Of a stretch of DNA of 64,000 bases, positions 1 through 64,000 are shown piece by piece. The position numbers and the translations under genes were made by a program. The notes beneath the pieces are model-generated. The model worked only from the letters and a program-made list of their open reading frames with translations. It was not told the DNA's origin and did not search any database. Positions within the stretch are counted from its first letter, which is position 1. Each line of letters starts with the position of its first letter. The DNA is from an uncultured Clostridia bacterium (GTDB taxonomy: Bacteria; Bacillota; Clostridia; TANB77; CAG-465), in contig CANPWO010000003.1 in assembly GCA_947584535.1 (NCBI GenBank), forward strand, positions 3,871 through 67,870, written 5' to 3'.

Positions 1-1127
1 CTAAAGGAAGATGTGATAAAATTGGCTATGAAGATTCAAATTTAATTTATAAAAATCTAAATAATGGTAAGTCTATTAATGGAGAACTAGTTTCAATGCC
101 AAGTCATAGTGAGGCAATGAAAGTATTACTTGATAAGCTTATGGACGATGAGTATGGTGTTATAAAAGATGTAAATGATATATATGCTGTAGGACATAGA
201 TTAGTACATGGCGGAGAAAGATTCTCAAGTTCTGTACTAATTACTGATGAAGTATTAGATGAAGTAAAGGAATTATCACCATTAGCACCACTTCATAATC
301 CTGGTTGCATAATGGGTGTTGAAGCAATAAAAAGTATTGCACCACAGCTTAAAAATGTAGGTGTATTTGATACTGCGTTTCATCAAACAATACCTGATTT
401 TAACTATATTTATGCAATACCATACAAATATTATGAACAATATAAAATAAGAAGATATGGTTTCCATGGTACTTCATTTATGTACATTCTTGATAGACTA
501 TCTGTATTACTTAATAAGAAAAAAGAAGATATAAATGCGATTATTTGTCACTTAGGTGGTGGCGCAAGTGTTTGTGCAATAAAAGATGGTAAATCATATG
601 ATACATCTATGGGCTTTACACCACTTGAGGGGTTAGTTATGGAAAGTAGATGTGGAGATATTGATCCATCAATAGTAATTAGATTAATGAAACAAGAAAA
701 TTTATCAGTTGATGAAATTGATAGAATATTAAATAAGGAATCTGGAAGAATAGGACTTACAGGTATTGGTGATTTTAGATTAATGACTGAAGCTGCTGAT
801 AACGGAAATGAAAGAGCAATACTTGCAAGAAAAATACAAGCAAATAGAACTAAGAAATATGTTGGTTCATATCTTGCTGAACTTAACAGAGTAGATGCAA
901 TTGCATTTACAGGTGGTATACTTGAAAATAACTCTGAAGAAATAAGAATGACAATCTCTAACATGGAAAACCTTGGTATAATTCTTGATGAAGAAAGAAA
1001 TAGAAATGGTAGTGGTAAAGAATCATTAGTATCAAGTGATGATTCAAAAGTTAAATTATTTGTTATTCCAACAAATGAAGAATTACAAATTGCAAAACAA
1101 ACTTTGGAAGTGTTAGGAGCATGTTAA
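1..1127 (+). CDS. ackA: acetate kinase, 5' end cut by window edge
   Basis: ORF 96..1127 plus an open in-frame extension back to nt 3. Motifs VHGGERF, PLHNPG, VFDTAFHQT and RRYGFHGTS are typical of acetate kinases (ASKHA fold). Confidence 0.85.
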   Translation, partial: KGRCDKIGYEDSNLIYKNLNNGKSINGELVSMPSHSEAMKVLLDKLMDDEYGVIKDVNDIYAVGHRLVHGGERFSSSVLITDEVLDEVKELSPLAPLHNPGCIMGVEAIKSIAPQLKNVGVFDTAFHQTIPDFNYIYAIPYKYYEQYKIRRYGFHGTSFMYILDRLSVLLNKKKEDINAIICHLGGGASVCAIKDGKSYDTSMGFTPLEGLVMESRCGDIDPSIVIRLMKQENLSVDEIDRILNKESGRIGLTGIGDFRLMTEAADNGNERAILARKIQANRTKKYVGSYLAELNRVDAIAFTGGILENNSEEIRMTISNMENLGIILDEERNRNGSGKESLVSSDDSKVKLFVIPTNEELQIAKQTLEVLGAC

Positions 1128-2341
1128 AAAAAATACAACAAACATTATCTAAATATAACAAAAAAGTGTGGGTAATGTATAATGCCGAAAATCATGATAA
1201 ATATTTTTGTAAATTTTTCTCAAGAAATTTAAGTACACAAAGTATATGTATAATATCTACAGATGATATATATATATTAGTTTCAAGTTTGGATGCACAA
1301 AATGTAACCAAACTTAAATATAATAAGGAAAAAATACACATACTAATATATGAAAATTCTGCAAAATTACATGAGTATATTGAAGATGTAATTGCAAACT
1401 TGAAATTTCCAAATGAAATATGTTTGTCTTATTCTACAATGTCAGATAAAAGTACTGATATACTAACACATGGGGATTTTGTAATGCTTACAACATTACT
1501 TAAAGCGCCATATCAAAAATATTCAAAGAAAGTAAAGTTTTCTTCTGCAGAAAAAATAATATACGATTTAGTGGCTGAAAAAACAATTAAACAATTAGAA
1601 AGATTAAAATTTATTGCAAATATTACTAGTGAAATTCTTGATACGACTTTTGAAAAATTAAGAGTAGGTGTAACCGAGATACAAATTGTCAATTTAACTA
1701 CAAATATTACAAATGAAATAATGAAAAAGTATATTGGTAAAAATAATATACAAAGTTACGGTATGGCATGGGAAAATTGCCCAATTGTACTTACAGGTGA
1801 AAATTTCTTAAAAGGCGGTCATGCACTTCCATCCTCTAAAAAATTAAATAGAGGAGATACAGTATATTTTGATTTTGGAATAGAAGTAACATTTGATGAT
1901 AAAGAAACGTTATATTCTGATATGCAAAGAATGGGATATGTATTAAAGCAAAATGAAACATCAGCACCAAAAGATGTGCAAAAAGTTTTTGATACATTAG
2001 TAGAAGCAATAGAAGATGGAATTGATGAATTAAAGCCTGGGAAAAAAGGCTATGAAATTGATACGATAGTTAGAAATAAGATTACAAAAGCAGGGTATCC
2101 TGACTATAATCATGCAACAGGTCATCCAGTAGGGTTAAAAGTGCATGATATTGGTGCAATTATAACACTCAAAAATTCAAAAAGAGCAAGACTAGAACTT
2201 GTTGAAAATGGTGTTTATACATTAGAACCAAGAGTAAGTATATCAAATGGCGGTTCGATAGAAGAGATGATACAAGTAACTAAGTTTGGTGGATTGCCAC
2301 TTTGTAATACACAAAAGAAATTATATTTAATAAAAGAATAA
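1121..2341 (+). CDS. M24-family metallopeptidase (Xaa-Pro aminopeptidase/creatinase-like)
   Basis: 406-aa ORF. The C-terminal pita-bread signature HATGHPVGLKVHD and acidic metal ligands are present. Its start overlaps the ackA stop. Confidence 0.6.
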   Translation: MLKKIQQTLSKYNKKVWVMYNAENHDKYFCKFFSRNLSTQSICIISTDDIYILVSSLDAQNVTKLKYNKEKIHILIYENSAKLHEYIEDVIANLKFPNEICLSYSTMSDKSTDILTHGDFVMLTTLLKAPYQKYSKKVKFSSAEKIIYDLVAEKTIKQLERLKFIANITSEILDTTFEKLRVGVTEIQIVNLTTNITNEIMKKYIGKNNIQSYGMAWENCPIVLTGENFLKGGHALPSSKKLNRGDTVYFDFGIEVTFDDKETLYSDMQRMGYVLKQNETSAPKDVQKVFDTLVEAIEDGIDELKPGKKGYEIDTIVRNKITKAGYPDYNHATGHPVGLKVHDIGAIITLKNSKRARLELVENGVYTLEPRVSISNGGSIEEMIQVTKFGGLPLCNTQKKLYLIKE

Positions 2342-2357
2342 TAAGGGGGAAAAATAT

Positions 2358-2513
2358 ATGGAGCTTGCAAAGTTACTTGCTTTGATAGTTGGTGGTATTT
2401 GGGTATTAATACTACTTATATATCTAATTATGAAGGATATTAAAGATAGAAAATATAACCATGTACTAAAAACTAAAGAACAAATGCTAAGAGATGATAA
2501 GGATAAATTTTAA
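2358..2513 (+). CDS. small single-pass membrane protein (51 aa), below the ORF-track threshold
   Basis: An AAGGGGGA SD lies 7 nt before the ATG. Sequence MELAKLLALIVGGIWVLILLIYLIM is followed by a K/D-rich tail and a clean stop at 2511-2513. Confidence 0.45.
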   Translation: MELAKLLALIVGGIWVLILLIYLIMKDIKDRKYNHVLKTKEQMLRDDKDKF

Positions 2514-2527
2514 GAAAGGATGATAAT

Positions 2528-3914
2528 ATGAAATTAAGTTACAACAAGGAAGATATATACAGTAAGTTAGATGAAAAAGAATTAAAAGAAGTAGATGGCT
2601 TTTCAAAAGAGTATATTGAATTTTTAAATAAGGCAAAAACTGAATATGTTTGTGTTGAAGAATTTACAAAAATGCTTGATAAGAATAATTTTGTAGATAT
2701 TAATACAAAAAAAGAACTTAAAAAAGGCGATAGGGTATATTTTATTAATAAAGATAAAGCGATATTTGTTGCTGTGATTGGAAAAGATGATTTAAGTAAA
2801 GGTGTAAATATAATTGGAGCACATATTGATAGCCCAAGACTTGATTTAAAGCCAATGCCTATATATGAAAATAAAGATGTATGTTTGCTAAAAACTCAAT
2901 TTTATGGTGGTATAAAAAAATATCAATGGATGTCTATACCTCTTGCTATGTATGGTGTAATATATAATGAAAAAGGCGAAAAAATTAAAATAGCAATCGG
3001 TGATGATAAAGATGATTTATGCTTTACAATAGCAGATTTACTTCCTCACCTTGCTAAAGAACAAATGAAAGCTAACGCAAATGAGTTTATTGATCCTGAG
3101 AAGATGTCTATATTGTTTGGAAGCATTAAAGATAAAGAGGCAAAGAAAAACAAAGTTAAAGAGAATGTATTAAAAATTCTTAATAAGAAATATGGAATTA
3201 AAGAAATAGATTTTGCAAGAAGTGAAATATCATTTGTTCCTGCTTTTAGAGCTAAATATGTTGGTATTGACTCATCATTTATCGGTGGCTATGGGCAAGA
3301 TGATAGAGTTTGTGCATATACAACAATTAGAGCAATGCTTGATATTTTAAAAGAAGAAAAAGAAATAAAAAGAACAATGGTTGCAATGGTTGTTGATAAA
3401 GAAGAAATAGGAAGTATTGGAAATACATCAATGAGCACTGAAGCATTTGATTTATTTATAAACAAAATAATTGCAAAAAGTGGTAAAAAAGATATTGATA
3501 AATTAGAAGTGTATTATAACTCAAAAATGTTATCAGCAGATGTATCAGCAGGTGTTGATCCAGTATTTGAAGAAGTATCTGATGTACAAAATGGTAATAT
3601 GCTTGGATGCCGGTATTGCTGTTGAAAAATATACAGGTAGTGGCGGAAAATACAATGCATCTGATGCTAATGCTAAATATGTAAGTGAAGTTATGAATAT
3701 ATTTGAAAAAAATAATGTAGCATTCCAACTTGGAACTTTAGGTAAAATCGGAAAAGGAGGAGGCGGAACTATTGCATATATACTTGCTAATAAAGGTGTA
3801 GATGTAATAGATTGCGGTACACCAGTTCTTGCAATGCACTCTCCATTTGAAATAACTTCAAAATTTGATGTATATATGACATATCAAGCATATAAAGCAT
3901 TCTTTAAAAATTAG
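2528..3914 (+). pseudogene. M18-family aminopeptidase interrupted by a +1 frameshift around nt 3605-3612
   Basis: ORFs 2528..3625 and 3540..3914 are in frames +1 apart. Together they encode a roughly 460-aa M18 aminopeptidase (GAHIDSPRLDLKP ... AGIAVEKYTGSGGKYNASDANA ... GGGGTIAYILA). Confidence 0.7.
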
Positions 3915-3923
3915 TAAAAAAAG

Positions 3924-3959
3924 AAACTGTTAGTTTTTATATAAATTAACAGTTTTTTT
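3924..3959 (+). terminator. rho-independent terminator after the aminopeptidase gene
   Basis: AAACTGTTA / TAACAGTTT stem followed by a T7 run. Confidence 0.7.
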
Positions 3960-4030
3960 GTAGCATTTATTTTAAAATATACATAATATATATTAGCGTT
4001 AAAAACGCATATGAAAGGGGAAAAAATAAA

Positions 4031-4216
4031 ATGTGTGGATGTAATAACTCTTGGAATAATTGTTGCTGTCAAAAAAGTAATAATTGTTGTCAACAACAAA
4101 CAACTTGCATTTGTAAATGTTGTAAACAAGTAAGTAATTCTTGTTGTTGCCAAAATAAAATGCAACAACCATCTTGTTGCTGTTCTAATATTGGTACAGG
4201 ATATAACAACTGGTAA
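4031..4216 (+). CDS. cysteine-rich small protein (61 aa, 20 Cys, N/Q-rich)
   Basis: A GAAAGGGGA SD precedes the ATG. Sequence: MCGCNNSWNNCCCQKSNNCCQQQTTCICKCCKQVSNSCCCQNKMQQPSCCCSNIGTGYNNW. The CDS has its own terminator hairpin downstream. Confidence 0.55.
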   Translation: MCGCNNSWNNCCCQKSNNCCQQQTTCICKCCKQVSNSCCCQNKMQQPSCCCSNIGTGYNNW

Positions 4217-4224
4217 AAAAATTA

Positions 4225-4252
4225 TATGAAAAGCTTTTTATAGCTTTTCATA
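4225..4252. terminator. bidirectional hairpin between convergent genes
   Basis: Perfect 11-bp stem TATGAAAAGCT / AGCTTTTCATA. An A7 run sits on the + side, which gives a U-tract for the minus-strand SDR gene. Confidence 0.7.
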
Positions 4253-4262
4253 CATAAAATGA

Positions 4263-5069
4263 TTACATCCCAAAAATTCTGCCAAGTTGTATAAAAAACG
4301 CTTGTGATTTAGGAGCAGTATATCTATGTTTTAATTTGTTACATTCCACAGCTTTTATATATTGATTTATTATAGTATCAAATTTTTTACGTTCGAGGAA
4401 ATTAAATATTTTTTCCTCCTTTTCTTTTATATCTTGCCATTTATACCTAAAATATGATTCTCTTTGCATCCATTCAAATTTTTTATCATTGTTTTCTTTA
4501 TTAAAACCTGTAGCGTATGCACCAGGCTCAATTATACCTACCTGTATATTAGTTCCATCAAGGTCTTTAAGCTCTTTTCTAAGTGATGATGCAAAAGCTT
4601 CAATAGCAAATTTTGAAGCACAGTATGGTGCAAGAAACGGATATGATATTCTACCAAAAAGTGATGAAACAAAAATTACTTTTCCCTTTTTTTCTTCAAT
4701 TAGTTTCTTTAATGCAATTTGTGTTATTTTTATATTAGAAAATACATTAGTCTCAAATACATTTTCAAATCTATCTACTCTTATTTCACTAACTGAACCA
4801 GAGTCACCAATTGCAGCATTATTTACAAGTATATTAAAATCTATATTAAGTAGTTTGTTTCTATCTTCATCAAGTAATATATCAAGTTTAAAACTTCTTA
4901 AATCTATATTTTCATCTTTAGCTTGCTTTTTTAATTCATTAACCTCTGTATCATATCTAGCAGTTGCATAGACTGTATGTCCTCGCCTTGCAAGTGCAAG
5001 AGCTGCTTCTTTTCCAAGTCCACTACCAGCACCTGTAATTAATATTTTTTCTTTATTCATTATTTTCAC
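4263..5069 (-). CDS. short-chain dehydrogenase/reductase (SDR) family oxidoreductase
   Basis: N-terminal TGAGSGLG Rossmann motif and a YxxxK catalytic motif (YCASK). 268 aa. Confidence 0.9.
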   Translation of the reverse strand: MKIMNKEKILITGAGSGLGKEAALALARRGHTVYATARYDTEVNELKKQAKDENIDLRSFKLDILLDEDRNKLLNIDFNILVNNAAIGDSGSVSEIRVDRFENVFETNVFSNIKITQIALKKLIEEKKGKVIFVSSLFGRISYPFLAPYCASKFAIEAFASSLRKELKDLDGTNIQVGIIEPGAYATGFNKENNDKKFEWMQRESYFRYKWQDIKEKEEKIFNFLERKKFDTIINQYIKAVECNKLKHRYTAPKSQAFFIQLGRIFGM

Positions 5070-5131
5070 CTAAAATTAGTATTTGTAGTAATTTGCAAAT
5101 TATAATTAATATAATCATCTTCTTAAAAAAA

Positions 5132-5160
5132 TTGACATAATTAAATTCCTATGCTATAAT
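5132..5160 (+). promoter_or_regulatory. sigma-A promoter TTGACA-17-TATAAT (perfect consensus)
   Basis: -35 at 5132-5137 and -10 at 5155-5160, about 50 nt upstream of the 5211 ORF. Confidence 0.6.
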
Positions 5161-5210
5161 ACTAAAGTAAAATATATAAACTAAATTAATAATTTAAGGA
5201 GGAATATAAT

Positions 5211-5729
5211 ATGGGATATAATACAGGAACTTTTTTGCTCAGAGAAGAATTACTTGAACAAATTTTAAAAAAAATTCTTAAAGCACACGAAAAATTAAAT
5301 AATTTAAATCATATTGATAATATTTTCTATTTAAAGAATGAATATGATAAATATTTAGAAAAACTATTTTATATGTATGATAAACAATTTATGGAAGATT
5401 TATTTTCTAACTTATTAAAAGAAGAATCTTTTAATCCAGCTGATTTTGATAATGCTTGGCTTATGTTTGCATCAAAATACAAAAATTATGGTGTAGTTAA
5501 AAAGTTGATAGAGGATGAAAGAGTTGACCCGTATGCACGTGAAGATGTAGCATTAGAAAACACTTTTATTAAGAATGACCCAATTATGGCTGAATTAATT
5601 CTTAGTGTATATCATAAGGCCATAGTAAATAAGAAAGAAGATCTTTTTAAACATTTAATAAATTATGCTGTTAATAGAGGTCGTTATAAAATGGCACAGC
5701 TACTTTTAAATAAATTAGTACAGGAGTGA
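5211..5729 (+). CDS. hypothetical cytoplasmic protein (172 aa)
   Basis: AAGGAGGA SD. I recognise no family from the sequence. Confidence 0.55.
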   Translation: MGYNTGTFLLREELLEQILKKILKAHEKLNNLNHIDNIFYLKNEYDKYLEKLFYMYDKQFMEDLFSNLLKEESFNPADFDNAWLMFASKYKNYGVVKKLIEDERVDPYAREDVALENTFIKNDPIMAELILSVYHKAIVNKKEDLFKHLINYAVNRGRYKMAQLLLNKLVQE

Positions 5730-5733
5730 TAAT

Positions 5734-6408
5734 ATGACACAATTTATACATTTTCTTTTATATGTTGCTGTAACGTTTATATCAACATCACTTGGAACAC
5801 AAATTATAAAAAAGTACTTTAGAGCAATTACATTACGGAAGATAAGCTTTAAGGATTTAACGCAAGATGGTGGATTTCCATCGTCACATACTGCATTTTC
5901 AGTATCTTGGACTGTAATAGCCATATTTGTAACTGCAAAGTTATTTATGATTAATTCTTCTTATGAAATATTACTTTTGGCAATGGCAGTTTCTACAATA
6001 GCTATTGGTAATATGTGTGTTGTAATTAGAGATGCACTTGGAGTAAGAAGAACTGTTCAAATACTTTGTGATGCAGTAAAGAAGAGTGCTGAAACAAACA
6101 ACGAATTTTTTTCAAAAGTTTATCTTATAAGGCAAGACGATAATGAAGTGGCAACAAAAATTCAAAGAAATTTTGAAGATATTGCTGAGAAAATGAATAT
6201 AAGATCAGGTCATTTGCCTCATGAGGTAATTGGTGGTGCTTGTTGGGGAATATTTGTTGCTAGTGCAATTTCATCTTTTTACTTTAAGTTTTATACCTTA
6301 ATGATACTTTCCATAATTTGTATAGTATTATATATTATCTGTATTTCTATATTTATAAAATTCAGTAATAAGATACTTTCATTTGTTATGAAAATTATAG
6401 GTAAATAA
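5734..6408 (+). CDS. divergent PAP2 family membrane protein (YuiD-like) with a C-terminal TM extension
   Basis: GGFPSSHTAF and GVRR motifs and overall collinearity with B. subtilis YuiD. AGGAGTG SD. Confidence 0.7.
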   Translation: MTQFIHFLLYVAVTFISTSLGTQIIKKYFRAITLRKISFKDLTQDGGFPSSHTAFSVSWTVIAIFVTAKLFMINSSYEILLLAMAVSTIAIGNMCVVIRDALGVRRTVQILCDAVKKSAETNNEFFSKVYLIRQDDNEVATKIQRNFEDIAEKMNIRSGHLPHEVIGGACWGIFVASAISSFYFKFYTLMILSIICIVLYIICISIFIKFSNKILSFVMKIIGK

Positions 6409-6415
6409 ACTATGG

Positions 6416-6447
6416 AAAGACATGCTAATTTTAGCGTGTCTTTTTTT
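6416..6447 (+). terminator. rho-independent terminator
   Basis: GAAAGACATGC / GCGTGTCTTT stem followed by a T7 run. Confidence 0.65.
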
Positions 6448-6485
6448 GAATGTAAAAAAAATTTTAGAAAATTTATGTCTCTTTA

Positions 6486-6514
6486 TTGCAACTATCTTTG
6501 TTTTGTGTTATACT
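6486..6514 (+). promoter_or_regulatory. sigma-A promoter TTGCAA-17-TATACT with a TG-extended -10, upstream of the giant gene
   Basis: -35 at 6486-6491 and -10 at 6509-6514. A GGAGG SD lies at 6621-6625. Confidence 0.5.
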
Positions 6515-6637
6515 AACCATAGTGATATATTTAGGAAGTGAAACTGATATAGAGAAAATGCACTAATTAGTAGCTTTTCAAACGCTTTCATATTCCTAAA
6601 ATATATTTTTGTATGTATATGGAGGTTAAATATATAA

Positions 6638-9600
6638 ATGAAAACAGGTATAAACAAAGTTGCAATGAAAGATAAAAAAGAAGGAATATCATTACTAGTA
6701 TTAATAATAACAATAATAGTAATGATAATACTAGCAGGAGCTGTAATCTTGTCAATAACAAATAATAATCCAGTATCAAAAGCAAATGAAACTAAGGTAA
6801 AAACAGATTTAACAGCATTAAAAGATGAGTATAATAATTTTTACTCAAGTGCCTTGTTTGATAATGTATCAAATACAAAAGGATACTATACAGACAAGAT
6901 GAATATAACAAAAGAAGGAAATATAATATATAAAGGAAAAGTAGTAAACGAGGGTGAAAATAACAGTCTCGCTTCTATCATGCCAAGTATAGTAGGAACA
7001 GAATACGAAGGGAAAGTATTTGTAGCAGATGGGAAGATATATATAGATAACAGAGATAAGTTTTTAAGTGAAGAACAACAAGAATGGGCAAAAGAAGTAG
7101 GAATAAATATATTAAATGAAGGAGAAGTACTGGTATTAAGTACAGAGGAAGTAAGCTTAAAGATAAGTCAAAAAGAAAGAATATATGCAACAGTATTGCC
7201 AGATGCAGATAGCCAAGTAGAATTTGAAATAGATGAGCAAACAAGAGCAAGAATAATAGAAGAAAAAGAAAATACAGTAGATATACAAGGAATAAGTGAT
7301 GGAATAGCAATACTAACAGCAAAAGTAACAGCAAAAGATGGAGTAGAGATAGAAAAGAAAGTAACAGTAAAAGTAAATGTAGGAGACTATATAAAAGTAG
7401 AAAGAATAACAATAGATCCAAGTGAAGTAGTACTTGGATTAGATGACGAACAACAGTTAAGAGCAATAATAACACCAGAGAGTGCAGATAACCAAGATGT
7501 ATCATGGGAAGTAGAAAGTCAAAATCCACAAGGCGCAGTAGAGTTATCACAAATAGGAGTAGTAACAGGAAGAGATGTAGGAGAAGCAAAGATAATAGCA
7601 AAGGGAGAATATGGAAACTTAACATCAGAAGTATGTAGTGTAAGTGTAATAGATAAAACAAAAATAACACTAGATAAGCAAACATTGCAATTAAGAAAAG
7701 GACAAAAAGATACATTAAAAGCAACAGTAGAAAATAAAAATGTAAGAGAAGGAACATTAACGTGGGAAACAAGTGATGATGCAAAAGTAGGAGTAGACCA
7801 GGATGGAAATATAACAGCAAAAGAAGTAGGAAGTGCAACAATAACAGCAAAATATCTAACTAAATCAGTAAGCTGTGTAGTAACAGTAGAAGAACCACTA
7901 AACTTAAAAGCAGAAGTAACAGAGGCAAGAGGAACAATAGTAATATTAAAAATAGATGCAGATACAACATATTCAACAATAGATAAAATACAAGTAAGAT
8001 ACAAAGAAGAAAATGCAACAGAATGGCAAACACAAGAAATAACAGTAAATGCAGAAACATATTCAAAAGATGATTATCAAATAACAGGATTAACAGCAGA
8101 AAAGAAATATGACATAGAAGTAATAGCACACTTAAAAGATGGCGGACAAGATAAAAAAGTAGTATTAACAGCAACACCAAGTAAAATACCAGTAGAAAGT
8201 GTAACAATATCACCAAAGCCATTACAAATATACCATGGAGATAAAACAAAAAAATTAGAAGCAAAAGTATTGCCACAAGATGCAACAAACAAAAAAGTAA
8301 GATGGGAAAGTAGTCAAAAAGATATAGCAACAATAGATGCAAATGGAACAATAACACCAGTAGAAGTAGGAACAACAATAATAACAGCTATATCAGAAGA
8401 TGATGAAACAAAAAGAGATACTTGTGAAGTAGAAATACAAGAACCAATAACATTTAGTGCAAGTGTAGTAAAAGAAAGTATAACATCAAGTATAATACCA
8501 TTAAATATATATGCAAAAACAGAATATGGTAATATAACAGAAATAAAAGTAAGGTATAAAGAAAAAACAGAAACAGAAGAAACAAAGTGGCAAGAAATAA
8601 CAATACCAGAAGCTGTAAATGAAACAGAATATACAAATGAAAAATACCAAATAACAAATTTAAAACCATATACAGAATATGAAATAGAAGTAAGTGTAAC
8701 AATATCAAGTGGAAGAAGTAAAAAAGAAACATTAGAAGTAACACAAACTAAAAAAATAGATGTATCAAGTATAACAATAGAACCAACAACTATACAGATA
8801 CCACTTGGAAATACAAAAGAAATACAAGCAACATTAACACCAAAAGATGCAACATTCCAAGGACTAACTTGGGAAAGTGAAAAAACAAATATAGCAACAA
8901 TAACAGGAGAAGAAACAGCAACAGATGGAGTAGCAAAAGCAACAATAATAGCAAAAGAGATAGGAAATACAACAGTAACAGTAAAATCAAAAGATAACGA
9001 ACAAGCAATAGCTGAGTGCCAAGTACAAGTAACAGAGCCAATATCATTAACAGCAAGTGTAGATACAGGTGGAATAACAGAAACAGTAATACCAGTAAAT
9101 ATACAAACATCAACAGAACATGGAACAATAAGTAAAATAGAAGTAATGTATAAGAAAAAAGATACAGAAGATGAATATACAACACAAAATGTAGAGATAC
9201 AACCAGACCAAACAGAATATAACGGAAAATATGAAATAAAAAACTTAGAGCCAGGAATAGAATATAGCATACAAGTAAAAGTAACAATAACAAGTGAACA
9301 AATAAAAGAACATAGTAAATCAATAAACGATTTAGAAGGAACAACTAAGAAAATAAATGTAGATAGTATAACTTTAGATAAGACAGAAGAAACAATAATA
9401 CTTGGAAGTATGGATTCATTACAACTAACAGCAACAATACAACCACCAGATGCAACAAACAAACTATTAACTTGGACAAGTAATGAACAAACAGTAGCAG
9501 AGGTAGACCAAACAGGAAAAGTAACAATAAAAGGAGTAGGAAGTGCAATAATAACAGTTACATCACAAGATAACGAAAGTGCAAAAGCAGAATGTAAAAT

Positions 9601-12600
9601 AACAGTAATAAATCCAGTAGAAGTAGAAGTAAATAAACCAGAATTATTACCTGGAATGACAGCAATAACGTTTGATGAAAATGGTCAACCACAAGCAACA
9701 GATGAAAATAATCCAGATTGGTATTCCTATGTAGACCAAGGAAATTATGGAACAGATGCAAAGTTAAGTCATTGGGCAAATGCGCAAACAGCAGATGGAA
9801 GCCAGTGGGTATGGATACCAAGGTATGCATACAAGATAGTAAGACAACCAAACGATTATACAACCGAAGGTGGAGAAATAGACATTAAATTTATGAGCGG
9901 AACAAGTAGTACAAAATATATAGACGAAAATGGAGACTTACAAGATTTACCAAAAGATTATATAGTACATCCAGCATTTACAGATGAAAGTAAAAAAGAA
10001 CCAGCGTATGCAAATGGTGGATGGAATGAAGAGTTAACAGGAATATGGGTAGCAAAATACGAAGCAAGTAAAGGAGAAGGAACAGAAAGTCAATCACAAC
10101 AAACATATCCAAAATTTGTACAAGGAGAAAATTCATATGTAGAAATCAATATAGGAGATATGTTTACATTATGCAAAAATTTAGCAACAGATACTAATAA
10201 CCCATACGGATTTTCTTCTTCAAAAGTAGATACACATCAAATGAAGAATAGTGAATGGGGAGCAGTAGCTTACCTAGCACAAAGTAAATATGGAAGAAAT
10301 GGAGTAGAGGTACAGCAAAACAAAGTTTATAATAATAGTAGTGGAGCAAAAACAGGATATGGAGAAAGCACATCATATCCATACAATACACCAGAAGGAC
10401 AGAAAGCATCAACAACAGGTAATCTATACGGTATATATGATATGAGTGGAGGAGCATATGAATATACAGCAGGATATCTAAATAATGGTAATAGATATTT
10501 AAAAAGCTATGGACAATCACTATTAGATGAAACAAATAATAAAGATAACAAAAAAGGAAGTGGAGCATCAACAAAATACGTATCAATATATAACGTAGGA
10601 GAAAGTGATACTCAAGAAAACAATTATAATGAAGAAACAAACAAAGCAAGAAAAGGAGAAGCAATATGGGAGACATCCACTTCTGGAAATAGTAGCAATG
10701 GAAGTTGGTTTGGCGACTATTCATATTTCTCTGACACGTTGAATCCGTTCTTGAGGCGTGGAGGCAGTTACTATAATGGCGGTACTCTCGCGGGTCTATT
10801 CGGCTTCGACTTACATGATGGCATTGTGTACAGTTACAGCGTTTTTCGTGCAGTGTTATGCAAAAAAATACCAGTAACAAGTATTAAGCTAGATAGAACA
10901 GAAGAAACTGTGTTTATAGAAGAAGGAAAAACAATACAACTTACAGCAACAGTATTACCAGAGAATGCATCAAATAAAGAAGTAACATGGACAACAAATA
11001 ATGAGCAAGTAGCAACAGTAGAAGGTAATGGATTAAATGCAACAGTAACAATAAAAGGAGTAGGTCAAACAAAAATAACAGTAACATCAAAAGAAAATAG
11101 TAATGTAAGTGCTTCATGTATAATAACAGTAATAAATCCAGTAGCAAAAATAGGAAGTGAATATTACGATACACTTCAAGAAGCATTTGATGCAAGTTCA
11201 ACAAACTCAAATACATATTCAGATATACAAGTATTAAAAGATATAACAAATAAAACAGCAACACTAAGTAATAACAAATACGCAAAACTAAATTTAGGAG
11301 CACATACAATAACAAATGACCAAGGAGATAAAGCAACAATAACAAATGAAGGATATATGCAAATAGTAGGAGGAGGAAGTTCAACTATATCAAGTACAGT
11401 TGGAAATGCAATAAAAAATATAAATACATTAACAATAAACACAAGCGGAACAATAACATCAAATCAAGATGCAATAGATAATACAAAAACATTAACAGTA
11501 ACAAAAGGAACAATAACATCAACAGGAAGTGATAGTAATAATAGTCATGGAATAAATAATAGTTCAACGCAAGGAAATGTAAATATAACAGGAGGAAAAA
11601 TTGAAGGACGTGACGGAATAAGAAATAGTGGAACATTAACAATTGCAGGAGGAGTTATAAATTCAACTACAGATGATGCAGTAGAGTTTGTAAATGGAAC
11701 AATAGACATAACAGATGGAGAAGTAACAGGAACTAATGGAATATATAATTCAAATGGAGGAACAGCAACAAACAAAGTATTAACAATAGGAAAAGATAAG
11801 GATTCAGTAAATATAACTAACCCAAAAATAACAGTAACAAATATAGCAGTATATAATGGAACTGAAACATTTACATCAAACTTTTATGATGGAGCAGTAA
11901 CAGGAAATGTACAATTTTATAAACAAGATGAAGTAAATATACCAAAAAGATATGAGATAGTAGTAAATGGAAATACCGCAATATTACAAAAACCAGTAGT
12001 ATATGGAACAAATGGAAATCAAGAAGAAGGAACAGGCAAAGTAAATGCACCAGAGATACTTGAAGGAATGAAGGCAATAAAATTTGCTGAAGATGGAAGT
12101 GGAAAGTCAGAAGAAACAACAACAGATGACCCAGCTTGGTATGCGTACAAAGAAAGCAAACAAGAATTTGGAACAGATAATACAACAAGTAGATGGGCAA
12201 ATGCAGAAACAGAAGATGGAAGCCAGTGGGTATGGATACCAAGGTATGCATACAAGATAGTAAAAGAGCCAGAATATACAGGAAGTGGAAGTTCGCAAAA
12301 AACAACCGCAGGTGGAGAGATAGATATAATATTCTTAAAAGGAACAAGTAATAAGTATGAAGACGAAAATGGAGATGAACAAGAAATACCGAAAGATTAT
12401 ATTGTACATCCAGCATTTAGAGATGAAACAGACACACAATTTGCAAATGGTGGATGGGATAGTGAATTAACAGGAATATGGGTATCAAAATACGAAGCAG
12501 GAAAAGGAGGAACTGAAATAGAAAGTACATCAGGAAAAGCATATCCAAAATTTGTACCAGGACGAACTTCTTATGGAAGTTATGGAAGTCTTAAAATAGG

Positions 12601-13303
12601 AGATATATTCACATTATGCAAAAATCTAAACCAAAGTGGTAATCCATACGGATTTTCTTCTTCAACAGTAGACACACATCAAATGAAGAATAGTGAATGG
12701 GGAGCTTGTGTCTATCTTGCACAAAGTAAATATGGAAGAAATGGAGTAGAGGTAACGCAAAACAAAAAAAATGGTAATAATAGTTTACCTCCAGAAACGG
12801 GATATGGAGCAAGCACATCAGCAACATACAATACACAAAGTGGTCAATTAGCATCAACAACAGGAAACATATACGGAATATATGATATGAGTGGAGGAAC
12901 AATGGAATATACAGCAGGATATCTAAAAGGTGGTACTAGTTATAGTAGTTTAACAACATCCGGACAATCACTAGTAGACGAAACAAATAAAGATGGAGAA
13001 AAGAAATCAACGAAATACGTATCTGTATACGAAGGTAGTAGTTCAAGCTATAGTACAAATTATAACAATGCAAAAAACAGTAAAAGAAAAGGAGAAGCAA
13101 TATGGGAGACATCTAAAAGAGGAGATGGCTATACAAGTTGGTTTGGCGACACTTCATATTTTTCTGAACCGACGTATCCATTCTTGTTGCGTGGAGGTTA
13201 TTCCAGCGAGAGTGGTACTAATGCGGGACTATTCTACTTTAACGGCGGCCTTGGCAATGTGGGCAGTTCCTACGGTTTTCGTGCAGTGTCGGTCCCACTT
13301 TAA
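6638..13303 (+). CDS. giant (2221 aa) multidomain cell-surface protein: N-terminal hydrophobic anchor, 7 Big_2 Ig-like domains, 3 FN3-like domains, a parallel beta-helix-like segment and two FGE-sulfatase-like (SUMF1-fold) modules; no LPXTG
   Basis: Single open frame with GGAGG SD. Big_2 repeats (e.g. ITIDPSEVVLGLDDEQQLRAIITPESADNQDVSWE...). FN3-like repeats (EPLNLKAEV...KYDIEVIAHL). FGE motifs WVWIPRYAYKI, NSEWGAVAYLAQSKYGRNG, YGIYDMSGGAYEYTAGY, RGGS...FRAV occur twice. Confidence 0.9.
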   Translation: MKTGINKVAMKDKKEGISLLVLIITIIVMIILAGAVILSITNNNPVSKANETKVKTDLTALKDEYNNFYSSALFDNVSNTKGYYTDKMNITKEGNIIYKGKVVNEGENNSLASIMPSIVGTEYEGKVFVADGKIYIDNRDKFLSEEQQEWAKEVGINILNEGEVLVLSTEEVSLKISQKERIYATVLPDADSQVEFEIDEQTRARIIEEKENTVDIQGISDGIAILTAKVTAKDGVEIEKKVTVKVNVGDYIKVERITIDPSEVVLGLDDEQQLRAIITPESADNQDVSWEVESQNPQGAVELSQIGVVTGRDVGEAKIIAKGEYGNLTSEVCSVSVIDKTKITLDKQTLQLRKGQKDTLKATVENKNVREGTLTWETSDDAKVGVDQDGNITAKEVGSATITAKYLTKSVSCVVTVEEPLNLKAEVTEARGTIVILKIDADTTYSTIDKIQVRYKEENATEWQTQEITVNAETYSKDDYQITGLTAEKKYDIEVIAHLKDGGQDKKVVLTATPSKIPVESVTISPKPLQIYHGDKTKKLEAKVLPQDATNKKVRWESSQKDIATIDANGTITPVEVGTTIITAISEDDETKRDTCEVEIQEPITFSASVVKESITSSIIPLNIYAKTEYGNITEIKVRYKEKTETEETKWQEITIPEAVNETEYTNEKYQITNLKPYTEYEIEVSVTISSGRSKKETLEVTQTKKIDVSSITIEPTTIQIPLGNTKEIQATLTPKDATFQGLTWESEKTNIATITGEETATDGVAKATIIAKEIGNTTVTVKSKDNEQAIAECQVQVTEPISLTASVDTGGITETVIPVNIQTSTEHGTISKIEVMYKKKDTEDEYTTQNVEIQPDQTEYNGKYEIKNLEPGIEYSIQVKVTITSEQIKEHSKSINDLEGTTKKINVDSITLDKTEETIILGSMDSLQLTATIQPPDATNKLLTWTSNEQTVAEVDQTGKVTIKGVGSAIITVTSQDNESAKAECKITVINPVEVEVNKPELLPGMTAITFDENGQPQATDENNPDWYSYVDQGNYGTDAKLSHWANAQTADGSQWVWIPRYAYKIVRQPNDYTTEGGEIDIKFMSGTSSTKYIDENGDLQDLPKDYIVHPAFTDESKKEPAYANGGWNEELTGIWVAKYEASKGEGTESQSQQTYPKFVQGENSYVEINIGDMFTLCKNLATDTNNPYGFSSSKVDTHQMKNSEWGAVAYLAQSKYGRNGVEVQQNKVYNNSSGAKTGYGESTSYPYNTPEGQKASTTGNLYGIYDMSGGAYEYTAGYLNNGNRYLKSYGQSLLDETNNKDNKKGSGASTKYVSIYNVGESDTQENNYNEETNKARKGEAIWETSTSGNSSNGSWFGDYSYFSDTLNPFLRRGGSYYNGGTLAGLFGFDLHDGIVYSYSVFRAVLCKKIPVTSIKLDRTEETVFIEEGKTIQLTATVLPENASNKEVTWTTNNEQVATVEGNGLNATVTIKGVGQTKITVTSKENSNVSASCIITVINPVAKIGSEYYDTLQEAFDASSTNSNTYSDIQVLKDITNKTATLSNNKYAKLNLGAHTITNDQGDKATITNEGYMQIVGGGSSTISSTVGNAIKNINTLTINTSGTITSNQDAIDNTKTLTVTKGTITSTGSDSNNSHGINNSSTQGNVNITGGKIEGRDGIRNSGTLTIAGGVINSTTDDAVEFVNGTIDITDGEVTGTNGIYNSNGGTATNKVLTIGKDKDSVNITNPKITVTNIAVYNGTETFTSNFYDGAVTGNVQFYKQDEVNIPKRYEIVVNGNTAILQKPVVYGTNGNQEEGTGKVNAPEILEGMKAIKFAEDGSGKSEETTTDDPAWYAYKESKQEFGTDNTTSRWANAETEDGSQWVWIPRYAYKIVKEPEYTGSGSSQKTTAGGEIDIIFLKGTSNKYEDENGDEQEIPKDYIVHPAFRDETDTQFANGGWDSELTGIWVSKYEAGKGGTEIESTSGKAYPKFVPGRTSYGSYGSLKIGDIFTLCKNLNQSGNPYGFSSSTVDTHQMKNSEWGACVYLAQSKYGRNGVEVTQNKKNGNNSLPPETGYGASTSATYNTQSGQLASTTGNIYGIYDMSGGTMEYTAGYLKGGTSYSSLTTSGQSLVDETNKDGEKKSTKYVSVYEGSSSSYSTNYNNAKNSKRKGEAIWETSKRGDGYTSWFGDTSYFSEPTYPFLLRGGYSSESGTNAGLFYFNGGLGNVGSSYGFRAVSVPL
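9608..10866 (+). repeat. intragenic repeat unit 1 (FGE-sulfatase-like module, about 420 codons)
   Basis: Its protein is roughly 60-70% identical to unit 2. It contains a 49-bp stretch (9794-9842) identical to 12215-12263, and near-identical stretches at 10203-10260 and 12645-12700. Confidence 0.8.
12037..13300 (+). repeat. intragenic repeat unit 2 (FGE-sulfatase-like module)
   Basis: Paralogous to 9608..10866 and in frame with it; the offset between the 49-bp cores is 2421 bp. Confidence 0.8.
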
Positions 13304-13418
13304 AATGTGGCACTGATACACTGAACACTTTTTTGTAGATAAACAGTATTAGTTATAATACAAATATATATTAATATTAACATTGAATGCTAATGAATAT
13401 TACTCATATACACATATA

Positions 13419-13455
13419 GGCAAAGTTTATACTATATTATAGTATAAGCTTTGTC
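13419..13455 (+). terminator. long near-perfect palindrome, probable terminator of the giant gene
   Basis: GGCAAAGTTTATACTATA-T-TATAGTATAAGCTTTGTC with one mismatch, followed by ATTTATTAT. Confidence 0.5.
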
Positions 13456-13529
13456 ATTTATTATATAAAATTAATTAATATTAGTAACATAGTGATAATT
13501 TTTTAGAATATTTGAGCTCTATTTTTTTC

Positions 13530-13558
13530 TTGACATATAAGCTATTTTAAAGTATAAT
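13530..13558 (+). promoter_or_regulatory. sigma-A promoter TTGACA-17-TATAAT (perfect consensus) for the gat operon
   Basis: -35 at 13530-13535 and -10 at 13553-13558. AAAGGAGGG SD at 13582-13590. Confidence 0.6.
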
Positions 13559-13595
13559 TATTGTTATGATTAAATATTAAAAAGGAGGGTTTTTG

Positions 13596-13883
13596 ATGAG
13601 TGTTTCAAAAGAAGAAGTATTGCATATAGCATCACTTTCTAGACTTAACTTAACAGAGCAAGAACTAGAAAAATATACTAATGACTTATCAAATATTGTA
13701 GATTATGCAAATGAACTTTCAAAAATAGATATAGAAGGTGTTAAACCAACAGCACATATTTTAGATATAAAAAATGTATTTAGAAAAGATAATGTAGAAA
13801 GTTCATATGATAGAGAAAGAATATTACAAAATGCACCAACTAAAGCAGCTGGGTGTATAACTGTACCAAAAGTTGTAGAATAG
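13596..13883 (+). CDS. gatC: Asp/Glu-tRNA(Asn/Gln) amidotransferase subunit C
   Basis: 96-aa ORF with GatC-like LSRLNLTEQELEKYTNDLSNIVDYANELSKIDIEGVKPTAH. ATG at 13596 is preferred over the in-frame TTG at 13593. Confidence 0.9.
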   Translation: MSVSKEEVLHIASLSRLNLTEQELEKYTNDLSNIVDYANELSKIDIEGVKPTAHILDIKNVFRKDNVESSYDRERILQNAPTKAAGCITVPKVVE

Positions 13884-13892
13884 GGGGAAAAT

Positions 13893-15353
13893 ATGGAATT
13901 ATATAAACTAAGTTTAAAAGAAATTGCAGATAAAATTAAAACAAAACAAGTTAATATAAAAGAAGTTTTAGATAGTGTATATAATAGAATAGACGAAGTT
14001 GAAGATAAACTTGATGCATATATAACACTTGATAAAGAAAATGCATATAAAAGAGCAGAAGAATTACAAGATAGATTAGATAATGGAGAAGATATAGATA
14101 TACTTGGTGGAGTACCTATTGCAATAAAAGATAATATTTGTACTAACGGTTTAAAAACAACTTGTGCTTCAAGAATGTTAGAAGATTTTGTACCAATATA
14201 TGATGCAACAGTAATTACTAAATTAGAACAAGCTGGAGCAATTATACTTGGTAAAACTAATATGGATGAATTTGCTATGGGCTCATCTACAGAAACTTCA
14301 TATATAAAGAAAACTAAAAATCCATATAATACAGAGCATGTGCCTGGTGGCTCAAGTGGTGGTAGTGCAGTAGCTGTATCAGCAGATATGGCATTTGCAT
14401 CTCTTGGAAGTGATACAGGTGGTTCAATAAGACAACCTGCTTCATATTGTAGTGTAGTAGGACTTAAACCAACATACGGTCTTGTATCAAGATTTGGTCT
14501 TATAGCATATGCATCTTCACTAGATCAAATAGGCCCGTTTACAAAAAATGTAGAAGATTCTGCAATAATGCTAAATGTTATATCAGGATACGATAAAAAA
14601 GACACTACATCTGCAAATATAGAGAAAAAAGATTATACAAAATCATTAGTAAATGATATATCAAATATGAAAATTGGTATACCTGATGAATTTGTAAAAG
14701 AAGGTATAAATGAGGAAGTAAAACAAGCATATGATAATGCTATAACTAAATTAGAAAGTCTAGGAGCTGAAATTGTACATATAAATTTAGATTATGCTAA
14801 ATATAGCTTAGCAACATATTATATAATAGCAACTGCAGAAGCATCATCAAATTTAGGTCGTTATGATGGCATAAGATACGGACATAGAGCAAAAGATTTT
14901 GACGACTTAATTGATTTATACAAAAAATCAAGAACAGAAGGTTTCGGAGAAGAAGTAAAAAGAAGAATAATGCTTGGTACATATGTACTTTCTTCAGGAT
15001 ATTATGATGCATATTATAAAAGGGCACAATGTGTTAGAACTCTTATAATTTCTGAATTTAAAAAAGCATTTGAAGAGTGTGATGTAATAGCAATTCCAAC
15101 TGCACCACATACTTCATTTAAATTTAATGAAAAATCAGAAAATCCACTTGAAATGTATCTAGAAGATATATTTACAGTTCCAGTAAATATAGCAGGACTT
15201 CCAGGAATATCAATACCTGCTGGCTTTGATAAAGAAAACTTACCAATAGGCTTGCAAGTAATTGCAAACTCATTTGAAGAAGAAAAATTATTTAAAGTTG
15301 CATATACTTTTGAACAAAATACAGACTTTAGTAAAAAAAGACCAAATATTTAA
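13893..15353 (+). CDS. gatA: Asp/Glu-tRNA amidotransferase subunit A (amidase signature family)
   Basis: 486 aa with the GGSSGGSAVAV amidase signature and KPTYG. Confidence 0.95.
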   Translation: MELYKLSLKEIADKIKTKQVNIKEVLDSVYNRIDEVEDKLDAYITLDKENAYKRAEELQDRLDNGEDIDILGGVPIAIKDNICTNGLKTTCASRMLEDFVPIYDATVITKLEQAGAIILGKTNMDEFAMGSSTETSYIKKTKNPYNTEHVPGGSSGGSAVAVSADMAFASLGSDTGGSIRQPASYCSVVGLKPTYGLVSRFGLIAYASSLDQIGPFTKNVEDSAIMLNVISGYDKKDTTSANIEKKDYTKSLVNDISNMKIGIPDEFVKEGINEEVKQAYDNAITKLESLGAEIVHINLDYAKYSLATYYIIATAEASSNLGRYDGIRYGHRAKDFDDLIDLYKKSRTEGFGEEVKRRIMLGTYVLSSGYYDAYYKRAQCVRTLIISEFKKAFEECDVIAIPTAPHTSFKFNEKSENPLEMYLEDIFTVPVNIAGLPGISIPAGFDKENLPIGLQVIANSFEEEKLFKVAYTFEQNTDFSKKRPNI

Positions 15354-15367
15354 AGGAAGTGATATGT

Positions 15368-17095
15368 ATGTTACAATCTAAACTTATTGGAGATACAAAA
15401 AAAGAATGGCCAAATGAAGCAAGTGTTGTAAGTCACGGTGTTCTTTTAAAAGGTGGCTATATAAAACAAATGGCAACTGGTATATATACATTAATGCCAC
15501 TAGGTAAAAAAGTTATAGCAAAAATAGAAAATATAATTAGAGAAGAAATGAATAAAGTAGGAGCGCAAGAGATTTTAATGCCTGTTGTAGCAACAAAAAA
15601 ATTATGGGATATGTCTGGTAGATATGATAGTGTAGGCTCTGAACTTCTAAGATTTAAAGATAGAAATAACACAGAAATGGTACTTTCAATGACTCATGAA
15701 GAAGCAACAGTATATTCTTTGTTAAGTGAAGCCTCTTCATATCAAAAATATCCATTTTCTGTATATCAATTACAGACAAAATTTAGAGATGAAGCAAGAC
15801 CTCGTGCAGGCCTTATTCGTGTAAGAGAGTTTACAATGAAGGACGCATACTCTTTCCATACTTCACAAGAAAGTTTAGATGAGGAATATGATAAATTCTT
15901 TGAAGCATATAACAATATATACAAAAGAGTTGGGATTCCACAAGTTGTTGCAGTAGCATCTGATACTGGAATAATGGGTGGAAGTGGTGCTCATGAATTT
16001 ATGCTTTTATGTGATAGTGGCGAAGATAAGATAGTTCATTGTTCTTCTTGTAACTACAATGCAAATATGGAAGTAGCATATACAACTAAGTATGATGTAG
16101 TAAATAAAAAAGAAGAAGAGATAGAAAAAATATATACACCAAATATAAAAACTATAGAAGATTTAAAAGAATATACAAAACTTGAAACTTGTAATCTCGG
16201 TAAAGCAGTTATATATAAAAGACTTGATACAGGAAAAACAATTATTGTATTTTTAAGAGCTGACAGAGAAGTAAATGAGACAAAACTTCGTAACTTATTA
16301 AAAGTAGATGATGAAGCTTTAGTACCAAAAAAAGAAGAAAAGGACGATAATATTGTTTATGGCTTTGTAGGACCAGTAAATTTAAATACTGATGCACAAG
16401 TTATATATGATAAATCACTTGAAAATGAAAAATCTTTAGTATTTGGTGCAAATGAAAAAGATTATCATTTAAAAGGAGTAAATATATTAAGAGATGTAGG
16501 AAAAGTAGATTTTGTTGATGTAGCAAAGGTACTTGAAACAGACTATTGCCCTATATGTAATAAAAAAGAATTAACAATTTCAAATGGAATAGAAGTTGGT
16601 AATATATTTAAACTTGGCGATAAATATACTAAAATGTTAAATATGACTTACTCAGATGAAAATGGTAAAACACATTTTCCATTAATGGGTTGTTATGGTA
16701 TTGGTATTGGAAGATTATTTGCTTCAGTACTTGAAGCTAGAGCAACTGAAAATAAACTAAATTTACCACCAAGTATAGCACCATTTGATATACATATATG
16801 TCCACTTGATTATACAAAAAATGAACAAGTAAAAAAGCTTGCTGATGATATATACGAACTTTTGAAATTAAACGGATATGATGTATTACTTGACGATAGA
16901 AACAAAAATGCAGGAGTAAAATTTGCAGATAGTGACTTAATATCTGCACCAATTAGAATTACAGTTAGCAAAAGAAATATTGAAAATGGAGATTTATTAG
17001 AAATAAAAGTATACGATAATGATGAGACTACTCTTGTAACAAAAGACGAATTAGTTAAATATATAGAAGATAAAAGAAAGGAATGGGTATTTTAA
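15368..17095 (+). CDS. proS: prolyl-tRNA synthetase, bacterial type with editing insertion, inside the gat operon
   Basis: Class II motifs TLMPLGKKV, REEMNKVGAQEILMP, FRDEARPRAGLIRVREF and a C-terminal anticodon-binding domain. ATG 15368 has an AAAGGAAG SD; the ORF-track GTG 15359 overlaps the SD. Confidence 0.9.
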   Translation: MLQSKLIGDTKKEWPNEASVVSHGVLLKGGYIKQMATGIYTLMPLGKKVIAKIENIIREEMNKVGAQEILMPVVATKKLWDMSGRYDSVGSELLRFKDRNNTEMVLSMTHEEATVYSLLSEASSYQKYPFSVYQLQTKFRDEARPRAGLIRVREFTMKDAYSFHTSQESLDEEYDKFFEAYNNIYKRVGIPQVVAVASDTGIMGGSGAHEFMLLCDSGEDKIVHCSSCNYNANMEVAYTTKYDVVNKKEEEIEKIYTPNIKTIEDLKEYTKLETCNLGKAVIYKRLDTGKTIIVFLRADREVNETKLRNLLKVDDEALVPKKEEKDDNIVYGFVGPVNLNTDAQVIYDKSLENEKSLVFGANEKDYHLKGVNILRDVGKVDFVDVAKVLETDYCPICNKKELTISNGIEVGNIFKLGDKYTKMLNMTYSDENGKTHFPLMGCYGIGIGRLFASVLEARATENKLNLPPSIAPFDIHICPLDYTKNEQVKKLADDIYELLKLNGYDVLLDDRNKNAGVKFADSDLISAPIRITVSKRNIENGDLLEIKVYDNDETTLVTKDELVKYIEDKRKEWVF

Positions 17096-18534
17096 TGAGA
17101 GAAGATTATGAAGTTGTAATTGGACTTGAAGTTCACGCAGAACTTTCTACAAATACCAAAATATATTGTAATTGTACTACAAAGTTTGGAGCAGATCCAA
17201 ATACACATTGTTGCCCAATTTGTACAGGAATGCCAGGTACTTTGCCAGTACTTAACGAAAAAGTAGTAGAATATGCAATAAAAATGGGACTTGCAACAAA
17301 TTGTGAAATAGCTAAATTTTCTAAGCAAGATAGAAAAAATTATTTTTATCCTGATTTACCAAAAGCATATCAGGTATCACAATATGACCTTCCACTTTGT
17401 GAAAGAGGACATATTGATGTAATGCTAGAAGATGGAGAAAAGAAAAGAATAGGTATAACTAGAATACATATCGAAGAAGATGCAGGAAAATTAATACATG
17501 ATGCATATACAGGGGATACTTTAGTAGATATGAATAGATGCGCTGTACCATTAATTGAAATTGTATCTGAGCCTGATATTAGAAGTGCTAAGGAAGCAGT
17601 AGCATATATGCAAACATTAAAGTCAATTCTTGAATATCTTGAAATATGTGACTGTAAAATGCAAGAAGGATCACTTAGATGTGATGTAAATCTATCTGTT
17701 AGAAAGAAAGGGCAAACAGAATTTGGAACAAGAACAGAAACTAAGAATTTAAATTCTTTTAAAGCAATAGAAAGAGCTATAGAATTTGAAACAGATAGAC
17801 AAATAGAAGAACTAGAAAATGGTGGTACAATATATCAAGAGACAAGAAGATTTGATGATGCAAAAGGTATTGGATATGCAATGCGTTCTAAAGAAGATGC
17901 ACATGACTACAGATATTTCCCAGAGCCTGACCTTGCACCAATTGTAATGAGCGACGAATATGTACAAAATTTAAAAGATAATCTTCCTGAAATGCCTCAT
18001 ATTAAAAAAGAAAGATATATGAAGGAATTTGAACTTAGTGAATATGATGCAAAACATTTAACAGATTCAAAGTATACAGCAAAGTTTTTTGAAAATACAG
18101 TTAAGCTATGTGGCAATGCGAAAGCTGTTGCAAACTGGATAATGAGTGATTTTGCTAAAATGTTAAACGAGTCAGAAATAGAAATACAAGATAGTAAAGT
18201 TACAGAAGAAAATCTAGCTTCTTTAATTAAATTAATTGATTCAGGAAAGATAAGTTCTGCAATAGCTAAAAAAGTGTTTATAGATATGTTTAATACTGGA
18301 GAAGATGCAAATAAAATAGTAGAACAAAAAGGATTAATACAAATTTCTGATGAAGGTGCAATTAAAGAAGTAGTTGAAAAAATAGTAGAAGCTAATCCAA
18401 AATCTGTTGAAGATTATCATAATGGAAAAGATAAAGCTATTGGCTTCTTAGTTGGTCAAATAATGAGAGAAACAAAAGGAAAAGCTAATCCTCAAATTGT
18501 TAACAAGTTATTAAAAGAAATACTAGATAAATAG
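17095..18534 (+). CDS. gatB: Asp/Glu-tRNA amidotransferase subunit B
   Basis: MREDYEVVIGLEVHAEL start typical of GatB. The ATG overlaps the proS stop (TAATG). The ORF-track start 17083 is probably an upstream extension. Confidence 0.93.
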   Translation: MREDYEVVIGLEVHAELSTNTKIYCNCTTKFGADPNTHCCPICTGMPGTLPVLNEKVVEYAIKMGLATNCEIAKFSKQDRKNYFYPDLPKAYQVSQYDLPLCERGHIDVMLEDGEKKRIGITRIHIEEDAGKLIHDAYTGDTLVDMNRCAVPLIEIVSEPDIRSAKEAVAYMQTLKSILEYLEICDCKMQEGSLRCDVNLSVRKKGQTEFGTRTETKNLNSFKAIERAIEFETDRQIEELENGGTIYQETRRFDDAKGIGYAMRSKEDAHDYRYFPEPDLAPIVMSDEYVQNLKDNLPEMPHIKKERYMKEFELSEYDAKHLTDSKYTAKFFENTVKLCGNAKAVANWIMSDFAKMLNESEIEIQDSKVTEENLASLIKLIDSGKISSAIAKKVFIDMFNTGEDANKIVEQKGLIQISDEGAIKEVVEKIVEANPKSVEDYHNGKDKAIGFLVGQIMRETKGKANPQIVNKLLKEILDK

Positions 18535-18561
18535 AAATTTTAAATAGAGGTGAGTGTTAAA

Positions 18562-19041
18562 ATGAGAAAAAAGATTATTATATATTCATGTATATCTTTA
18601 GTTATTTTAGCACTCATTTTATTCTTTATATTATTTTTTAATATTAATAGAGATGTAGAAATTGATTTACAAACTTTAAATAAAGAGATTTTAGAAAATG
18701 GAGACTTTAACAACTCAAATACTAAAGAAATAAATATAGAATATATAAATAATACAGTAGGTATTGATAGTAAATATATTGAAGAATATATTGGTATAAT
18801 TCCGTTAGTTGATATATCAGCAAGTCAGTATATAGTAATTAAAACAAATTCTAAAACTGATGCAGAAATTGTATTTGAAAAATTAAGTAATTATGGCGAA
18901 ACTCTTGAAAAAAGTTGGAATAAATTTCTTTTATCGCAACAGCAACTTGTAGCAAATAGGAAAATAGGAATAAAAGGAAAGTATGTCTATTTAATAATTT
19001 CTGAAAATGCAGAAGATATAGAAAATTTAATTTTAAAGTAA
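18562..19041 (+). CDS. hypothetical membrane-anchored protein (about 160 aa)
   Basis: AGAGGTGA SD 9 nt before ATG 18562. N-terminal TM helix followed by a soluble domain of unknown family. Confidence 0.5.
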   Translation: MRKKIIIYSCISLVILALILFFILFFNINRDVEIDLQTLNKEILENGDFNNSNTKEINIEYINNTVGIDSKYIEEYIGIIPLVDISASQYIVIKTNSKTDAEIVFEKLSNYGETLEKSWNKFLLSQQQLVANRKIGIKGKYVYLIISENAEDIENLILK

Positions 19042-19061
19042 TAAAAATATAATTTAAAAAA

Positions 19062-19090
19062 TTGAAATTGTTAAGTATTTGGTATATAAT
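19062..19090 (+). promoter_or_regulatory. sigma-A promoter TTGAAA-17-TATAAT
   Basis: -35 at 19062-19067 and -10 at 19085-19090, upstream of the 19126 ORF. Confidence 0.5.
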
Positions 19091-19125
19091 AATTATAAAT
19101 AAACTAAGTTATAGAAGGTGATATT

Positions 19126-20172
19126 ATGGATAATCAACAAAAAATAAGGATACCGCTAATTGTACTTGTTGGTATAGTTCTTGCATTAATACTTATAACA
19201 TTTTTAGTAATAAAAACTGTTCAAAATATTTCAAGTAATAAAAATATAGATATAAGTAAAAATGATGCACCTCTTGTAATAGATGAAAATAATGATGATG
19301 ATTTAATTGAAGCAAATAATTTAATAGATGAGCAATTAACTGAAAATGAAGAAGATAAAAAAGAAGAAAACGTAGATGAAAATGCAAAAGATAAATTACA
19401 AGATTCTACATCTATTGCAACTTCTAATACTAATTCAAAAGTATCTAGTGTATCTAATAATAAAAATAACAGTAGTAATAATAACAATAATAATAATAGT
19501 AGCACTAACACAAATGATAATAAACCTGATGTTGTTCCTGATAATAGTTCACAAGAAGATAAAAATGAAAAAGTATTATATGATTTATATTCTAAAGTAA
19601 GTATCGGAGATTATGTAGATTATCCAGTTTCATATTCTAATGTTAGTATAAATGGTAAAAAAGCAAGTCTTACTGGCTGGAGAGTACTTAGTAAATCAAA
19701 TGGTACAATTAGTTTAATAAGTGCAGGTGTACCAGAAAGTATTTATCTTCAAGGTATAAGCGGGACTTCAAGTAATGTATTTAATAGTAAAATTAACAAA
19801 TATTTAAATGGTAATTATGCAACTAATGTTCATGTATTAACAATAGAAGAACTAAAACAATTTGTTGGTAACATAAATTTAGATAAGAACCATTCAGTAC
19901 CTACATATACTTCAATTCCACGTTCAAATAAGTATTACAATTTAATAGTTACCCCTGTTGGATATTGGTTATATAATATGATAAACGAAACAGGAAGTAA
20001 ATATAGATTTTATATACATCAAAATGGAATAATAAATAATATATATATGGGCTTTGAAGATAGCAGTTCATCATACAACGCTACTTATGGTATAAGACCA
20101 ATTGTTACACTAAAATATGGCATAAAAACTACTGGAAAGAATAATAATGGTGTATGGAATATAACATTATAG
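19126..20172 (+). CDS. hypothetical secreted/membrane-anchored protein with an acidic region and a poly-Asn/Ser linker
   Basis: 348 aa with an N-terminal TM. NNKNNSSNNNNNNNSSTNTND low-complexity tract at 19440-19520. C-terminal domain of about 200 aa is unrecognised. Confidence 0.6.
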   Translation: MDNQQKIRIPLIVLVGIVLALILITFLVIKTVQNISSNKNIDISKNDAPLVIDENNDDDLIEANNLIDEQLTENEEDKKEENVDENAKDKLQDSTSIATSNTNSKVSSVSNNKNNSSNNNNNNNSSTNTNDNKPDVVPDNSSQEDKNEKVLYDLYSKVSIGDYVDYPVSYSNVSINGKKASLTGWRVLSKSNGTISLISAGVPESIYLQGISGTSSNVFNSKINKYLNGNYATNVHVLTIEELKQFVGNINLDKNHSVPTYTSIPRSNKYYNLIVTPVGYWLYNMINETGSKYRFYIHQNGIINNIYMGFEDSSSSYNATYGIRPIVTLKYGIKTTGKNNNGVWNITL

Positions 20173-20180
20173 ATAGAAAA

Positions 20181-20218
20181 AAGACTGATATTACATTAGT
20201 AATATCAATCTTTTTTTG
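20181..20218. terminator. bidirectional terminator between the 19126 gene and the SCIFF gene
   Basis: AAGACTGATATTAC / GTAATATCAATCTT stem (one mismatch) plus a T7 run. Confidence 0.7.
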
Positions 20219-20221
20219 ATT

Positions 20222-20365
20222 TTATTTGTTCTTTTCACATGACTGGTTTGCTACAGTACAAGAAGTCTTGCAAGCACTTTGACATGAGGTTTGACACTCA
20301 CCGCATCCACCAGTTTTTGCAGAACTTTTTAAACATCCTGCATTTAATGTTTTTGAATGTTTCAT
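20222..20365 (-). CDS. scfA: SCIFF-family (six cysteines in forty-five) ribosomal peptide precursor, 47 aa, not in ORF track
   Basis: Reverse-complement translation: MKHSKTLNAGCLKSSAKTGGCGECQTSCQSACKTSCTVANQSCEKNK. This is a near-verbatim match to the conserved SCIFF core GGCGECQTSCQSACKTSCTV.NQSCE. A GGAGGTG SD sits 7 nt upstream. Confidence 0.8.
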   Translation of the reverse strand: MKHSKTLNAGCLKSSAKTGGCGECQTSCQSACKTSCTVANQSCEKNK

Positions 20366-20416
20366 AAGCTAATCACCTCCTAATTATAGTAGATATTTGT
20401 GTATTTTTACTATATT

Positions 20417-20446
20417 ATTATAACATAATATTTACACATTTGTCTA
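20417..20446 (-). promoter_or_regulatory. candidate promoter for the SCIFF gene (TAGACA-18-TATAAT on the minus strand)
   Basis: Minus-strand -10 is TATAAT at 20417-20422 and -35 is TAGACA at 20441-20446. Confidence 0.35.
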
Positions 20447-20476
20447 GTATAATTTATATAAATATTATTTTAACAC

Positions 20477-20505
20477 TTGAATAAACAAATGTTTTATAGT
20501 ATAAT
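20477..20505 (+). promoter_or_regulatory. sigma-A promoter TTGAAT-17-TATAAT for recG
   Basis: -35 at 20477-20482 and -10 at 20500-20505. Confidence 0.5.
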
Positions 20506-20524
20506 TTTTGTGGTGATATAATTA

Positions 20525-22576
20525 ATGGTTGACTTAGAAAAAAATATACAATATTTAAAAGGGGTTGGACCAGCTAAAGCAGCTCTTTTAAATAAACTAG
20601 GAATTTTTAGTATTAATGATATGGTAGAACATTTCCCAAGGACTTACGAAGATAGAACAAGATTAAGAAATATAGTTGATCTAATGGACGGAGATTATGC
20701 TTTATTTGTTGGAAAAATCCAAACAGATATTAAAGTACAAAGAATTAGGAAAAACTTATCTATATTTTCTACATTTGCTTGTGATGATACTGATAATATA
20801 AAACTTACATGGTTTAATCAAAGATATATAAAAGATAGAATAAAATGTGGCATGTCATATATTTTTTATGGAAAAGTGCAAGTAGAATACGGAAGAAAAG
20901 TAATAGATAACCCTCAAATATATAATTTAGCTGAATTAGATAAAGTACAAGGGATTTATCCAGTTTATACATTAACATCAGGTATTACTCAAAATTATTT
21001 ATTTAAGTTAATAAATACAATTTATGAAGATGAGGTATTTAAGCAAGATATATTTAGTGATGATTTTAGAAAAAAATATAATTTAGCAGATATAAACTAT
21101 GCACTTAAAAATATCCATTTTCCTGAAAATTTTTCTGCGATTGATAGAGCAAGAAATAGGATAATATTTGAAGAATTATTTTTATTGCAACTTGCTTTAA
21201 TGACATTAAAAGATAATAGTTTAGGTGTAAAAAAAGAAAATACATATAGCGATATAGATGATAGTGAATTTGCTAAATTATTACCATTTGAATTAACAGG
21301 TGCACAGAAAAGAGTTATAGAAGAAATTAAACAAGACTTAGCATCAAATAAAATAATGAATAGATTAGTTCAAGGGGATGTAGGTTGTGGAAAAACAATG
21401 GTAGCTGCTATTTCTATGTATATTGCTGTAAAAAATGGCTATCAAGCAACAATGATGGCACCAACAACTATACTTGCTAATCAGCATTATAATGAGTTAA
21501 AACCATATTTTGATAAACTTGGAATGAGTGTTGAAATTATAACATCTAGTACTACTAAAAAGAATAAGGAGATAATTTCAAATAAACTAAAAAACAAAGA
21601 AATAGATATTTTAATAGGTACACATTCATTAATAGAAGATAATATAGAGTTTAACAATTTAAGTTTAGTTATAACTGATGAACAACATAGATTTGGTGTA
21701 AAACAAAGAATGAAACTTACAAATAAAGGAAAAAGTGTTGATACAATAGTTATGACAGCAACACCAATTCCAAGATCTCTTGCAATTATTCTTTATGGTG
21801 ATTTAGACCTATCAATAATAGATGAAATGCCACTTGGAAGAACACCTGTTAAGACATATGTAGTTGATAAAACTTACGAATTTAGAATAAATAATTTTAT
21901 AAGGAAAAATGTGGAGGCTGGAAGACAAATTTACGTTGTATGTCCACTTGTAGAAAATAATGATACTTTAGATTTAAAATCAGTTGAAGAAATATATGAA
22001 AAATACAAGAATGAATATTTTAAAGATTTATCTGTTGAGTTTTTACATGGTAAAATGAAAAACAAAGAAAAAGATGATATAATGCAAAGATTTAAAGATA
22101 ACAAAATCAATATACTTATCTCTACAACAGTTATAGAAGTTGGAATAAGTGTTAGTAATGCAACAGTAATGATAATTGAAAATGCAGATAGATTTGGACT
22201 TGCCGCACTACATCAGCTTAGAGGTAGAGTAGGTAGAGGCTCATTTGAGTCATATTGTATATTAAAAAGTGATAATAAATCTCAGAAGGCAAGAGATAGA
22301 CTAAAAATAATGGAAAAGAGTAATAATGGTTTTGAAATTGCTGAAACAGATTTAGAAATAAGGGGACCGGGTGATTTCTTTGGAATAAGACAATCTGGAC
22401 TTCCTGAATTTAAACTTGCTAACTTGTTAAAAGATATGAAGATACTAAAATCAGCACAACAAGCGGTAAAAGATATATTAAAAGAAGATAAATATTTAAA
22501 AGCTCCTGAAAATCAACTAATTAGAGAAGCTTTATTTGATAAATTTGGAGAGCAATTAACTAATATTGCAACATAA
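20525..22576 (+). CDS. recG: ATP-dependent DNA helicase RecG
   Basis: 683 aa. N-terminal wedge domain, DEAD-box helicase motifs GDVGCGKT and DEQHRFG, and a C-terminal helicase domain. Confidence 0.95.
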   Translation: MVDLEKNIQYLKGVGPAKAALLNKLGIFSINDMVEHFPRTYEDRTRLRNIVDLMDGDYALFVGKIQTDIKVQRIRKNLSIFSTFACDDTDNIKLTWFNQRYIKDRIKCGMSYIFYGKVQVEYGRKVIDNPQIYNLAELDKVQGIYPVYTLTSGITQNYLFKLINTIYEDEVFKQDIFSDDFRKKYNLADINYALKNIHFPENFSAIDRARNRIIFEELFLLQLALMTLKDNSLGVKKENTYSDIDDSEFAKLLPFELTGAQKRVIEEIKQDLASNKIMNRLVQGDVGCGKTMVAAISMYIAVKNGYQATMMAPTTILANQHYNELKPYFDKLGMSVEIITSSTTKKNKEIISNKLKNKEIDILIGTHSLIEDNIEFNNLSLVITDEQHRFGVKQRMKLTNKGKSVDTIVMTATPIPRSLAIILYGDLDLSIIDEMPLGRTPVKTYVVDKTYEFRINNFIRKNVEAGRQIYVVCPLVENNDTLDLKSVEEIYEKYKNEYFKDLSVEFLHGKMKNKEKDDIMQRFKDNKINILISTTVIEVGISVSNATVMIIENADRFGLAALHQLRGRVGRGSFESYCILKSDNKSQKARDRLKIMEKSNNGFEIAETDLEIRGPGDFFGIRQSGLPEFKLANLLKDMKILKSAQQAVKDILKEDKYLKAPENQLIREALFDKFGEQLTNIAT

Positions 22577-22577
22577 T

Positions 22578-22606
22578 ATAGTACATCAATTAATTTGATG
22601 TACTAT
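22578..22606. terminator. intergenic hairpin between convergent stops (weak U-tract)
   Basis: Perfect 12-bp stem ATAGTACATCAA / TTGATGTACTAT. Confidence 0.45.
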
Positions 22607-22607
22607 A

Positions 22608-23225
22608 TTAAATAAAATTTAGACTTATAATTTTTCCAATGAGTGTTAAAAATAATATACTACATAGGAAAAACACAAATGATAATATACTAACATGTAA
22701 TGTATCTAATATATTTACTTTTTGAATATAATTGTATTTTATAACACTATTTTCTATGTTATCATAACTGTTTATTCTACCTATTTCTTTAAAATTTATC
22801 TTTATAGTTCCATCTATATCTTCATAACATATATTTATAAGTAAATAGCAAAATGAGTTTATAATTATAGCTATTGCAATGAACCCTATAGTTATTAATA
22901 ATAATGCAATTAGATTAAATATGTAATAGTTATTTTTAATAAAGAAAATAAAAAACACATCTATAATTGATAAATTCAATATATTTTTAGTTACTAAATA
23001 CCAAATTAAAAATAATAACAAATTTGAGAGTACGCTTATTATCGAAGGAATTAATAATACTTTATTTTGGTAACTGTGTTTTAACACACAAAACATAGAT
23101 AATTTAACAGTTTCTATTTTTAATATAACAAGGAATATTACAAGTAAGATAATTAATACTAAATTTACAATAAACAAAAAATCACATCCAATTATAATAT
23201 GTATATGATTTATATATTCTAACAA
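22608..23225 (-). CDS. hypothetical polytopic membrane protein (205 aa)
   Basis: Long ORF in an AT-rich background with several hydrophobic segments. No family recognised. Confidence 0.45.
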   Translation of the reverse strand: MLEYINHIHIIIGCDFLFIVNLVLIILLVIFLVILKIETVKLSMFCVLKHSYQNKVLLIPSIISVLSNLLLFLIWYLVTKNILNLSIIDVFFIFFIKNNYYIFNLIALLLITIGFIAIAIIINSFCYLLINICYEDIDGTIKINFKEIGRINSYDNIENSVIKYNYIQKVNILDTLHVSILSFVFFLCSILFLTLIGKIISLNFI

Positions 23226-23290
23226 GAACTAAAAAAATTGTAGAATAAATAATATTTATATGTTATAATTAGATAAAAAGAGGAAGATTT

Positions 23291-24553
23291 ATGGAAAAAG
23301 ACAAAATAAAAAAAAGTAATAAAATACATATTATATATTCAGCATTTTCAGGAGATTTGTTATTTTATATAGCAATTAGTGTATTGTTTTTTACATATGT
23401 AAAAGGCTTAACTGCATCACAGATAACTTTTCTTACAACAATCTCTGTATTGATAAATGTAATATTTCAAATTCCGTTAATTAATGTTATAAAAAAGATT
23501 GGTAATTTAAATTCAGTAAGACTTGGAACTATTTTACTTTTAATATCTAGTATTTTAATTACGTTTGGTACTAAATATCTAACATTTATAATTGCACTAA
23601 CATTATATGAAATATCATATGTATTTAGTAATATGGGAGATATTATACTAAAAGGTAATTTAAAATATATTAAGCAAGAAAATAAATTTATTTCTATTAA
23701 GAGTAAGATAAATATATTATATTCAGTAATTACTGCAGTTATTGCTTTATTTGCAGGACAGTTATTTAATATAAATGGTTATTTGCCAATGATTTGTTGT
23801 ATTATAAACTGCATATTTTGTGTTATACTATCTTTCTTTATTGTTGATGTAAATAAAGATAAAGTTACAAGTGAAAGAAAAAATAAAATAAATATAGAAA
23901 AAAATGTTAAAGTAACTATAGTACGACTTGCAGTTATATTATTTATTGTATATGGTATTTTTTATGGTATTATAAAAGTAGGACAAGATAATGGTAGTCT
24001 ATTTATAAAAGATGAATTATCAAAATATTATTCAAGTACAAATGTAGCAACAATATTTACTTTAATTATATTTATCTCAAGGATTATAAGGATAATAGGA
24101 GATGTAGTATATAAAAAAATATATAATAAGATTAATGATAAAACTGTAAGAATAATTTTATCACTATTAGTACTATCACTTGTATCTTTAATTACAAGTT
24201 ACTTTATTAATGATATTGCTATTAAAATTGTAATAATGACATTTGGTTTCTGCCTAATATTATTTGTTAGAGATCCTATAAAGTTATATATGCAAGATTA
24301 TATTCTAAAAAATTTTGAAAGTAGTAAACATCAAAAATACCTAACCTATCTTAACTTTGCAAGAAAAGTTGGAATGACTATTACAAGTGGCATAATATCA
24401 CTAATATTAACTAAATATTCTTTAGTTTATGCATTATTTGTACTGTTATTAATTTGTATAGTTAATTTTGTAGCGATAAAAATATTAGAACAAGAAGAGA
24501 ATGCATCAGAAAGTATAAATGTTGAAGAAAATATAAGTCAAGAGGCTGTTTAA
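23291..24553 (+). CDS. polytopic membrane protein, possibly an MFS-type transporter (420 aa)
   Basis: About 12 predicted hydrophobic helices. The transporter assignment is a guess from topology only. Confidence 0.45.
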   Translation: MEKDKIKKSNKIHIIYSAFSGDLLFYIAISVLFFTYVKGLTASQITFLTTISVLINVIFQIPLINVIKKIGNLNSVRLGTILLLISSILITFGTKYLTFIIALTLYEISYVFSNMGDIILKGNLKYIKQENKFISIKSKINILYSVITAVIALFAGQLFNINGYLPMICCIINCIFCVILSFFIVDVNKDKVTSERKNKINIEKNVKVTIVRLAVILFIVYGIFYGIIKVGQDNGSLFIKDELSKYYSSTNVATIFTLIIFISRIIRIIGDVVYKKIYNKINDKTVRIILSLLVLSLVSLITSYFINDIAIKIVIMTFGFCLILFVRDPIKLYMQDYILKNFESSKHQKYLTYLNFARKVGMTITSGIISLILTKYSLVYALFVLLLICIVNFVAIKILEQEENASESINVEENISQEAV

Positions 24554-24581
24554 AACTAATCTATAGAAATGAGATGATTAA

Positions 24582-25466
24582 ATGCATGATATATGGAATC
24601 CTTGGCATGGTTGTAAAAAAATTAGTGAAGGTTGCAAGAATTGTTATATGTTTTATTTAGATAAAACACGAAGTAATAAATCTGGAGATGTTATATATAA
24701 GACTAAAACTAATTTTAATTATCCACTTCAAAAAGATAGAGCAGGAAATTACAAGATTAAACCTGGTGAACAAATTAGAATATGCATGACTTCAGATTTC
24801 TTTTTAGAAGAAGCAGATAAATGGAGAGATGAAGCATGGAAAATAATTAAGACAAGAAGTGATGTAATATTTTTTATACTAACTAAAAGAGCTGATAGAA
24901 TAGAGGAAAATCTACCGTTTGACTGGGGAGAAGGATACGAAAATGTCATACTAAATGTGACAGCTGAAAATCAAAAAAGAGCAGATCAAAGGATTCCAAT
25001 TTTACTTAATTTAAAAGCTAAACATAGAGGGGTTATGGTAGCGCCATTTATAGATAAGGTAGATATAGATAAATATTTAGCAACTGGAAAAATAGAGCAA
25101 GTAATTTGCGGCGGAGAAAATTATGATGGCTCAAGACCTTGTGATTTTAAATGGGTACAGAAATTAAGTAATGATTGCAAGAAAAATAACACGACTTTTT
25201 GTTTTATTGAAACTGGCACTTTTTTTATTAAAGATAAAAAGATGTATCATATAAAAAGCAAAGATGTTCAAAGTAAAATGGCATATAAAGCAAATGTAAA
25301 TTTTAAAGGACGAGAAATAGAATATAAACTAGTTGATAAATATAACAGTATTATACCAAAAGATAAGTTATATACACCATATTTTAGTGATAAATGTAAT
25401 TTATGTGGTAGCAAAATTATATGTAATGGTTGTGATAAATGTGGCAGATGTGATGAGAACAAATAA
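24582..25466 (+). CDS. DUF5131 (phage Gp37/Gp68-like) protein with a Cys-rich C-terminal tail
   Basis: N-terminus WNPWHGCKKISEGCKNCYM matches the TWNP..GC...S.GC.NCYA signature of the Gp37/Gp68 family. The C-terminus is CNLCGSKIICNGCDKCGRCDENK. Confidence 0.65.
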   Translation: MHDIWNPWHGCKKISEGCKNCYMFYLDKTRSNKSGDVIYKTKTNFNYPLQKDRAGNYKIKPGEQIRICMTSDFFLEEADKWRDEAWKIIKTRSDVIFFILTKRADRIEENLPFDWGEGYENVILNVTAENQKRADQRIPILLNLKAKHRGVMVAPFIDKVDIDKYLATGKIEQVICGGENYDGSRPCDFKWVQKLSNDCKKNNTTFCFIETGTFFIKDKKMYHIKSKDVQSKMAYKANVNFKGREIEYKLVDKYNSIIPKDKLYTPYFSDKCNLCGSKIICNGCDKCGRCDENK

Positions 25467-25486
25467 AAAATTAGGAGTAGATATTT

Positions 25487-25951
25487 ATGGATAGAATAGA
25501 AACAACTTTATGTTTAATAATAAGGGAAAATAAGATATTACTTGCTAAGAAAAAAAGAGGTTTTGGAGAAGGAAAATATAATGGCATTGGTGGAAAAATA
25601 AAGGAAAATGAGACTGTGGAGCAGGCTATGATACGCGAAACACAAGAAGAAATTTTTGTTACTCCTACTAAATATGAAAAAGTAGGATTTATCGAATTTG
25701 ATGAGTATTATAAAGGGAAAAAAGAAAATGTCGTATTTCATTTATACATTGTATATGAATATGACGGTATTATTTCCGAAAGTGATGAAATGAAGCCTGA
25801 GTGGTTTGATATAGATAATATTCCTTATGATAAAATGTTACCTGATGATAAGTACTGGTTACCTCTTATATTACAAGGAAAAAAGATTAAGGCATATTTT
25901 AATTTTGATGAAGAATGGAATTTGATTTCTAAAAATATAGAGGAATTATAA
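25487..25951 (+). CDS. NUDIX hydrolase (MutT-like)
   Basis: Nudix box GGKIKENETVEQAMIRETQEEIFV (GX5EX7REUXEEXGU). Confidence 0.8.
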   Translation: MDRIETTLCLIIRENKILLAKKKRGFGEGKYNGIGGKIKENETVEQAMIRETQEEIFVTPTKYEKVGFIEFDEYYKGKKENVVFHLYIVYEYDGIISESDEMKPEWFDIDNIPYDKMLPDDKYWLPLILQGKKIKAYFNFDEEWNLISKNIEEL

Positions 25952-25959
25952 TTAATAAA

Positions 25960-26349
25960 GTGGGTATTAAAAACATGGATAATGAATTAGATAAAAGAAT
26001 CGATAATATACTTTTTTCACTCTCAAAATCTAAGTTTAGAAGCAGTTTTCATTTAAAAGAAAAGGATATAAAGTATATAGATGAAAAGGGACTAGATAAA
26101 ATTAGAGAACACGCATATGATTTTATAAATAAAAGACTTGCAGGAGATTTTATAATAAATGATGGTAAGCAAACACCAATGAAAGGACATCCAGTATTTA
26201 TTGCACAACATGCAACCGCTACTTGTTGTAGAGGTTGTTTATACAAATGGCATAAAATAAAGCAAGGAAAGACTTTAACAAATTATGAAATTGATTATAT
26301 TGTAGCTGTTATAATGAAATGGATACAAAATGAATATATAAAGGAGTAA
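25960..26349 (+). CDS. small conserved protein, DUF4186-like
   Basis: HPVFIAQHATATCCRGCLYKWH motif. The family call is from memory and is moderate. Confidence 0.45.
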   Translation: MGIKNMDNELDKRIDNILFSLSKSKFRSSFHLKEKDIKYIDEKGLDKIREHAYDFINKRLAGDFIINDGKQTPMKGHPVFIAQHATATCCRGCLYKWHKIKQGKTLTNYEIDYIVAVIMKWIQNEYIKE

Positions 26350-26353
26350 AATT

Positions 26354-26824
26354 ATGGAAAATAAGTTAGCAAATAAATATGTATTTTTTGATGTAGATGG
26401 AACGTTATCTGAGTATAGATATGAGGACAAGCTATATGGAGGAGAATGTAGCGAGCTTGGTTGTCAAAGTATGAAGAACTTGTTATTTGGAAATTTGTTT
26501 TTACAAGCTAGACCTTTAAAAACAATGCAAAATTTAGTTAGTCAACTTGATAGCGATAAGATATATATACTTGGTACAATTGTTACAAATAACGAAATTA
26601 ATCAAAAATATGAATGGCTAGAAAAAAATTATCCGTATTTTAAAAAAGAGAATATTATATTCGTAAGTTCAACAATGCTTAAAGTAAATGTATTGCTTGA
26701 ATATGCAAAAAAATTAAATGTAAAAACTGAAGATATTGTATTTATTGATGATAGATTAGATGTATTAAGAAAAGCAGAAGAAAATAATATTACCGCATAT
26801 CATCCAAGTTCATTTATGGAGTAG
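26354..26824 (+). CDS. HAD-superfamily hydrolase, 5'(3')-deoxyribonucleotidase-like
   Basis: FFDVDGTL motif I and a downstream DDR motif. 156 aa. Confidence 0.55.
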   Translation: MENKLANKYVFFDVDGTLSEYRYEDKLYGGECSELGCQSMKNLLFGNLFLQARPLKTMQNLVSQLDSDKIYILGTIVTNNEINQKYEWLEKNYPYFKKENIIFVSSTMLKVNVLLEYAKKLNVKTEDIVFIDDRLDVLRKAEENNITAYHPSSFME

Positions 26825-26879
26825 AAAAGATTTTGTAACCACTTTGCTATTAGTTGAATAAACTAATGTGAGGTGAATA

Positions 26880-27641
26880 ATGAACACTTTTATTGGAATA
26901 ATAATCCCTTTTTTAGGTACAACTCTAGGTGCATCACTAGTATTATTTATGAGTAAAAACTTAGATAAAAAAATAGAGAAATTTTTGCTTGGCTTTGCAT
27001 CAGGTGTTATGATTTCTGCATCTGTTTTTTCACTTATTATACCATCACTTGATATGGCTAAAGAACAAGGTGTAATATCATTTCTACCAGCAAGTATAGG
27101 TTTTATACTTGGAATGTTATTTTTGCTTTTACTTGATGTTTTAGTACCACATATAAATATAACTAGTAAAAATGGTAAATTTAGTAAAACAACTATGCTT
27201 ATTTTAGCTGTTACCATACATAATATACCAGAAGGAATGGCTGTAGGGATAGTCTTTGCAGGTATGCTTGCACAAAATGTAGGTATAACACTTGCAAGTT
27301 CACTTGCTTTGAGCATTGGGATTGCAATACAAAATTTCCCTGAAGGTGCTATTGTATCTATGCCACTTAGAAATGAAGGGATGTCAAAGAAAAAATCATT
27401 TTTGTATGGGATATTATCAGGTATTGTAGAGCCGGTATTTGCTATACTTACCGTATTACTAGTAAATTTTGTAACACCTTTTATGCCCTATTTTTTGTCA
27501 TTTGCATCAGGTGCTATGATATATGTTGTAATTAATGAATTAATACCTCAAACACAATATGGTAAAAATTCATATATTGGAACAATAGGTGTAACAGTTG
27601 GTTTTGTATTAATGATGATTTTGGATGTTGCACTTGGATAA
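26880..27641 (+). CDS. ZIP-family zinc transporter (ZupT-like)
   Basis: HNIPEGMAVG and QNFPEGA signature helices. 253 aa with about 8 TM segments. Confidence 0.85.
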   Translation: MNTFIGIIIPFLGTTLGASLVLFMSKNLDKKIEKFLLGFASGVMISASVFSLIIPSLDMAKEQGVISFLPASIGFILGMLFLLLLDVLVPHINITSKNGKFSKTTMLILAVTIHNIPEGMAVGIVFAGMLAQNVGITLASSLALSIGIAIQNFPEGAIVSMPLRNEGMSKKKSFLYGILSGIVEPVFAILTVLLVNFVTPFMPYFLSFASGAMIYVVINELIPQTQYGKNSYIGTIGVTVGFVLMMILDVALG

Positions 27642-27746
27642 GTTTTGAATAAACATAAGATAAATGTATAATATATTGAAAATAAATGTTATTTGATATA
27701 TAATTATTATGTAAAGGTCTTTAATATAAAAAGAGATGAGTAAATT

Positions 27747-29306
27747 ATGTTAGGAATTTATTTAATTGAACTGGGCGTATTTTTAATTATTTTATTAATA
27801 TTAAAACTTAGAGAAAAAAGCAAAGTTAAAGAAAATGGTATAGTTATAATGGACGGGAACGTATCTTTTAAGGATCATTTAAAAACAAATAAAAAATTGT
27901 ATGTTATATTAATTGTTCTATTTGTTTGTTTAATTATCTGTCAGTATCTATTTGAAATACCGCAAATGACTTTAGAAAAAACAAATATAGAAGCTAAAAG
28001 TAATGAAGATATTGTAATTCCATATACAGTATATCATTTTAATAATATAACTGATGAAGTAACAGTAGATAAAGGAAGTATAGATACACAAAAAGTAGGT
28101 GTATATAATGTAAAATATAAAGTTAAAACTTTATTTGGCACATATAATAAAGATTTCAAGATTAATGTAGTTGATACACTTGCACCTGATATAATACTAG
28201 AAGGAGGAGAAGATTATAAATTATCGTATCTAAAAGAATATACTGAACCTGGAGTAAAGGCTATTGATTTAAATGAAGGTGATTTAAGCAGTAATATTAA
28301 ATCTGAAAGAGAGGATATTAGTGATACAGAATTTAATATAAAATATACAGTAGAAGATAGTTTTAGTAATAAGGCAGAAAAAATTAGACATGTTACATTA
28401 ATAGATGATATACCACCTGTTATAACATTAAATGGTGAAGAAAACACTATAATAAATGTAGGACAAGCCTATACTGAAAAAGGTGCAAAGGCAAACGATG
28501 CAAAAGATGGAGATGTTTCAAGTAATATAGAAATTAAAGGAAATGTTGATACTTCTAAAGCAGGAGAGTATAGTATAAAATATACAGTAAAAGATAGTAA
28601 AGGTAATGAGGCAACTAAAATTCGTGTTGTAACAGTAGTAAAAAAAGAGGCTACAAATAATAAAAATAGTGGTAAAAAAGGAGTAATTTATTTAACATTT
28701 GATGATGGACCAAGTACTAATATTACACCTAAAATATTAGATATACTAAAAAGAAAAGGAATTAAGGCTACTTTCTTTATATTAAATTATGATAATTCAA
28801 AAGAGTATATTGTAAAAAGAGAGGCAAATGAAGGACATACTATTGCAATACACGGTTATTCACATGACTACAAAACTATATATAAATCAGAAGAAGCATT
28901 TATGAATAATATAGTAAAGTTAAGAGAGAAGATAAAAAAATCAACTGGATATGACTCAACAATAATAAGATTTCCTGGAGGAAGTTCAAATACTGTTAGT
29001 AAATTTAATCCGGGAATAATGACTAAATTAACAAATAAAGTACTTGCAAATGGATATAGATATTTTGATTGGAATGTTGACTCAAATGATGCAGGTGGAG
29101 CAAAAAATTCAAATGTTGTATATAACAATGTAGTAAATAATTTAAATAAAAATAGAGCAAATGTAGTATTAATGCATGATTTTTCAGGAAATAACAAAAC
29201 ACTTAACGCACTTGAAAGTATTATAAATTATGGAATTAATAATGGGTATACTTTTGAAAAAATAACTACAAGTACAGCTATGGTTACACATAATGTAAAC
29301 AATTAA
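27747..29306 (+). CDS. polysaccharide deacetylase (NodB-homology) with an N-terminal TM and Ig-like domains
   Basis: TFDDGP motif, HGYSH and RFPGGS motifs of the CE4 deacetylase family. Confidence 0.8.
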   Translation: MLGIYLIELGVFLIILLILKLREKSKVKENGIVIMDGNVSFKDHLKTNKKLYVILIVLFVCLIICQYLFEIPQMTLEKTNIEAKSNEDIVIPYTVYHFNNITDEVTVDKGSIDTQKVGVYNVKYKVKTLFGTYNKDFKINVVDTLAPDIILEGGEDYKLSYLKEYTEPGVKAIDLNEGDLSSNIKSEREDISDTEFNIKYTVEDSFSNKAEKIRHVTLIDDIPPVITLNGEENTIINVGQAYTEKGAKANDAKDGDVSSNIEIKGNVDTSKAGEYSIKYTVKDSKGNEATKIRVVTVVKKEATNNKNSGKKGVIYLTFDDGPSTNITPKILDILKRKGIKATFFILNYDNSKEYIVKREANEGHTIAIHGYSHDYKTIYKSEEAFMNNIVKLREKIKKSTGYDSTIIRFPGGSSNTVSKFNPGIMTKLTNKVLANGYRYFDWNVDSNDAGGAKNSNVVYNNVVNNLNKNRANVVLMHDFSGNNKTLNALESIINYGINNGYTFEKITTSTAMVTHNVNN

Positions 29307-29382
29307 AAAATAAAAATAGATTTAATAAAATGTATATTTTTTCTTCATTAATAATAAAATATTAATATGAGGTGAATAGTTA

Positions 29383-29844
29383 ATGAAACAAAAAGTATTT
29401 ACATTTATTAAATCTATTTTAGTACCTTTAATACTTGGTGGGATTGTTGGCTTTATACTATCTAAGTTTATGGACTATGATTCTTTAGTTCAGCCACCAC
29501 TTGCACCACCTGCAATATTATTTCCTATAGTATGGACAATATTGTATATTTTAATGGGAGTTTCATATGGAATTCTTAAAGTAAACGAACAAGTAGATGC
29601 GAAAATTAGTTTAATATATTATTTTCAACTTGGTGTAAATTTACTATGGCCAATAGCATTTTTTGTTTTTAAATGGCGTTTATTTGCATTTTTCTGGATA
29701 TTATTATTACTTGCATTAGTAATTGTAATGATAGTATCTTTCTATAAAAGAAATAAACTTGCTGGTTGGTTACAAGTGCCATATTTAATTTGGACTATTT
29801 TTGCAACATATTTAAATTTAGCAATATACTTATTAAATGGTTAG
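29383..29844 (+). CDS. TspO/MBR family tryptophan-rich sensory protein
   Basis: 153 aa with 5 TM segments. LAPPAILFPIVWTILYILMG is typical of TspO. Confidence 0.8.
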   Translation: MKQKVFTFIKSILVPLILGGIVGFILSKFMDYDSLVQPPLAPPAILFPIVWTILYILMGVSYGILKVNEQVDAKISLIYYFQLGVNLLWPIAFFVFKWRLFAFFWILLLLALVIVMIVSFYKRNKLAGWLQVPYLIWTIFATYLNLAIYLLNG

Positions 29845-29885
29845 ATTTTAGAAGTTTTTATGAGTTTTTCATAGAAACTTTTTTC

Positions 29886-29913
29886 TTGACATTTATTATA
29901 GAAAGTGTATAAT
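29886..29913 (+). promoter_or_regulatory. sigma-A promoter TTGACA-16-TATAAT
   Basis: -35 at 29886-29891 and -10 at 29908-29913, upstream of the TSCPD gene. Confidence 0.5.
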
Positions 29914-29946
29914 TAAAATGTATAATAAAATTCATGGAGGTATATT

Positions 29947-30207
29947 ATGAAATATACATTTAAAACGCAAAATACTTGTGCAAAAAGAATAAGATTTGAT
30001 TTAAATAAAAATATAGTAACAAATGTAGAATTTTTAGATGGTGGCTGTCCAGGAAATTTACAAGCATTACCAAGACTAGTTGAAGGAATGACAGTTGATG
30101 AGATAGAAAAAAAGCTAGGTGGTATTAATTGTTCTGGCAGAGGTACTTCTTGTGCAGATCAGCTTGCAAAAGCTGTTAAAAAAGCTTATGAAGAATCAAA
30201 AAAGTAA
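29947..30207 (+). CDS. TSCPD-domain small protein (TIGR03905-like)
   Basis: 86 aa with GGCPGN and GTSCADQLAKAV motifs characteristic of the TSCPD domain. Confidence 0.65.
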   Translation: MKYTFKTQNTCAKRIRFDLNKNIVTNVEFLDGGCPGNLQALPRLVEGMTVDEIEKKLGGINCSGRGTSCADQLAKAVKKAYEESKK

Positions 30208-30229
30208 ATTATAAGGAGGAAAGTTTAAT

Positions 30230-30685
30230 ATGGAAAAAGAAAATAATAATTTTAAAATTATAACAATTATTTTACTTGCAATTATTGTTATATTACTTGT
30301 TTTTGTAATTATGCTATATTTAAATTCTTTAAAAACAAATAATAATAGTAGTATGCAAGAGCCAACTAACGCAAATCAACAAGTAAATGAAAATGTTAGC
30401 AGTAATAATACTGATGTACAAAACAGTCAAAATAATAATTTAAGTAATGAACAAAATAATAGTAATCAAAACAATAATTATATATCAAGTCAAGAAGCAT
30501 TACAAATAGTGCTTAAAAGCTTAAATATTACAGAGGATAATATAAGGGACTTAAGCAATGAACTTGATTATAAATATGGAAAAAATGTGTATGAAATTGA
30601 TTTTGATTACCAAAATTATGAATATGAATATTATGTTGATGCAATAACTGGTGAAATATTAAAATCATTTAAAGAAAGAGATTAG
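30230..30685 (+). CDS. PepSY-domain membrane-anchored protein
   Basis: N-terminal TM, N/Q-rich linker and a C-terminal PepSY-like segment (YEIDFDYQNYEYEYYVDAITGEIL). Confidence 0.65.
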   Translation: MEKENNNFKIITIILLAIIVILLVFVIMLYLNSLKTNNNSSMQEPTNANQQVNENVSSNNTDVQNSQNNNLSNEQNNSNQNNNYISSQEALQIVLKSLNITEDNIRDLSNELDYKYGKNVYEIDFDYQNYEYEYYVDAITGEILKSFKERD

Positions 30686-30689
30686 AAAA

Positions 30690-30720
30690 ACAAGCAGTTT
30701 AATTTATTTAAACTGCTTGT
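30690..30720. terminator. bidirectional terminator
   Basis: ACAAGCAGTTTA / TAAACTGCTTGT stem flanked by an A5 run and TTGG. Confidence 0.7.
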
Positions 30721-30727
30721 TTGGTTA

Positions 30728-31607
30728 TTATAATTCTATTAATTCATATTCTTTTGTACCAATACCAAGTTTATCTGCAACATCTATTGTGTGTGTACCA
30801 TGTCTTGAGTTAATTCTTTCAAGTAAATGGTCTTTACCAGGATCATTTGAAGATTTTACTAAATCAATACAAGCTTGGTCTATAGCAACTGGATCAAGAG
30901 AAGATAGTATGCCTATATCTTTCATACATGGGTCTTCAGCTACATTACAACAATCACAGTCAACTGACATATTACACATTATGTTTATATATGCAATATT
31001 ACCTTTAAAGTAATCAACTACAGAAGATGCAGAATCTGCCATTGCTTCTAAAAATTTAAGTTGATCTACTTTAAACATATCATCATATGAACCATTTTCT
31101 TTACCAACGCAATGTATATATCTTTTACCTGCAGATGATGCAACTCCAATAGAAAGTTGTTTTAAAGCTCCACCATATCCGTCCCATTGGATGACCTTTA
31201 AAATGTGAAAGGACAAGCATAGAGTCGTAATTTTCTATATTTTTACCAACATAATTTTTTTTGATTACATTTCCATTTGGAATTTCAATAATTTTATCAG
31301 GTCCTTCAGCATCTAAAATATCTACATTAAAATATTTTGTCCATTCATGGCTATCCATTAACTCTTTGTGTCTTTGTGTTGTATTTCTTGCTCCATCATA
31401 AGCAGTATTACATTCAACTATTGTTCCGTTTATATAGTTAACCATTTCTTTTAGAAATTCAGGGCGAAGATAATTTTGATTTCCTTCTTCACCAGAATGA
31501 ACTTTAACTGCTACTTTACCAGGTAGCTCTTTATTAAGTGCTTTAAACATCTTTACTACACTTTCAGGTGTAAGTTCTTTTGTAAAATATACTTTTGATT
31601 TTTCCAT
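30728..31607 (-). pseudogene. DUF362-family protein disrupted by a single-base insertion near nt 31181
   Basis: Minus ORFs 31125..31607 (MEKSKVYFTKEL...SHFKGHPM) and 30728..31216 (..GYGGALKQLSIGVASSAGK...) together form one roughly 290-aa DUF362 protein. Removing one C from GGACGGA restores HPMGGYGGALK. Confidence 0.65.
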
Positions 31608-32029
31608 TTTATCATCCCTTTCAAACTATATAATAATATTATAACATATAATTGCAAGAAATATATAATAAATGTAAAAAAATAATTAGAAATATAATAT
31701 TGTTATATACACATATATATAAGTTTTTCTTATTTTTAAATAACTTAAATTTATGTAGGCAAGTAATTATACTTTATAAATGGTGAATATTATGATAAAC
31801 TATATATGAACATACTTGAAAATGAATTTATTGGTGATTATATAAGAAACAAAAATATTTAAAGAGGTGTCTAGATAATGAAAATAATAATAAATAAAAT
31901 TTAAATATAATAATTAAAAAAATGGTTATTTTCTATTATTTATAAAAGAAACCAATACATTATATGACCATCCATATTTATATTTTTTTATTTTTATATA
32001 TAATTATATATGAAAGGAAGTAAAAAAAT

Positions 32030-32443
32030 ATGGAAAATATTTATAGTAAAGAAAATTTAGAAGGGCTAGTTTTTGATTTAATTAAGTATCTGTATAATAC
32101 AAAAGACTATAATGATGAAAGATTAAGTGAAGGTGTTTTAATTTACAGTATGAATAAATGTTACTATGTGTCAAAAGAAAAAGCTAATTTTATGCTAAAG
32201 AATATTCCAATTTGTATTGAAGAAAATATTAAAATGGAGGAGTATTTTGAATTTTGCAATAGTAAAACATTGGTACTATCAATGGATTCTATTTTATGTG
32301 AATATCTATATTATGGAGATGTTCCTGATTCACAAAAAGTTAGAAAGAAAATAACAAATATTTTTGAAAAACACGGTTTATATTATGATTTTGGAAGTTG
32401 TTGGTATATATTTGCAGAGTCATTAAACAGACATGATAGTTAA
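32030..32443 (+). CDS. hypothetical protein (137 aa)
   Basis: Clean ORF with its own terminator. It is preceded by a 420-bp AT-rich leader region. Confidence 0.5.
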   Translation: MENIYSKENLEGLVFDLIKYLYNTKDYNDERLSEGVLIYSMNKCYYVSKEKANFMLKNIPICIEENIKMEEYFEFCNSKTLVLSMDSILCEYLYYGDVPDSQKVRKKITNIFEKHGLYYDFGSCWYIFAESLNRHDS

Positions 32444-32450
32444 AAAGAAC

Positions 32451-32483
32451 AAGACAAGAAATTTTAAAATTTCTTGTCTTTTT
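32451..32483 (+). terminator. rho-independent terminator
   Basis: AAGACAAGAAATTTT / AAAATTTCTTGTCTT perfect 15-bp palindrome followed by TTT. Confidence 0.7.
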
Positions 32484-32630
32484 AAAAAATATATAGAAAT
32501 ATTTGAATGTTATATATTTTAAGTAGAAATAGAGAAATATAATTATACATTTTACAATTACTAAAATATCTGATATAATTTAGTCAAAAATAACACTTAG
32601 TTATATTTATGAAAAAAGGAGAGTTTAATT

Positions 32631-33260
32631 ATGAAGGTATTATTAGTAAATGGAAGTCCAAATAAAGAAGGATGCACTTATACTGCACTTAATGAAGTTG
32701 CAAAAGAATTAAATAATGAAGGAATTGAAACTGAAATATTTTGGATAGGTAAAAAAGCTATATCTGGTTGTATTGCATGTCATAAATGTTCTGAAATAAA
32801 AAAATGTGTATTTGATGATGTGGTAAATGAATTTGCAGAAAAAGCTAAAAAAGCTGATGGATTTGTATTTGGAACACCAGTACATTATGCAGCAGCATCA
32901 GGAGCTATGACATCTTTTATGGATAGACTTTTTTATTCAACTTTTTCTAATTCAGATATATTTAGATTAAAACCAGCAGCAACAGTAGTATCAGCAAGAA
33001 GGGCAGGAACAACTGCTACTTTTGATCAGTTGAATAAATATTATACAATGACTCAAATGCCTGTAATTTCTTCAAGATATTGGAATATGGTACATGGTTC
33101 TAATTCAGAAGAAGTAAAAAAAGATGAAGAAGGTATGCAAATAATGAGAATACTTGGTAAGAATATGGCTTATTACTTAAAGTGTATTGAGGCTGGTAAA
33201 GAAAATGGTGTAAAACCACCAAAAGTTGAAAAAATTACATTTACAAATTTTATAAGGTAA
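32631..33260 (+). CDS. flavodoxin-like NAD(P)H-dependent FMN reductase / iron-sulfur flavoprotein family
   Basis: MKVLLVNGSPNKEG N-terminus and a CIACHKC cysteine motif. 209 aa. Confidence 0.6.
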   Translation: MKVLLVNGSPNKEGCTYTALNEVAKELNNEGIETEIFWIGKKAISGCIACHKCSEIKKCVFDDVVNEFAEKAKKADGFVFGTPVHYAAASGAMTSFMDRLFYSTFSNSDIFRLKPAATVVSARRAGTTATFDQLNKYYTMTQMPVISSRYWNMVHGSNSEEVKKDEEGMQIMRILGKNMAYYLKCIEAGKENGVKPPKVEKITFTNFIR

Positions 33261-33307
33261 ATAATATATGAATATATATTTTAAAATATCACAAAGAAAG
33301 GAAAAAC

Positions 33308-35287
33308 ATGAAATTAGAAAAAGAGAAAAAAATGTTTAAATTATATTCTAAATTTAAACCAACAGGAGATCAGCCACAAGCTATAGAGAAGCTTGTAGAT
33401 GGTATAAATAAAGGCTATGATGGACAAACATTACTAGGTGTTACTGGTAGTGGAAAAACTTTTACAATTGCAAATGTTATTGAACAAGTGCAAAAACCAA
33501 CTATAATTATGACACACAATAAAACACTTGCTGGACAACTTTATTCAGAATTTAAAGAGTTCTTTCCAGATAATGCTGTAGAATATTTTATCTCGTTTTA
33601 CGACTATTATCAGCCCGAAGCATATATTGCATCTACTGATACATATATTGAAAAAGATAGTAATATAAATGATGAAATTGATAAATTAAGGCATAGTGCA
33701 ACATCAGCATTATTTGAAAGAAATGATGTTATAATAATTGCAAGTGTATCATCAATTTATTCACTTGGCTCACCTGAAGATTATTCAAATATGGTACTTT
33801 CTGTTAGACCAGGTATGAAAATAAAAAGAGATGAAGTATTAGAAAGACTTGTAGAAATGCAATATGTAAGAAGTGATATGGAATTCTTAAGAGGAAATTT
33901 TAGAGTAAAAGGAGATATTGTAGATATATTTCCAGCAGATAATTCAGAGCAAGCGATAAGATTAGAATTCTTTGGTGATGAAATAGATAAAGTAGCTCTT
34001 ATTGAAGGTGTTACTGGAAAAGTTATATCTATCTCTAAGCATGAATTAATTTATCCAAAATCACATTATGTTATACCAAAAGAAAAGATAGACAAGGCAC
34101 TTGTAAAAATAGAAAAAGAAATGTACGATAGAATAAAATATTTTAAAGACCAAAATAAATTAGTTGAAGCGTACAGAATAGAACAAAGAACAAATTTTGA
34201 TATGGAAATGTTAAGAGAGACAGGCTTCTGTCAAGGTATAGAAAACTATTCAGCAATACTTGCAGGTAGAAAACCTGGTAGCCCACCATATACATTATTT
34301 GATTATTTGGGCGATGATTTTCTTGTTGTAATAGATGAATCACATGTAACAATACCACAAATTCGAGGAATGTATAATGGTGATAGAGCTAGAAAAGAAG
34401 CATTAGTAGATAATGGCTTTAGACTTCCTTCTGCACTTGATAATAGACCACTTAAATTTGATGAATGGGAGAGAAAAGTTCATCAAAAGATATTTGTAAG
34501 TGCAACACCAGCAGAATATGAAGAAAATCATGCAAGTCAAGTAGTTGAACAAATAATTAGACCTACAGGACTTCTTGATCCTAAGATAATTGTAAAACCT
34601 ACTGAAGGACAAATTGAGGATTTAACAAGTAATATAAATGAAATAACAAAAAGAGGTGAAAGAGTTCTTGTAACTACTTTAACTAAAAAAATGGCTGAGG
34701 AATTATCAAATTATTTATCTGAAAAAGGTATAAAAGTTAGGTATATGCATTCAGATATTGAAGCTCTTGATAGACTTGAAATAATACGAGATTTAAGACT
34801 TGGTAAGTTTGATGTATTAGTTGGAATAAATCTACTTAGAGAAGGACTTGATATACCTGAGGTATCGCTTGTTGCCATACTTGATGCAGATAAAGAAGGA
34901 TTTTTAAGAAGTGAACGTTCATTAATTCAGACAATTGGTAGAGCTGCAAGAAATTCTAACGGACAAGTTGTAATGTATGCTGATGAATTAACTGATTCTA
35001 TGGATAAAGCGATTCATGAAACTAATAGAAGAAGAAAAATACAAATAGAATATAATGAAGAACATAATATAATACCTCAAACAATTAAAAAAGAAGTACG
35101 AGATAGTATAAAAGCTACATTTAATGTTGAAGAAGAAAAAGAGATTGACATTAAAAAAGGAGAAACAATTGAAGAATCAATTGAAAGGCTTACTGAAGAA
35201 ATGCTTGAATATGCAAGAAAATATGAATTTGAAAAAGCAGCTGCACTTAGAGATTTTATAGAAGATTTAAAAAACTCAATTAATTAG
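33308..35287 (+). CDS. uvrB: excinuclease ABC subunit B
   Basis: 659 aa. GVTGSGKT Walker A, helicase motifs and a C-terminal UVR domain ([17 protein letters not shown]). Confidence 0.95.
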
Positions 35288-35299
35288 AAAGATAAAAAT

Positions 35300-35338
35300 A
35301 TAGCAATGGATTTAACTTTTCATTGCTATTTTGTATTT
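35300..35338 (+). terminator. rho-independent terminator after uvrB
   Basis: ATAGCAATG / CATTGCTAT stem followed by TTTGTATTTTA. Confidence 0.6.
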
Positions 35339-35437
35339 TATTTAAATGTTTAAAATGTAGTACAATATATATTTAATTGTTACTTGCTTTTTTAAACTAT
35401 TTATAGTAATATAATAATAGTAATTAAGGTGGATTTT

Positions 35438-36361
35438 ATGGAGAATATTTTAGAAGCAAAGGTAGTTGAAATAATATTAGATAAATATATATTAAAGCTT
35501 GAAAATAACGAGTACGTTGAAGCAATATTAAAAGGAAATATAAAAAAGAAAAACAGTATATTAGTTGGAGACTATGTAAATGTTATTTTCTCATACGATA
35601 CTTATGTTATTACTAAAATATTAGATAGAAAAAATATGTTGATAAGACCACCTGTAGCAAATATAGATCAACTAATTATTGTACTATCCATATCAAATCC
35701 AAGTTTTGATTATATGTTACTTGACAAAGAACTTGTACTATGTAAATCAAAAAATATAACCCCTATACTATGTATCAATAAAGTAGATTTAATAGAAAAT
35801 AACAATGAATTAAAAGAAGAACTTAATAATATTACACAAATATATAAAAAGTTAGGTATACAGATTATATATACAAGCACTATATCAAATACTGGAATAA
35901 ATGATTTTAAAAATCTACTTAAAGGTAAAACATCTGCTTTTTCAGGGAATTCAGGTGTTGGAAAATCAAGCATTACGAAATTAATTGTACAAGATTTGGA
36001 AGATTATAACAAACTAAGAAATATAGAAATTGGAAATATAAGTAAAAAAAGTAAAAAAGGAAGGCATACTACTAAATATGTTAAATTATATAGTTTAGAT
36101 GAAGACTCATATATACTTGATACACCAGGATTTTCTAGTTTTGAAATAAATGATATATATTACAAAGATTTAAAGAATTACTATGATGATTTTAAAAAAT
36201 ATAGATGCGACTTTGAAGATTGCAATCATGTAAATGAAGATAAAGAAGTATGTAGTATAAAAAAAGCTGTAAATAATAACGAAATTGATAGAAATAGATA
36301 CGAAAGATATGTTTATCTGTTTAATAAACTTAAGGAAATAGATGATAAAAAGTATAAATAA
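35438..36361 (+). CDS. rsgA: ribosome small-subunit-dependent GTPase A (circularly permuted GTPase)
   Basis: G4-G1-G3 order: NKVDL ... GNSGVGKSS ... DTPGF. C-terminal Zn-finger CDFEDCNH. AAGGTGG SD before ATG 35438. Confidence 0.85.
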   Translation: MENILEAKVVEIILDKYILKLENNEYVEAILKGNIKKKNSILVGDYVNVIFSYDTYVITKILDRKNMLIRPPVANIDQLIIVLSISNPSFDYMLLDKELVLCKSKNITPILCINKVDLIENNNELKEELNNITQIYKKLGIQIIYTSTISNTGINDFKNLLKGKTSAFSGNSGVGKSSITKLIVQDLEDYNKLRNIEIGNISKKSKKGRHTTKYVKLYSLDEDSYILDTPGFSSFEINDIYYKDLKNYYDDFKKYRCDFEDCNHVNEDKEVCSIKKAVNNNEIDRNRYERYVYLFNKLKEIDDKKYK

Positions 36362-36373
36362 AAAAGGTAAATT

Positions 36374-36412
36374 ATGAATAAAAATATTGCTTTATTTATA
36401 CTAAATATCAAA
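36374..36412 (+). repeat. duplicated copy of the rpe 5' end (36 of 39 nt identical to 36735-36773)
   Basis: ATGAATAAAAATATTGCTTTATTTATACTAAATATCAAA versus ATGAATAAAAATATTGCTTTATCTATACTAAATGTTAAA. The upstream copy runs into a stop after 20 codons. Confidence 0.7.
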
Positions 36413-36461
36413 TTCAAGTCCTTGTTTTTTAATTAATAATTTAAGAAAGGAGATAATTTAT

Positions 36462-36692
36462 ATGAATATGAAAAAAATTATATCTATAGTGCTAGGAATA
36501 TTAATTATTGTAGTAGCAATAATAATGCCTTTTCATTTAAGTCAAATATGCTATGAATTTGATATGCACCAACAAGAATGGACTTTAAGTGGTTGGGCTG
36601 CAGTTCAAATTCAAGCAACAATTTATGGAATTATAATATGTGTTTTGACTTTAATTTTGGTATTAATGAATGTGTTAAAAAAATCTAAATAA
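36462..36692 (+). CDS. small two-TM membrane protein (76 aa)
   Basis: GAAAGGAGA SD. It lies between the two copies of the rpe 5' segment. Confidence 0.5.
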   Translation: MNMKKIISIVLGILIIVVAIIMPFHLSQICYEFDMHQQEWTLSGWAAVQIQATIYGIIICVLTLILVLMNVLKKSK

Positions 36693-36734
36693 TTTAAATA
36701 TAAATTAGAATTTATTAAAAAGTGGAGTTAAGAT

Positions 36735-38135
36735 ATGAATAAAAATATTGCTTTATCTATACTAAATGTTAAAGACAATGATTTACCAGATTTTTTGCAA
36801 GAATATAAAGAAAGTATAGATAAAATCAGTAAAATAAAAAATAGTAATATGTTTTCATATATTGTGCATTTTGACGTAATGGATGGAAAATTTGTAAACA
36901 ATATAGGAGTAGATATAAAACATATAAAGCTTGCAAAAGAACTTGGTTTTTATGTTGATACACATCTTATGGTGCAAAATCCAATTGAAGATAAATATAT
37001 TGATAATGCTATATTATATGGAACAGACGATATTACGATACATTATGAAATAGAAAATTTTGAATATACGCTTAAATACTTAAATGAAAAAAAGAAGGAA
37101 TTAAAAGCTAAATTAAATAGAGATTTAGTAATTGGAATATCAATAAAACCAAATACAAAAGTAGAAGAAGTATTAAAATATAAAGACATGTTTACTAAAC
37201 TTTTGGTAATGAGTGTTGAACCAGGACTTGGTGGGCAAAAATATATTGATAGCACAAATGAAAAATTAAAGCATGCAAAATTGCTACTTAAAAATAAGAT
37301 TATACAGGTAGATGGAGGAATAAATTTTAATACTATTAGAGAGCCAATTAACATAGGAGTAGATAGTTTAGTTGTAGGAACATATTTAACAAATTCTAAA
37401 GAATTATTAAATAATATACAAAAAATTGAAATAGTAAAGGATATAGAATATTTACCAAAAAATTCAAATATTGAATTTGATAAAAGAATATTACAAATTA
37501 TACCTGGAGGTTATGGAGAAGGAGATATTTTACTTGGTATAACTATACCTAATACAAGAAAAATCGTAAATAAATGGTACAGACAAATTGATATAGCTAT
37601 TTTAGATGAATTTATTTCTTCGAAATATCATGAATATAGAAGATATGCATGTATTACTTTATCAGAAATGATGAATAATAAAAATGTAAAAAACAAGAAA
37701 GAAGAAATATATAATTTTTTTGAAAAGAATATTAGATATGTAAACAACTGGGATTTAACAGATATAGTTGCACCAAATGTATTAGGTAGTTATTTATTTG
37801 GTAAAGAAGAAAAAGTTATTAAATCAGTTTTACTAAAATATATATCAAATAAAAATTTATGGATAAAACGAATTGGAGTAGTTGCTTGTTTAAAATTTGC
37901 AAAAAGTAAAAATAAAGATATACCACTATATATTATTGATAAAGTATTATATAGCAATGAAGAACTTATAAATAAAGCAGTAGGATGGGTATTAAGAGAG
38001 ATATACAAAGTTTATCCAAAAGATATAGTAGACTATCTAAGTAAAAAGAATAAAGAAGAAAAATTACCAAAATTTGTTTTATCATATGCAATTGAAAAAA
38101 TGAGTATAAAAGAAAAACAGATTATTAAAAAGTAA
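36735..38135 (+). CDS. rpe: ribulose-phosphate 3-epimerase fused to a C-terminal AlkD-family DNA-alkylation-repair (HEAT-like) domain
   Basis: Residues 1-230 carry HFDVMDGKFVNNI, THLMV, MSVEPGLGGQKYI and VDGGIN (Rpe). Residues 240-466 align with B. cereus AlkD: GITIPNTRKIVNKWY, KYHEYRRYACITL, NWDLTDIVAPNVLG, NLWIKRIGVVACLKF, AVGWVLREI. Confidence 0.8.
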   Translation: MNKNIALSILNVKDNDLPDFLQEYKESIDKISKIKNSNMFSYIVHFDVMDGKFVNNIGVDIKHIKLAKELGFYVDTHLMVQNPIEDKYIDNAILYGTDDITIHYEIENFEYTLKYLNEKKKELKAKLNRDLVIGISIKPNTKVEEVLKYKDMFTKLLVMSVEPGLGGQKYIDSTNEKLKHAKLLLKNKIIQVDGGINFNTIREPINIGVDSLVVGTYLTNSKELLNNIQKIEIVKDIEYLPKNSNIEFDKRILQIIPGGYGEGDILLGITIPNTRKIVNKWYRQIDIAILDEFISSKYHEYRRYACITLSEMMNNKNVKNKKEEIYNFFEKNIRYVNNWDLTDIVAPNVLGSYLFGKEEKVIKSVLLKYISNKNLWIKRIGVVACLKFAKSKNKDIPLYIIDKVLYSNEELINKAVGWVLREIYKVYPKDIVDYLSKKNKEEKLPKFVLSYAIEKMSIKEKQIIKK

Positions 38136-38158
38136 TATTTTAGGGAGGTATATTAGTT

Positions 38159-39235
38159 ATGAAAAAAATAGCAATAATGACTGCAGGTGGAGATTGTGCA
38201 GGTTTAAATAGTGTAATTAAATCAGTAGTAATGTCTGCTGCAAATAAGGGTATGAAAGTAATAGGTATTCTTGATGGATATATTGGTTTTGTTGAAGGAA
38301 AATATATACATTTAGATAAAAGAAGCGTATATAATATTGAAAATCAAGGTGGAACAATACTTGGTTCTTCAAATAAAGAATGTCCTTTTCATTATCCAGT
38401 TGATGTTAAAAAAGGAAAATATGAAGATAAAGTTGCATCATCTATTGAACAATTAAGAAAAATAGGCGTTGAAGGAATGATAATAATAGGTGGAGATGGT
38501 ACACTTGATTCAGCAAGAGTAATAAATGAAGCTGGTATGCCTGTAATTGGAATTCCAAAAACAATAGATAATGATATGTCAGGTAGTAACCCAACAATTG
38601 GTTTTGAAACTGCAATTGAAAATGCAGTTATGGCAATAAGAAAATTAAAAACTACAGCATATTCACATAGGAGAGTTTTTGTTGTAGAAATGATGGGTAG
38701 AACATCTGGATACTTAACACTATATGGTGGATTTGCTTCAGGTGCAGATATAATTTTACTTCCAGAACGTGATTATAATCTAGATGTAGTTTGTAACAAA
38801 GTAAAAGAAATTATGGAGTCAGGACAAAGGTATGTCATTATTGCAGCCTCTGAAGCTTGTAAAGAGCAAGGAAAGAGTGAAACTATTGCAAGGGTATTAG
38901 AAGATAGCTTTGAGAAGAAAAGATATGGTGGTATTGCTGAAAAACTTTCAGCACAAATTGAACAAATTACTGGCTATGAAACTCGTCCTATGGTACTTGG
39001 ACATTTACAAAGAGGTGGAGAACCTTGTACAGCAGATATTCTTCTTGGAGCAAGACTTGGAGATTATGCACTAAATTTACTTGCAGACGATAGGTTTGGC
39101 TATATAGTTGGGGCAAAAGAAAATGAGCTAATTAAAACTAGATTCCCTAAAACAAGAGAGCCAAGAATTCTTGACTTAGACGATAATGATATATCAAGAA
39201 CAGCTCGTGATATGGGTATATGTTTTGGTGTATAA
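38159..39235 (+). CDS. pfkA: 6-phosphofructokinase
   Basis: MTAGGDCAGLNSVI, GGDGTLDSA and MGRTSGYL motifs of the PFK family. Confidence 0.9.
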   Translation: MKKIAIMTAGGDCAGLNSVIKSVVMSAANKGMKVIGILDGYIGFVEGKYIHLDKRSVYNIENQGGTILGSSNKECPFHYPVDVKKGKYEDKVASSIEQLRKIGVEGMIIIGGDGTLDSARVINEAGMPVIGIPKTIDNDMSGSNPTIGFETAIENAVMAIRKLKTTAYSHRRVFVVEMMGRTSGYLTLYGGFASGADIILLPERDYNLDVVCNKVKEIMESGQRYVIIAASEACKEQGKSETIARVLEDSFEKKRYGGIAEKLSAQIEQITGYETRPMVLGHLQRGGEPCTADILLGARLGDYALNLLADDRFGYIVGAKENELIKTRFPKTREPRILDLDDNDISRTARDMGICFGV

Positions 39236-39269
39236 AATAATATTATATAGAAAATAGGTGAAAATTAAT

Positions 39270-39875
39270 TTGAAATTATTACTCGCAAGCAATAATAAAT
39301 CTAAAGCAAAAGAAATAAAAGACATATTAGGTGAAGAGTATAAAATTCATACTTTATTAGATTTCGATTGTAAAAATATTCCTCAGATTGAAGAAGATCA
39401 AGATACTTTTAAGGCTAATGCTTTAAAAAAGGCAAAATTAATTGCTGAAATTTTTAATATACCAACTATAAGTGATGATAGTGGAATAGAAATTTTAGCA
39501 TTAAATAACTGGCCTGGTGTATATACTAAAAGACTTGATAAATCTGGAATTGGTGAAAAAATGTCTACAGTAGAAAGAAATAAGTATATTTTAGATAAAG
39601 CAAAAGATATTGAGGATAGAACAGTTATATGGAAAACTGCTATTGCAATATATTTCCCAAACGAGAATTATAAAGTCTTTGAAGGAATAGTTGAAGGGGA
39701 GCTTGCTTATGAGATAGATGGGGATAATGGTTTTGCATTTGATAGTATTTTTAAGATTAAAGGAACAGATAAAACAATTGCTTGTCTATCTTCAGAAGAA
39801 AAAAATAGTATTAGTCCAAGAAAAATAGCACTTGAACAATTAAAAGAGTATCTATCAAGTTATATAAAAAAGTAA
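39270..39875 (+). CDS. rdgB: non-canonical purine NTP pyrophosphatase (RdgB/HAM1 family)
   Basis: LLLASNNKSKAKEIKDIL N-terminus and the family SDDSG motif. TTG at 39270 with a GGTG SD; the ORF-track GTG 39258 overlaps the SD. Confidence 0.8.
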   Translation: MKLLLASNNKSKAKEIKDILGEEYKIHTLLDFDCKNIPQIEEDQDTFKANALKKAKLIAEIFNIPTISDDSGIEILALNNWPGVYTKRLDKSGIGEKMSTVERNKYILDKAKDIEDRTVIWKTAIAIYFPNENYKVFEGIVEGELAYEIDGDNGFAFDSIFKIKGTDKTIACLSSEEKNSISPRKIALEQLKEYLSSYIKK

Positions 39876-39894
39876 TTTAATATATTTATATATA

Positions 39895-39924
39895 ACATCT
39901 ACATTTATTTGTAGGTGTTTTTTT
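39895..39924 (+). terminator. rho-independent terminator after rdgB
   Basis: ACATCTACA / TGTAGGTGT stem followed by a T6 run. Confidence 0.6.
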
Positions 39925-39934
39925 ATAAAAATAT

Positions 39935-39946
39935 GAACTTTTGTTT
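39935..39946 (+). promoter_or_regulatory. candidate LexA (Cheo-type) box GAACTTTTGTTT overlapping the lexA -35
   Basis: GAAC-N4-GTTT differs by one base from the Firmicute GAAC-N4-GTTC consensus and overlaps TTGACA at 39945-39950. Confidence 0.45.
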
Positions 39947-39973
39947 GACAAGATAATATATATATGATATAAT
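39945..39973 (+). promoter_or_regulatory. sigma-A promoter TTGACA-17-TATAAT (perfect consensus) for lexA
   Basis: -35 at 39945-39950 and -10 at 39968-39973. GGAGGA SD before ATG 40005. Confidence 0.6.
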
Positions 39974-40004
39974 AAAACAAACATAAGTTTTAGGAGGAAT
40001 TTAT

Positions 40005-40613
40005 ATGAATAATACAACATTAAACACTCAAGAAGAGAGGGTTTTTAAGTACATTAAAGAGAAAATACAAACTACTGGCTATCCACCATCTGTAAGAGAA
40101 ATATGTGCAGCTTTAGGTTTTAAATCAACATCATCTGCTCATCAGTATATAGAAAGATTAGCAGATAAAGGCTATATTTCTAAAGATGATTTAAAAACTA
40201 GAGCAATTAAAATAGTTGGTGCTGAATCAACTATACCACTTCCAATTGTAGGAAAAGTTGCAGCAGGAGAACCAATTTTAGCTCAAGAAAATATTGAAGA
40301 TTACTTTGCAATTGGAGAAAGTTTCTTTAGTAAAGATTCACTAAAAAATGATAATTTTATTTTAAAAGTGCAAGGTGAAAGTATGATTAATGCAGGTATT
40401 AATGATGGAGACTACATTATTGTTTCAAAACAAAATACTGCTAGAAATGGTCAAATAGTTGTTGCAATGATTGATGGAGATGCAACTGTAAAAACATTCT
40501 ATAAAGAAAAAGACCATGTTAGACTTCAACCTGAAAATGATACTATGGAGCCAATTATTGTTAGAGATGTAGAAATAGTAGGTAAAGTAATAGGATTATT
40601 TAGAAAGATTTAA
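40005..40613 (+). CDS. lexA: SOS repressor LexA
   Basis: N-terminal winged HTH and C-terminal S24 peptidase domain with GESMINAGINDGD and the catalytic Ser/Lys region. Confidence 0.95.
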   Translation: MNNTTLNTQEERVFKYIKEKIQTTGYPPSVREICAALGFKSTSSAHQYIERLADKGYISKDDLKTRAIKIVGAESTIPLPIVGKVAAGEPILAQENIEDYFAIGESFFSKDSLKNDNFILKVQGESMINAGINDGDYIIVSKQNTARNGQIVVAMIDGDATVKTFYKEKDHVRLQPENDTMEPIIVRDVEIVGKVIGLFRKI

Positions 40614-40623
40614 AGCTTTTATG

Positions 40624-40662
40624 AACAAGTTTTGTATTTAATTATATAAAGCTTGTTTTTTT
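40624..40662 (+). terminator. rho-independent terminator after lexA
   Basis: AACAAGTTTT / AAAGCTTGTT stem, 14-nt loop, then a T7 run. Confidence 0.55.
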
Positions 40663-40667
40663 CTGTA

Positions 40668-40694
40668 ACACAACTATTTTTTTATCATAAAATA
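40668..40694 (+). promoter_or_regulatory. possible sigma-K-type sporulation promoter AC-16-CATAAAATA upstream of dpaB
   Basis: AC at 40668-40669 and CATAAAATA at 40686-40694 match the mother-cell SigK consensus AC-N16/17-CATAnnnTA. This is inference only. Confidence 0.35.
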
Positions 40695-40716
40695 TTTCAT
40701 AAGGAGGAATATACTT

Positions 40717-41301
40717 ATGGAGCTAAAAGATAAAAAAATTGGATTTGCAATAACTGGTTCCTTTTGTAATTTTAAAGAAACAAAAGGAGTTTTAGAGGAA
40801 ATAAAAAAAGAAGGGGTAAAAGAGATTATACCTATTGTATCTTATTCAACAAAAGATTTTGACACTAGATTTTATAAAGCAAAAGAATATATAAAAATGG
40901 TGGAGGATACAACTAATAATAAAGTAATAGATACAATTGTAAAAGCTGAGCCTATAGGGCCTAAAAATATGGTGGATTTAATTGTTGTATGTCCTTGTAC
41001 AGGAAATACACTTGCAAAACTTGCAAATGGAGTTACTGATACACCTGTACTTATGGCTATTAAAAGCCATATTAGAAATAATAAACCTGTTGTAATAGGA
41101 GTATCTACTAATGATGGATTAGGAGTAACATTAAAAAATATTGGAATTGTATTAAATACTAAAAATATGTTTTTTGTGCCATTTAGACAAGATGACTGTA
41201 ACTCAAAACCAAAGTCTTTAGTGCTAGATTATAATTACATAATCAATACAATAAAATTAGCATTTCAAGGTAAGCAAATACAACCTATTCTTTCTAAATA
41301 A
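40717..41301 (+). CDS. dpaB: dipicolinate synthase subunit B (SpoVFB-like flavoprotein)
   Basis: 194 aa collinear with B. subtilis SpoVFB: KIGFAITGS, DTIVKAEPIGPK, CTGNTLAKLANGVTDTPVLMA, VSTNDGLG, FFVPFRQDD, QPIL. Confidence 0.85.
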   Translation: MELKDKKIGFAITGSFCNFKETKGVLEEIKKEGVKEIIPIVSYSTKDFDTRFYKAKEYIKMVEDTTNNKVIDTIVKAEPIGPKNMVDLIVVCPCTGNTLAKLANGVTDTPVLMAIKSHIRNNKPVVIGVSTNDGLGVTLKNIGIVLNTKNMFFVPFRQDDCNSKPKSLVLDYNYIINTIKLAFQGKQIQPILSK

Positions 41302-41331
41302 TACATAAAATTTTATGTAATTTTAATGTAT

Positions 41332-41366
41332 AAGAGGAAATTATAAATTTCCTCTTTTATTTTTTG
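41332..41366 (+). terminator. rho-independent terminator
   Basis: AAGAGGAAATT / AATTTCCTCTT stem plus TTATTTTTT. Confidence 0.75.
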
Positions 41367-41408
41367 AAAATATATGTTATAATTATTTAAACTGAAAGGA
41401 AGATTATA

Positions 41409-42722
41409 ATGAATGTAGGCCTAGTTACACTTGGTTGTAGTAAGAATCAAGTTGATAGTGAAATGTTACTTGGAATATTTAAAAAGAATAATTTTAATAT
41501 AGTTAGTAATGTAGAACAAGCTGATATAATCGTTGTAAATACATGTGGCTTTATAAAATCGGCTAAAGAAGAAGCAATTGATACTATTCTTGAAATGGCA
41601 GATTACAAAGTTAATGGAAAATGTAAAGCATTAATTGTTACTGGATGTCTTGCAAAAAGGTATAAAAAAGATATTTTAGAAACTATGCCTGAAGTCGATT
41701 TGTGTATTGGTGTTGATGAATATCCAAATATTGAAAAAATTTTATCTGAGTTTTTAAGTCAAGAATTTTTAGGAAAAGGACTAGAATTTTGTGATAGAAT
41801 AATATCTACGAATTTTCCTTCATGTTATATTCGTATATCTGATGGCTGTGATAATAAATGTAGCTATTGTGCAATCCCATTAATTAGAGGTAAATTTAAA
41901 AGTAGAAAAATTGAAGATATATTAGAAGAAGTAGAAAATTTAGCAGAGCAAGGTTTTAAAGAATTCTGTGTTATTTCACAAGATACTACAAAGTATGGTA
42001 AAGATATATATGGAGAACTTAAACTTGCTACTCTTTTAAATAAAATGTCTAAAATTAATGGTGTTAAATGGATAAGGGTACTATATATGTATCCATTTGA
42101 AATAACAGATGAACTAATAGAGGAATTTAAAACTAACGATAAACTATGTAAATATTTTGATATACCTATACAGCATTTAAGTAATAAAATATTAAAATCT
42201 ATGAATAGGTATGATACTAAAGAAATAATATATGAAAAGATAGAAAAGATAAAAAGTAAAATTCCAAATGCGATTATAAGAACAACGGTTATGACTGGTT
42301 TCCCTGGGGAAACAAAAAAAGATTACGAATTACTAAGAGATGGAGTACTTGAACTTAAATTTGATAGACTTGGTGCTTTTGCCTATTCAAAGGAAGAAGA
42401 TACAAAAGCATATGAAATGAAAAGTCAAGTTTCAGAAAAAATAAAGCACGAAAGACTTAAAGATATATTTGATATTCAAAAAAGCATTTCATATGAACTT
42501 AATTTATCTAAAATTGGTAGCACATATGAAGTATTAGTTGAAGGAATTACTGATGATGAACAATATTTTTCTTGCCGTTCATATATGGAAGCACCTGATG
42601 TCGATGGAAGAATATATATTAAAATTGATAAGGAAAGTTCATCAAAGTTAATTATTGGAGAATTTGCAAAGGTTGAAATAATTGGTGCAGATGATTACGA
42701 CCTATATGCAAAGGTAATTTAA
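41409..42722 (+). CDS. rimO: ribosomal protein S12 methylthiotransferase (MiaB-family radical SAM)
   Basis: MNVGLVTLGCSKNQVDSE MTTase N-domain, CDNKCSYC radical-SAM cluster motif and a C-terminal TRAM domain. Confidence 0.75.
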   Translation: MNVGLVTLGCSKNQVDSEMLLGIFKKNNFNIVSNVEQADIIVVNTCGFIKSAKEEAIDTILEMADYKVNGKCKALIVTGCLAKRYKKDILETMPEVDLCIGVDEYPNIEKILSEFLSQEFLGKGLEFCDRIISTNFPSCYIRISDGCDNKCSYCAIPLIRGKFKSRKIEDILEEVENLAEQGFKEFCVISQDTTKYGKDIYGELKLATLLNKMSKINGVKWIRVLYMYPFEITDELIEEFKTNDKLCKYFDIPIQHLSNKILKSMNRYDTKEIIYEKIEKIKSKIPNAIIRTTVMTGFPGETKKDYELLRDGVLELKFDRLGAFAYSKEEDTKAYEMKSQVSEKIKHERLKDIFDIQKSISYELNLSKIGSTYEVLVEGITDDEQYFSCRSYMEAPDVDGRIYIKIDKESSSKLIIGEFAKVEIIGADDYDLYAKVI

Positions 42723-42735
42723 TTAGGGGGTATTT

Positions 42736-44052
42736 ATGTACACAAAGGAAAGTTTAAAAAAATCTACTTTAACTGAGCTTAGAGCTCTTGCAGAAGAATT
42801 AAAACTTGAAGGTTATGAAAGACTAAAAAAAGAATATTTAGTTGAAGAAATTATTAAAAATCTAGAAGATAATAATAAATTAGATGAAAAAGTAGATATA
42901 CAAATTGAAAATCCTGAAACAGATTATATAGCTGAGGGAATTCTTGAAGTATTACCTGATGGTTTTGGTTTTTTAAGAAGTGATAATTACCAATCAGGAA
43001 GTAAAGATATTTATGTTTCTCAAGTTCAAATTAGAAGGTTTAAACTATCAACAGGTGATAAGCTAAAGGGAATTGCAAGATTTACAACTGATCCACAAAA
43101 TAAATTTCCTTCACTTATATATATTGAAAGTATAAATTCTGATAGAATTGAAGTTGCTGTAAAAAGACGTTCTTTTGATACTTTAATTCCTATCTATCCA
43201 ACTGAAAGGTTAAGACTTGAAACATCACCAAAAGAATTCTCAACTAGACTTATTGACTTAATTGCTCCAATAGGTAAAGGACAGCGTGGTTTAATTGTAG
43301 CTCAACCTAAGGCTGGTAAAACAACAATGCTAAAACAAATAGCAAATAGTATATTAAAGAATAACCCAGAAGTACATTTAATGATATTATTAATAGATGA
43401 GCGCCCTGAAGAAGTTACAGACATTGAGAGAAGTGTTGAGGCAGAAGTAATTCATTCAACATTTGATGAGTCACCAGATAATCATATAAAGGTATCAAAA
43501 ATGGTTATCGAAAGAGCAAAAAGACTTGTTGAACATAATAAAGACGTAGTAATACTTGTAGATAGTTTAACAAGACTTACAAGAGCAAATAATTTGCAAG
43601 TTGATCCAAGTGGAAGGACCCTTTCAGGTGGACTTGATCCTGCTGCATTACATTTCCCTAAGAAACTTTTTGGAGCTGCTAGAAATATTGAAAATGGTGG
43701 TAGTTTAACTATACTTGCAACTATACTTGCTGATACTGGAAGTAGAATGGACGATATAATTTTTGAGGAATTTAAAGGTACTGGTAACATGGAAGTACAT
43801 TTAGATAGAAAGTTAAGTGAAAGAAGAATATTTCCATCTATTGATATATATAAATCAGGTACTAGAAGAGAAGATTTATTACTAGAAAAAAACGAACTTG
43901 AATGTAGTCATTATATTAGACGCTTAATGTCGCAAAATAATTCTTCACTTTCAAATGCAGAAATGATAGAAAAAATTATAAATATTTTAGTGAAAACAAA
44001 TTCAAATAAAGAATTTATTAAGGTTTTTTTAGAAAATATTAAAAAGAAGTAG
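42736..44052 (+). CDS. rho: transcription termination factor Rho
   Basis: N-terminal Rho_N/CSD, GQRGLIVAQPKAGKTT Walker A and RecA-like core. 438 aa. Confidence 0.95.
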   Translation: MYTKESLKKSTLTELRALAEELKLEGYERLKKEYLVEEIIKNLEDNNKLDEKVDIQIENPETDYIAEGILEVLPDGFGFLRSDNYQSGSKDIYVSQVQIRRFKLSTGDKLKGIARFTTDPQNKFPSLIYIESINSDRIEVAVKRRSFDTLIPIYPTERLRLETSPKEFSTRLIDLIAPIGKGQRGLIVAQPKAGKTTMLKQIANSILKNNPEVHLMILLIDERPEEVTDIERSVEAEVIHSTFDESPDNHIKVSKMVIERAKRLVEHNKDVVILVDSLTRLTRANNLQVDPSGRTLSGGLDPAALHFPKKLFGAARNIENGGSLTILATILADTGSRMDDIIFEEFKGTGNMEVHLDRKLSERRIFPSIDIYKSGTRREDLLLEKNELECSHYIRRLMSQNNSSLSNAEMIEKIINILVKTNSNKEFIKVFLENIKKK

Positions 44053-44128
44053 TAAAAAGATGTATTATATGCTAAAATTATATTATGTTTAAAATTATAT
44101 TATAAATTATATAAAGAGGTTTGATAAA

Positions 44129-45770
44129 ATGAGTATAAAAGTTACATTTGATGATATGCGTACAATTGAAGTACCATATAAAACAAGTGCAGTTGATGCT
44201 GTAAAAATGGTTGAAAGTAATTTAAAGGATATTTTAGCTTTTAAAGTAAATAACGAAATTAGAACTTATGATTATAAACTTGTTAAAGATAGTCATATTG
44301 AATTTATAAAATTTAATAGTGCAGATGGTTATAGAATATATTCTAGAACTTTAAAGATGGTTTTGCACATGGCTCTTACATCTATATTTTCAAATACAAA
44401 AGTAGAATTTTTATCAACTATTGATAATGACCAATATTTTGTATTAAAAGGAATTGAGTTAACTGAGGAAAAGGTAAAGGCAGTAAAGGAAAAAATGCTT
44501 GATTTTATTAAAAAAGATTTGCCTATAACAAGAAAATCTGTACCATTAGAAGAAGCTACAGGTCTATATATTGCATCTAACTCAGAGGATAAGCTTAAAA
44601 ATATAAATAATAGATTAAAATCATATATCACAATGTATTTTTGTGATGGTATGTATAATAACTTTTATGGTGTACTTGCTCCAAGCACAGGTTACATTAC
44701 AAAATTTGATTTAATTAAGTATAGAGACGGGGCACTTCTTATGATACCTGATAAAGACATGAATATAAAAAAAGAGATTAAAGATAATAGACTTTATGAT
44801 ACTTTTATAAGCTTTAATGAATTAGATGATATTATAGGAATAGATAATGTAGGCGATTTAAATGATGCAATTTTAAAAAATAAGATTAATGATGTAATAC
44901 AAGTTTCAGAAGCTATACATGAAAGAAATATGGTAGAACTTGTACTTGACATTGAAAAAAAGAAAAATGTAAAAATGATTTTAATTGCTGGTCCTTCAAG
45001 TTCACGGTAAAACAACGTTTGCCCAAAAACTTGGCATTCAGCTTAGACTTACTGGTTTTAACCCTATTACAATAACAATGGATAATTATTTTAAAGAAAG
45101 AAAAGATACACCAATTGGAGAAGATGGAAAGTATAATTTTGAATGTGTAGAAGCTTTAGATATTAATTTATTTAATACACAAATTAAAGATTTAGTTGAT
45201 GGAAAAAGTGTTGAGCTTCCTGAATTTGATTTTGTTAATGGTACCAAAAAATTTAATGGGAAAATGCTTACATTATCTGATAGGGATATATTAATTGTAG
45301 AGGGAATTCACGCTTTAAATCCAATACTTACAGAATTTACTCCTGATGAAAATAAATATAAAATATATATTGCACCAATTGCAACACTTAATATTGATGG
45401 TTATACTAAGATTTCATCTTCAGATACAAGATTACTTAGAAGAATGGTAAGAGATTATAGTACAAGAGGTAATAGTGTAGAAAAGACTTTTGAATTATGG
45501 AATAATGTTAAAAGAGGAGAAGAACAATATATCTTCCCATTTGTAAATTCAGTTGATTATATATATAATTCAAGTCTTATATACGAACCTAGTGTAATGA
45601 AGATATTTGCTCAGCCACTTCTTTTGCAAGTTGATAATACAAGTCAGTATTATTCTGAAAGTAGAAGACTGTATGAATATCTAAATAACTTTTTACCTAT
45701 GGAAACAGGTAATATACCTATTAATTCAATTATAAGAGAATTTATCGGTAATGGATGTTTTTATCGTTAA
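44129..45770 (+). pseudogene. TGS-domain/uridine-kinase family protein disrupted by a single-base insertion at about nt 45005
   Basis: ORF 44129..45010 ends in IAGPSSSR* and ORF 44985..45770 begins HGKTTFAQKL. Removing the C in TCACGGT restores the P-loop GPSSSGKTTFAQKL. Confidence 0.65.
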
Positions 45771-45786
45771 TATAAATATTAATCAG

Positions 45787-45818
45787 TATGCAATTTATTT
45801 TGCATATTGATTCTTTTA
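45787..45818 (+). terminator. hairpin terminator (weak U-tract)
   Basis: TATGCAA / TTGCATA stem followed by TTGATTCTTTT. Confidence 0.45.
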
Positions 45819-45834
45819 TATATATTAATTTTTC

Positions 45835-45863
45835 TTGAAATATATTGTATTTTATAGTAAAAT
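45835..45863 (+). promoter_or_regulatory. sigma-A promoter TTGAAA-17-TAAAAT for the RNHCP-argS unit
   Basis: -35 at 45835-45840 and -10 at 45858-45863. The ORF-track start 45845 lies inside the spacer, so the real start is ATG 45893. Confidence 0.5.
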
Positions 45864-45892
45864 ATATACATAAGTTTAATGAGGTATTTAGT

Positions 45893-46213
45893 ATGTTTGT
45901 AAAAAATGATGAAAGTTTTATATGTTTAAATTGTGGTAAAAAGGTTGAAAAACTTAACTATACTTCAAGAGACCATTGTAATCATTGTTTATATTCTATT
46001 CATGTAGATATAACACCAGGAGATAGAGCAAATACATGCAAAGGTTTTCTTATACCAATAAATATAATTGATACCTCTAAAAAAGGAAAAGTTATTATAT
46101 ATAGATGTAGTAAATGTGGCAAAGAAGTAAGAAACATAGTTGCAAAAGATGATAGTGAAGATGCAATATATAATGTAATATCAAATTATTCAAAGCAAGG
46201 AGGAATTATTTAA
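45893..46213 (+). CDS. RNHCP-domain zinc-ribbon protein
   Basis: FICLNCGKKV...RDHCNHCLYSIHVD...GDRANTCKG...YRCSKCGKEV pattern typical of the RNHCP family. GAGGT SD. Confidence 0.55.
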   Translation: MFVKNDESFICLNCGKKVEKLNYTSRDHCNHCLYSIHVDITPGDRANTCKGFLIPINIIDTSKKGKVIIYRCSKCGKEVRNIVAKDDSEDAIYNVISNYSKQGGII

Positions 46214-47931
46214 TGGACGAATTTAAAAATAGTATTGCTAGTTCTATTTTTAATGCTATAGATAAAGAAGTAGAGCTTAATGATATTTATGATAAAATAG
46301 AAGTTCCAAAAGATAAGAAGAATGGTGATTTTGCTTATCCATGTTTTAATCTTGCAAAAATATTGAAAAATTCACCTGTTAATATAGCAAATGAAATATG
46401 TAGCAAAATCAAAACAGATAATTTAATAGAAAAAGTTGAAGCTGTAAACGGTTTCCTTAATTTTTATATTAGTAAAGATAATATAATAGAATCAACTTTA
46501 AGTGAAATAGTTATGAAAAAGGAAAATTATGGTAAAGAAACTGGAAGAGAAAATATAAATATAATTGTTGAATATTCCTCTCCAAATATTGCTAAGCCTT
46601 TTCATTTAGGACATTTAAGAAATACTGTATTTGGGAATGCATTATATAGATTATACAAAGCATTAGGGTATAATGTTATTACAATTAATCATTTAGGTGA
46701 CTGGGGTAGACAATTTGGGTTATTAATAGAAGGGTATAATAAATATAAAGAGGAGTATGATATAAAAAATGATCCTTTAAAAGCTTTATCACAAATTTAT
46801 ACTAGAATATCTAAAGAGGCAAAAGATGATGAGCAAATAATGGAAAATGCTAGAAATAATTTTAAAAAATTAGAACAAGGTGATGAGGAACTTCTTAAAT
46901 TATGGAAATATTTTAGAGAAGTATCTTTAAATGAATATAATCGTATATATAATATTCTTAATATCGATTTTTCTTCATATAATGGAGAAGCATTTTATAA
47001 TGATAAAATGAATGAAGTTATTGATATATTAGATAAAAAAGGCGTACTAGTAGATAGTCAAGGTGCTAAAGTAGTTGAGGTAGCTAGTGGGATGCCTCCG
47101 TGTATTATTCTAAAATCAAATGGTTCAACAATTTATGCAACAAGAGATTTAGCAGCTATTCTTTATAGAGCAAGAACATATGATTTTGAAAAATGTATAT
47201 ATGTTACTGCTACTGAGCAAATTCTTCATTTTAAACAAATATTTGAAGTAGCTAAATATTTAGTTGATGAAAAATATCAAAAAGGATTAGTTCATGTTTC
47301 GTACGGAATGATTAGACTTAAGACAGGTAAAATGTCAACAAGAGAAGGAAATATTATATATGTAAAAGATATAATCAATGATGCAATAAATAAAGCAAAA
47401 AAAATCATTGAAGAAAAAAGTGTAAATATTGATGATATAGATAAAGTTTCAAAACAAATTGGAGTAGGAGCATTAGTATTTAATTATCTAAAATCAAGTA
47501 AAAGCAAGGATATAATCTTTGATTTAGATGAAACTTTAAGATTTGATGGTGAAACTGGTCCGTATGTTCAATATACATATGTAAGAATAAACTCTATATT
47601 AAATAAAGCAAAATTTGATATTAACAATATTTCTACTAATGATGTTAATTTTAAAATTCTTGATAAGAAACAAGAGGTAGAACTTGTAAAAGAATTAAGT
47701 AAGTTTAATGATATTATTAATAGTGCTGCAAATGAATATGAGCCATCTACTCTTGCAAGATATTTAGTAAATATTGCAACATTATTTTCTAGATTTTATA
47801 ACGAATGTAATGTTTTAGCAGTTGATGACGAAAAATTAAAATTAGCAAGATGTGTACTTGTTTATGCAACAGGTATTGTTATAAAAAGTGGACTGGATAT
47901 ACTTGGTATTGACTGTCCTGATAAAATGTAA
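46213..47931 (+). CDS. argS: arginyl-tRNA synthetase
   Basis: Class I HLGH motif (PFHLGHLRN), KMSTR (KMSKS-like) and a DALR anticodon-binding domain. The start overlaps the upstream stop. Confidence 0.95.
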   Translation: MDEFKNSIASSIFNAIDKEVELNDIYDKIEVPKDKKNGDFAYPCFNLAKILKNSPVNIANEICSKIKTDNLIEKVEAVNGFLNFYISKDNIIESTLSEIVMKKENYGKETGRENINIIVEYSSPNIAKPFHLGHLRNTVFGNALYRLYKALGYNVITINHLGDWGRQFGLLIEGYNKYKEEYDIKNDPLKALSQIYTRISKEAKDDEQIMENARNNFKKLEQGDEELLKLWKYFREVSLNEYNRIYNILNIDFSSYNGEAFYNDKMNEVIDILDKKGVLVDSQGAKVVEVASGMPPCIILKSNGSTIYATRDLAAILYRARTYDFEKCIYVTATEQILHFKQIFEVAKYLVDEKYQKGLVHVSYGMIRLKTGKMSTREGNIIYVKDIINDAINKAKKIIEEKSVNIDDIDKVSKQIGVGALVFNYLKSSKSKDIIFDLDETLRFDGETGPYVQYTYVRINSILNKAKFDINNISTNDVNFKILDKKQEVELVKELSKFNDIINSAANEYEPSTLARYLVNIATLFSRFYNECNVLAVDDEKLKLARCVLVYATGIVIKSGLDILGIDCPDKM

Positions 47932-47933
47932 AT

Positions 47934-47969
47934 AAATAGTAATCCAAATATTATTTTGGATTACTATTT
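47934..47969. terminator. bidirectional terminator
   Basis: Perfect 15-bp stem AAATAGTAATCCAAA / TTTGGATTACTATTT. Confidence 0.7.
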
Positions 47970-48263
47970 ATTTAATATAAATTGAAATATATATATAACA
48001 GAAATTATATTTATAATTATTAGTATAGGTATACCAACAGTAAACTTTAAGTGTTTTGTCTTGTGTCTAAAGGTATACATTCCTAAATATATTCCAATCC
48101 CTCCAAGAAATAACGCTATGATGAATAATGATTTTTCACTTATTCTATACTTTCCTTTAATAGCAAGTAGTTTGTCATAATACATAATAAAGAAAGCAAT
48201 AATATTAATTAGAATAATATATAATAAGAATATAGCTGTTAAATTCATTGATAAATTTTCCAC
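47964..48263 (-). CDS. DUF1294-domain small membrane protein
   Basis: YRISEKSLFIIALFLGGIGIYLGMYTFRHKTKH matches the DUF1294 signature. Confidence 0.65.
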   Translation of the reverse strand: MENLSMNLTAIFLLYIILINIIAFFIMYYDKLLAIKGKYRISEKSLFIIALFLGGIGIYLGMYTFRHKTKHLKFTVGIPILIIINIISVIYIFQFILNK

Positions 48264-48281
48264 CTCGAAAATATTATATCG

Positions 48282-48911
48282 TTAAATCATTGTATTTGCA
48301 AGTTTTTTTAAGTCGTATGATATAACAAATATAGGCAGTTGATTTTCGTCAAATTCGTCAATTCTTGAAAGTAAAAGCTCAAGCATTCTTTTTTGCTCTA
48401 CAATTTCATTTTCATAAAAAGCTGCAATTTTTATTCTACCTTGTAATACCATTTCAAATTTTCTTTTAAAATTTTTCACCCTGTGCTCAAGTTTAGAATT
48501 AAGTTTGTCATGATAAGGTTTGCATATTTTCACAATATCAAGATAATTTTTCAAAGATATATTTTGAACCATTATACAATATTCTATTGTTGTTTTAAAA
48601 GAATTTTTGTTATAATCATCACTCATGGTACATAAAACATTGTAGAAGTTGCGTATTTCATCTATAGCTGATTTTATTTTTTCATGAAAATTATATTTTT
48701 CTGCAATATCTTTATTTCTTTCATTACACCAATCTTTAACAATTTGAAGAATAACATATGGTGCATCATAAATATTATTTTCTATCATATATAAACAATA
48801 TTCTTTTTGCAAAAGTGGCATATATGAAAAAAATCTTTGACTGCAATAATCACCTGCTGTCATTTTCCGCGTTAAAACCTGTTTTAATCTTTCATCTAAC
48901 ATTAGTTTCAC
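48282..48911 (-). CDS. hypothetical cytoplasmic protein (209 aa)
   Basis: Clean ORF, likely co-transcribed with the DUF1294 gene (18-nt gap). No family recognised. Confidence 0.5.
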   Translation of the reverse strand: MKLMLDERLKQVLTRKMTAGDYCSQRFFSYMPLLQKEYCLYMIENNIYDAPYVILQIVKDWCNERNKDIAEKYNFHEKIKSAIDEIRNFYNVLCTMSDDYNKNSFKTTIEYCIMVQNISLKNYLDIVKICKPYHDKLNSKLEHRVKNFKRKFEMVLQGRIKIAAFYENEIVEQKRMLELLLSRIDEFDENQLPIFVISYDLKKLANTMI

Positions 48912-49022
48912 TTCCTTATTACAAAATTTTTTATAAATATTACCTTTTAGGCTACCTTATTATTATACCATACAGATATGTTTTTGTCAAATTAAAAATG
49001 TAAAATAAAGTGCCTAAATGTA

Positions 49023-49051
49023 TTGACAATACAATTAAAGTAGTATATAAT
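49023..49051 (+). promoter_or_regulatory. sigma-A promoter TTGACA-17-TATAAT (perfect consensus) upstream of rpmF
   Basis: -35 at 49023-49028 and -10 at 49046-49051. Confidence 0.6.
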
Positions 49052-49131
49052 ATATAGGTAACAATTAATGCTAAAGGCTTTTATCTTTATTTATATAATT
49101 GATATATGCTTTTTAAGGAGGGAAAATAGTA

Positions 49132-49329
49132 ATGGCACAACCAAAAAGAAGATGGTCAAAAGAAAGAACACATTTAAGACGTTCTAATTGGAAATTAGAA
49201 GCAAAAAATTTATCTACTTGTCCAAATTGTGGTGAAGTAGTACTTTCACATACAGCATGTCCTTCATGTGGATATTATAACAAAAAGCAAGTAGTTGAAA
49301 TTAAAGAAAAAAAAGAAGCAAATAATTAA
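49132..49329 (+). CDS. rpmF: 50S ribosomal protein L32
   Basis: MAQPKRRWSKERTHLRRSNWKL plus a CPNCG...CPSCG zinc ribbon. GGAGGG SD. Confidence 0.85.
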   Translation: MAQPKRRWSKERTHLRRSNWKLEAKNLSTCPNCGEVVLSHTACPSCGYYNKKQVVEIKEKKEANN

Positions 49330-49370
49330 TGTAATACTCCACATTTGTGGAGTATTTCTCGTAAATAGGG

Positions 49371-50780
49371 GTGATTAAAATAAAAAAAGGATATATATCT
49401 GGTGTAAAAAAAGATAGTATTGCAGAAGAAATAGGAATAAAGAAAGGTGATATACTTCTATCTATTAATGGTGAACCTTTATATGATATTTTAGATTATA
49501 AATTTTATGAAGCTGATAGCTTTATTACACTTGAAATTGAGCATGAAGATGGTAGCTTGGAAATTATAGAAATTGAAAAAGATGAAAGTGAAGAACTAGG
49601 GATTATATTTGAAAATGAATTGATTGATAAACCTCGTAATTGCTATAACAAATGTATATTTTGTTTTATGGAACAATTACCAAAGAATGTTAGAAAAACT
49701 TTGGTGTTTAAAGATGACGATTACAGACTTTCCTTTTTTTCAGGAAATTATATAACACTTACTAATATGAAAGAATTTGATATTGATAGAATTATTAAAT
49801 ATAGAATTTCACCTATAAATATATCTATTCATGCTACTGACGAAAAAGTTAGATGTATGATGTTAAATAATAAAAATGCTGGTAAAGTATTAAATTATTT
49901 AAAAAAACTATATAATGCAAATATTACAATGAATACACAAATAGTTCTTTGTAAAGATATAAATGATAAAGAGATATTAAATAAAACTATTGAAGATTTA
50001 GCTAAATATGCTCCTATTTTAAAAAGTATTTGTATTGTACCTGTTGGACTTACAAGTCAAAGAAAAGGACTATATAAATTAAAATTAAATACAAAACAAG
50101 ACTGTATTAATTTAATTAATCAAGTAAGACCTTACCAAGAAAAGTTTATGAAAAAGTTTAAAACACCTCTTGTATTTTTAGCTGATGAATTTTACTTAAA
50201 AGCAAATAAAGAATTCCCACCATATGAAAGTTATGGTGAATTCGCTCAAATAGAAGATGGTATTGGTATTACGCCTCTTTTTGAACATGATTTTAATAAT
50301 GAGTTAAGAAAATATAGTTTTAATGAAAATATAAAAAAAGATGTTACTATTATTACTGGAAAGATAACAAAAAAATATATGCTAGAAAAAGCTAAACAAA
50401 TAAATAAATTATTTCCAAATATAAATATTAATATAGTTGCTCCAGAGAATAATTATTTTGGAAAAAATATAACAGTTACAGGCCTTATTACTGGAATAGA
50501 TATACTAGATACAATAACTAAATTAAAAGAAAAAAATGTAGATTTAGGAAAATATATAGTTATATCAGATGTAATGCTTAAAGATGATGAAGATATATTC
50601 TTAGATGATATGAGTCTTAAAACACTACAAGAAAAAATAGATATGCCTATTGTTGTTACAGATGGAAGTGCAAAAGTTTTCATTGATTCTATAATAAATT
50701 ACAACAAGAAAAGTAAGATATATAAATATAACTTAGACAGACAAAGAAATAGTTATGAAAATTGTATGAAAAATATATAA
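49371..50780 (+). CDS. PDZ-domain radical SAM protein with C-terminal DUF512
   Basis: N-terminal PDZ-like segment (GIKKGDILLSINGEPL), CYNKCIFC (CxxxCxxC) cluster motif and a long C-terminal domain. The start codon is uncertain: GTG 49371 abuts the SD. Confidence 0.7.
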   Translation: MIKIKKGYISGVKKDSIAEEIGIKKGDILLSINGEPLYDILDYKFYEADSFITLEIEHEDGSLEIIEIEKDESEELGIIFENELIDKPRNCYNKCIFCFMEQLPKNVRKTLVFKDDDYRLSFFSGNYITLTNMKEFDIDRIIKYRISPINISIHATDEKVRCMMLNNKNAGKVLNYLKKLYNANITMNTQIVLCKDINDKEILNKTIEDLAKYAPILKSICIVPVGLTSQRKGLYKLKLNTKQDCINLINQVRPYQEKFMKKFKTPLVFLADEFYLKANKEFPPYESYGEFAQIEDGIGITPLFEHDFNNELRKYSFNENIKKDVTIITGKITKKYMLEKAKQINKLFPNININIVAPENNYFGKNITVTGLITGIDILDTITKLKEKNVDLGKYIVISDVMLKDDEDIFLDDMSLKTLQEKIDMPIVVTDGSAKVFIDSIINYNKKSKIYKYNLDRQRNSYENCMKNI

Positions 50781-50891
50781 CAGCTACATTTTATTATGTA
50801 GTAAAAATGTAATTAATTTTTACTATTTCTATTGATTATTTTTTGTTAAATATGTTATCATATTATTAAATGATAGAGGAGGAATTGGTAT

Positions 50892-51590
50892 ATGGAAAAT
50901 AAAAGAAAGAACATATATATAGTTATATTTGTTATAACTACAATAATTGCGTCATGTGTAGCTGTATATTTTGGAATTATGGGGAAGAAGGAAACAGAAA
51001 AATTACAAGCTAAGGTTGATGAATTAAATTCTGTAAATAGTGATCTTGATAAAAATTCGCAAGTTGTTGAACAACAAGAAAAAGTAGTAGAAAAAGTAGT
51101 TGAAAAGGCTATAATTCCTAAGTTTGATACTAGTAAAATAAAAAATAAACCAGATAATATTACTTATAGTGGTAATGTAATGTACTCACAAGTAATTGAC
51201 GGTTTAAGTATTACAATTAATAATAATGGAAATGTAAATCTTACTACTTTTTATGATGCAACAGACAGTAGAGAAATAAAGGTAAATGGTTTAAATGGAA
51301 AAGTAATTGATGCGTGTCAAGGAACACTTGGTGATGGTGCAAATGATGCAGTTGTGTTTTTAACTGAAAATGGTGATGTTTATTTTGCAGACAATGTTAG
51401 TAATGCTACTAATAGATATCAAGGGACTGGAGTTTTAAATGCAAAAAAAGTTTCAAGTGTATCAAATATATGTAGGGTACTTTGGACTATGTCTACAATG
51501 ACTGATTTGGGAAATAGGTCAAGAGCTACATTCATAGGAATAGACACTAGTGGTAATTGTTATGATTTATGGTATGAATATAGTAAATAG
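50892..51590 (+). CDS. membrane-anchored hypothetical protein, paralog A
   Basis: MENKRKNIYIVIFVITTIIASCVAVYF anchor and a divergent C-terminal domain. Confidence 0.6.
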   Translation: MENKRKNIYIVIFVITTIIASCVAVYFGIMGKKETEKLQAKVDELNSVNSDLDKNSQVVEQQEKVVEKVVEKAIIPKFDTSKIKNKPDNITYSGNVMYSQVIDGLSITINNNGNVNLTTFYDATDSREIKVNGLNGKVIDACQGTLGDGANDAVVFLTENGDVYFADNVSNATNRYQGTGVLNAKKVSSVSNICRVLWTMSTMTDLGNRSRATFIGIDTSGNCYDLWYEYSK

Positions 51591-51625
51591 AATATTTTAA
51601 TATTTAAAGGAGAAAAAATTGGTAT

Positions 51626-52327
51626 ATGGAAAATAAAAGAAAAAATGTATATATAGTTATATTTGTTATAACTACAATAATTGCATCATGTTTAGCTGTA
51701 TATTTTTATATCACAGGTAATAATGAAAATGAGAAACTACAAGCAAAAGTAGAAGAATTAACTTCTAAAAATAGTGATATTAATGATAATGAAGTACAAC
51801 AAAATATAAATAATCAAGAAAATGATTCTGCTAGTGTTGATAGCAACTATTCTACTAATTTTCCTAGTAACTTAGGAGATAATTGCTATATTTCAAAAAG
51901 CATTCCAACTTTAAATCAAGGAATTAAAGTTAAAGTTGAAAATAATAAAGCTTATGTTGCTATATTAGATGATAATATTGGAACAAATAAATATACAAAA
52001 GAAAAAGGAAAATATTATGAAATACAAAATGTAAGTGGAAATGTTGTTGATATAACTGTTTTACTTGTACCAACATCTTCTTATCCTGTATTTGTATTAT
52101 TAATGGAAGATGGGACATTACAAAAAACTAAAATTGATTCTAGTAGCGATATAATATGTGATGGAAAAGTAAATGACTTTGAAAATATAGTAGGAATTGA
52201 AAGTTGTGAAATTGTAAGCACTAATGATTTTGGTGGTAATAAAGTTGATACATATAGTATGGGTGTTGCTACTATTGATAAAAGTGGAAAAACAAAAGTA
52301 ATAAATATAAACGATTTAATAAAGTAA
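51626..52327 (+). CDS. membrane-anchored hypothetical protein, paralog B
   Basis: The first 45 or so residues and the upstream SD/leader are nearly identical to paralog A. The C-terminus is unrelated at the sequence level. Confidence 0.6.
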   Translation: MENKRKNVYIVIFVITTIIASCLAVYFYITGNNENEKLQAKVEELTSKNSDINDNEVQQNINNQENDSASVDSNYSTNFPSNLGDNCYISKSIPTLNQGIKVKVENNKAYVAILDDNIGTNKYTKEKGKYYEIQNVSGNVVDITVLLVPTSSYPVFVLLMEDGTLQKTKIDSSSDIICDGKVNDFENIVGIESCEIVSTNDFGGNKVDTYSMGVATIDKSGKTKVININDLIK

Positions 52328-52335
52328 TAGAAAAG

Positions 52336-52366
52336 GAAGGTACTTAAAAAATACCTTCTATTTTTG
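52336..52366 (+). terminator. rho-independent terminator
   Basis: GAAGGTA / TACCTTC stem plus TATTTTTG. Confidence 0.55.
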
Positions 52367-52437
52367 TTGTATGTTACTTGAAATAATATGTAGAATATAG
52401 TAAAATTATAATATAAAAATTAGGGAGTATTAAATTA

Positions 52438-53733
52438 ATGAAAGTAGCATTTTATACACTAGGCTGTAAAGTTAATAAATATGAAACAGATTTAATGAAG
52501 GAAAAATTTTTAAATAACGGTTATGAAATAGTTGATTTTTCTTCAAAGTCAGATGTTTATGTTATAAACTCTTGTAGTGTAACGAACTTAGCAACAAGAA
52601 AGACAAGGCAAGAACTAAGTAAAGCTAAAAGAAAAGGTGGAATAGTTGTGCTTGCTGGTTGTTATTCACAGGAGATAAAAGACAGAGAAAAAAAGCTTAG
52701 TAATGTAGATATAGTAATCGGTAACGAAGAAAAAAATAATGTAGTTGATATTGTAAATAAATATAGAGATAAATTAAAAAAAGATATTATATATAATATA
52801 TCTGATATATCGAAAATAAAAAGATATGTTCCTAAAAATACATTAAATAAGGCTGTGGACATAAGAGAAAGTGTAAAAATAGAAGATGGTTGTAATAATT
52901 TTTGCTCATATTGTATAATACCATATGTTCGTGGTCGTGTTAGAAGTAGAGATATAAATGAGATAGAGCAAGAAGTAAAAAACTTAGTTAAAAGTGGTGT
53001 AGGAGAAGTTGTACTTGTAGGTATTGAGATTGCATCTTATGGTAAAGATTTAGATGAAGATATTTCCTTAATTGATGTTATAGAAAGGATAAATAAAATA
53101 AAAGGATTAAAAAGGATTAGGCTTAGTTCTATTGAACCAAGAGTTCTTACAGATGATTTTATTACTCGTCTTAGTAAAATAGATAAGATATGCCCACATT
53201 TTCATTTATCTGTACAAAGTCTAGATAATAATGTATTAAAAAGAATGAATAGAAAATATACAAGAGAATTTGTTTTTGATAGAGTTAAGTTATTAAGGAA
53301 ATATTTTAAAGATGTAGCATTAACTTGCGATATTATAGTAGGCTTTCCCGGTGAAACCGAAACTGAGTTTGCAAACACAATAGATGGGGTTAAAAAAATA
53401 AAATTTTACGAAATGCATGTATTTAAATATTCAAAACGTAAATGGACTAAAGCAGCTATTATGGATAATCAAATTGATGGAAATATAGCTATTAAAAGAA
53501 GTGAACAATTGATTAATTTATCTAATAAGTATAAAATGGAATATATGAAAAATTACTTAAATACAAAGCAAGAAGTACTATTTGAACTATATAAAGATGG
53601 ATATCTTTATGGTTATACAAAGAATTATATGAAAGTTAAGGTAAAAGGAGATAAGAAATTATGGGGCTATCAACAAGAGATAGAATTAGTCTCAATAGAA
53701 GGAGATTTAATCTTAGGAAAATTTTGTCAATAA
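52438..53733 (+). CDS. mtaB: tRNA t6A37 methylthiotransferase (MiaB-family radical SAM, YqeV-like)
   Basis: MKVAFYTLGCKVNKYETD N-domain and CNNFCSYC cluster motif. 431 aa. Confidence 0.85.
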   Translation: MKVAFYTLGCKVNKYETDLMKEKFLNNGYEIVDFSSKSDVYVINSCSVTNLATRKTRQELSKAKRKGGIVVLAGCYSQEIKDREKKLSNVDIVIGNEEKNNVVDIVNKYRDKLKKDIIYNISDISKIKRYVPKNTLNKAVDIRESVKIEDGCNNFCSYCIIPYVRGRVRSRDINEIEQEVKNLVKSGVGEVVLVGIEIASYGKDLDEDISLIDVIERINKIKGLKRIRLSSIEPRVLTDDFITRLSKIDKICPHFHLSVQSLDNNVLKRMNRKYTREFVFDRVKLLRKYFKDVALTCDIIVGFPGETETEFANTIDGVKKIKFYEMHVFKYSKRKWTKAAIMDNQIDGNIAIKRSEQLINLSNKYKMEYMKNYLNTKQEVLFELYKDGYLYGYTKNYMKVKVKGDKKLWGYQQEIELVSIEGDLILGKFCQ

Positions 53734-54935
53734 AGAATGCAATTATTCTTTCAGTAATATTAGTTATTGTATTTGTTACTACTTCTGCTATAACTGCTTA
53801 TGCACTCAAAGAAAAAGTAGCTAGTTCAACTGTTGTATATAAAGGTGAAGTTGATAATAAAGAAGTTGAAATAGATAACAAAGAAAGTAATGTTGAAAAT
53901 AATGTAAGTAACGAAGAAAGTATACCTGTAAGTACTACAGAAGATGAGAGTTTAGAAAAAGATATACAAACAGAAAATGTAGTAAAAGAAGAAAATGTTA
54001 ATAGTAATATTTCTTTAACTTTACTTGGAGAAATTATGATGGGTGGAGCTGTATCACAAAATTTAAAATATAATTATTCAGATGCAGTAAGAGATATATA
54101 TAGTTCAACTAGAACAAGTAATTTTACTTATGCTAATTTCTCAACTAATATAACTAATTTAGATAAAATAGAAAATGCTAAAAGTAAATATTTAGTTACA
54201 AAAGAAGCTACAAATATGCTTAATGCTTTAGGTCTTGATGCTGTATCAATAGCTTCTGATCATATAATTGATTATGATAAAGATATTTTAAATAGTACAA
54301 TTAATTTAATTGAAAAAGCAGATATATTTGTTGCAGGTAGAAAAGATATTCCAGTATATTTTGAAAAAGGTAATAAAAAAATAGCTATAGTATCTACCAA
54401 TTCTGTTATTGTTGGAACTTCAAAGAATTATACAAATAATGATATAAGTATCTATTCAAGAGATAATTTAAAGAAGAATATTAAAGAGGCAAAGGAAGTA
54501 GCTGATATTGTTATTGCAGATGTACATTGGGGTAGAGATCATAGTTATGGTGTAACTGAGCAAATGAAACAAATAGCTAAAGGTGCAATAGATGATGGAG
54601 CTGATATGGTAATTGGTTCACATGCTTTAGGTGTTTATCCAATTGTAACTTACAAAGATAAACCTATAATTTATAGTACTGGATATTTAATGACTGATTT
54701 AGATTATAATGTAGCAAAAGAAGGGTTTATATTTAATTTAAATATTGATGCAGATGGAAAAATTACTGAACTTGAAATGGTACCAACATATATAGAAGAT
54801 AAAAAAGCTGTTAAGTTAATGCAAGACTATGATATAAATAAATGTACTTCGTACTTAACTCAGTTTAATAATTGGCACTTAGAAAATGGACTTAATAGCA
54901 AAATAGAAAATAACAAAATTATAATAGATTTCTAA
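53724..54935 (+). CDS. CapA-family (poly-gamma-glutamate synthesis/metallophosphatase-like) membrane-anchored protein
   Basis: AVSIASDHIIDY, ADVHWGRD and GSHALGVYP motifs. The probable TTG start at 53724 overlaps the mtaB stop; the ORF-track 53661 start lies inside mtaB. Confidence 0.7.
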   Translation: MSIKNAIILSVILVIVFVTTSAITAYALKEKVASSTVVYKGEVDNKEVEIDNKESNVENNVSNEESIPVSTTEDESLEKDIQTENVVKEENVNSNISLTLLGEIMMGGAVSQNLKYNYSDAVRDIYSSTRTSNFTYANFSTNITNLDKIENAKSKYLVTKEATNMLNALGLDAVSIASDHIIDYDKDILNSTINLIEKADIFVAGRKDIPVYFEKGNKKIAIVSTNSVIVGTSKNYTNNDISIYSRDNLKKNIKEAKEVADIVIADVHWGRDHSYGVTEQMKQIAKGAIDDGADMVIGSHALGVYPIVTYKDKPIIYSTGYLMTDLDYNVAKEGFIFNLNIDADGKITELEMVPTYIEDKKAVKLMQDYDINKCTSYLTQFNNWHLENGLNSKIENNKIIIDF

Positions 54936-54963
54936 GAAGTAAGGAAATAACTTACTTCTTTTT
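54936..54963 (+). terminator. rho-independent terminator
   Basis: GAAGTAAG / CTTACTTC stem plus a T5 run. Confidence 0.7.
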
Positions 54964-55029
54964 GTTAAATTAAGCATATATTTTATAAATATAAATATAA
55001 TATCAGTAAAAGAAAAGGAGGTAATTATT

Positions 55030-55665
55030 ATAGACAACGAAAAATATCCATTTAAATTAAATGAATTAGATTATCCATATAATTCGCTTGAACCATATAT
55101 AAGTGAAAGTACCATGATGTATCATCACGACAAACATTTAAAAGCTTATATAGATAAATTAAATAAAATACTTTCAGATTATCCAGGTTACCAAAATTTA
55201 TCTTTGAAGGAAATAATAGAAAATCTAAGTAGTTTTCCACAAAATATACGAACTGATCTAAGAAATAATGCTGGTGGAGTATTTAATCATAAGCTATATT
55301 TTGATATAATTAATCCTAAAAAAACGGGGAAAGAACCGATAAATATAACAAATGCTATTATAAAACAATATAAAGATTTTGGTGAATTTGTTAAAATATT
55401 TAAACAACAAGCAAATGAAGTTTTTGGCTCAGGATATCTATTTTTAACAATTAATAAATTTAACGAATTACAATTTGTAATAACTGCAAATCAAAATAGT
55501 GTATTTGAATTAAATTTATATCCAATAATGCTAATTGATTTGTGGGAACACGCATATTATTTAGATTATCAAAATAGAAGAAGCGATTATATTAATAACT
55601 TTGTAAAAATTGTTAATTTAGAAAAAGTAGAAGAAAGATATGTGAATTATTTTAATGATAAATAA
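55030..55665 (+). CDS. Fe/Mn superoxide dismutase with a non-canonical (ATA/ATT) initiation codon
   Basis: The ORF-track start 55114 (MMYHHDKH) truncates the conserved N-terminus. The in-frame upstream sequence ...KYPFKLNELDYPYNSLEPYISEST encodes the canonical SOD N-terminal hairpin and sits 8 nt after a perfect GGAGG, but contains no ATG, GTG or TTG. DLWEHAYY lies near the C-terminus. Confidence 0.75.
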   Translation: MDNEKYPFKLNELDYPYNSLEPYISESTMMYHHDKHLKAYIDKLNKILSDYPGYQNLSLKEIIENLSSFPQNIRTDLRNNAGGVFNHKLYFDIINPKKTGKEPINITNAIIKQYKDFGEFVKIFKQQANEVFGSGYLFLTINKFNELQFVITANQNSVFELNLYPIMLIDLWEHAYYLDYQNRRSDYINNFVKIVNLEKVEERYVNYFNDK

Positions 55666-55693
55666 AATGAACTAGAGTATTTTCTAGTTCATT
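55666..55693. terminator. bidirectional terminator
   Basis: AATGAACTAGA / TCTAGTTCATT stem with A/T-rich flanks on both sides. Confidence 0.7.
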
Positions 55694-55696
55694 TTA

Positions 55697-56560
55697 TTAT
55701 GCTATGCCTATTAAAGAAATTATAATTCCAAACAAGCAACTAATTCCGTATACACTAACAAGTATTTTTAAATTTTCTTTAACATTATGATTAACTTTAA
55801 ATAATACAACCATTCCAATTCCTGCACCGCTACATAGTCCAGCTATAATAGATGCAAAACTTATATTTCCAGCAATATAAAGTTCAGTAAGTAAAACAGA
55901 TGAAGCACAATTTGGAATTAGTCCAATTAATGCAGAAATTATAGGTTGGAATATACTACCATTCATAAGTATTTTTGATAATCTATCATCTCCAATAATA
56001 TAAATTATAGTATTAAGAATAAATGAAACAATTAATATAAATATAAATATATTAATTGTATGTTTTAAAGCAGGTTTAAGTATTGAATGACCTTCTTTAC
56101 AATCACAATGTGAACACATTTCATGCATATGCTCATGAACATCTTGTACTTCATCATTTAAATTATGTTTTTTTCTTAATATAAAATCAATAAAAAGTCC
56201 AGCTATAATACCAATAATAAATTTAAATACAATAATTTTTATTATAAGAGAAGCATTATTTGGATGCGCAAGAAGTACAGGAATAGCTTCATCAGATGTT
56301 GATAAAAAAACAGCTATTAGTGTTCCTATTGTAATAACTCTACTTGCATATAAATTTGATGCAGTAACAGAAAAGCCACATTGAGGTACTATTCCAAGAG
56401 CTGAACCAATTACTGAGCCAAATTTTCCAGAATTTTTAAGTATTTTTTCAAGTGTTTTTGATGATTTATGCTCAATAAACTCAATAAGTAGGTAAGATAA
56501 AAATAAAAAAGGTAGTAACTTTAATGAGTCTATTAGTGTATCAAGTATAACATCAAGCAT
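55697..56560 (-). CDS. polytopic permease with a His/Cys-rich cytoplasmic loop (putative heavy-metal exporter-like)
   Basis: 287 aa with twin conserved P.C motifs (VPQCGFS, IPNCASS) and a central DEVQDVHEHMHEMCSHCDCKEGH loop. Confidence 0.45.
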   Translation of the reverse strand: MLDVILDTLIDSLKLLPFLFLSYLLIEFIEHKSSKTLEKILKNSGKFGSVIGSALGIVPQCGFSVTASNLYASRVITIGTLIAVFLSTSDEAIPVLLAHPNNASLIIKIIVFKFIIGIIAGLFIDFILRKKHNLNDEVQDVHEHMHEMCSHCDCKEGHSILKPALKHTINIFIFILIVSFILNTIIYIIGDDRLSKILMNGSIFQPIISALIGLIPNCASSVLLTELYIAGNISFASIIAGLCSGAGIGMVVLFKVNHNVKENLKILVSVYGISCLFGIIISLIGIA

Positions 56561-56658
56561 TTATTTCCTCCTAAAAAATCACATTATATTAATTATACTT
56601 TATTTTAAAAGTGTTGTCAACATAAAATATTTTAATTAATGTATATTTATGTATAAAT

Positions 56659-57357
56659 TTAGGTAACTTTTTTATGGATTTTATTCGCAATATAAACTCC
56701 AACTATTGAAATAAATAATGTAACAATAAATGTTATAATAGTCATTTTTAAATTTCCTTCAATGAGATTTGCTCCAGCAAATGTTGATGTTATTATAGAA
56801 GGAATTCTTGCAAAAGTTGCAATAAGCAAAAATCTTAATGGCTTTATATTTAATAATCCTCCAAGATATACAAATAAATCTTTTGGAGTTCCAGGAATAA
56901 AGAACATTATAAATAAGAATTCTTCTACTTTTTTTGAATCTTTTAATAATTTACTTTCTTTAAATTTATTAACTTTATTTTCTCCAAAAAAAGTATTTAT
57001 AAAGTCATTACCAAATTTTTTTACAAAAAAGTATATAATACTTGAGCTTATAAAAGTACCTATTAATATAACTAAAATTCCACCAAATGTACCAAAACAC
57101 ATTCCAGCTAAAATTTCTACAGGTTCACCGGGTAAAAATGCAACAAGCATTTGTAAAATCATAATTCCAATTATTATAAGTGGTGAAAGCAGTCCAGCGT
57201 TATTTATTTTATTTTTAAATGCAAGTTGCCCTTCTCTTGTAGAAAGGTTTTTAAAAAATGGAAAAAATTTTATTGTAAGATATATTAATAAAAGTATAGT
57301 TAAAATAAATAAAATTAATTTTACTATTTTCATTATTTTTTTATTCAATAATATCAC
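56659..57357 (-). CDS. TVP38/TMEM64 (DedA-related) family membrane protein
   Basis: LPGEPVEILAGMCFG and IPGTPKDLFVYLGGL motifs. Confidence 0.7.
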   Translation of the reverse strand: MILLNKKIMKIVKLILFILTILLLIYLTIKFFPFFKNLSTREGQLAFKNKINNAGLLSPLIIIGIMILQMLVAFLPGEPVEILAGMCFGTFGGILVILIGTFISSSIIYFFVKKFGNDFINTFFGENKVNKFKESKLLKDSKKVEEFLFIMFFIPGTPKDLFVYLGGLLNIKPLRFLLIATFARIPSIITSTFAGANLIEGNLKMTIITFIVTLFISIVGVYIANKIHKKVT

Positions 57358-57430
57358 CTTATATGTATTTAACTATGTATTATTTTATCAGAATATGTGT
57401 ATATTGTCAATTTAGGTAAATACATATAAA

Positions 57431-57468
57431 AAATAAAAAAATACTGAGAACAAAATGTTTTCAGTATT
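57431..57468 (-). terminator. terminator of the tRNA gene (minus strand)
   Basis: Minus-strand RNA aauacugaaaa / uucucaguauu hairpin followed by a U-run. Confidence 0.6.
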
Positions 57469-57476
57469 CTTTGATT

Positions 57477-57552
57477 TGGTTGCGAGAGGTAGACTCGAAC
57501 TACCGACCTTTGGGTTATGAGCCCAACGAGCTGCCAACTGCTCTATCTCGCG
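57477..57552 (-). tRNA. initiator tRNA-fMet (anticodon CAT)
   Basis: Cloverleaf: acceptor CGCGAGA/TCTCGCA with a C1:A72 mismatch, D-arm GAGC-AGTTGGCA-GCTC, anticodon stem with three G-C pairs (GGG/CCC) flanking the CTCATAA loop, T-arm GGTAG-TTCGAGT-CTACC, encoded CCA. Confidence 0.85.
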
Positions 57553-57567
57553 ATATATTATGTATAT

Positions 57568-57596
57568 AGTATAATATATATAAATTTAAAAGTCAA
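57568..57596 (-). promoter_or_regulatory. sigma-A promoter TTGACT-17-TATACT for the tRNA (minus strand)
   Basis: Plus-strand AGTCAA at 57591-57596 and AGTATA at 57568-57573; spacing 17. Confidence 0.55.
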
Positions 57597-57775
57597 TACT
57601 TTTTTGGAATTTTTTATGTATTTGTATAATATATTGTATGTAGACCATGATTAAAATATTACAAAATCAACTTTTTCTTAAAAATACAATAAATAAAATT
57701 GATTTATTTAAAATCATGTTATATAATACTTTTGTATGAAAAAGTTTATAACTTAAAAAAGGAGGAAATAAATTA

Positions 57776-59437
57776 ATGGAGCAACAACAAGTAAAAAGAC
57801 TTGGTGGTACTGTAGAAAAAAAATCAAAATTATACTTAATTAGCAATATAATATCTTTTGTTTATTTAATCATAAGTATAATTTGTGTATATATAGTTTC
57901 AAAATTTAATATTTTACCAACAAAATATTTACTTATAATTACAGCTTTACTTATTCTAATGCCTATAATTGTTGTAATTATACAATTAAAAACAAAAAAG
58001 AAAAAGAAATTGAAAATATTTTTAAATTTCTTTTCATTTATAATGTGTGGTGTGCTTGCAATTGTATCTGTATATTTTTATAGAACAAACCAATTTTTAA
58101 GTGCAATGCAGTCTTCAGGATATAAAATACAAAATTATTCAGTTATGGTTTTAAAAGAATCTTCTTATGAAAAAATTGATGATATTAAAGGCAAAATGCT
58201 TGGATATATTGATGGGGAAGATTCAGGTGTTAAAATTGCAAATGATGAAATAAAAAAAACAGTAGATGTTACTTTAAAAGGTGCTGCGACACTTGCAGAA
58301 CTTACTGCTATGCTTACTGAAAAAGAAACAGAAGCAATAATGGTAGAAGATTCATATAAGACAATATTAGAAGAAGAAGATAAAGAATTTATGGATAAAG
58401 TAAAGATAATACATACTTTTAGCATTCAAGTGCCAGTTGATGAAATTTCAAAAGATGTAAAAATGCAAGAGCCATTTAATATATATATAAGTGGAATTGA
58501 TACATACGGAAAAATCCAAACTGTATCAAGAAGTGATGTAAATATTGTAGTTACAATAAATCCAAATACTCATCAAGTATTACTAACTAATATACCAAGA
58601 GATTCATATGTACAATTATATAATACTGTTGGCGTAAAAGATAAACTAACACATGCAGGTATTTATGGAGTAGAAAAATCTGTAAAAACAATTGAAAAGT
58701 TACTTGATATTGACATTAACTATTATTTTAAAGTAAACTTTACATCCCTTGAAAATATAGTTGATGCAATAGGAGGAATAACAGCATATTCAAAATATAC
58801 ATTTACCTCATATATAGGCACATATTATTTTAAAGAAGGCTGGAATAATATGAACGGTAAACAAGCTCTTGGCTTCGCAAGAGAAAGAAAGTCTTTTCCA
58901 GAAGGAGATATAATGCGTGGTCAAAATCAACAAGCTGTTATTGAGGCGATTATAAGAAAAGTACAAACTCCAAGTATAATTGGAAGGTATAATACATTAT
59001 TAAGTTCACTAGCAGGCAAATTTGAAACAAATATGCCAACTGATAAAATTACTGAATTTATTAAAAATCAACTAGATAATCTAACTTCATGGAATGTTAC
59101 ATCTATTACATTAACAGGTAGTGGCTCAAGTCAAGTAACATATAGTGGTGGTAGTCAGAAATTATCAGTACTTATACTTGATGAAGATAGTATAGAAGAA
59201 GCAAAGCAGAAAATTGATTTAGTAATGCAGGGAGAAACACTTGAAAGTTCTTATGGAGAAGTTATAAATCCAAGAGATACAACTAAAGGGACAGCAAAAC
59301 AAACAACTACGAATACAACTACAAAAAAGAATGATAATACTACAAATACACAAGAACAACAAGTTGAAAATAAGGTAGATAACGAAAAAGAAAATAATAA
59401 TAATGTAGATATATATGGTAATAAAATAAGTAATTAA
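57776..59437 (+). CDS. LytR-CpsA-Psr (LCP) family cell-envelope protein
   Basis: N-terminal TM, LCP core (IPRDSYV...GGITAYS...GFARER) and a C-terminal low-complexity T/N-rich tail. Confidence 0.85.
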   Translation: MEQQQVKRLGGTVEKKSKLYLISNIISFVYLIISIICVYIVSKFNILPTKYLLIITALLILMPIIVVIIQLKTKKKKKLKIFLNFFSFIMCGVLAIVSVYFYRTNQFLSAMQSSGYKIQNYSVMVLKESSYEKIDDIKGKMLGYIDGEDSGVKIANDEIKKTVDVTLKGAATLAELTAMLTEKETEAIMVEDSYKTILEEEDKEFMDKVKIIHTFSIQVPVDEISKDVKMQEPFNIYISGIDTYGKIQTVSRSDVNIVVTINPNTHQVLLTNIPRDSYVQLYNTVGVKDKLTHAGIYGVEKSVKTIEKLLDIDINYYFKVNFTSLENIVDAIGGITAYSKYTFTSYIGTYYFKEGWNNMNGKQALGFARERKSFPEGDIMRGQNQQAVIEAIIRKVQTPSIIGRYNTLLSSLAGKFETNMPTDKITEFIKNQLDNLTSWNVTSITLTGSGSSQVTYSGGSQKLSVLILDEDSIEEAKQKIDLVMQGETLESSYGEVINPRDTTKGTAKQTTTNTTTKKNDNTTNTQEQQVENKVDNEKENNNNVDIYGNKISN

Positions 59438-59449
59438 TTTTTAATATAA

Positions 59450-59480
59450 AAAAAGATGAGCTATTAAACTCATCTTTTTT
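59450..59480. terminator. bidirectional terminator
   Basis: AAAGATGAG / CTCATCTTT stem, A6 run before and T6 run after. Confidence 0.75.
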
Positions 59481-59485
59481 ATGCT

Positions 59486-60160
59486 TTAATTATTGACTTC
59501 TTCTTTAACTCTATTTGCAACGTAAACTATTATACTCAAATCTTTATACGAAGGTTTTTTAGTATAAATTCTTTGAATAAAAGATAGATTGGTAAATGCA
59601 ATCATAAGTATACTTATAATAACAAAAAGAGTAAACACTAAAATCCATATATTTAAAGGCGAATTTGTAGTAATAAGTATATATGATAAAATATCTAAGA
59701 TAAAAATTGAAATGCAAATCCATAAAACTATTGCTACACTGTCCTTTTTCTTATAGTATGAATACTTTTTTATTTCATTTAGTGTAATTGCGCCTTTTGT
59801 TGATTTGTAAGCATTATTAAAACAATTTACAGCTCCTAACCTTGATTTATCTGATTTTTTAAAATTAAAAAATGATAGAATTATAAAAGTAACAGGTATG
59901 GAAATTGCAAATGTTTGTACAAAATAAAGTATACTACTACCAAATATCATTTCCATAAGCATACAGGTAAGTAAAACAATTAAAAACACACAAATACAGT
60001 CAAGTGTGTATTTTTCTGTTTGGAAGTACTGATTTTTTATCCGCTCAATTGCGAGTGTTATGTCATTTTTTTTCTCCTTAGTTACATAAGCATGGTAAGT
60101 ATAAAAAATATCTTCCTTTGTTTTTATACCAATACCTTCTCTTGAAATATAGGCTTTCAT
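59486..60160 (-). CDS. hypothetical membrane protein (224 aa)
   Basis: Four predicted TM helices. No family recognised. Confidence 0.5.
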   Translation of the reverse strand: MKAYISREGIGIKTKEDIFYTYHAYVTKEKKNDITLAIERIKNQYFQTEKYTLDCICVFLIVLLTCMLMEMIFGSSILYFVQTFAISIPVTFIILSFFNFKKSDKSRLGAVNCFNNAYKSTKGAITLNEIKKYSYYKKKDSVAIVLWICISIFILDILSYILITTNSPLNIWILVFTLFVIISILMIAFTNLSFIQRIYTKKPSYKDLSIIVYVANRVKEEVNN

Positions 60161-60263
60161 AGTTATTCCTCCTTAAAAAATATTACATTTAAATTATAAC
60201 ACAATTTACATAAAATGTCAATGCTTAAAAAGGTAGTTTAATTTATAAACTACCTTTTATATA

Positions 60264-61538
60264 CTAACAGCAATCATCACTACAAAGTGGTTCACGACCA
60301 ACGCAAACGTTATCCATTTTCCTATTTCTTAAACATTCAACGGGATTAGGAGCAACTTCAAATCTGTAGTCGCATCCATTACAATTAATATATTTGTCTA
60401 TAACAATATGACTTGGAACAGTACATACATCTTTATTAACAATATTTTGGTACATAAAGAAATCGAAATCTTTAGGAAGCTCACAAACTGGAACATATGA
60501 TTCACGCATTGCAGTATAGCTTGCAGTATTTGCTAGTATATCACGAACATATTCAACATTTGGTCCAAGTGTTAATAATTCAGGGAAAGTACCATTAGGA
60601 ATAATTTGTTGCCAATTTCTACCTTCATATTTTTCTAATAGATAAGCAGCTCTATGTAAATGAGTAACTTCTTCTTGGAAAAATTGTTCCCATATTTTTT
60701 TAATATATGGATCAGTTTCATCACAGTAACATGAATAATATAAATAGCATTCTGTATATTCGTGATTAAGTAAATTTTCAAGCCATGTTTGATTAGGATC
60801 AATTAAACTACCATATTGAGTTACGTGCTGTTCTTCAACAAGCCCAATTTCTTGATAAAGCCTTCTACCAATATCTGATGTATAGTATTGCCCAATATTC
60901 ATATAAAAATTCATAGTCTGTTGCTCTGCAGCAGTTATTATATTAACATTAAGTTTTGTAATTGGAGCAGCTGTTTTATTATTTATATAATTTTTAATAC
61001 TATCATAAGGATGTCTATGATGTGATATAGTAGGTCTACCAGGCATTATTTCTGTATATCTCCCAACAAGTTTTTCAGCTTGAATTCCATATTCCATATC
61101 AAGTAAATCAGAGTATCTATACAAATGATCAAAATCTTCAAGTAACGCAAAATCAAGTGCTGATTTTACATTTGTATCAGTTTCACGTTTAGCAAGTCTT
61201 GCAGTTAAATCAACTGCTAATTGTTCATATGAAATTGTTGTTTCAAGTATATTCTCATTTATAGGTTTTAAATGAGCAATTTTCATTTGTTGTTGTTTTT
61301 CTATTCTTCTTGTAAGAGCAATTTCACGTCTTAAATCATTATTATTACAGTTCCTTGAAAATTGATGTGAAAACCAATTTGCCTCAAATTCTGTACCATT
61401 CATTAATATAATTCTAGTTTTTGTGTATGGGTTAACTTCATATTTATTATATGGTTTAGGATAGATTTCACACCAATCTTTAATGCTTTTGTCAATGTTA
61501 ATAGGTTTTTCTTCAAATGGATTCATAAATATAATCAC
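60264..61538 (-). CDS. ferritin-like diiron-carboxylate family protein with a C-terminal Cys-rich tail (hypothetical)
   Basis: Repeated E..H motifs (EDFDHL, EEQHVTQ, EEVTHLH) suggest a diiron four-helix bundle. The C-terminus carries about 10 Cys (CNGCDYRF...CVGREPLCSDDCC). Confidence 0.45.
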   Translation of the reverse strand: MIIFMNPFEEKPINIDKSIKDWCEIYPKPYNKYEVNPYTKTRIILMNGTEFEANWFSHQFSRNCNNNDLRREIALTRRIEKQQQMKIAHLKPINENILETTISYEQLAVDLTARLAKRETDTNVKSALDFALLEDFDHLYRYSDLLDMEYGIQAEKLVGRYTEIMPGRPTISHHRHPYDSIKNYINNKTAAPITKLNVNIITAAEQQTMNFYMNIGQYYTSDIGRRLYQEIGLVEEQHVTQYGSLIDPNQTWLENLLNHEYTECYLYYSCYCDETDPYIKKIWEQFFQEEVTHLHRAAYLLEKYEGRNWQQIIPNGTFPELLTLGPNVEYVRDILANTASYTAMRESYVPVCELPKDFDFFMYQNIVNKDVCTVPSHIVIDKYINCNGCDYRFEVAPNPVECLRNRKMDNVCVGREPLCSDDCC

Positions 61539-61585
61539 ACTCCTTACGAGATTATATTCTATAAAAACAAATAATATGCAACATA

Positions 61586-63092
61586 TTATACTTTAATATC
61601 ATTTTTGTTTATAATTGACGAAAAGAATAAAAAAGTAATGTATATTGTTATAAAAATAATAATTTCTGCAATTAATGAAATTAAACTTGAGTTAATATTT
61701 AAATTAATTAATTTAATTGCATATCTTGAAAGCATTATACTTGCCAATGGTATAATAGTCCATGTAAAAAATTTTATTTCTATTTTAGTTACCTTTACAA
61801 GTTGAATAACGCTAATTATTGTATTAAGTATTTCGCTAATATATAGAACTACAATATAACCATTTATTCCCATTATTGGAAGTAAAATATATAATAGACC
61901 TGTACTTATAAACAAATCTAAAATATTACATTTCATAACTGCAACTTGTTCATTAAGTCCCTTGAGCATACCATCAACAATAGTATCAATATACATTAAA
62001 AAAATTAGAGGTGAAAGTAATTTTACGTAATAAACAACATCTTGATTTTCGTATAAAGAATCACAAAGTTCATTTGGAAACGTAAAAAAAATTCCAAAAA
62101 CGCAAATAGCAAATATAAAGGTTATTTTAAGTAATTTTAAACTAATTCTTTTTATTTGCTCAGTATTATTTTTAGCATAAAAAGTGGAATATTCAGGTAT
62201 TAGTAAATTACTTATTGATGTTATTATAACACTTGGAAACATTATTAATGGAAGTGCCATACCATTTACAATTCCATAATCAGATAATGCTTTTTGACAT
62301 GACATACCTGATTTTTCAAGTCTTAGTGGTATTATAAGTTGTTTTAATGTTGAAAGTCCAGAACGAATATATGATGTAATAGCTATTGGCATAGCAATTG
62401 ATATTATTTCTTTTTTGTAATTCCTATTTTTTATATTACCTATTGAATTATATTTCTTTTTATCTTTTAAATAAAGTATAAATATATATGTAAATGATAC
62501 AAGCTCGGAAATTACATCACCAATAATTAATGAAAGGCAAGCATATTCAAGACCTTTAGGCAAAAATAATGAAAGTAAAAAAGATGTAACAAATATCTTA
62601 ACAAATTGTTCAAGCAGTTGGGAAGAAGCAGTTTTAAAAACTTTCCTAACTGCTGAAAAATATCCATTAATTGCAGAGGACATAGATATAAAAGGCAAAG
62701 CAATTGCAATAGCATATATAGGCATTTTAGATATTCTTGCATGAAGACATATATTAACTATAAAATCTGAAAATAAAAGAATTATTGCACTTGATGCTAT
62801 ACCTACAATTAGGCTATATATTATACATTTTTTAATAACATATTTTGCTCCTTTATTATTTTCTTTAGCAAATTCCTCAGTTACTAAACGGGTAGCTGCT
62901 ACACTAATTCCGAGATGATGCAAGAGTTATAGCAAATAAATAAACTGAAAGTATAAGTTGAAATAAACCTGTACATTCAGCTCCCACTTTATTTGATACA
63001 TATACATTAAAAGACATTCCAACAGTTCTAATAATAAATGATGTAAAAGTAAGTATAAATGCATTAATTACAAATAATTTTGCTTTTCTCAA
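61586..63092 (-). pseudogene. SpoVB/MurJ-like polysaccharide flippase (MOP superfamily) disrupted by a single-base insertion near nt 62912
   Basis: Minus ORF 62904..63092 (MRKAKLFVINAFILTFTSFIIRTVGMSFNVYVSNKVGAECTGLFQLI...LASSRN*) and ORF 61586..62923 (..GISVAATRLVTEEFAK...) form one roughly 505-aa protein. Removing one C from TCTCGGAATT restores LASSGISVAATRLV. Confidence 0.65.
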
Positions 63093-63146
63093 AATTAATC
63101 ACCTTATCTATAAAATGTATATGGTAATTTATACCTCATTATTCCA

Positions 63147-63175
63147 TTGACAATTATTTTAAACTATGGTATTAT
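63147..63175 (+). promoter_or_regulatory. sigma-A promoter TTGACA-17-TATTAT
   Basis: -35 at 63147-63152 and -10 at 63170-63175, upstream of the LRR gene. Confidence 0.5.
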
Positions 63176-63246
63176 CATATTAAATTATAAATATGCTTTT
63201 AATTATTTATATAATTATATAATAAAATGATAGGAGGACGTCTAAA

Positions 63247-63864
63247 ATGAAACTCGATAGTAAAAAGGCAAGTAAGTTGCTTAAAGAAAGTATTGATGGT
63301 GTAATAAATTTAGGTGAAGATTTTACATCTATTGATGCAAATGCTTTTTTTAATTCAGACAGGATTAAAAAGTTAGTTATTAATGGAAATGTAAGAAAAA
63401 TACCTAAATATGCTTTTTGTAACTGCTCAAATCTTGAAGAAGTGATTCTTCCTGAAGGCTTAACAGAAATACAAGAATATGCTTTTAGTGGCTGTAGTAG
63501 CTTAAAGAAAATATATATTCCAAGTTCTGTTACAAAAATTCACTCATATGCTTTTTCTTTCTGTACTTGTCTAAGTGATATAAGATTACCTAAAAAACTT
63601 GAAAAAATAGGTCCACATGCTTTTGAAGATACTGCATTAAAGGAGATTAAAATTCCTGCTAATGTACAAAAACTTGGTGAAGGTACGTTTTCAAATTGTA
63701 GTAATCTCTTAAATGTAGTAATCCCAAAAAGTATGAAAAAACTTTCACTTGATTTATTTAATAGTTGCTTTGCTATAAAAAGAATTGAAGTACCAAAGGA
63801 AATAGAGATAATTAAAACAAGTAAAAAGCAATTTGGACTTGAAGCTAAAGTGGTATATTGTTAA
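63247..63864 (+). CDS. leucine-rich repeat (BspA-type LRR_5) protein
   Basis: Repeated AF..C..L..I.IP..V..I...AF motifs. 205 aa. Confidence 0.7.
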   Translation: MKLDSKKASKLLKESIDGVINLGEDFTSIDANAFFNSDRIKKLVINGNVRKIPKYAFCNCSNLEEVILPEGLTEIQEYAFSGCSSLKKIYIPSSVTKIHSYAFSFCTCLSDIRLPKKLEKIGPHAFEDTALKEIKIPANVQKLGEGTFSNCSNLLNVVIPKSMKKLSLDLFNSCFAIKRIEVPKEIEIIKTSKKQFGLEAKVVYC

Positions 63865-63970
63865 AGTTATATGTAAAAGATGGAGTATATTATTTACTTC
63901 ATCTTTTATTTATGCAATTTGACATTTTAATTTTTTTATGTTAATATAAAATACGAATGAAGGTGATTAT

Positions 63971-64000
63971 ATGACTGCCTCTTTAGAAGAATATTTAAAA
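63971..64000 (+). CDS. start of a gene cut by the window end; possibly a DtxR/MntR-type metalloregulator
   Basis: AAGGTGA SD plus ATG. MTASLEEYLK resembles the DtxR-family N-terminus, but only 10 codons are visible. Confidence 0.3.
   Translation, partial: MTASLEEYLK

Follow-up and report, generated by a model that had tools for sequence, protein, structure and literature searches.

The DNA analyzed in this study (hereafter the window, the whole stretch of 64,000 nucleotides, with a GC content of 26.7%) is chromosomal DNA from a low-GC member of Clostridia, and the nearest match to it is a MAG from rabbit gut that bears the label 'uncultured Clostridia bacterium'. Between an M18 aminopeptidase gene and a convergent SDR gene, the window carries a short ORF encoding a cysteine-rich peptide, at exactly the position reported in a sequence-only reading of the same DNA. 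The features around this ORF, together with two other genes or promoters of the window that serve for comparison, are as follows.

3924..3959, plus strand: terminator-like hairpin and T-run of the M18 aminopeptidase gene (AAACTGTTA...TAACAGTTTTTTT), read from the sequence.
3960-3965, plus strand: –35 element GTAGCA, 16 nt upstream of the –10 element and resembling the mapped sigma-K –35 of C. difficile.
3982-3990, plus strand: –10 element CATAATATA (CATAnnnTA), the last base of which is 40 nt before the ATG.
3995..4008, plus strand: predicted transcription start A3995 and 5΄-terminal stem-loop GCGTT AAA AACGC (stem-loop at 3996-4008).
4013-4020, plus strand: Shine-Dalgarno (SD) sequence GAAAGGGG, ending 10 nt before the ATG.
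4031..4216, plus strand: coding sequence of the peptide (61 aa, 17 Cys, 19 Asn plus Gln, net charge +4), with the stop codon TAA at 4214-4216.
4223-4254, minus strand: 13-bp terminator hairpin, with its T-run at 4213-4222 on the minus strand.
4263-5069, minus strand: SDR gene, convergent with the peptide gene.
About 13531-13559: sigma-A promoter of gatCAB-proS, TTGACA-N17-TATAAT (12/12 match).
40665-41301: dpaB (dipicolinate synthase subunit B), with the promoter GTAACA-N15-CATAAAATA at 40665-40694, directly upstream.

The translation of the ORF is MCGCNNSWNNCCCQKSNNCCQQQTTCICKCCKQVSNSCCCQNKMQQPSCCCSNIGTGYNNW. Cysteine accounts for 17 of its 61 residues (28%), rather than for 20 (one third) as counted in the sequence-only reading, and the peptide further contains 11 Asn and 8 Gln. 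Its densest 40-residue stretch holds 14 Cys, compared with a maximum of 8 in 100 second-order Markov randomizations of the window, and the long ORFs of the window contain on average 1.4% Cys. Because the randomized sequences reach only 8 and the long ORFs average only 1.4%, we concluded that the Cys enrichment does not result from the GC content of 26.7%, at which the cheap filler codons are those for Asn, Gln and Lys. None of the eight members of the peptide family described below contains a hydrophobic run of more than three residues; the family is therefore considered to have no signal peptide or transmembrane segment, and the absence of a signal peptide noted in the sequence-only reading holds for every member. 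Aromatic residues number three in the window peptide (W, W and Y) and between one and seven in its relatives. The AlphaFold model of the peptide was of low confidence (pLDDT 48) and too poor for a fold search.

Related loci were retrieved from species-representative genomes and metagenomes by way of the adjoining convergent SDR gene, and one further locus (L012) was added through P0001, the relative found in an exhaustive phmmer search. This yielded eight loci, namely the window, L001, L002, L003, L004, L005, L012 and L015, the last of which was added by an SDR-based metagenome scan; the SDR identity of the peptide-bearing loci ranges from 61 to 97% (L012 unscored). At all eight loci, an ORF of 58-70 aa with 9-17 Cys (16-28%) lies at the same syntenic place, convergent with the SDR gene, and it is absent from L016, a locus whose SDR is only 56% identical. 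Every member of the family derives from an uncultured organism. Of the six frames, only that of the peptide is free of stops across all eight loci, and the length changes among these divergent loci are whole codons. The ATG and the SD sequence are likewise conserved in 8/8 loci, with GGAGG or GGGGG located 7-10 nt before the ATG; the SD sequence noted in the sequence-only reading is thus present in the window and kept in all relatives. Conservation of the ORF in relatives had been set beforehand as a check on the gene, and the ORF was found intact and without frameshifts at every locus. Two kinds of competing ORFs were considered and rejected: a hydrophobic 40-aa ORF that overlaps in another frame (4011-4133), whose ATG is missing in L001 and which contains stops in relatives, and antisense ORFs across the peptide gene, which are interrupted in orthologues.

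The closest relative, L001, shares 85% nucleotide identity with the window over 6.4 kb. The two peptides are 72-77% identical with dN/dS values of 0.27-0.35, as compared with 0.04-0.15 for the neighboring enzymes, and the constraint on the peptide is purifying, although relaxed. The sequence is stable within one species, since the L004-type protein is identical on 78 contigs. Only three to four Cys columns are invariant across the eight members, and what is conserved across the family is length, polarity, the lack of hydrophobic runs and the presence of CC/CCC clusters. Such poor conservation of Cys positions fits a compositional role, and it fits a metal-thiolate or thiol-buffer role equally well. 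Judging from these orthologues, the ORF at 4031-4216 is almost certainly a real gene. We also observed that the three closest members (the window, at 4184-4213, L001 and L012) have the C-terminal motif SNIG(T/F)G(Y/C)NNW in common and that the last residue is W, Y or H in seven of the eight members and R in the L004 type; this shared C-terminus could be a docking motif.

The gene upstream of the peptide gene varies among loci (M18 aminopeptidase, histidine kinase, DivIC or DUF1877), and the promoter block is retained throughout. The downstream neighbors are the SDR gene and gatCAB, and the peptide-SDR pair lies in a conserved block beside gatCAB-proS. No maturase, protease, exporter, metal-sensing regulator or efflux gene is adjacent to the peptide gene at any locus. 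A functional link between the peptide and the adjacent SDR was judged unproven, given that the pair lies in a conserved block and that the SDR gene is served by a separate promoter of a type other than sigma-K. The SDR gene itself (4263-5069, compared with 6001-6804 of L001) shows a dN of 0.011 and a dS of 0.26, as against dS values of 0.5-1.0 for its neighbors, which hints at either recent exchange or strong codon-level constraint.

Several other genes of the window deserve mention. A frameshift divides the M18 aminopeptidase gene (2528-3914) into two ORFs, 2528-3625 (Pfam positions 1-336) and 3540-3914 (Pfam positions 334-432), and the gene is intact in L001 and L012 (461 aa); the split copy is either a pseudogene or a sequencing error. 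Located between the SDR and DUF212 genes, a 172-aa ORF (5211-5729) matches ankyrin repeats weakly; it evolves fast, with a dN/dS of 0.57 relative to L001, and is absent at that place in L012. Between the DUF212 gene and gatC, positions 6638-13303 encode a surface protein of 2221 aa that contains six Big_2 and fn3-like domains and two copies of a segment with WANAxTxDGSQWVWIPRYAYKIV. Because gatC is found directly at that place in L012 and L023-L026, and because the homology between the window and L001 stops at 6455, the gene for this protein looks like a lineage-specific insertion. The spore-related genes of the window are dpaB, which has no dpaA beside it and is flanked by LexA upstream and RimO downstream, and a gene for a polysaccharide deacetylase related to PdaA/PdaB; because the window has these two genes, its host is likely to be spore-forming.

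We searched for relatives of the peptide in a range of sequence collections. Searches of Pfam and NCBIfam with permissive thresholds gave no match for any of the eight members, and the family had no match among PDB sequences. A homology search, which the sequence-only reading had suggested, was performed with phmmer against 1.84 billion representative proteins and returned a single relative (P0001). Word-index searches yielded nothing with the single peptide sequence and only the family's own members with a profile of seven members, and a scan of JGI metagenomes with a three-member peptide alignment yielded nothing. The assembly index has no record of the exact window protein. In Rfam, there was no family for either the leader or the ORF, and the weak sub-threshold sRNA matches that were obtained did not come near the gathering score. 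In a collection of 15 billion proteins, five of the eight members are absent, and two of the three members present have wrongly extended N-termini: P0002 (L004 type) and P0003 (L005 type) were called from upstream starts, as proteins of 77 and 98 aa, respectively, that run through the promoter and the leader. The family is thus systematically missed or mis-annotated by gene callers. As far as can be judged from these searches, the peptide appears to represent a lineage-restricted family.

The promoter of the peptide gene in the window reads GTAGCA-N16-CATAATATA. The sequence-only reading had noted, at the right position, a loose likeness to a mother-cell sporulation –10 element and had reported that no –35 was found; GTAGCA at 3960-3965, 16 nt upstream, resembles a sigma-K –35, and the –10 element now appears to be part of a complete sigma-K-type promoter conserved in 8/8 loci. 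Nowhere in the intergenic region is conservation higher than in the block CATA(nnn)TATATTAG, despite the differing upstream genes; CATA and TA are invariant in all eight orthologues, with variation limited to the nnn positions, and the spacing between the –35 and –10 elements is 15-16 nt at every locus. The –35 hexamers of the orthologues are GTAGCA, GGAACA, GTGTCA, TTAACA, GTGGCA or GTATCA, in which CA is invariant; the canonical AC is found in only two of the eight, and the rest read GCA or TCA. Among the TSS-mapped promoters of C. difficile reported by Saujet et al. in 2013 (PMC3789822 Table S7), those assigned to sigma-K have the form GTAACA or TTAGCA, N15-17 and CATAnnnTA. The promoter of cdeC in that list, GTAACA-N16-CATAGTAT, closely resembles that of the peptide gene, and a TTAGCA –35 is found in CD0896 (TTAGCA-N17-CATAGTATA) and in CD1063.2 (PMC3789822 Table S7).

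CATAnnnTA alone is not enriched in the AT-rich window (101 observed versus 110 expected occurrences), nor is the extended motif CATAnnnTATATTAG when one mismatch is allowed, and the argument from a single motif was dropped. The case for sigma-K therefore rests on conservation and on the score of a two-block weight matrix, which we trained on 25 sigma-K promoters mapped in C. difficile (PMC3789822 Table S7). With this matrix, the window promoter scored 14.7 bits and seven of the eight orthologues scored 11.4-17.8 bits, compared with 7.5-18.8 bits for the training set. On both strands of the 64-kb window (128 kb), only four sites scored at least 14.7 bits, of which two are intragenic, one precedes the peptide gene and one precedes dpaB, a spore-specific and classically sigma-K-dependent gene. 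The matrix match at 13650-13680 lies inside gatC and was discarded as a false positive.

Other sigma factors were also compared. A matrix trained on sigma-E promoters gave lower scores than the sigma-K matrix at seven of the eight loci, and the sigma-F/G promoter lists differ, having another –10 element and a G(T/A)ATA –35. The sigma-A consensus was matched at 7-8 of 12 positions at seven loci and at 10 of 12 in L004, whose promoter also reads as a fair sigma-A promoter; the perfect sigma-A promoter of gatC provides an internal contrast to the peptide promoter within the same window. These results suggest that the peptide gene is probably controlled by a mother-cell sigma factor.

The start at A3995 was predicted from the –10-to-TSS distance of C. 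difficile sigma-K promoters, and the stem-loop GCGUU-AAA-AACGC begins one base into the predicted transcript. A leader hairpin is predicted at the same place in 8/8 loci, with folding energies of –4.5 to –9.0 kcal/mol and z values of –2.2 to –5.1 for the seven that were folded (that of L015 was read from the sequence) and with loop lengths of 3 to 6 or 7. Because the MAFFT alignment of the leaders was structurally inconsistent, covariation was read from the individual folds, with no formal count. Opposite the fifth base of TTAG(C/T)G, the other arm always carries a pairing G or A; this pair is C-G in the window, L005 and L012 and T-A in L001, L004 and L015, and the closest pair of loci, the window and L001, shows a compensatory double change in the leader stem. 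The variable spacing and the covariation favor an RNA structure over a protein operator. Stem-loops that act as stabilizers at the 5΄ terminus are present in Bacillus mRNAs, and by analogy, the leader hairpin probably prolongs the life of the mRNA.

Downstream of the ORF, the hairpin at 4223-4254 has its T-run on the minus strand, and the terminator scan therefore assigned it to that strand alone, as a terminator of the SDR gene that converges on the peptide gene. The sequence-only reading had credited the ORF with a hairpin of its own; the hairpin is real, but it is primarily the terminator of the neighboring SDR gene and may act in both directions. Its core, GAAAAGC...GCTTTTC, is kept in seven of the eight loci, and L002 has a different hairpin at the same place. 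On the upstream side, the hairpin at 3924..3959, which is missing from the list produced by the terminator scan, bounds the peptide gene's own promoter, and the gene is therefore regarded as a separate transcription unit.

We compared the peptide with known cysteine-rich proteins. In C. difficile, cdeC (CD1067) and cdeM (CD1581) are Cys-rich exosporium genes under sigma-K control, and exosporium assembly requires CdeM, a lineage-specific protein devoid of conserved domains (PMC6101409). CdeM contains the repeats NGNNGGNNNNC and CNCCNCCRK, CdeC contains the motifs CCRQGKGK and CNECC, and disulfide cross-linking of the outer spore layer has been proposed for both (PMC6101409). By analogy, the closest counterpart of the peptide appears to be CdeM, although the two are non-homologous. 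Like CdeM and CdeC, the peptide has its Cys in an Asn/Lys/Gln-rich background, with CC motifs, and its gene is probably under sigma-K control. However, there is no detectable sequence homology to either protein, the peptide is far smaller (61 aa versus 161 aa for CdeM and 405 aa for CdeC) and richer in Cys (28% versus 8.7% and 9%, respectively), and it has no repeat architecture beyond its CC/CCC runs.

CsxA/CsxC of Clostridium sporogenes and C. botulinum and CotY/CotZ/ExsY of Bacillus are proteins of Cys-rich, disulfide-stabilized, self-assembling outermost layers, with sequences that are unrelated between lineages; the predicted folds are SPOCS/DUF3794 for CsxA/CsxC/CdeC and an alpha/beta fold for CotY/ExsY. 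The same functional class is proposed for the peptide. These proteins form 2-D crystals and are predicted to have domain folds, whereas the shortness and low complexity of the peptide preclude a fold of this kind. Recent work describes Cys-rich, disulfide-stabilized assembly as a convergent principle of spore envelopes, in that case for larger proteins whose domain folds are predicted. Outside the bacteria, keratin-associated proteins (high- and ultra-high-sulfur KAPs) are low-complexity proteins with 20-35% Cys in CC runs, and they form a disulfide cross-linking matrix between structural proteins. KAPs are eukaryotic and unrelated to the peptide in sequence, and the likeness is one of mechanism, not of ancestry.

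Taken together, the peptide family shows features of the class of mother-cell Cys-rich spore proteins, namely 16-28% Cys, no hydrophobic segment and a mother-cell-type promoter. No homology to the known Cys-rich spore families (DUF3794/SPOCS, CotZ/CotY) was detected by Pfam, NCBIfam or PDB searches, and no confident fold was obtained. In C. difficile, 21 of 57 sigma-K genes code for constituents of the spore proteome, including CdeC and CdeM; however, non-structural proteins are also among sigma-K gene products, and the known Cys-rich spore envelope proteins are larger, none being this small or this Cys-dense. With these points on both sides, we consider it about an even prospect that the peptide is a late mother-cell, low-complexity, hyper-cysteine protein of the spore coat or exosporium. 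A coat or cross-linker role had been one of the options in the sequence-only reading, and it is strengthened by the finding of an apparently full sigma-K-type promoter that is present in 8/8 orthologues, the whole window containing no more than four sites of such a score, its own included.

In such a role, the peptide gene would be transcribed during sporulation by RNA polymerase carrying a late mother-cell sigma factor of the sigma-K type, and the 5΄-terminal stem-loop would shield the mRNA from 5΄-end-dependent decay, such that much protein could be made from a short message. Lacking an export signal, the peptide would be synthesized in the cytoplasm of the mother cell and added to the forming spore alongside the coat or exosporium proteins. 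Once mother-cell lysis and exposure to oxygen had ended the reducing conditions, the CC/CCC clusters would form many inter-molecular disulfides, and the peptide would serve as a filler or 'glue' that cross-links, a part comparable to that of keratin-associated proteins in hair and to that proposed for the Cys/Asn-rich repeats of CdeM and CdeC in the exosporium. The assignment to a sigma factor and the timing, localization and disulfide chemistry of the peptide are all steps that we infer.

The main rival to this reading is a metallothionein-like metal-thiolate protein. In the reducing cytoplasm, its CC/CxC clusters would take up Zn, Cu or Cd, and the protein might buffer metals in general or form a store of metal that is loaded into or onto the spore; in either form, we consider it unlikely. 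The resemblance lies in size and composition, as metallothioneins (bacterial SmtA/BmtA and MymT; eukaryotic MT2A and Cup1) have about 60 aa, about 30% Cys and both CC and CxC motifs, and the peptides are likewise small, with 16-28% Cys and many such motifs, to which the L004-type variant adds four His. Apo-metallothioneins are usually unfolded without ligands, and AlphaFold finds no fold for the peptide without ligands; moreover, the sigma-K timing would be compatible with a metallothionein if the metal load went to the spore. However, the family matches no metallothionein family in Pfam or NCBIfam and no PDB chain, and the peptide shows no similarity to human MT2A or yeast Cup1. Its members contain one to seven aromatic residues, unlike classical metallothioneins, and their Cys positions are unconserved apart from the three to four invariant columns. 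In addition, no metal-sensing regulator or efflux gene is adjacent at any locus, and the promoter is of a sporulation type rather than the sigma-A, operator-controlled type. The missing family match, the aromatic residues and the lack of an adjacent metal regulator lend no support to the metal sink proposed in the sequence-only reading, and we keep it as a rival. That conservation is compositional rather than positional would also suit a sacrificial thiol or sulfur reserve, belonging to the spore or the sporulating cell and acting not as a cross-linker but as a redox buffer against oxygen and oxidants or as a Cys store for outgrowth. SASPs, the spore amino-acid reserve proteins, are made in the forespore from sigma-G promoters, and promoters of that kind do not fit the peptide gene. 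The sporulation-type promoter itself agrees with a reserve, as does the fact that oxygen-detoxification proteins belong to clostridial sporulation regulons (PMC3789822), and on balance, we regard this role as improbable.

Two further explanations seem hardly credible. A small Cys-rich ORF could encode a RiPP precursor of the thioether or sactipeptide type (SCIFF-like), and radical SAM genes do occur elsewhere in the window (24582-25466 and 49371-50780). These genes are, however, more than 20 kb away; the neighbors of the peptide gene include no maturase, protease or exporter at any locus; no NCBIfam precursor family was matched at E ≤ 10; and Cys occurs from residue 2 onward, which leaves no division into leader and core. 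The statement in the sequence-only reading that the peptide is not a known RiPP core is borne out by the NCBIfam result and by the lack of a nearby maturase. Equally doubtful is a non-coding origin, in which the ORF would have arisen by chance in TGT/CAA-rich, low-complexity intergenic DNA or would be part of a small RNA. The low complexity of the DNA, the five members missing from the 15-billion-protein collection and the weak sub-threshold sRNA matches would agree with this explanation. Against it stand the retention of the ORF at eight divergent loci with whole-codon length changes, stops in every other frame in at least one locus, the conserved SD sequence and ATG, a dN/dS below 1, a Cys density far beyond that of randomized sequences and the lack of any Rfam match near the gathering score.

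Returning to the spore coat or exosporium reading, we tentatively raise the possibility, which we regard as somewhat doubtful, that spore-forming gut anaerobes have a new class of 'spore KAP-like' proteins, ultra-small (about 60 aa), intrinsically disordered and hyper-cysteine, to which the peptide belongs. Proteins of this kind would be synthesized late in the mother cell from an mRNA with a stabilized leader, and selection would act on their Cys density and not on their sequence. Not until the spore left the anoxic gut would their disulfides form en masse and harden its surface, thus providing an oxygen-triggered armour.

It is becoming apparent that spores are generally built with Cys-rich, disulfide-stabilized outer layers, and all the characterized Cys-rich spore proteins have 150-400 residues and about 9% Cys, and for several of these a domain fold is predicted. 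If the proposed role is true, a 60-residue, fold-less protein with 28% Cys would represent a different building block, a cross-linking filler as opposed to a lattice former. The hosts of the peptide are uncultured gut Clostridia, whose spores mediate host-to-host transmission. Because genes of this kind evolve fast and escape annotation, a search that combines promoter and composition could uncover many more of them.

Follow-up and report, generated by a model that had tools for sequence, protein, structure and literature searches.

The gene analysed here comes from an uncultured gut Clostridium and encodes a surface protein, 2221 residues long, that carries two similar lectin-like modules, one internal and one at its end, and the question is what these heads are, how their sequences arose and whether they are still being rewritten. 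The gene lies in a 64-kb stretch of DNA (the window). The preliminary description of one giant ORF was confirmed by an unbroken reading frame, an ATG start preceded by GGAGG, and an identical protein already on record (P0121, on a 75,341-nt NCBI contig). The whole gene is A-rich, with 32% GC. The conserved ~37-nt element past the stop codon was also found after the P0124 giant in L083, and a related form lies between VR and TR in L005, a relative's locus described below. The features are listed in the table.

Table. Features of the giant gene and its flanks (positions in the window).
Feature	Position	Strand	Evidence or remark
Shine-Dalgarno-like GGAGG	6621..6625	+	12 nt before ATG, read from sequence
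Whole ORF	6638..13303	+	2221 aa plus stop, ATG start
N-terminal pilin-like domain (aa 1-165)	6638..7132	+	Clusters, AF2 model, weak pilin similarity
Stalk (aa 166-996)	7133..9625	+	Segment-wise and whole-protein Pfam, internal repeats
Module A (aa 997-1406)	9626..10855	+	Identity to module B, family of verified DGR targets
Variable-region-like segment A (aa 1358-1406, FGDYSYF...FRAV)	10709..10855	+	Composition, framework/hypervariable pattern, TR collinearity
Big_2 domain (aa 1409-1502)	10862..11143	+	Pfam E 2.8e-16
Beta-helix, Cthe_2159-type carbohydrate-binding domain (aa 1503-1800)	11144..12037	+	PF14262, E 1.2e-8
Module B (aa 1801-2221)	12038..13300	+	AF2 model, Foldseek, homologues
Variable-region-like segment B (aa 2169-2221, FGDTSYF...FRAVSVPL)	13142..13300	+	Composition, NNY codons, 3' end like L005
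Conserved ~37-nt element, then 17-bp terminator hairpin	13382..13455	+	Terminator scan and fold, z -4.4

The stalk was resolved into an unassigned Ig-like domain followed by Big_2, Big_2, fn3, Big_2, fn3, Big_2, fn3 and Big_2. Pfam recognised six Big_2 domains in the protein (aa ~250-342, 340-420, 512-600, 700-800, 900-997 and 1406-1505) and three fn3 domains (aa ~418-515, 598-702 and 798-900). The three FN3-like domains had been described correctly; the earlier count of seven Big_2 domains and another was too high by one or two because aa 160-255, which look Ig-like, are not recognised by Pfam. The ~300-aa Asn/Thr/Gly-rich region, previously called beta-helix-like, matched the Cthe_2159 family (PF14262) over aa 1503-1800 with 35.1 bits, above the cutoff of 25.8. 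Cthe_2159 proteins are free-standing, whereas here the domain is an internal module between two lectin heads. A single hydrophobic segment was found at aa ~17-44 (KD19 maximum 3.35), with no second TM segment in the 2221 residues besides this N-terminal helix, and an LPXTG-like motif scan of the protein returned nothing except a chance ‘IPVTS’, in keeping with the reported lack of a sortase signal. Since the single N-terminal hydrophobic helix is followed by Big_2, fn3 and beta-helix domains of adhesin type, the protein is probably displayed on the cell surface, as the idea of a stalked, modular surface protein had implied.

We analyzed the N-terminal domain for clues to the anchoring of the protein. 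A basic leader up to Gly16 leads into a hydrophobic helix (aa 17 to ~42) and a second helix reaching aa 77, and a small beta domain completes it; the AF2 model (pLDDT 80) has helices at 17-42 and 45-77 and 4-5 strands. The domain matched 2317 representative clusters (E<=1e-3), always at the N-terminus, and many of these homologues are free-standing proteins of 130-175 aa (~140 aa) with a pilin-like leader, G↓I-S/T-L, and never Glu5. The giant itself has the prepilin-like KxG layout with neither Phe1 nor Glu5, as noted before. We tentatively entertain the possibility, which concerns anchoring and is compatible with our explanation of the heads, that the giant belongs to a type IV-like filament as a modular type IV-pilin-like subunit. 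A prepilin-type peptidase would cut it behind Gly16, and it would most likely sit at the filament tip, thus placing the variable heads at the pilus end. The leader reads K-K-E-G↓I-S-L-L-V-L-I-I-T-I-I-V-M-I-I-L-A-G, and the motif G↓I-T-L-I-A-L is present in 79 of 120 family members (median Gly position 10) and in none of 111 unrelated Big_2 giants, those inspected starting with ordinary signal-peptide-like N-termini. The recurrence of the whole 165-aa domain in free-standing proteins and its modelled long kinked N-terminal helix with a small beta-sheet point the same way. Pilins resemble it weakly, and only in register: the sole PDB sequence match was a pilin (geopilin, over 60 residues, E 0.12), matches to GspG, PpdD and ComGC were repeatedly sub-threshold, and one member is named PulG pseudopilin by JGI.

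There are precedents for such an arrangement. Some type IV pilins, such as PilB of Streptococcus sanguinis (PMC8179133), are modular and carry adhesive modules at the C-terminus. In common with the giant they have a short basic leader with Gly at its end, a hydrophobic helix and a small N-terminal domain. Tip pseudopilins that lack Glu5, such as GspK, belong to this comparison too. For Bacteroides, a report describes type V pili whose tip adhesins are diversified by DGRs (bioRxiv 10.1101/2024.11.15.621889). The concept is shared, in that a gut bacterium bears a hypervariable head of lectin fold on a fibre-like surface appendage, but phylum, pilus type and anchoring differ and no DGR is linked to the giant. 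Against a pilin, the giant lacks Phe1 and its family never has Glu5, no pilin family was reached at its cutoff and no pilin was found by Foldseek (best E 0.68). A prepilin peptidase, ATPase and platform gene are absent from beside one free-standing homologue and from the window, which holds no pilus genes. Also, about a quarter of the module-family members start with an ordinary hydrophobic N-terminus, so the N-terminus may serve only as an anchor. The preliminary description had preferred a type II membrane anchor; because the N-terminal 165 aa are common to many free-standing pilin-sized proteins, we favour the pilin-like idea more than it did, although membership of the domain among the pilins is, on the sequence, unproven.

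Modules A and B, ~410 aa each, are ~60% identical overall (54-72% block by block), and in each a beta-rich subdomain precedes a C-type-lectin/FGE-fold domain of DGR variable-protein type. The FGE-sulfatase match in Pfam was sub-threshold (18.5 bits, cutoff 23.3; E 0.0016). Even so, the proposed fold class of the two repeated modules was supported by a confident AF2 model of module B (pTM 0.93, pLDDT 89.9), whose top Foldseek matches were TaqVP (5vf4, E 2e-6), TvpA (2y3c, E 8e-4), PorK, PvdO, EgtB and FGE. The module-family profile finds TaqVP from sequence alone (E 0.0015), and the family numbers more than 5252 homologues (clusters), mostly ~555-aa proteins of gut Clostridia. FGE/SUMF1 (PF03781), PvdO, PorK and the EgtB C-domain belong to the same fold class and have the motifs …YG.YDM.GN.WE… and RGG…FR in common with the modules. 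Unlike FGE, the modules have no Cys in the segment corresponding to the catalytic pair, the loss of which had been noted, and the variable segment takes its place. Both modules are of FGE/C-type-lectin fold and non-catalytic, and most plausibly they bind ligands, as had been suggested. What had been missed is that they are specifically DGR variable-protein modules, not generic FGE-like lectins, an assignment that follows from the best structural matches, TaqVP and TvpA, and from family members with verified TR/VR pairs. TaqVP of Thermus aquaticus is a DGR variable protein of FGE-type C-type-lectin fold (PMC6328139); it and TvpA of Treponema denticola carry, like the modules, a C-terminal variable segment ending G-F-R-x-V. 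They are, however, proteins of 280-385 aa with one variable region adjoining the retroelement, and identity to them is only 8-14%; the giant has two modules (one internal), an Ig-like stalk and a beta-helix, with no TR or RT within 64 kb.

The verified pairs come from three loci, in which template repeats adjoin the family genes and match the gene 3' end save at adenines. In L001, VR and TR extend over 160 nt and differ at 12 positions; the TR has A at 11 of these, and the remaining mismatch is at the repeat's 3' edge. The neighbours are RVT_1, bAvd and a MutS_I gene, and an Rfam RT-14 RNA follows the TR. L059 has 20 A-type VR/TR mismatches, with RT and Avd present. The closest genome relative is L005 (50% identity): all of its 19 mismatches have A in the TR, and the contig ends before any RT. 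Of the ~80 family loci examined, only ~5 had DGR parts within reach. Roux et al. 2021 (PMC8144416) described membrane-anchored cellular DGR targets with adhesion domains, defined by a VR adjoining the RT. These resemble the giant in their N-terminal TM, adhesion/carbohydrate-binding domains and C-terminal C-type-lectin VR, but the giant is an orphan with no RT beside its VRs. It is rare for one gene to carry two VRs; among the targets in PMC11661182, 4 do.

In the window gene, the composition of the 3' ~150 nt of each module is a variable-region signature. The gene means are ~0.475 for A (sd 0.076), 0.32 for GC and ~0.065 for third-position C, compared to ~0.18, 0.52 and 0.40 in segment A and 0.167 (the gene's lowest A), 0.53 (the gene's highest GC) and 0.37 in segment B; in all three measures, no other 30-codon window of the gene is as extreme as these two segments. 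Of the loop codons in segment B, 10 of 11 are NNY. Among giants, the framework residues of segment A are invariant and the interleaved positions hypervariable. Both segments are collinear with the TR-encoded peptides of L001, L005 and L059 (RGG-N-Y-N-N-G-S-N-AG-.F-.F-NN.NGNAN.NN-GFR), and their variation falls where the related TRs encode Asn. The 3' end and flank of segment B resemble the verified L005 VR (…GTC.CACTTTAA); directly downstream of the VR, L005 has a strong hairpin (z -4.0), which in the window is degenerate (z 0.33). Differences between the two segments, and between them and relatives, include synonymous and non-A positions, so they do not derive from a single shared template. 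No cognate TR was found, and it is from composition and homology that we infer past retrohoming at both segments.

The 64-kb window holds no DGR cassette: there was no RT or Avd by tblastn, no TR for segment A or B and no RT-associated RNA at the Rfam gathering score, and the giant gene has only housekeeping neighbours. With TR, RT and Avd missing from the window, the two specificities are most likely frozen relics, and it is less likely that a DGR at another place in the genome still rewrites them in trans. We therefore consider it probable that the giant is a very long double-headed DGR-type variable surface adhesin, orphaned from its retroelement.

Both heads might still be diversified from one or two remote templates by a DGR outside the window, be it in the contig's other ~11 kb, on a different contig or in a prophage, but we regard this as rather unlikely. 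That DGR surveys tend to miss remote targets is recognised (PMC8144416), and in the family VR comparison the window VRs (A 0.19-0.20, C3 0.27-0.33) were nearer to the DGR-linked VRs (averages A 0.15, C3 0.40) than the average orphan was (A 0.22, C3 0.22). Segment B keeps its L005-like 3' end. Metagenomes with DNA 100% identical to window positions 1-2705 also hold a fragmented paralogous giant that ends in TR-like sequence and an intact RT-14 RNA, then an IS200-type transposase, with no RT. However, no RT was found within 4.8 kb of the L090 TR-like element, the DNA searched, including L090, gave no TR-like match to either segment, and scans of metagenome and viral collections for the segment patterns found nothing. 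The degenerate hairpin also speaks against continuing activity, as do the near-identical giants P0124 and P0241, whose 14 residue differences all fall within the first ~240 aa, so that their VRs are identical and give no sign of ongoing diversification.

It is highly improbable that the modules are ordinary non-catalytic FGE-like lectins with no DGR history in the lineage, their odd 3'-end composition reflecting selection for Gly/Tyr/Ser/Phe-rich loops. No DGR is nearby at ~75 of the ~80 family loci, and the non-catalytic FGE-fold proteins PvdO and PorK are among the structural matches, but selection on amino acids cannot explain a six-fold rise in third-position C, given that T-ending synonyms could be used and the genome has 27-32% GC. 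Moreover, the signature is strongest in verified VRs, the closest genome relative is itself a verified target, and the positions that vary are those where related TRs have Asn codons. We give hardly any credence to an assembly chimera of paralogous giants: several such giants that have repeats in common are present together in the same samples and the module A/Big_2 junction (…FRAVLCKK/IPVTS…) resembles a former C-terminus fused to a linker, but two modules are also present in P0122, a 2574-aa protein of an independent MAG, the paralogues' DNA similarity of 74-84% is too low to mislead an assembler, the frame is intact over 6.7 kb and the shared junction sequence is only a few bases long.

For an orphaned, double-headed adhesin, we propose that both ~150-nt segments were written by DGR mutagenic retrohoming, in which cDNA from an Asn-codon-rich TR, its adenines randomised, would have left them adenine-poor and NNC-rich in an otherwise A-rich gene. 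The N-terminal hydrophobic helix would hold the protein in the membrane as a signal anchor, possibly a pilin-like helix, and the stalk of Big_2 (Ig-like) and fn3 domains would push the remaining protein outward. There it would display the carbohydrate-binding-type beta-helix and two heads which may each bind a ligand through a surface formed by the last ~50 residues (…SWFGD…RGG…AGLF.F…FRAV).

The open reading frame proposed in the preliminary description is real: it begins with ATG on the + strand, is preceded by GGAGG 12 nt upstream and encodes a protein of 2221 aa (the giant), and an identical protein, P0121, has been recorded from a 75,341-nt NCBI contig. The GC content of the window is about 27%, and its housekeeping genes, which include ackA, the M24 and M18 peptidase genes, gatCAB, proS, recG, uvrB, rho and argS, are strongly one-directional. 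Judged by this housekeeping neighbourhood, the giant gene is chromosomal rather than carried by a phage or plasmid. The reading of the giant as a prophage tail fibre was dropped because every neighbour is a housekeeping gene. Three independent short metagenome contigs, found via the neighbouring M24 peptidase, are 100% identical to window positions 1-2705 and carry housekeeping genes upstream; each of them breaks off precisely at 2705, within the beginning of the M18 aminopeptidase gene. The split of this gene in the window and the junction at 2705 may reflect a frameshift or a strain-variable junction. The features of the window and of the related loci are collected in the table.

Features of the giant, of the window around it and of related loci (aa, residues of the giant; other positions in nucleotides)
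Feature	Sequence	Position	Remarks
Giant gene	window	6638-13303	+ strand
Hydrophobic segment	giant	aa ~17-44	the only one in the protein
Ig-like stretch	giant	aa 160-255	Ig-like look, not recognised by Pfam
Big_2 (six)	giant	aa ~250-342, 340-420, 512-600, 700-800, 900-997, 1406-1505	Pfam, 39-67 bits, above gathering score
fn3 (three)	giant	aa ~418-515, 598-702, 798-900	Pfam, 27.8-29.8 bits (cutoff 25)
Module A	giant	aa 997-1406	
Cthe_2159 beta-helix (PF14262)	giant	aa 1503-1800	35.1 bits (cutoff 25.8)
Module B	giant	aa 1801-2221	
VR-like segment A	window	10709-10855	
VR-like segment B	window	13142-13300	
~37-nt element and terminator	window	13382-13455	conserved element (ATTGAATGCTAATGAATATTACTCATATACACATATA), then strong terminator hairpin, 17-bp stem, z -4.4
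~37-nt element	L083, locus of the giant P0124	~17625-17700	nearly unchanged, after a non-syntenic giant
~37-nt element, related form	L005	~11375-11420	between VR and TR of the DGR
Sigma-70 promoter	window	13530-13558	perfect consensus TTGACA-17-TATAAT, ahead of the next ORF
Small ORF preceding gatA	window	13593-13883	presumably gatC
M18 aminopeptidase gene	window	2528-3625, 3540-3914	two overlapping ORFs
Second surface protein	window	27747-29306	three Bact_surface_Ig-like domains and a fused polysaccharide deacetylase domain
ORFs of 200-420 aa	window	19126-20172, 22608-23225, 44129-45010, 48282-48911, 50892-52327, 59486-61538	no Pfam match at the thresholds used
Conserved structured RNA	L001	12040-12189	just downstream of TR; Rfam RT-14 above gathering score
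MutS domain I protein	L001	13648-14079	domain I alone, beside Avd and RT
MutS domain I protein	L023	~3144-3536	as above
MutS domain I protein	L059	~4345-4602	as above
TR-like sequence and RT-14 RNA	L090 (also L091)	6660-6966	last module runs directly into TR-like sequence and intact RNA (51.5 bits)

We ran Pfam on the whole protein and on its separate segments. The Big_2 stalk in the preliminary description was verified, with a count that proved slightly high (six domains are recognised), and the beta-helix region it described was found as PF14262. The repeated modules it placed towards the C-terminus were recovered by self-comparison as two copies of about 410 aa each, 54-72% identical per block. 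The C-terminus has no LPXTG-type motif and no hydrophobic segment, and the lack of LPXTG noted earlier thus holds.

The modules had been assigned to the FGE-sulfatase fold, an assignment that is weak by sequence alone: PF03781 scored 18.5 bits with the whole protein (E 0.0016) and 17.4 bits with module B alone, below the gathering cutoff of 23.3, while PvdO matched at E 6e-4 and module A alone gave no Pfam match. AlphaFold and Foldseek upheld the fold, but placed the modules closest to the variable proteins of diversity-generating retroelements (DGRs). The AlphaFold model of module B, built on 49 homologues, had a pLDDT of 89.9 and a pTM of 0.93, and its Foldseek ranking against the PDB was led by TaqVP, the DGR variable protein of Thermus aquaticus (E 2e-6), followed by PorK, the Treponema denticola DGR variable protein TvpA, and then PvdO, EgtB and FGE. 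A profile of the module family also found TaqVP from sequence (E 0.0015), with SUMF2 and PvdO next. The modules thus have a C-type-lectin/FGE-type fold with the variable segment at the C-terminal end. The catalytic Cys pair is indeed missing, there being no Cys in aa 2025-2221 and only Cys1408, past FRAV, near the end of module A; a reading as an FGE/EgtB-like enzyme was dropped for want of this pair and on the sub-threshold Pfam score. At E<=1e-5, homologues of module B number more than 5252; a Pfam domain is lacking in nearly all, and most are proteins of 480-600 aa from uncultured gut Clostridia. Homology to verified DGR targets extends over the whole module; P0106, the target protein at locus L001, is 39% identical across 100% of the query.

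Members of the module family are genuine DGR targets. In L001, the 3' end of the P0106 gene recurs downstream of it as a 160-nt repeat, the template repeat (TR), which differs from the variable region (VR) at twelve positions; eleven have A on the TR side and the twelfth lies at the 3' edge of the repeat. Beyond the TR come a structured RNA and a convergent operon with a MutS_I-domain protein, bAvd and RVT_1. L005, the closest relative among 78 genome loci (its gene is 50% identical to the module), has A in the TR at all 19 VR/TR mismatches, and L059 combines a VR/TR pair with 20 adenine-type mismatches, the accessory protein Avd and a reverse transcriptase (RT). RT and Avd are also present in L023, and in L082 a TR starts at the contig end. 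No DGR part was found within the flanks of the remaining ~75 family loci. Sequence similar to the post-TR RNA of L001 lies downstream of the TRs in L005, L023 and L059, and a motif common to these RNAs reads, in its L005/L090 form, ATACCAAAGAAACATAATTCCTTTC…GATAAACACAT. A small MutS domain I protein is present in 3 of 3 DGR cassettes of the family. Many genomes carry several paralogues of the module genes; L020 and L072 have four to five in tandem, with flanks that hold no DGR part, and in L072 two copies match each other at 100% identity over their 3' ends.

The TRs of L001, L005 and L059 encode the pattern …RGG-N-Y-N-N-G-S-N-AG-xF-xF-N-N-x-N-G-N-A-N-x-N-N-GFR.V. Modules A and B of the giant are collinear with this pattern, keep its framework (SWF, RGG, AGLF, F, FRAV) and vary at the positions of the TR Asn codons, as is also the case across nine modules of related giants. 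No other part of the 6.7-kb gene is as extreme in composition as the final ~50 codons of each module. The adenine fraction of VR-like segments B and A, in this order, is 0.167 and 0.178 (gene mean 0.476, sd 0.076), their GC content 0.53 and 0.52 (gene mean 0.32), and C at codon position 3 reaches 0.37 and 0.40 (gene mean 0.063). In module B, NNY codons fill ten of the 11 loop positions. Amino-acid preference cannot be the source of the third-position C, and such C is what remains of AAC codons after adenine mutagenesis. The two segments thus bear an adenine-mutagenesis footprint, being A-poor and having NNC/NNT codons where the templates have Asn codons. In the family comparison, DGR-linked VRs average 0.15 adenine and 0.40 C at position 3, and orphans 0.22 for both; the two window segments, at 0.19-0.20 and 0.27-0.33, fall between the groups, closer to the active ones.

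We attempted to locate the retroelement that would have produced this footprint. BLASTN with short words found no TR for either VR-like segment in the window, where only the paralogous module matched, and tblastn found no RT, Avd or MutS_I in the 64 kb. No RT-associated RNA reached the Rfam gathering score in the window, whose only Rfam match is one tRNA; the giant locus itself gave nothing, and the ~37-nt element likewise has no Rfam match. The 3' end of module B and its flank are homologous to the L005 VR, with …GTC.CACTTTAA, a hairpin, the ~37-nt conserved element and a terminator in the same order. After this shared flank L005 continues into its TR, whereas the window continues into the presumed gatC. 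Behind the VR, L005 has a strong hairpin (z -4.0); its counterpart in the window is degenerate (z 0.33). The lineage clearly once had DGRs attached to such giants, and the window heads look like products of DGR diversification that are now uncoupled. Since the fold, the homology and the footprint were found, and the cognate TR and RT were not found in the sequence read, we class the giant as probably an orphaned DGR-type variable adhesin rather than a demonstrated active target.

Diversification of the window heads in trans by a remote DGR is an unlikely alternative. None of the family loci compared holds a cognate TR for the window segments, and a degenerate-pattern scan of the metagenome_contigs and viral_contigs collections returned neither a TR nor strain variants. 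Between P0124 and P0241, two near-identical giants, the VRs do not differ; the 14 residue differences of this pair all lie in the first ~240 aa. A paralogous giant in fragments (loci L090 and L091) occurs in two of the three metagenomes whose DNA matches window 1-2705 at 100% identity; in L090 its pieces are 1428, 51, 386 and 403 aa long. After its last module, the TR-like sequence and the RT-14 RNA, an IS200-type Y1 transposase is next in L090, and no RT lies within 4.8 kb. The L090 locus represents either a DGR locus in decay or a collapse of VR and TR during assembly, and its TR-like end was dropped as a template for the window VRs on account of too many non-adenine mismatches.

Eight close relatives, P0122-P0129, reach 56-72% identity to the giant in a best local alignment that spans ~45% of the query. 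The first ~250 aa are almost identical among all of them and the giant, and the relatives differ in the number of Big_2/fn3 pairs, having between one and three beta-helices and either a single lectin module or two. Module A ends in …FRAVLCKK, which resembles the C-termini of the relatives (…FRAVCVSK followed by the stop), and the usual 'KKI.VT' Big_2 linker follows. This likeness, together with the linker, points to the fusion of a Big_2–beta-helix–module cassette onto an earlier C-terminus. That the double head is an assembly chimera is highly improbable, given that P0122 likewise has two modules.

At the N-terminus, the prepilin-like layout without the +1 Phe and +5 Glu that had been described earlier was confirmed, and is shared by the 79 of 120 module-family members that carry the motif G-I-T-L-I-A-L-V-I-T-I-I, divided after the Gly. 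The leader of the giant (MKTGINKVAMKDKKEG followed by ISLLVLIITIIVMIILAGAV) is short and basic and ends in Gly before the hydrophobic stretch, which is the class III signal layout. Among the motif-bearing members the median position of the Gly is 10, Ile occupies +1 in 76, and the +5 residue is Ala, Val, Ser or Thr (a single Ile, Met or Gly) and Glu in none of the 79; roughly a quarter of the family has a plain hydrophobic N-terminus instead. The motif occurs in 0 of 111 unrelated Big_2 giants, and those inspected start with signal-peptide-like N-termini. An exhaustive HMMER search with aa 1-175 returned 2317 representative clusters, 166 of them at E<=1e-10, in which the match is always N-terminal; the proteins with this domain are between 75 and 4340 aa long, and free-standing ones of 130-175 aa are numerous. 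The AlphaFold model of the domain (pLDDT 80) is a long helix kinked at NNNP (17-42, 45-77) and then a small sheet, and a Foldseek search with it found no pilin. Matches to pilin families (N_methyl PF07963, TIGR02532, GspG, ComGC) were all sub-threshold; GspG, PpdD and ComGC matched at E 3e-6 to 0.1, far under the cutoffs, N_methyl at E 0.04, and, in a PDB profile search, geopilin at E 0.12, in register over 60 residues. No prepilin peptidase, assembly ATPase or platform gene was found in the window or beside P0293, a free-standing homologue of the domain.

That the giant is a processed pilin-like subunit, as opposed to one held by a signal anchor, is possible, if on balance doubtful. A broader proposal, which we consider still less probable, is that the N-terminal 165-aa domain (G-I-S/T-L…, no Glu5) would represent an undescribed pilin-like class of low-GC gut Clostridia, in which the ~555-aa members and the giant would be modular tip subunits of a type IV-like filament, with hypervariable lectin heads written by DGRs. 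From the uncultured order TANB77, a pilus cluster of the Tad type is reported whose pilin-like proteins, 143-237 aa long, are unannotated (PMC11680825), and the likeness is by description only.

C-type-lectin-fold DGR variable proteins are already established, membrane-anchored cellular DGR targets with adhesion domains are known (PMC8144416), and two-VR genes and targets with a GspG-type pilin annotation are known but rare (PMC11661182). What sets the giant apart is the combination of two variable heads, one of them internal, with a beta-helix, a 1000-residue stalk and a conserved unannotated pilin-like N-terminal domain, and with no retroelement within 64 kb. Bacteria hypermutate a binding surface on purpose in only a few places, DGR targets among them. 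At the giant locus one type of variable-lectin module is stacked twice on a very long stalk, and the heads, mutational footprint included, survive at a long distance from any retroelement. Such orphan giants are missed by surveys that demand a VR beside an RT, and their adenine-poor, NNC-rich 3' ends offer a means to detect them and to date the loss of diversification roughly. In gut Clostridia, the variable heads are usually coupled to the conserved unannotated pilin-like N-terminal domain. If the broader proposal were true, the type V pilus tips of Bacteroides, which DGRs diversify, would have a Gram-positive counterpart in which few or remote retroelements service the many paralogous heads of a genome, and if the N-terminal domain is a pilin, a variable-tipped filament would be widespread in abundant uncultured gut bacteria.

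Follow-up and report, generated by a model that had tools for sequence, protein, structure and literature searches.

Few RiPP systems of Clostridia are as widespread and as conserved as that of the SCIFF ranthipeptides and their radical SAM/SPASM maturase ScfB, and genome mining finds SCIFF through the maturase, assuming that the precursor and the enzyme are adjacent. The stretch of DNA analysed here (the window; 64 kb, 26.7% GC) raises the question of what a SCIFF gene does next to recG with no maturase beside it, i.e. whether it is a genuine and stable gene, how it came to this site and which enzyme, if any, would modify its product.

A SCIFF precursor gene next to recG

Reading the letters of the window without database searches, an earlier sequence-only reading had taken a 47-codon frame on the minus strand for a SCIFF precursor, lying between a plus-strand gene of a secreted protein and recG. 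Our comparison with curated models agreed with it on the coordinates as well as on the family. The features of the site are:

20222–20365, minus strand: scfA, 47-aa SCIFF precursor MKHSKTLNAGCLKSSAKTGGCGECQTSCQSACKTSCTVANQSCEKNK, matching TIGR03973 and PF13165
20373–20381, minus strand: Shine-Dalgarno sequence AGGAGGTGA, ending 7 nt before the scfA ATG, as read from the sequence
20417–20446, minus strand: scfA promoter-like site (-35 TAGACA, 18-nt spacer, extended -10 TGtTATAAT), of predicted function
20177–20216, bidirectional: intrinsic-terminator hairpin from RNA folding (A-run, 12-bp GC-poor stem extended by A-U pairs, U-run)
19126–20172, plus strand: gene of a 348-aa protein with one N-terminal hydrophobic helix, convergent with scfA; a variable neighbour
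20477–20505, plus strand: recG promoter-like site (TTGAAT-17-TATAAT), with the palindrome AAAC-N4-GTTT (20483–20494) in its spacer
20525–22576, plus strand: recG (NF008168, 874.7 bits), divergent from the relocated scfA and conserved as its neighbour

The scfA frame matched TIGR03973 with 72.4 bits (E = 2e-20; cutoff 50) and PF13165 with 74.7 bits (E = 5e-21; cutoff 27), and it is a genuine SCIFF (ScfA) precursor gene. Its product consists of leader residues 1–18, followed by GG and a six-Cys core (C21/C24/C28/C32/C36/C43), and at 47 residues it carries the pattern GGCGECxxSCxSACKTSCTVxNQxC of a family of ~45-residue peptides with six invariant cysteines. Alignment of 27 SCIFFs including the window copy revealed 24 invariant columns, all within the Cys pattern, the leader start or the GG junction. 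The family leader M-K-H-x-K-T-L/I-N ... L-K is present as MKHSKTLNAGCLK, and its conserved positions are kept in all four lineages in which we found the gene at this site; the copies of the sister lineages score 78–85 bits, and all four score on par with canonical SCIFFs. Gene callers annotate the frame on other assemblies, and no second SCIFF-like frame was found in the window. The nearest named RecG homologues belong to 'Clostridia bacterium' MAGs and the gene content is Firmicutes-like, in line with the clostridial origin of the family. The 348-aa neighbour matched no Pfam or NCBIfam family; its single hydrophobic segment predicts a protein anchored at its N-terminus, membrane-anchored or secreted, and the two flanking genes are those that had been named.

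In the canonical system (ScfA, TIGR03973, with ScfB, TIGR03974; CteA/CteB of Clostridium thermocellum, Tte1186a/Tte1186), the precursor has the same MKHxKTLN...LK leader, the same GG junction and the invariant core CGECQTSCQSACKTSCTVANQxC that we see in the window peptide, and the promoter and terminator of the window gene resemble those of canonical scfA genes. The window differs in that scfA is divergent from recG instead of lying in the order (queA-tgt-)yajC-scfA-scfB-secDF, and in that the 64 kb hold no scfB. The usual neighbours yajC, secD/secF, tgt and queA are absent from the window as well.

The absence of a maturase beside scfA had also been claimed, together with the statement that the radical SAM genes of the window are limited to three, none of the SPASM type. 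Translation of all six frames led to the same result, revealing only three CxxxCxxC radical SAM proteins and no TIGR03974 maturase immediately downstream of scfA:

41409–42722: RimO, radical SAM, no SPASM domain
49371–50780: PDZ/Radical_SAM_2/DUF512 protein, radical SAM, no SPASM domain
52438–53733: MtaB, radical SAM, no SPASM domain

A ScfB model built from 72 maturases encoded directly downstream of SCIFF genes in other genomes was run without filters on the six-frame translation of the window and had no match (best E = 0.5), and no ScfB-like sequence was found in the locus of any relative either (roughly 110 kb of related loci). As a control, three canonical maturases (from loci L049, L091 and L094) scored 687–717 bits on TIGR03974 (cutoff 425). 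A homologue search seeded with the ScfB of L049 (25.7% GC, the one locus of comparable AT content) led to Massiliimalia-like and other lineages, none of them tied to the clade, and the most AT-biased homologue (P0335) was part of a canonical scfA-scfB pair from an unrelated run and sample. We considered the PDZ-DUF512 protein as a substitute maturase and rejected it: it has no SPASM or auxiliary-cluster domain, matches the TIGR03279 family and, besides being a common protein of the housekeeping type, is encoded 29 kb away.

How rare such an arrangement is was assessed on 160 SCIFF loci (80 from GTDB species representatives and 80 from metagenomes), which are those most similar to the query peptide and not a random sample. 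ScfB sequence followed the SCIFF gene immediately in 80/80 of the representative loci, 76 of them intact, two frameshifted (L018, L022) and two cut by the contig end (L056, L089). Among the metagenome loci, scfA and scfB were adjacent in 75, four ended too soon to judge and one (L117) was different. About 155 of the 156 informative comparison loci therefore carry scfB directly downstream of scfA, in accordance with the expectation of the sequence-only reading that the maturase normally follows at once. The closest SCIFFs outside the clade (P0010, 89%, and P0011, 87%) are in the classic queA-tgt-yajC-scfA-scfB-(x)-secD-secF block, and a second SCIFF within 6–10 kb was found in none of the 160 surveyed loci.

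Three of these loci deserve a separate description. In L117 (positions 234–1596 of a high-GC metagenome contig of 2.9 kb), the SCIFF gene is followed by a frame in which the first ~48 N-terminal residues of ScfB are fused to a metallophosphoesterase-like protein; either scfB underwent a natural deletion or the contig is a chimera. The scfB genes of L018 (10255–11753; Clostridium sp. OF09-36) and L022 (10258–11636; Acetivibrio straminisolvens JCM 21531) are split by frameshifts, either through sequencing error or through pseudogenisation.

Recurrence of the arrangement and its insertion upstream of recG

A rearranged window assembly was a possible explanation for the missing partner, and the sequence-only reading had named it as a refuting outcome. 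It was not borne out. The identical peptide was found in the same context, i.e. DUF4358 gene, 348-aa gene, SCIFF gene on the opposite strand and recG, on at least 10 independently assembled metagenome contigs (several ENA assemblies and Logan runs). A SCIFF gene divergent from recG was found also in three related lineages, in which RecG is 89–97% identical and the other flank varies. The site was compared in the following relatives:

L105, RecG 97% identical: DUF4358 gene, SCIFF gene, recG; 348-aa gene absent
L113/L114, RecG 89%: layout as in the window, 348-aa gene present
L101 (GCA_947624625.1), RecG 89%: gatB, SCIFF gene, recG; 348-aa gene absent
L112, RecG 77%: no SCIFF gene at the site; two Stealth-family genes and an unrelated 68-aa frame
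L110/L111, RecG 75%: no SCIFF gene; only 41 bp between the DUF4358 gene and recG
L108, RecG 70%: no SCIFF gene at the site, other genes there
L106, RecG 64%: no SCIFF gene at the site, other genes there

Given that relatives with 75–77% RecG identity carry no SCIFF gene at this site, the data support the earlier suggestion of a relocated scfA. The promoter region of recG is conserved in the relatives, including L110, which has no SCIFF gene, indicating that it belongs to recG and not to the inserted DNA; as it is common to relatives with and without SCIFF, a cassette of roughly 300 bp was inserted just upstream of it. The insertion is confined to a narrow clade and reproducible across assemblies. 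Searching the surroundings of the cassette for hallmarks of mobile elements revealed no target-site duplication, terminal inverted repeats or transposon-like ends, only AT-rich chance repeats and the terminator hairpin. The search for the nearest canonical relative by way of QueA, GatA/B and DapA reached only 46–66% identity and no close relative.

Between the window and L105, DNA identity is 95.6–97% in the flanking genes, 88% in the DUF4358 gene, 87.5% in scfA and 85% in the spacer between scfA and recG; 18550–20524 forms an island of local divergence that is prone to indels and in which recombination may have played a part.

The palindrome in the recG promoter spacer, ~40 nt from the -35 of scfA, conforms to RAAC-N4-GTTY, which resembles a LexA (Cheo) box. 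This motif occurs three times in the 64 kb, each time in a promoter (20483–20494, 39935–39946 and 39979–39990), and two of the occurrences lie upstream of lexA (40005–40613). Their number is not above chance (4.5 expected), while their placement is striking. The box at recG is conserved in relatives with and without SCIFF, and this conservation together with the placement suggests that recG may be under SOS control.

Expression signals and selection on scfA

Next to the claim of a strong Shine-Dalgarno sequence, which is indeed present upstream of scfA, the sequence-only reading had predicted a promoter at 20417–20446 and had raised the possibility of a decoupled regulatory arrangement. The promoter-like site is there, matching 11 of 12 consensus positions plus the TG of an extended -10. 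It is kept in L105 and L113, and its version in L101 reads TAGACA...TATAAT. The Shine-Dalgarno sequence 'TATAATTAGGAGGTG' is kept in the window, L105 and L101, and L113 retains only 'TTTAGGAGGTG'. Downstream of the scfA stop codon the terminator hairpin folds with -20.1 kcal/mol (z = -8.5), and none of 200 shuffled sequences folded as well. It is common to scfA and the convergent 348-aa gene and can terminate both; its G-C pairs are too few for a consensus scan for terminators, which passed over it. Counterpart hairpins were found in L105 and L113, and in L101 the region downstream of scfA has no comparable hairpin (-1.2 kcal/mol). An Rfam scan of the scfA region gave nothing above threshold. 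Expression of scfA from its own promoter is predicted from these signals.

The idea of a decoupled regulatory arrangement did not hold, since canonical scfA genes usually have an extended -10 and a hairpin too, and a promoter of its own is not a special property of the window gene. In canonical loci, a TGnTAnnnT extended -10 lies 15–90 nt upstream of scfA in 97/145, a TGnTATAAT similar to that of the window gene lies ~50–60 nt upstream, folding of the 80 nt after the scfA stop codon yields a median of -23.6 kcal/mol (shuffled sequences, -14.8), and the median gap between scfA and scfB is ~115 nt. Similarity of the window cassette to the canonical locus L091 extends to ~68 nt upstream of the ATG, through the Shine-Dalgarno sequence and the -10 region, at 72.6% identity over 219 nt, which is weak for AT-rich DNA. 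Canonical scfA genes are thus already semi-autonomous units, and a cassette of promoter, frame and hairpin can be transplanted without loss of expression.

To characterize selection on the relocated gene, we counted substitutions between lineage pairs by the Nei-Gojobori method. Core codons 19–44 gave synonymous/non-synonymous counts of 7/0, 10/2 and 15/2, and over the first 44 codons, i.e. leader and core, pS between lineages was 0.36–0.75 and pN 0.05–0.10. By these comparisons, the relocated scfA is under purifying selection, which shows that the peptide is useful and says nothing on its modification. The leader positions that are conserved family-wide (H3, K5, T6, L7, N8, L12, K13 and S15) are retained in the clade, and the changes fall at positions that vary in the family. 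The exchange K2R, rare in the family (2/114), is fixed in three of the four lineages. A seventh cysteine upstream of the core, Cys11, had been singled out as noteworthy; this position of the leader is variable, with Cys in 16/114 related SCIFFs and C, S, A and C across the four sister lineages, and this variability rules out the residue as a functional novelty.

Together, the data indicate that the scfA gene next to recG is a rare variant of a known system, under selection and stable within its clade. A stably unlinked yet selected precursor is an exception to the adjacency that mining assumes, and genomes of this kind would be overlooked or scored wrongly by mining that starts from the maturase (RODEO- or antiSMASH-style).

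Proposed maturation of the relocated precursor

We consider it probable that scfA is a stand-alone gene the product of which is matured in trans by a remote ScfB. The bacteria of this narrow clade are uncultured gut Clostridia with very AT-rich DNA (about 27% GC), and in their recent ancestor the gene would have moved, as a self-contained cassette of promoter, frame and terminator, into the intergenic region upstream of recG. Monocistronic scfA would be transcribed from its own extended -10 promoter of the sigma-70 type and translated from the strong Shine-Dalgarno sequence, and transcription would end at the bidirectional hairpin. The peptide would most likely still be recognised via its conserved leader by a ScfB radical-SAM/SPASM maturase encoded elsewhere, which would cross-link it in trans (Cys to Thr/Asp-type thioethers). 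We infer the existence and the action of this remote ScfB from the leader: leaders of RiPPs serve enzyme recognition, and since conservation of the leader is expected only with a maturase that binds it, a ScfB probably persists somewhere. Against this reading stands the near-universal adjacency of the two genes (155/156), which leaves essentially no precedent for a SCIFF matured in trans, and to our knowledge a SCIFF precursor remote from its enzyme is essentially unreported.

Uncoupling of the system has already been recognised by curators on the enzyme side, where NCBIfam holds an exception model, NF040492, for a 'ScfB-related radical SAM/SPASM orphan maturase'. The two cases mirror each other, NF040492 being an enzyme without a known peptide and the window scfA a peptide without a known enzyme. 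Among other RiPPs, prochlorosin ProcA peptides are encoded remotely and served by one ProcM, and arrangements of multiple precursors with one enzyme are established. By analogy, a leader-bearing precursor that is transcribed alone and modified in trans is what we propose for the window scfA; prochlorosins differ in that they are of another RiPP class with another enzyme and form a diversified library of precursors, whereas SCIFF is a single, housekeeping-like conserved peptide.

Maturation in trans includes the case of a duplicated scfA, with one copy next to recG and the other in a canonical scfA-scfB pair elsewhere in the genome, so that two precursors share one enzyme. This case, which we hold to be unlikely, is counted as a part of the probability given to maturation in trans and not added to it. 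It is compatible with all data, would explain both the purifying selection and the conserved leader, and finds its analogy in the multi-precursor systems of other RiPP classes such as the prochlorosins. However, neither the window nor the 6–10 kb around any of the 160 surveyed SCIFF genes holds a second copy, and a pangenome survey reported no species with more than one ranthipeptide cluster (bioRxiv 10.1101/2025.02.12.637840).

Alternatively, the clade may have lost scfB and kept the SCIFF peptide for a role that is independent of the maturase, e.g. that of an unmodified peptide which, being rich in thiols, is metal- or redox-active or acts as a signal, or the peptide may be modified by an unrelated enzyme. 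The failure to find ScfB in the 64 kb and in roughly 110 kb of related loci is consistent with such a loss, as is the state of the lineage, which is AT-rich and rearranged: the genes of the usual queA-tgt-yajC-scfA-scfB-secDF block no longer lie together, and what comes after queA in the relative L110 is an unrelated frame rich in Cys. The fixation of K2R points in the same direction, and L117, with its SCIFF gene and only the first 48 residues of ScfB, suggests that scfB may be lost beside an intact scfA. Yet L117 may be a chimeric 2.9-kb contig, and from 64 kb of a genome of probably 1.5–2.5 Mb absence cannot be inferred. Leader positions that are relevant only to enzyme recognition are still conserved, and co-occurrence is the rule for the curators of the family, according to whom each ScfA should come with a ScfB and who counted 234 radical SAM genes within 500 bp of SCIFF genes (PMC5300114). 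On balance we regard a true orphan as doubtful. A clade devoid of any ScfB in which leader and six-Cys core nevertheless remain under strong purifying selection is, in our estimate, improbable; if it were true, SCIFF activity would be independent of radical-SAM thioethers, or an enzyme other than ScfB would have taken over.

The last alternative, an artefact of assembly or binning or a decaying, non-functional relic, for which speak the metagenome-assembled contig and the shortness of the gene, is effectively refuted and retains next to no probability, given the recurrence of the context in three sister lineages and, in identical form, on 10 or more contigs of independent assembly, the intact frame, Shine-Dalgarno sequence, promoter and terminator, the 7–15 synonymous against 0–2 non-synonymous core changes and the scores of the four lineage copies, which are as high as those of canonical SCIFFs.

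The physiological role of SCIFF is unsettled; one study, as cited in PMC8326336, ties it to quorum sensing. Whether the peptide depends on its enzyme is a question that the clade with the unlinked scfA puts to a natural test. Should ScfB be encoded elsewhere, the clade would make a modest addition, i.e. maturation in trans and independent regulation beside a recG that is probably SOS-controlled. Should ScfB be absent, it would be a natural 'maturase knockout' and a useful handle on the function of SCIFF.

Otherwise the window carries ordinary housekeeping genes (gatA-proS-gatB, recG, uvrB, rho, lexA, argS, pfk and others), with several observations in their own right. At 13893–18534, proS lies inside the gatCAB operon (gatA-proS-gatB) and overlaps gatB by 13 nt, an order kept in L101, L110 and L112. 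The plus-strand gene at 36735–38135 encodes a 466-aa fusion of ribulose-phosphate 3-epimerase (~29–218) with a DNA_alkylation repair domain (~262–456). The acetate kinase frame at 96–1127 (plus strand) matches the Pfam model only from 58 to 392 and is preceded by an in-frame stop, so that the first ~57 residues of the protein seem to be lacking, perhaps through a frameshift or because the gene is a pseudogene. A predicted surface protein of 2221 aa with at least six Big_2 domains and fn3-like domains is encoded at 6638–13303 (plus strand), an ankyrin-repeat protein at 5211–5729 and a BspA-type LRR protein at 63247–63864. Finally, a 61-aa frame with 18 cysteines, MCGCNNSWNNCCCQKSNNCCQQQTTCICKCCKQVSNSCCCQNKMQQPSCCCSNIGTGYNNW, at 4031–4216 (plus strand) matched no Pfam family and has syntenic homologues beside the same SDR gene in two relatives, L110 (2579–2752) and L112 (412–591), of 57 and 59 aa; on this ground it probably encodes a genuine Cys-rich small protein that has escaped annotation.

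Follow-up and report, generated by a model that had tools for sequence, protein, structure and literature searches.

The locus raises the question of whether one gene can encode both a pentose-phosphate enzyme and a DNA-repair glycosylase and, if so, whether the two activities are coupled. Within the 64-kb stretch of DNA that was analysed (the window), the original prediction placed a fusion of ribulose-phosphate 3-epimerase (Rpe) with an AlkD-type domain, regarded the pairing as a non-standard architecture, and offered two readings: a neutral gene fusion, or a coupling of alkylated-base excision to sugar-phosphate metabolism. The fusion gene is real and is conserved within a group of uncultured low-GC Clostridia. 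It is likely to be a lineage-specific bifunctional fusion of two independently acting enzymes with no mechanistic coupling. Literature searches found no description of the Rpe::AlkD architecture; the fusion, undescribed as it is, is probably opportunistic and brings no new mechanism.

The ORF ran uninterrupted from ATG to TAA and was preceded by GTGGAG as its ribosome-binding site (Table 1). Two Pfam domains were matched well above their gathering cut-offs: PF00834 at residues 29-218 (E = 2e-34, 119.1 bits against 21.1) and PF08713 at residues 262-456, covering profile positions 23-213 (E = 7.5e-42, 143.9 bits against 21). The AF2 model of the whole protein had a pLDDT of 96 and a pTM of 0.92. 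A complete Rpe barrel followed by an AlkD-type HEAT-like domain was thus recovered as predicted, the second domain being slightly longer (about 240 residues) than the estimate of about 225.

Table 1. Positions in the window of the fusion gene, its domains and motifs, and the neighbouring genes.
Feature	Residues	Position	Strand	Basis or remark
rsgA, upstream, same predicted transcription unit as fusion		35429..36361	+	PF03193
Ribosome-binding site AAGTGGAG		36720..36727	+	7 nt 5' of ATG; read from sequence
rpe::alkD fusion gene	466 aa	36735..38135 (stop codon included)	+	ORF listing, two Pfam domains, 8 contigs
Rpe (beta/alpha)8 barrel	1-222	36735..37400	+	PF00834, Rpe structure matches, Foldseek, AF2 model
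HFDVMD, putative metal ligands His45 and Asp47; Met49	45-50	36867..36884	+	Aligns to HLDIMD of 4NU7
DTHLMV, putative metal ligand His77; Met79	75-80	36957..36974	+	Aligns to DVHLMV of Rpe structures
MSVEPGLGGQ, Met159 and putative phosphate-binding loop	159-168	37209..37238	+	M159, G164, G166, Q168 invariant
VDGGIN, putative catalytic/metal-binding Asp193, GG phosphate loop	192-197	37308..37325	+	Conservation in homologues
Bridging helix, no linker	224-238	37404..37448	+	DSSP on AF2 model
AlkD-type HEAT-like-repeat domain	224-466	37404..38132	+	PF08713, 3BVS match, Foldseek, AF2 model
IEFDKRI, predicted helix B of N-terminal cap; basic K250, R251	246-252	37470..37490	+	DSSP, AF2 model
NNWDLTD, W339 = AlkD Trp109, D343 = catalytic Asp113	337-343	37743..37763	+	Aligns to AlkD SWWDSVD
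WIKR, R379 = AlkD Arg148	376-379	37860..37871	+	Aligns to AlkD WLQR
GWVLRE, W418 = AlkD Trp187	417-422	37983..38000	+	Aligns to AlkD GWVLRE
pfkA (6-phosphofructokinase), 23 nt downstream of fusion		38159..39235	+	PF00365
Ham1/RdgB-like non-canonical NTP pyrophosphatase		39258..39875	+	PF01725; last gene before terminator-like site

The C-terminal half was matched by sequence to Bacillus cereus AlkD (3BVS, E = 2e-15) and by Foldseek to AlkD chains, with TM scores of 0.68-0.77 over 221-233 columns; identity to B. cereus AlkD in the structural alignment was 21-23%. The segments quoted in the original prediction, NNWDLTDIVAPNVLG, NLWIKRIGVVACLKF and AVGWVLREI, aligned as it had stated to SWWDSVDSIVPTFLG, NIWLQRAAILFQLKY and AIGWVLREY of 3BVS. 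Residues 224-466 were all-helical in the model, in common with the HEAT-like-repeat solenoid of about 230 residues in B. cereus AlkD (3BVS, 3JX7, 5CL3). The helix at 246-252 was placed between helices 224-238 and 271-281, a predicted equivalent of the ABC cap with B-helix of that enzyme. Unlike AlkD, which is a stand-alone protein, the fusion carries a PGGYGEGD insertion after helix B, a feature common in a large, uncharacterised subgroup of PF08713, and its helix A forms one continuous helix with the end of the Rpe barrel.

Residue conservation was counted over 120 homologues of 45-100% identity. W339, D343, W376, R379 and R421 were present in every one and W418 in 117, so that the equivalents of AlkD Trp109, Asp113, Arg148 and Trp187 are nearly all invariant. 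In AlkD, Trp109, Asp113 and Trp187 are the catalytic residues (PMC8626424), and the W109A, D113N and R148A mutations abolished activity (PMC1874660). A Lys or Arg was found at position 250 in 77/120 homologues and at position 251 in 83/120. AlkD-like folds can nevertheless be inactive: AlkD2 of Streptococcus mutans and AlkF and AlkG of B. cereus have the HEAT-like-repeat scaffold in common with the fusion and no glycosylase activity (PMC4433238), and the residue retention in the AlkD half is therefore suggestive only.

By analogy with these proteins, the AlkD-like half might be a non-catalytic DNA-binding domain or a purely structural appendage of Rpe. The low identity to B. cereus AlkD is consistent with such a role, as are two related proteins (P0128 and P0133) whose AlkD part has shrunk to about 85 cap residues (helices A, C, D and E), remnants which hint at packing of the cap against the barrel and may serve a structural role. 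However, a mere scaffold would have no need of the catalytic triad. The structural hallmarks also point the other way. Inactive AlkD2 is without the DNA-contacting B-helix and AlkF and AlkG contain a beta-hairpin (PMC4433238), whereas in the model the B-helix with its basic residues is present and residues 224-466 contain no AlkF/AlkG-type hairpin, DSSP assigning only isolated single-residue bridges. No sequence match to the AlkD2, AlkF or AlkG structures was obtained at E<=1. The dN/dS values of 0.14-0.26 for the AlkD half, alongside 0.12-0.31 for the Rpe half, showed that purifying selection acts on both halves. Based on these data, a non-catalytic role is unlikely, and the AlkD-type glycosylase (residues ~224 to 466) is retained as the preferred assignment. 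As such, it would follow the DNA backbone with a concave basic surface and without base flipping. Trp339 and Trp418 would make CH-pi contacts with the deoxyribose of the lesion, while Asp343, tuned by Arg379, would stabilise the oxocarbenium ion and the water nucleophile. Cationic N3- and N7-alkylpurines would be released, leaving an abasic site for base-excision repair.

For the N-terminal half, solved Rpe structures were matched by sequence (E = 1.7e-21), and the predicted barrel, with eight alternating strand/helix units, gave Foldseek TM scores of 0.81-0.87 against 4NU7 (Toxoplasma gondii), 3OVP (human), 2FLI (Streptococcus pyogenes), 1TQJ and 3INP. The segments HFDVMDGKFV, MSVEPGLGGQKYI and VDGGIN aligned to the solved structures, again as first described. 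Residues S8, H45, D47, M49, M159, D193, G194, G195 and G215 were found in all 120 homologues, and H77 and M79 in 119 each. The fusion thus has the His/Asp/His/Asp metal site, Met cushion and phosphate loops of the Rpe family, and we take the roles of the metal/catalytic tetrad and the three cushioning Met residues to be those established structurally for RPE of S. pyogenes and human. Two features differ from solved Rpe besides the 240-residue C-terminal DNA-repair domain: lineage-specific insertions at about residues 12-40 and 105-130, and low NCBIfam scores, which fell below the equivalog threshold of TIGR01163 (118.3 against 212.6) and below the cut-off of NF004076 (151.2 against 165). Rpe models were still the top-scoring ones in NCBIfam for this half, and the sub-cut-off scores were treated as divergence.

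These insertions and scores could instead indicate a paralogue that has another ketose-phosphate specificity or is inactive, with the canonical rpe elsewhere in the genome. Genomic context bears directly on this point. As predicted, the gene occupies the classical rsgA-rpe position: it follows rsgA with one 76-aa ORF between, and the upstream rsgA is kept in relatives (L005-L008 and L086-L088). The prkC-cpgA-rpe operon of Bacillus is well established, and there too rpe comes after rsgA. In relatives, pfkA lies downstream whether rpe is fused or not. Stand-alone Rpe proteins that share this divergence were found in the same slot in L088, where the order is prkC-rsgA-rpe, and in L091, while in L090 the unfused gene adjoins rpiB in the order rpiB-rpe-pfkA. 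Taken together with the retention of all metal, catalytic, Met-cushion and phosphate-loop residues, with top NCBIfam and PDB matches to Rpe and not to allulose-6-P epimerase, and with a search of the 64-kb window that found no second rpe, this context makes a paralogue distinctly unlikely. We infer specificity for Ru5P from the synteny, the NCBIfam models not certifying it.

Residues 1 to ~232 would accordingly be read as a housekeeping ribulose-phosphate 3-epimerase interconverting Ru5P and Xu5P. A divalent metal would be bound by His45, Asp47, His77 and Asp193, with Asp47 and Asp193 serving also as the acid/base pair; the enediolate would be cushioned by the three Met residues and the phosphate held in Gly-rich loops.

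The two halves are joined through the bridging helix, which is equivalent both to the C-terminal helix of stand-alone Rpe and to helix A of stand-alone AlkD homologues. In the alignment, the C-termini of stand-alone Rpe proteins (P0125 and P0127) and the N-terminus of an AlkD homologue (P0138) overlapped at this helix. The uninterrupted helix and the high pTM indicate that, in the model, the two domains are held in a fixed orientation, and such a geometry, if correctly predicted, could reflect a functional interface. Mean identity among homologues was lowest at the junction (0.42), compared with 0.53 for the Rpe domain and 0.50 for the AlkD domain.

The architecture was rare, in keeping with its description as non-standard: only 5 full-length clusters were found in 1.84 billion representatives, all from uncultured Clostridia. 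Besides the genome of the window, the MAGs JAUNGP01, JAEWRE01, CAOKPF01, CALWOC01 and CAMVON01 carry the fusion. At least 120 homologue clusters (90% identity) of Rpe::AlkD architecture were collected in total. Related genomes contained rsgA-rpe-pfkA without AlkD or with decayed AlkD remnants. At the same locus and with Rpe intact, the AlkD half was cleanly gone in P0125 (L088) and decayed in P0128 and P0133, and the nearest relatives of all three were fusions. The most parsimonious history, though not a proven one, is one gain followed by losses; secondary loss rests on a neighbour-joining tree whose deep branches are without bootstrap support (7/500 for the boundary between basal stand-alone proteins and the fusion clade, 0/500 for a clade of fusions only). 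No split rpe/alkD intermediate was found. The nearest stand-alone AlkD relatives (36-43% identity) came from taxa as diverse as Patescibacteria, DPANN archaea and Bacteroidales, among others, and point to no particular donor. Composition is uniform along the gene, with GC3 alike in the two halves (0.13 and 0.10), and a recent horizontal origin of the AlkD half was therefore rejected.

The same data were used to weigh functional coupling, in which, for example, an Rpe oligomer would act as a scaffold for AlkD scanning, or damage binding and pentose-phosphate flux would regulate one another through a rigid interface. The shared helix, the seamless junction and the pTM of 0.92 fit this proposal, as do the maintenance of the fusion across the clade at 45-100% identity and the company of a nucleotide-pool sanitiser (rdgB) in the unit, with uvrB and lexA nearby. 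Against it, some homologues have lost AlkD or retain it in decayed form beside an intact Rpe, and the junction is the least conserved segment. The idea of a conserved rpe-alkD neighbourhood, either preceding the fusion or linking the functions, was also dismissed, as rpe occurred within 6 kb of stand-alone alkD at 0/75 loci. PF08713 is moreover joined to many unrelated partners: HisA, SNase, Y_phosphatase3 (tyrosine phosphatase), GNAT, MsrA, HhH-GPD, GIY-YIG and others. In each of these, as in Rpe::AlkD, an AlkD-like domain and an unrelated enzyme share one polypeptide. The only other barrel fusion, HisA::AlkD (WP_146820883.1, P0256) of Candidatus Deianiraea vastatrix, likewise has a phosphate-binding TIM barrel as its N-terminal partner. 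It is a singleton, one protein in one genome, whereas Rpe::AlkD comprises at least 120 clusters with conserved synteny, and the notion that AlkD has repeatedly joined ribulose-phosphate-binding barrels was therefore rejected. Finally, a LexA box was absent before the unit.

Coupling is very unlikely on this evidence. More improbable still is its most far-reaching form, in which the linker-less protein would be one functional unit, either a multivalent glycosylase scanner built on an Rpe oligomer or an allosteric link between the activities. Were the allosteric version true, DNA alkylation damage would tune pentose-phosphate flux and with it the ribose-5-P and NADPH available for repair, or control would run in the opposite direction. 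Of the two readings first offered, the neutral or opportunistic fusion is better supported than base-excision/sugar-phosphate coupling, on account of AlkD loss and truncation in nested lineages, the varied partners of PF08713 and the lack of an rpe-alkD neighbourhood outside the clade.

Under the favoured reading of an opportunistic fusion, the ancestor of an uncultured Clostridia clade of ~27% GC would have gained an alkD module in the interval from rpe to pfkA. In-frame fusion would then have made helix A of AlkD continuous with the helix that closes the barrel, and the resulting two-domain protein would be rigid. The fused gene may have been kept because both activities were useful and were co-expressed from a constitutive rsgA-rpe::alkD-pfkA-rdgB unit, and not for any coupled chemistry. 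Terminator-like hairpins at 35300-35329 and 39894-39919 flank the genes from rsgA through rdgB, consistent with one transcription unit. SOS regulation of the fusion was rejected, as the window contained no GAAC-N4-GTTC box; the sole well-placed site with one mismatch in the window lay in the lexA promoter. Both uvrB and lexA were located near the fusion-bearing unit.

The chance that a sequencing or assembly error joined two adjacent genes is negligible, since the identical 466-aa protein was independently assembled on 8 contigs from several samples, purifying selection extends over the entire gene, the second domain has no start codon of its own, and the reading frame continues across the junction in at least 120 homologue clusters. 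The stop codon or frameshift that the original prediction had allowed for at this point was thus not found, either on the 8 contigs or in more than 100 continuous homologues. The other outcome that it had named as refuting, a C-terminal half failing to match PF08713, did not occur either, the match being strong. Separate translation of AlkD from an internal start was likewise ruled out: no in-frame ATG, GTG or TTG occurs between residues 200 and 311, so a complete AlkD domain is not separately translatable. Promoter-like matches inside the gene were no more frequent than in shuffled sequence.

The fusion gives the HEAT-like-repeat glycosylase superfamily a further conserved natural architecture, in which the AlkD cap and a TIM barrel are joined by a shared helix, and it may be of use for structural work on the large uncharacterised 'GGYGEGD'-type PF08713 subgroup. 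It also calls for caution with Rosetta-stone reasoning, as the evidence argues against taking this fusion as a sign that base-excision repair and the pentose-phosphate pathway are functionally linked. Current annotations call some fusion proteins of this type 'DNA alkylation repair protein' and others 'ribulose-phosphate 3-epimerase'; with only one half named, metabolic reconstructions of these Clostridia may wrongly miss Rpe or the alkylation glycosylase.

Pfam assigned residues 29-218 of the rpe::alkD fusion protein to PF00834 (Ribul_P_3_epim; E 2e-34) and residues 262-456 to PF08713 (DNA_alkylation; E 7.5e-42). A sequence search of the PDB matched the N-terminal half to Rpe structures (4NU7, E 1.7e-21) and the C-terminal half to Bacillus cereus AlkD (3BVS and others, E 2e-15). 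The original prediction of an Rpe and an AlkD-type domain in a single ORF was borne out by these matches: the finding is real, its structural interpretation was right, and the motifs quoted for it align to the Rpe and AlkD structures exactly as stated. At the G+C content of the window (26.7%) chance stop codons are frequent, so an ORF of this length is no chance product. As far as tests of family membership were run, each half belonged to its own family, the Rpe half scoring under the NCBIfam equivalog and subfamily naming cut-offs. This half is a divergent Rpe, its predicted Ru5P specificity resting on residue retention and synteny.

A sequencing or assembly artefact was ruled out, as the same 466-aa protein was present on eight contigs from independent assemblies of several samples, with the same neighbours, and the two-domain form recurred in homologues. 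When 5.8 billion proteins were searched by word index, 222 matched; the best 120 clusters (90% identity) were all full-length, two-domain proteins of 426-504 aa, 45-100% identical to the fusion, aligning without a break across the junction. The stop codon or frameshift that might have separated two genes was not found. No in-frame ATG, GTG or TTG occurs between residues 200 and 311 of the ORF, so a complete second domain is not separately translatable.

Key residues were scored in the 120-sequence alignment of homologues. In the Rpe half, S8, H45, D47, M49, M159, D193, G194, G195 and G215 were conserved in all 120 sequences, and H77 and M79 in 119; from the Streptococcus pyogenes and human RPE structures, we take the scored residues to be the metal ligands, catalytic aspartates, methionine cushion and phosphate loops. 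In the AlkD half, W339, D343 and R379 were invariant (120/120) and W418 was retained in 117; these align to AlkD Trp109, Asp113, Arg148 and Trp187. AlkD activity is abolished in the W109A, D113N and R148A mutants (PMC1874660), and its mechanism, which does not flip the base, relies on a catalytic trio, Trp109, Asp113 and Trp187 (PMC8626424). Both halves of the fusion are under purifying selection: compared with three close relatives (91, 86 and 73% identity), Nei-Gojobori dN/dS ranged over 0.12-0.31 in the Rpe half and over 0.14-0.26 in the AlkD half. Both are fast-evolving all the same. Between loci L005-L009 of relatives and window positions 35429..41301, identity was far lower for the fusion (46-52%) and rsgA (53-55%) than for neighbouring pfkA (68-80%) and lexA (83-84%).

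The AlphaFold2 model of the fusion, built from the same alignment, had a mean pLDDT of 96 and a pTM of 0.92, the latter indicating a fixed inter-domain geometry in the model. Foldseek against the PDB returned Rpe structures first (target-normalised TM 0.81-0.87), then AlkD (TM 0.68-0.77 over 221-233 columns; chain of about 226 residues). A single helix at residues 224-238 aligned with the last helix of unfused Rpe relatives as well as with helix A in an AlkD homologue that stands alone, leaving no linker between the domains. Helices A and C are separated by a short helix B (246-252, IEFDKRI) in which positions 250 and 251 are mostly basic. A missing B-helix marks the inactive AlkD2 family (PMC4433238), whereas the fusion model has one. 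The model shows no beta-hairpin of the AlkF/AlkG type.

Only five clusters of full-length fusions (P0020, P0036, P0070, P0121 and P0122) came out of an exhaustive HMMER scan covering 1.84 billion representatives at 50% identity, together with the junction-spanning fragments P0123 and P0124. At least five full-length loci (L005-L009) were found in GTDB species representatives, and all those listed were uncultured Clostridia or Bacillota MAGs. Public names of the proteins are automatic ('DNA alkylation repair protein' or 'ribulose-phosphate 3-epimerase'), and full-text literature searches found no paper describing the Rpe-AlkD architecture.

The conserved gene order was rsgA, fusion, pfkA, lexA, flavoprotein and rimO/miaB-like. 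In related genomes, a stand-alone Rpe of the same divergent type occupied the slot of the fusion (loci L088 and L091). Two further proteins (P0128 and P0133; 303-310 aa) have an intact Rpe but retain of AlkD some 85 residues of its N-terminal cap; helix B is missing, as is the entire catalytic part from the WD motif onwards. As the two proteins share only 42% identity and their deletion borders differ, the glycosylase seems to have decayed repeatedly, with a helical remnant kept. Gene calls include the 76-aa ORF (orf76) on contigs L001-L004, which encode the identical protein; the ORF was absent from the 73-91% identical relatives (L085-L087), where the fusion follows rsgA after 12-13 bp, and a 50-aa gene filled its slot in L088 and L089.

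In a neighbour-joining tree of the Rpe domain, P0128, P0133 and the unfused Rpe of L088 (P0125) sat among the fusions and had fusions as best matches (55-58% identity), and more distant stand-alone Rpe sequences were basal. The deep splits had no bootstrap support, and 'fusions only' was monophyletic in 0 of 500 replicates. The economical reading of these sequences would be that an alkD module was captured in frame once, long ago, between rpe and pfkA and has since been lost or has decayed from time to time. The composition of the two halves was uniform (GC3 0.13 and 0.10), consistent with an old event. No split rpe/alkD intermediate was found among 75 stand-alone alkD loci and the database matches listed, and no donor lineage for the AlkD module was identifiable among the latter.

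The original prediction had left open whether the fusion is neutral or couples the two activities. With one unbroken helix, a high pTM and a cap remnant kept in the truncated forms, a functional interface is conceivable; the evidence nevertheless counts against a mechanistic link. Rpe stays at the locus once AlkD is lost or decayed, the junction is the least conserved segment (mean pairwise identity 0.42; the domains reach 0.53 and 0.50), and rpe lay within 6 kb of none of the 75 stand-alone alkD loci. PF08713 is moreover a promiscuous partner, fused to SNase (P0165), tyrosine phosphatase (Y_phosphatase3; P0201), GNAT (P0163), MsrA (P0260), a response-regulator receiver fragment (P0134), cytidylyltransferase (P0286), HhH-GPD glycosylase (P0345), GIY-YIG (P0368), methyltransferases and HisA. 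The likeliest biology, which we consider fairly probable, is a bifunctional fusion specific to its lineage whose two enzymes act independently; no surprising mechanism is involved. The fusion merits mention in annotation and in structural studies of HEAT-like-repeat glycosylases.

The HisA fusion (P0256, WP_146820883.1; 470 aa) joins a complete HisA barrel (PF00977) to a complete PF08713 AlkD-like domain, an independent AlkD fusion C-terminal to another phosphate-binding TIM barrel. It was dropped as a second barrel-AlkD family, being a singleton from Candidatus Deianiraea vastatrix with no second example among the 5.8 billion proteins.

Features of the window and of related loci
Feature	Position	Strand	Description
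Giant ORF	6638..13303	+	2221 aa; at least six Big_2 Ig-like domains, FN3-like repeats
gatA	13893..15353	+	amidase
Prolyl-tRNA synthetase	15359..17095	+	complete, with editing domain; between gatA and gatB
gatB	17083..18534	+	overlapped by prolyl-tRNA synthetase by 13 nt
Terminator-like hairpin	35300-35329		after uvrB
orf76	36462..36692	+	76 aa, hydrophobic, membrane-like, no Pfam match; between rsgA and fusion
Shine-Dalgarno GTGGAG	7 nt 5' of fusion ATG	+	read from sequence
rpe::alkD fusion ORF	36735..38135	+	466 codons, uninterrupted
Terminator-like hairpin	39894-39919		after Ham1/RdgB-like gene
lexA promoter	39935..39973	+	perfect TTGACA-17-TATAAT with extended TG; 5' of lexA (40005..40613)
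L088			rlmN-PP2C-prkC-rsgA-(50 aa)-rpe(237 aa)-pfkA; unfused rpe
L091			rsgA-rpe(223 aa)-pfkA; unfused rpe
P0128	L090 1215-2147		rpiB-rpe'-pfkA; truncated AlkD

The two hairpins bracket rsgA, orf76, rpe::alkD, pfkA and rdgB, and no LexA-type box was present 5' of this unit; the fusion may therefore be co-expressed constitutively with housekeeping genes. The −35 element of the lexA promoter is overlapped by GAACTTTTGTTT, a LexA box of the Cheo type with one mismatch, through which lexA probably regulates itself; an exact GAAC-N4-GTTC box was found nowhere in the 64 kb, including upstream of uvrB. The 2221-aa ORF presumably encodes a giant surface or adhesin protein. The prolyl-tRNA synthetase insertion is an unusual break in the gatCAB operon (13893..18534).
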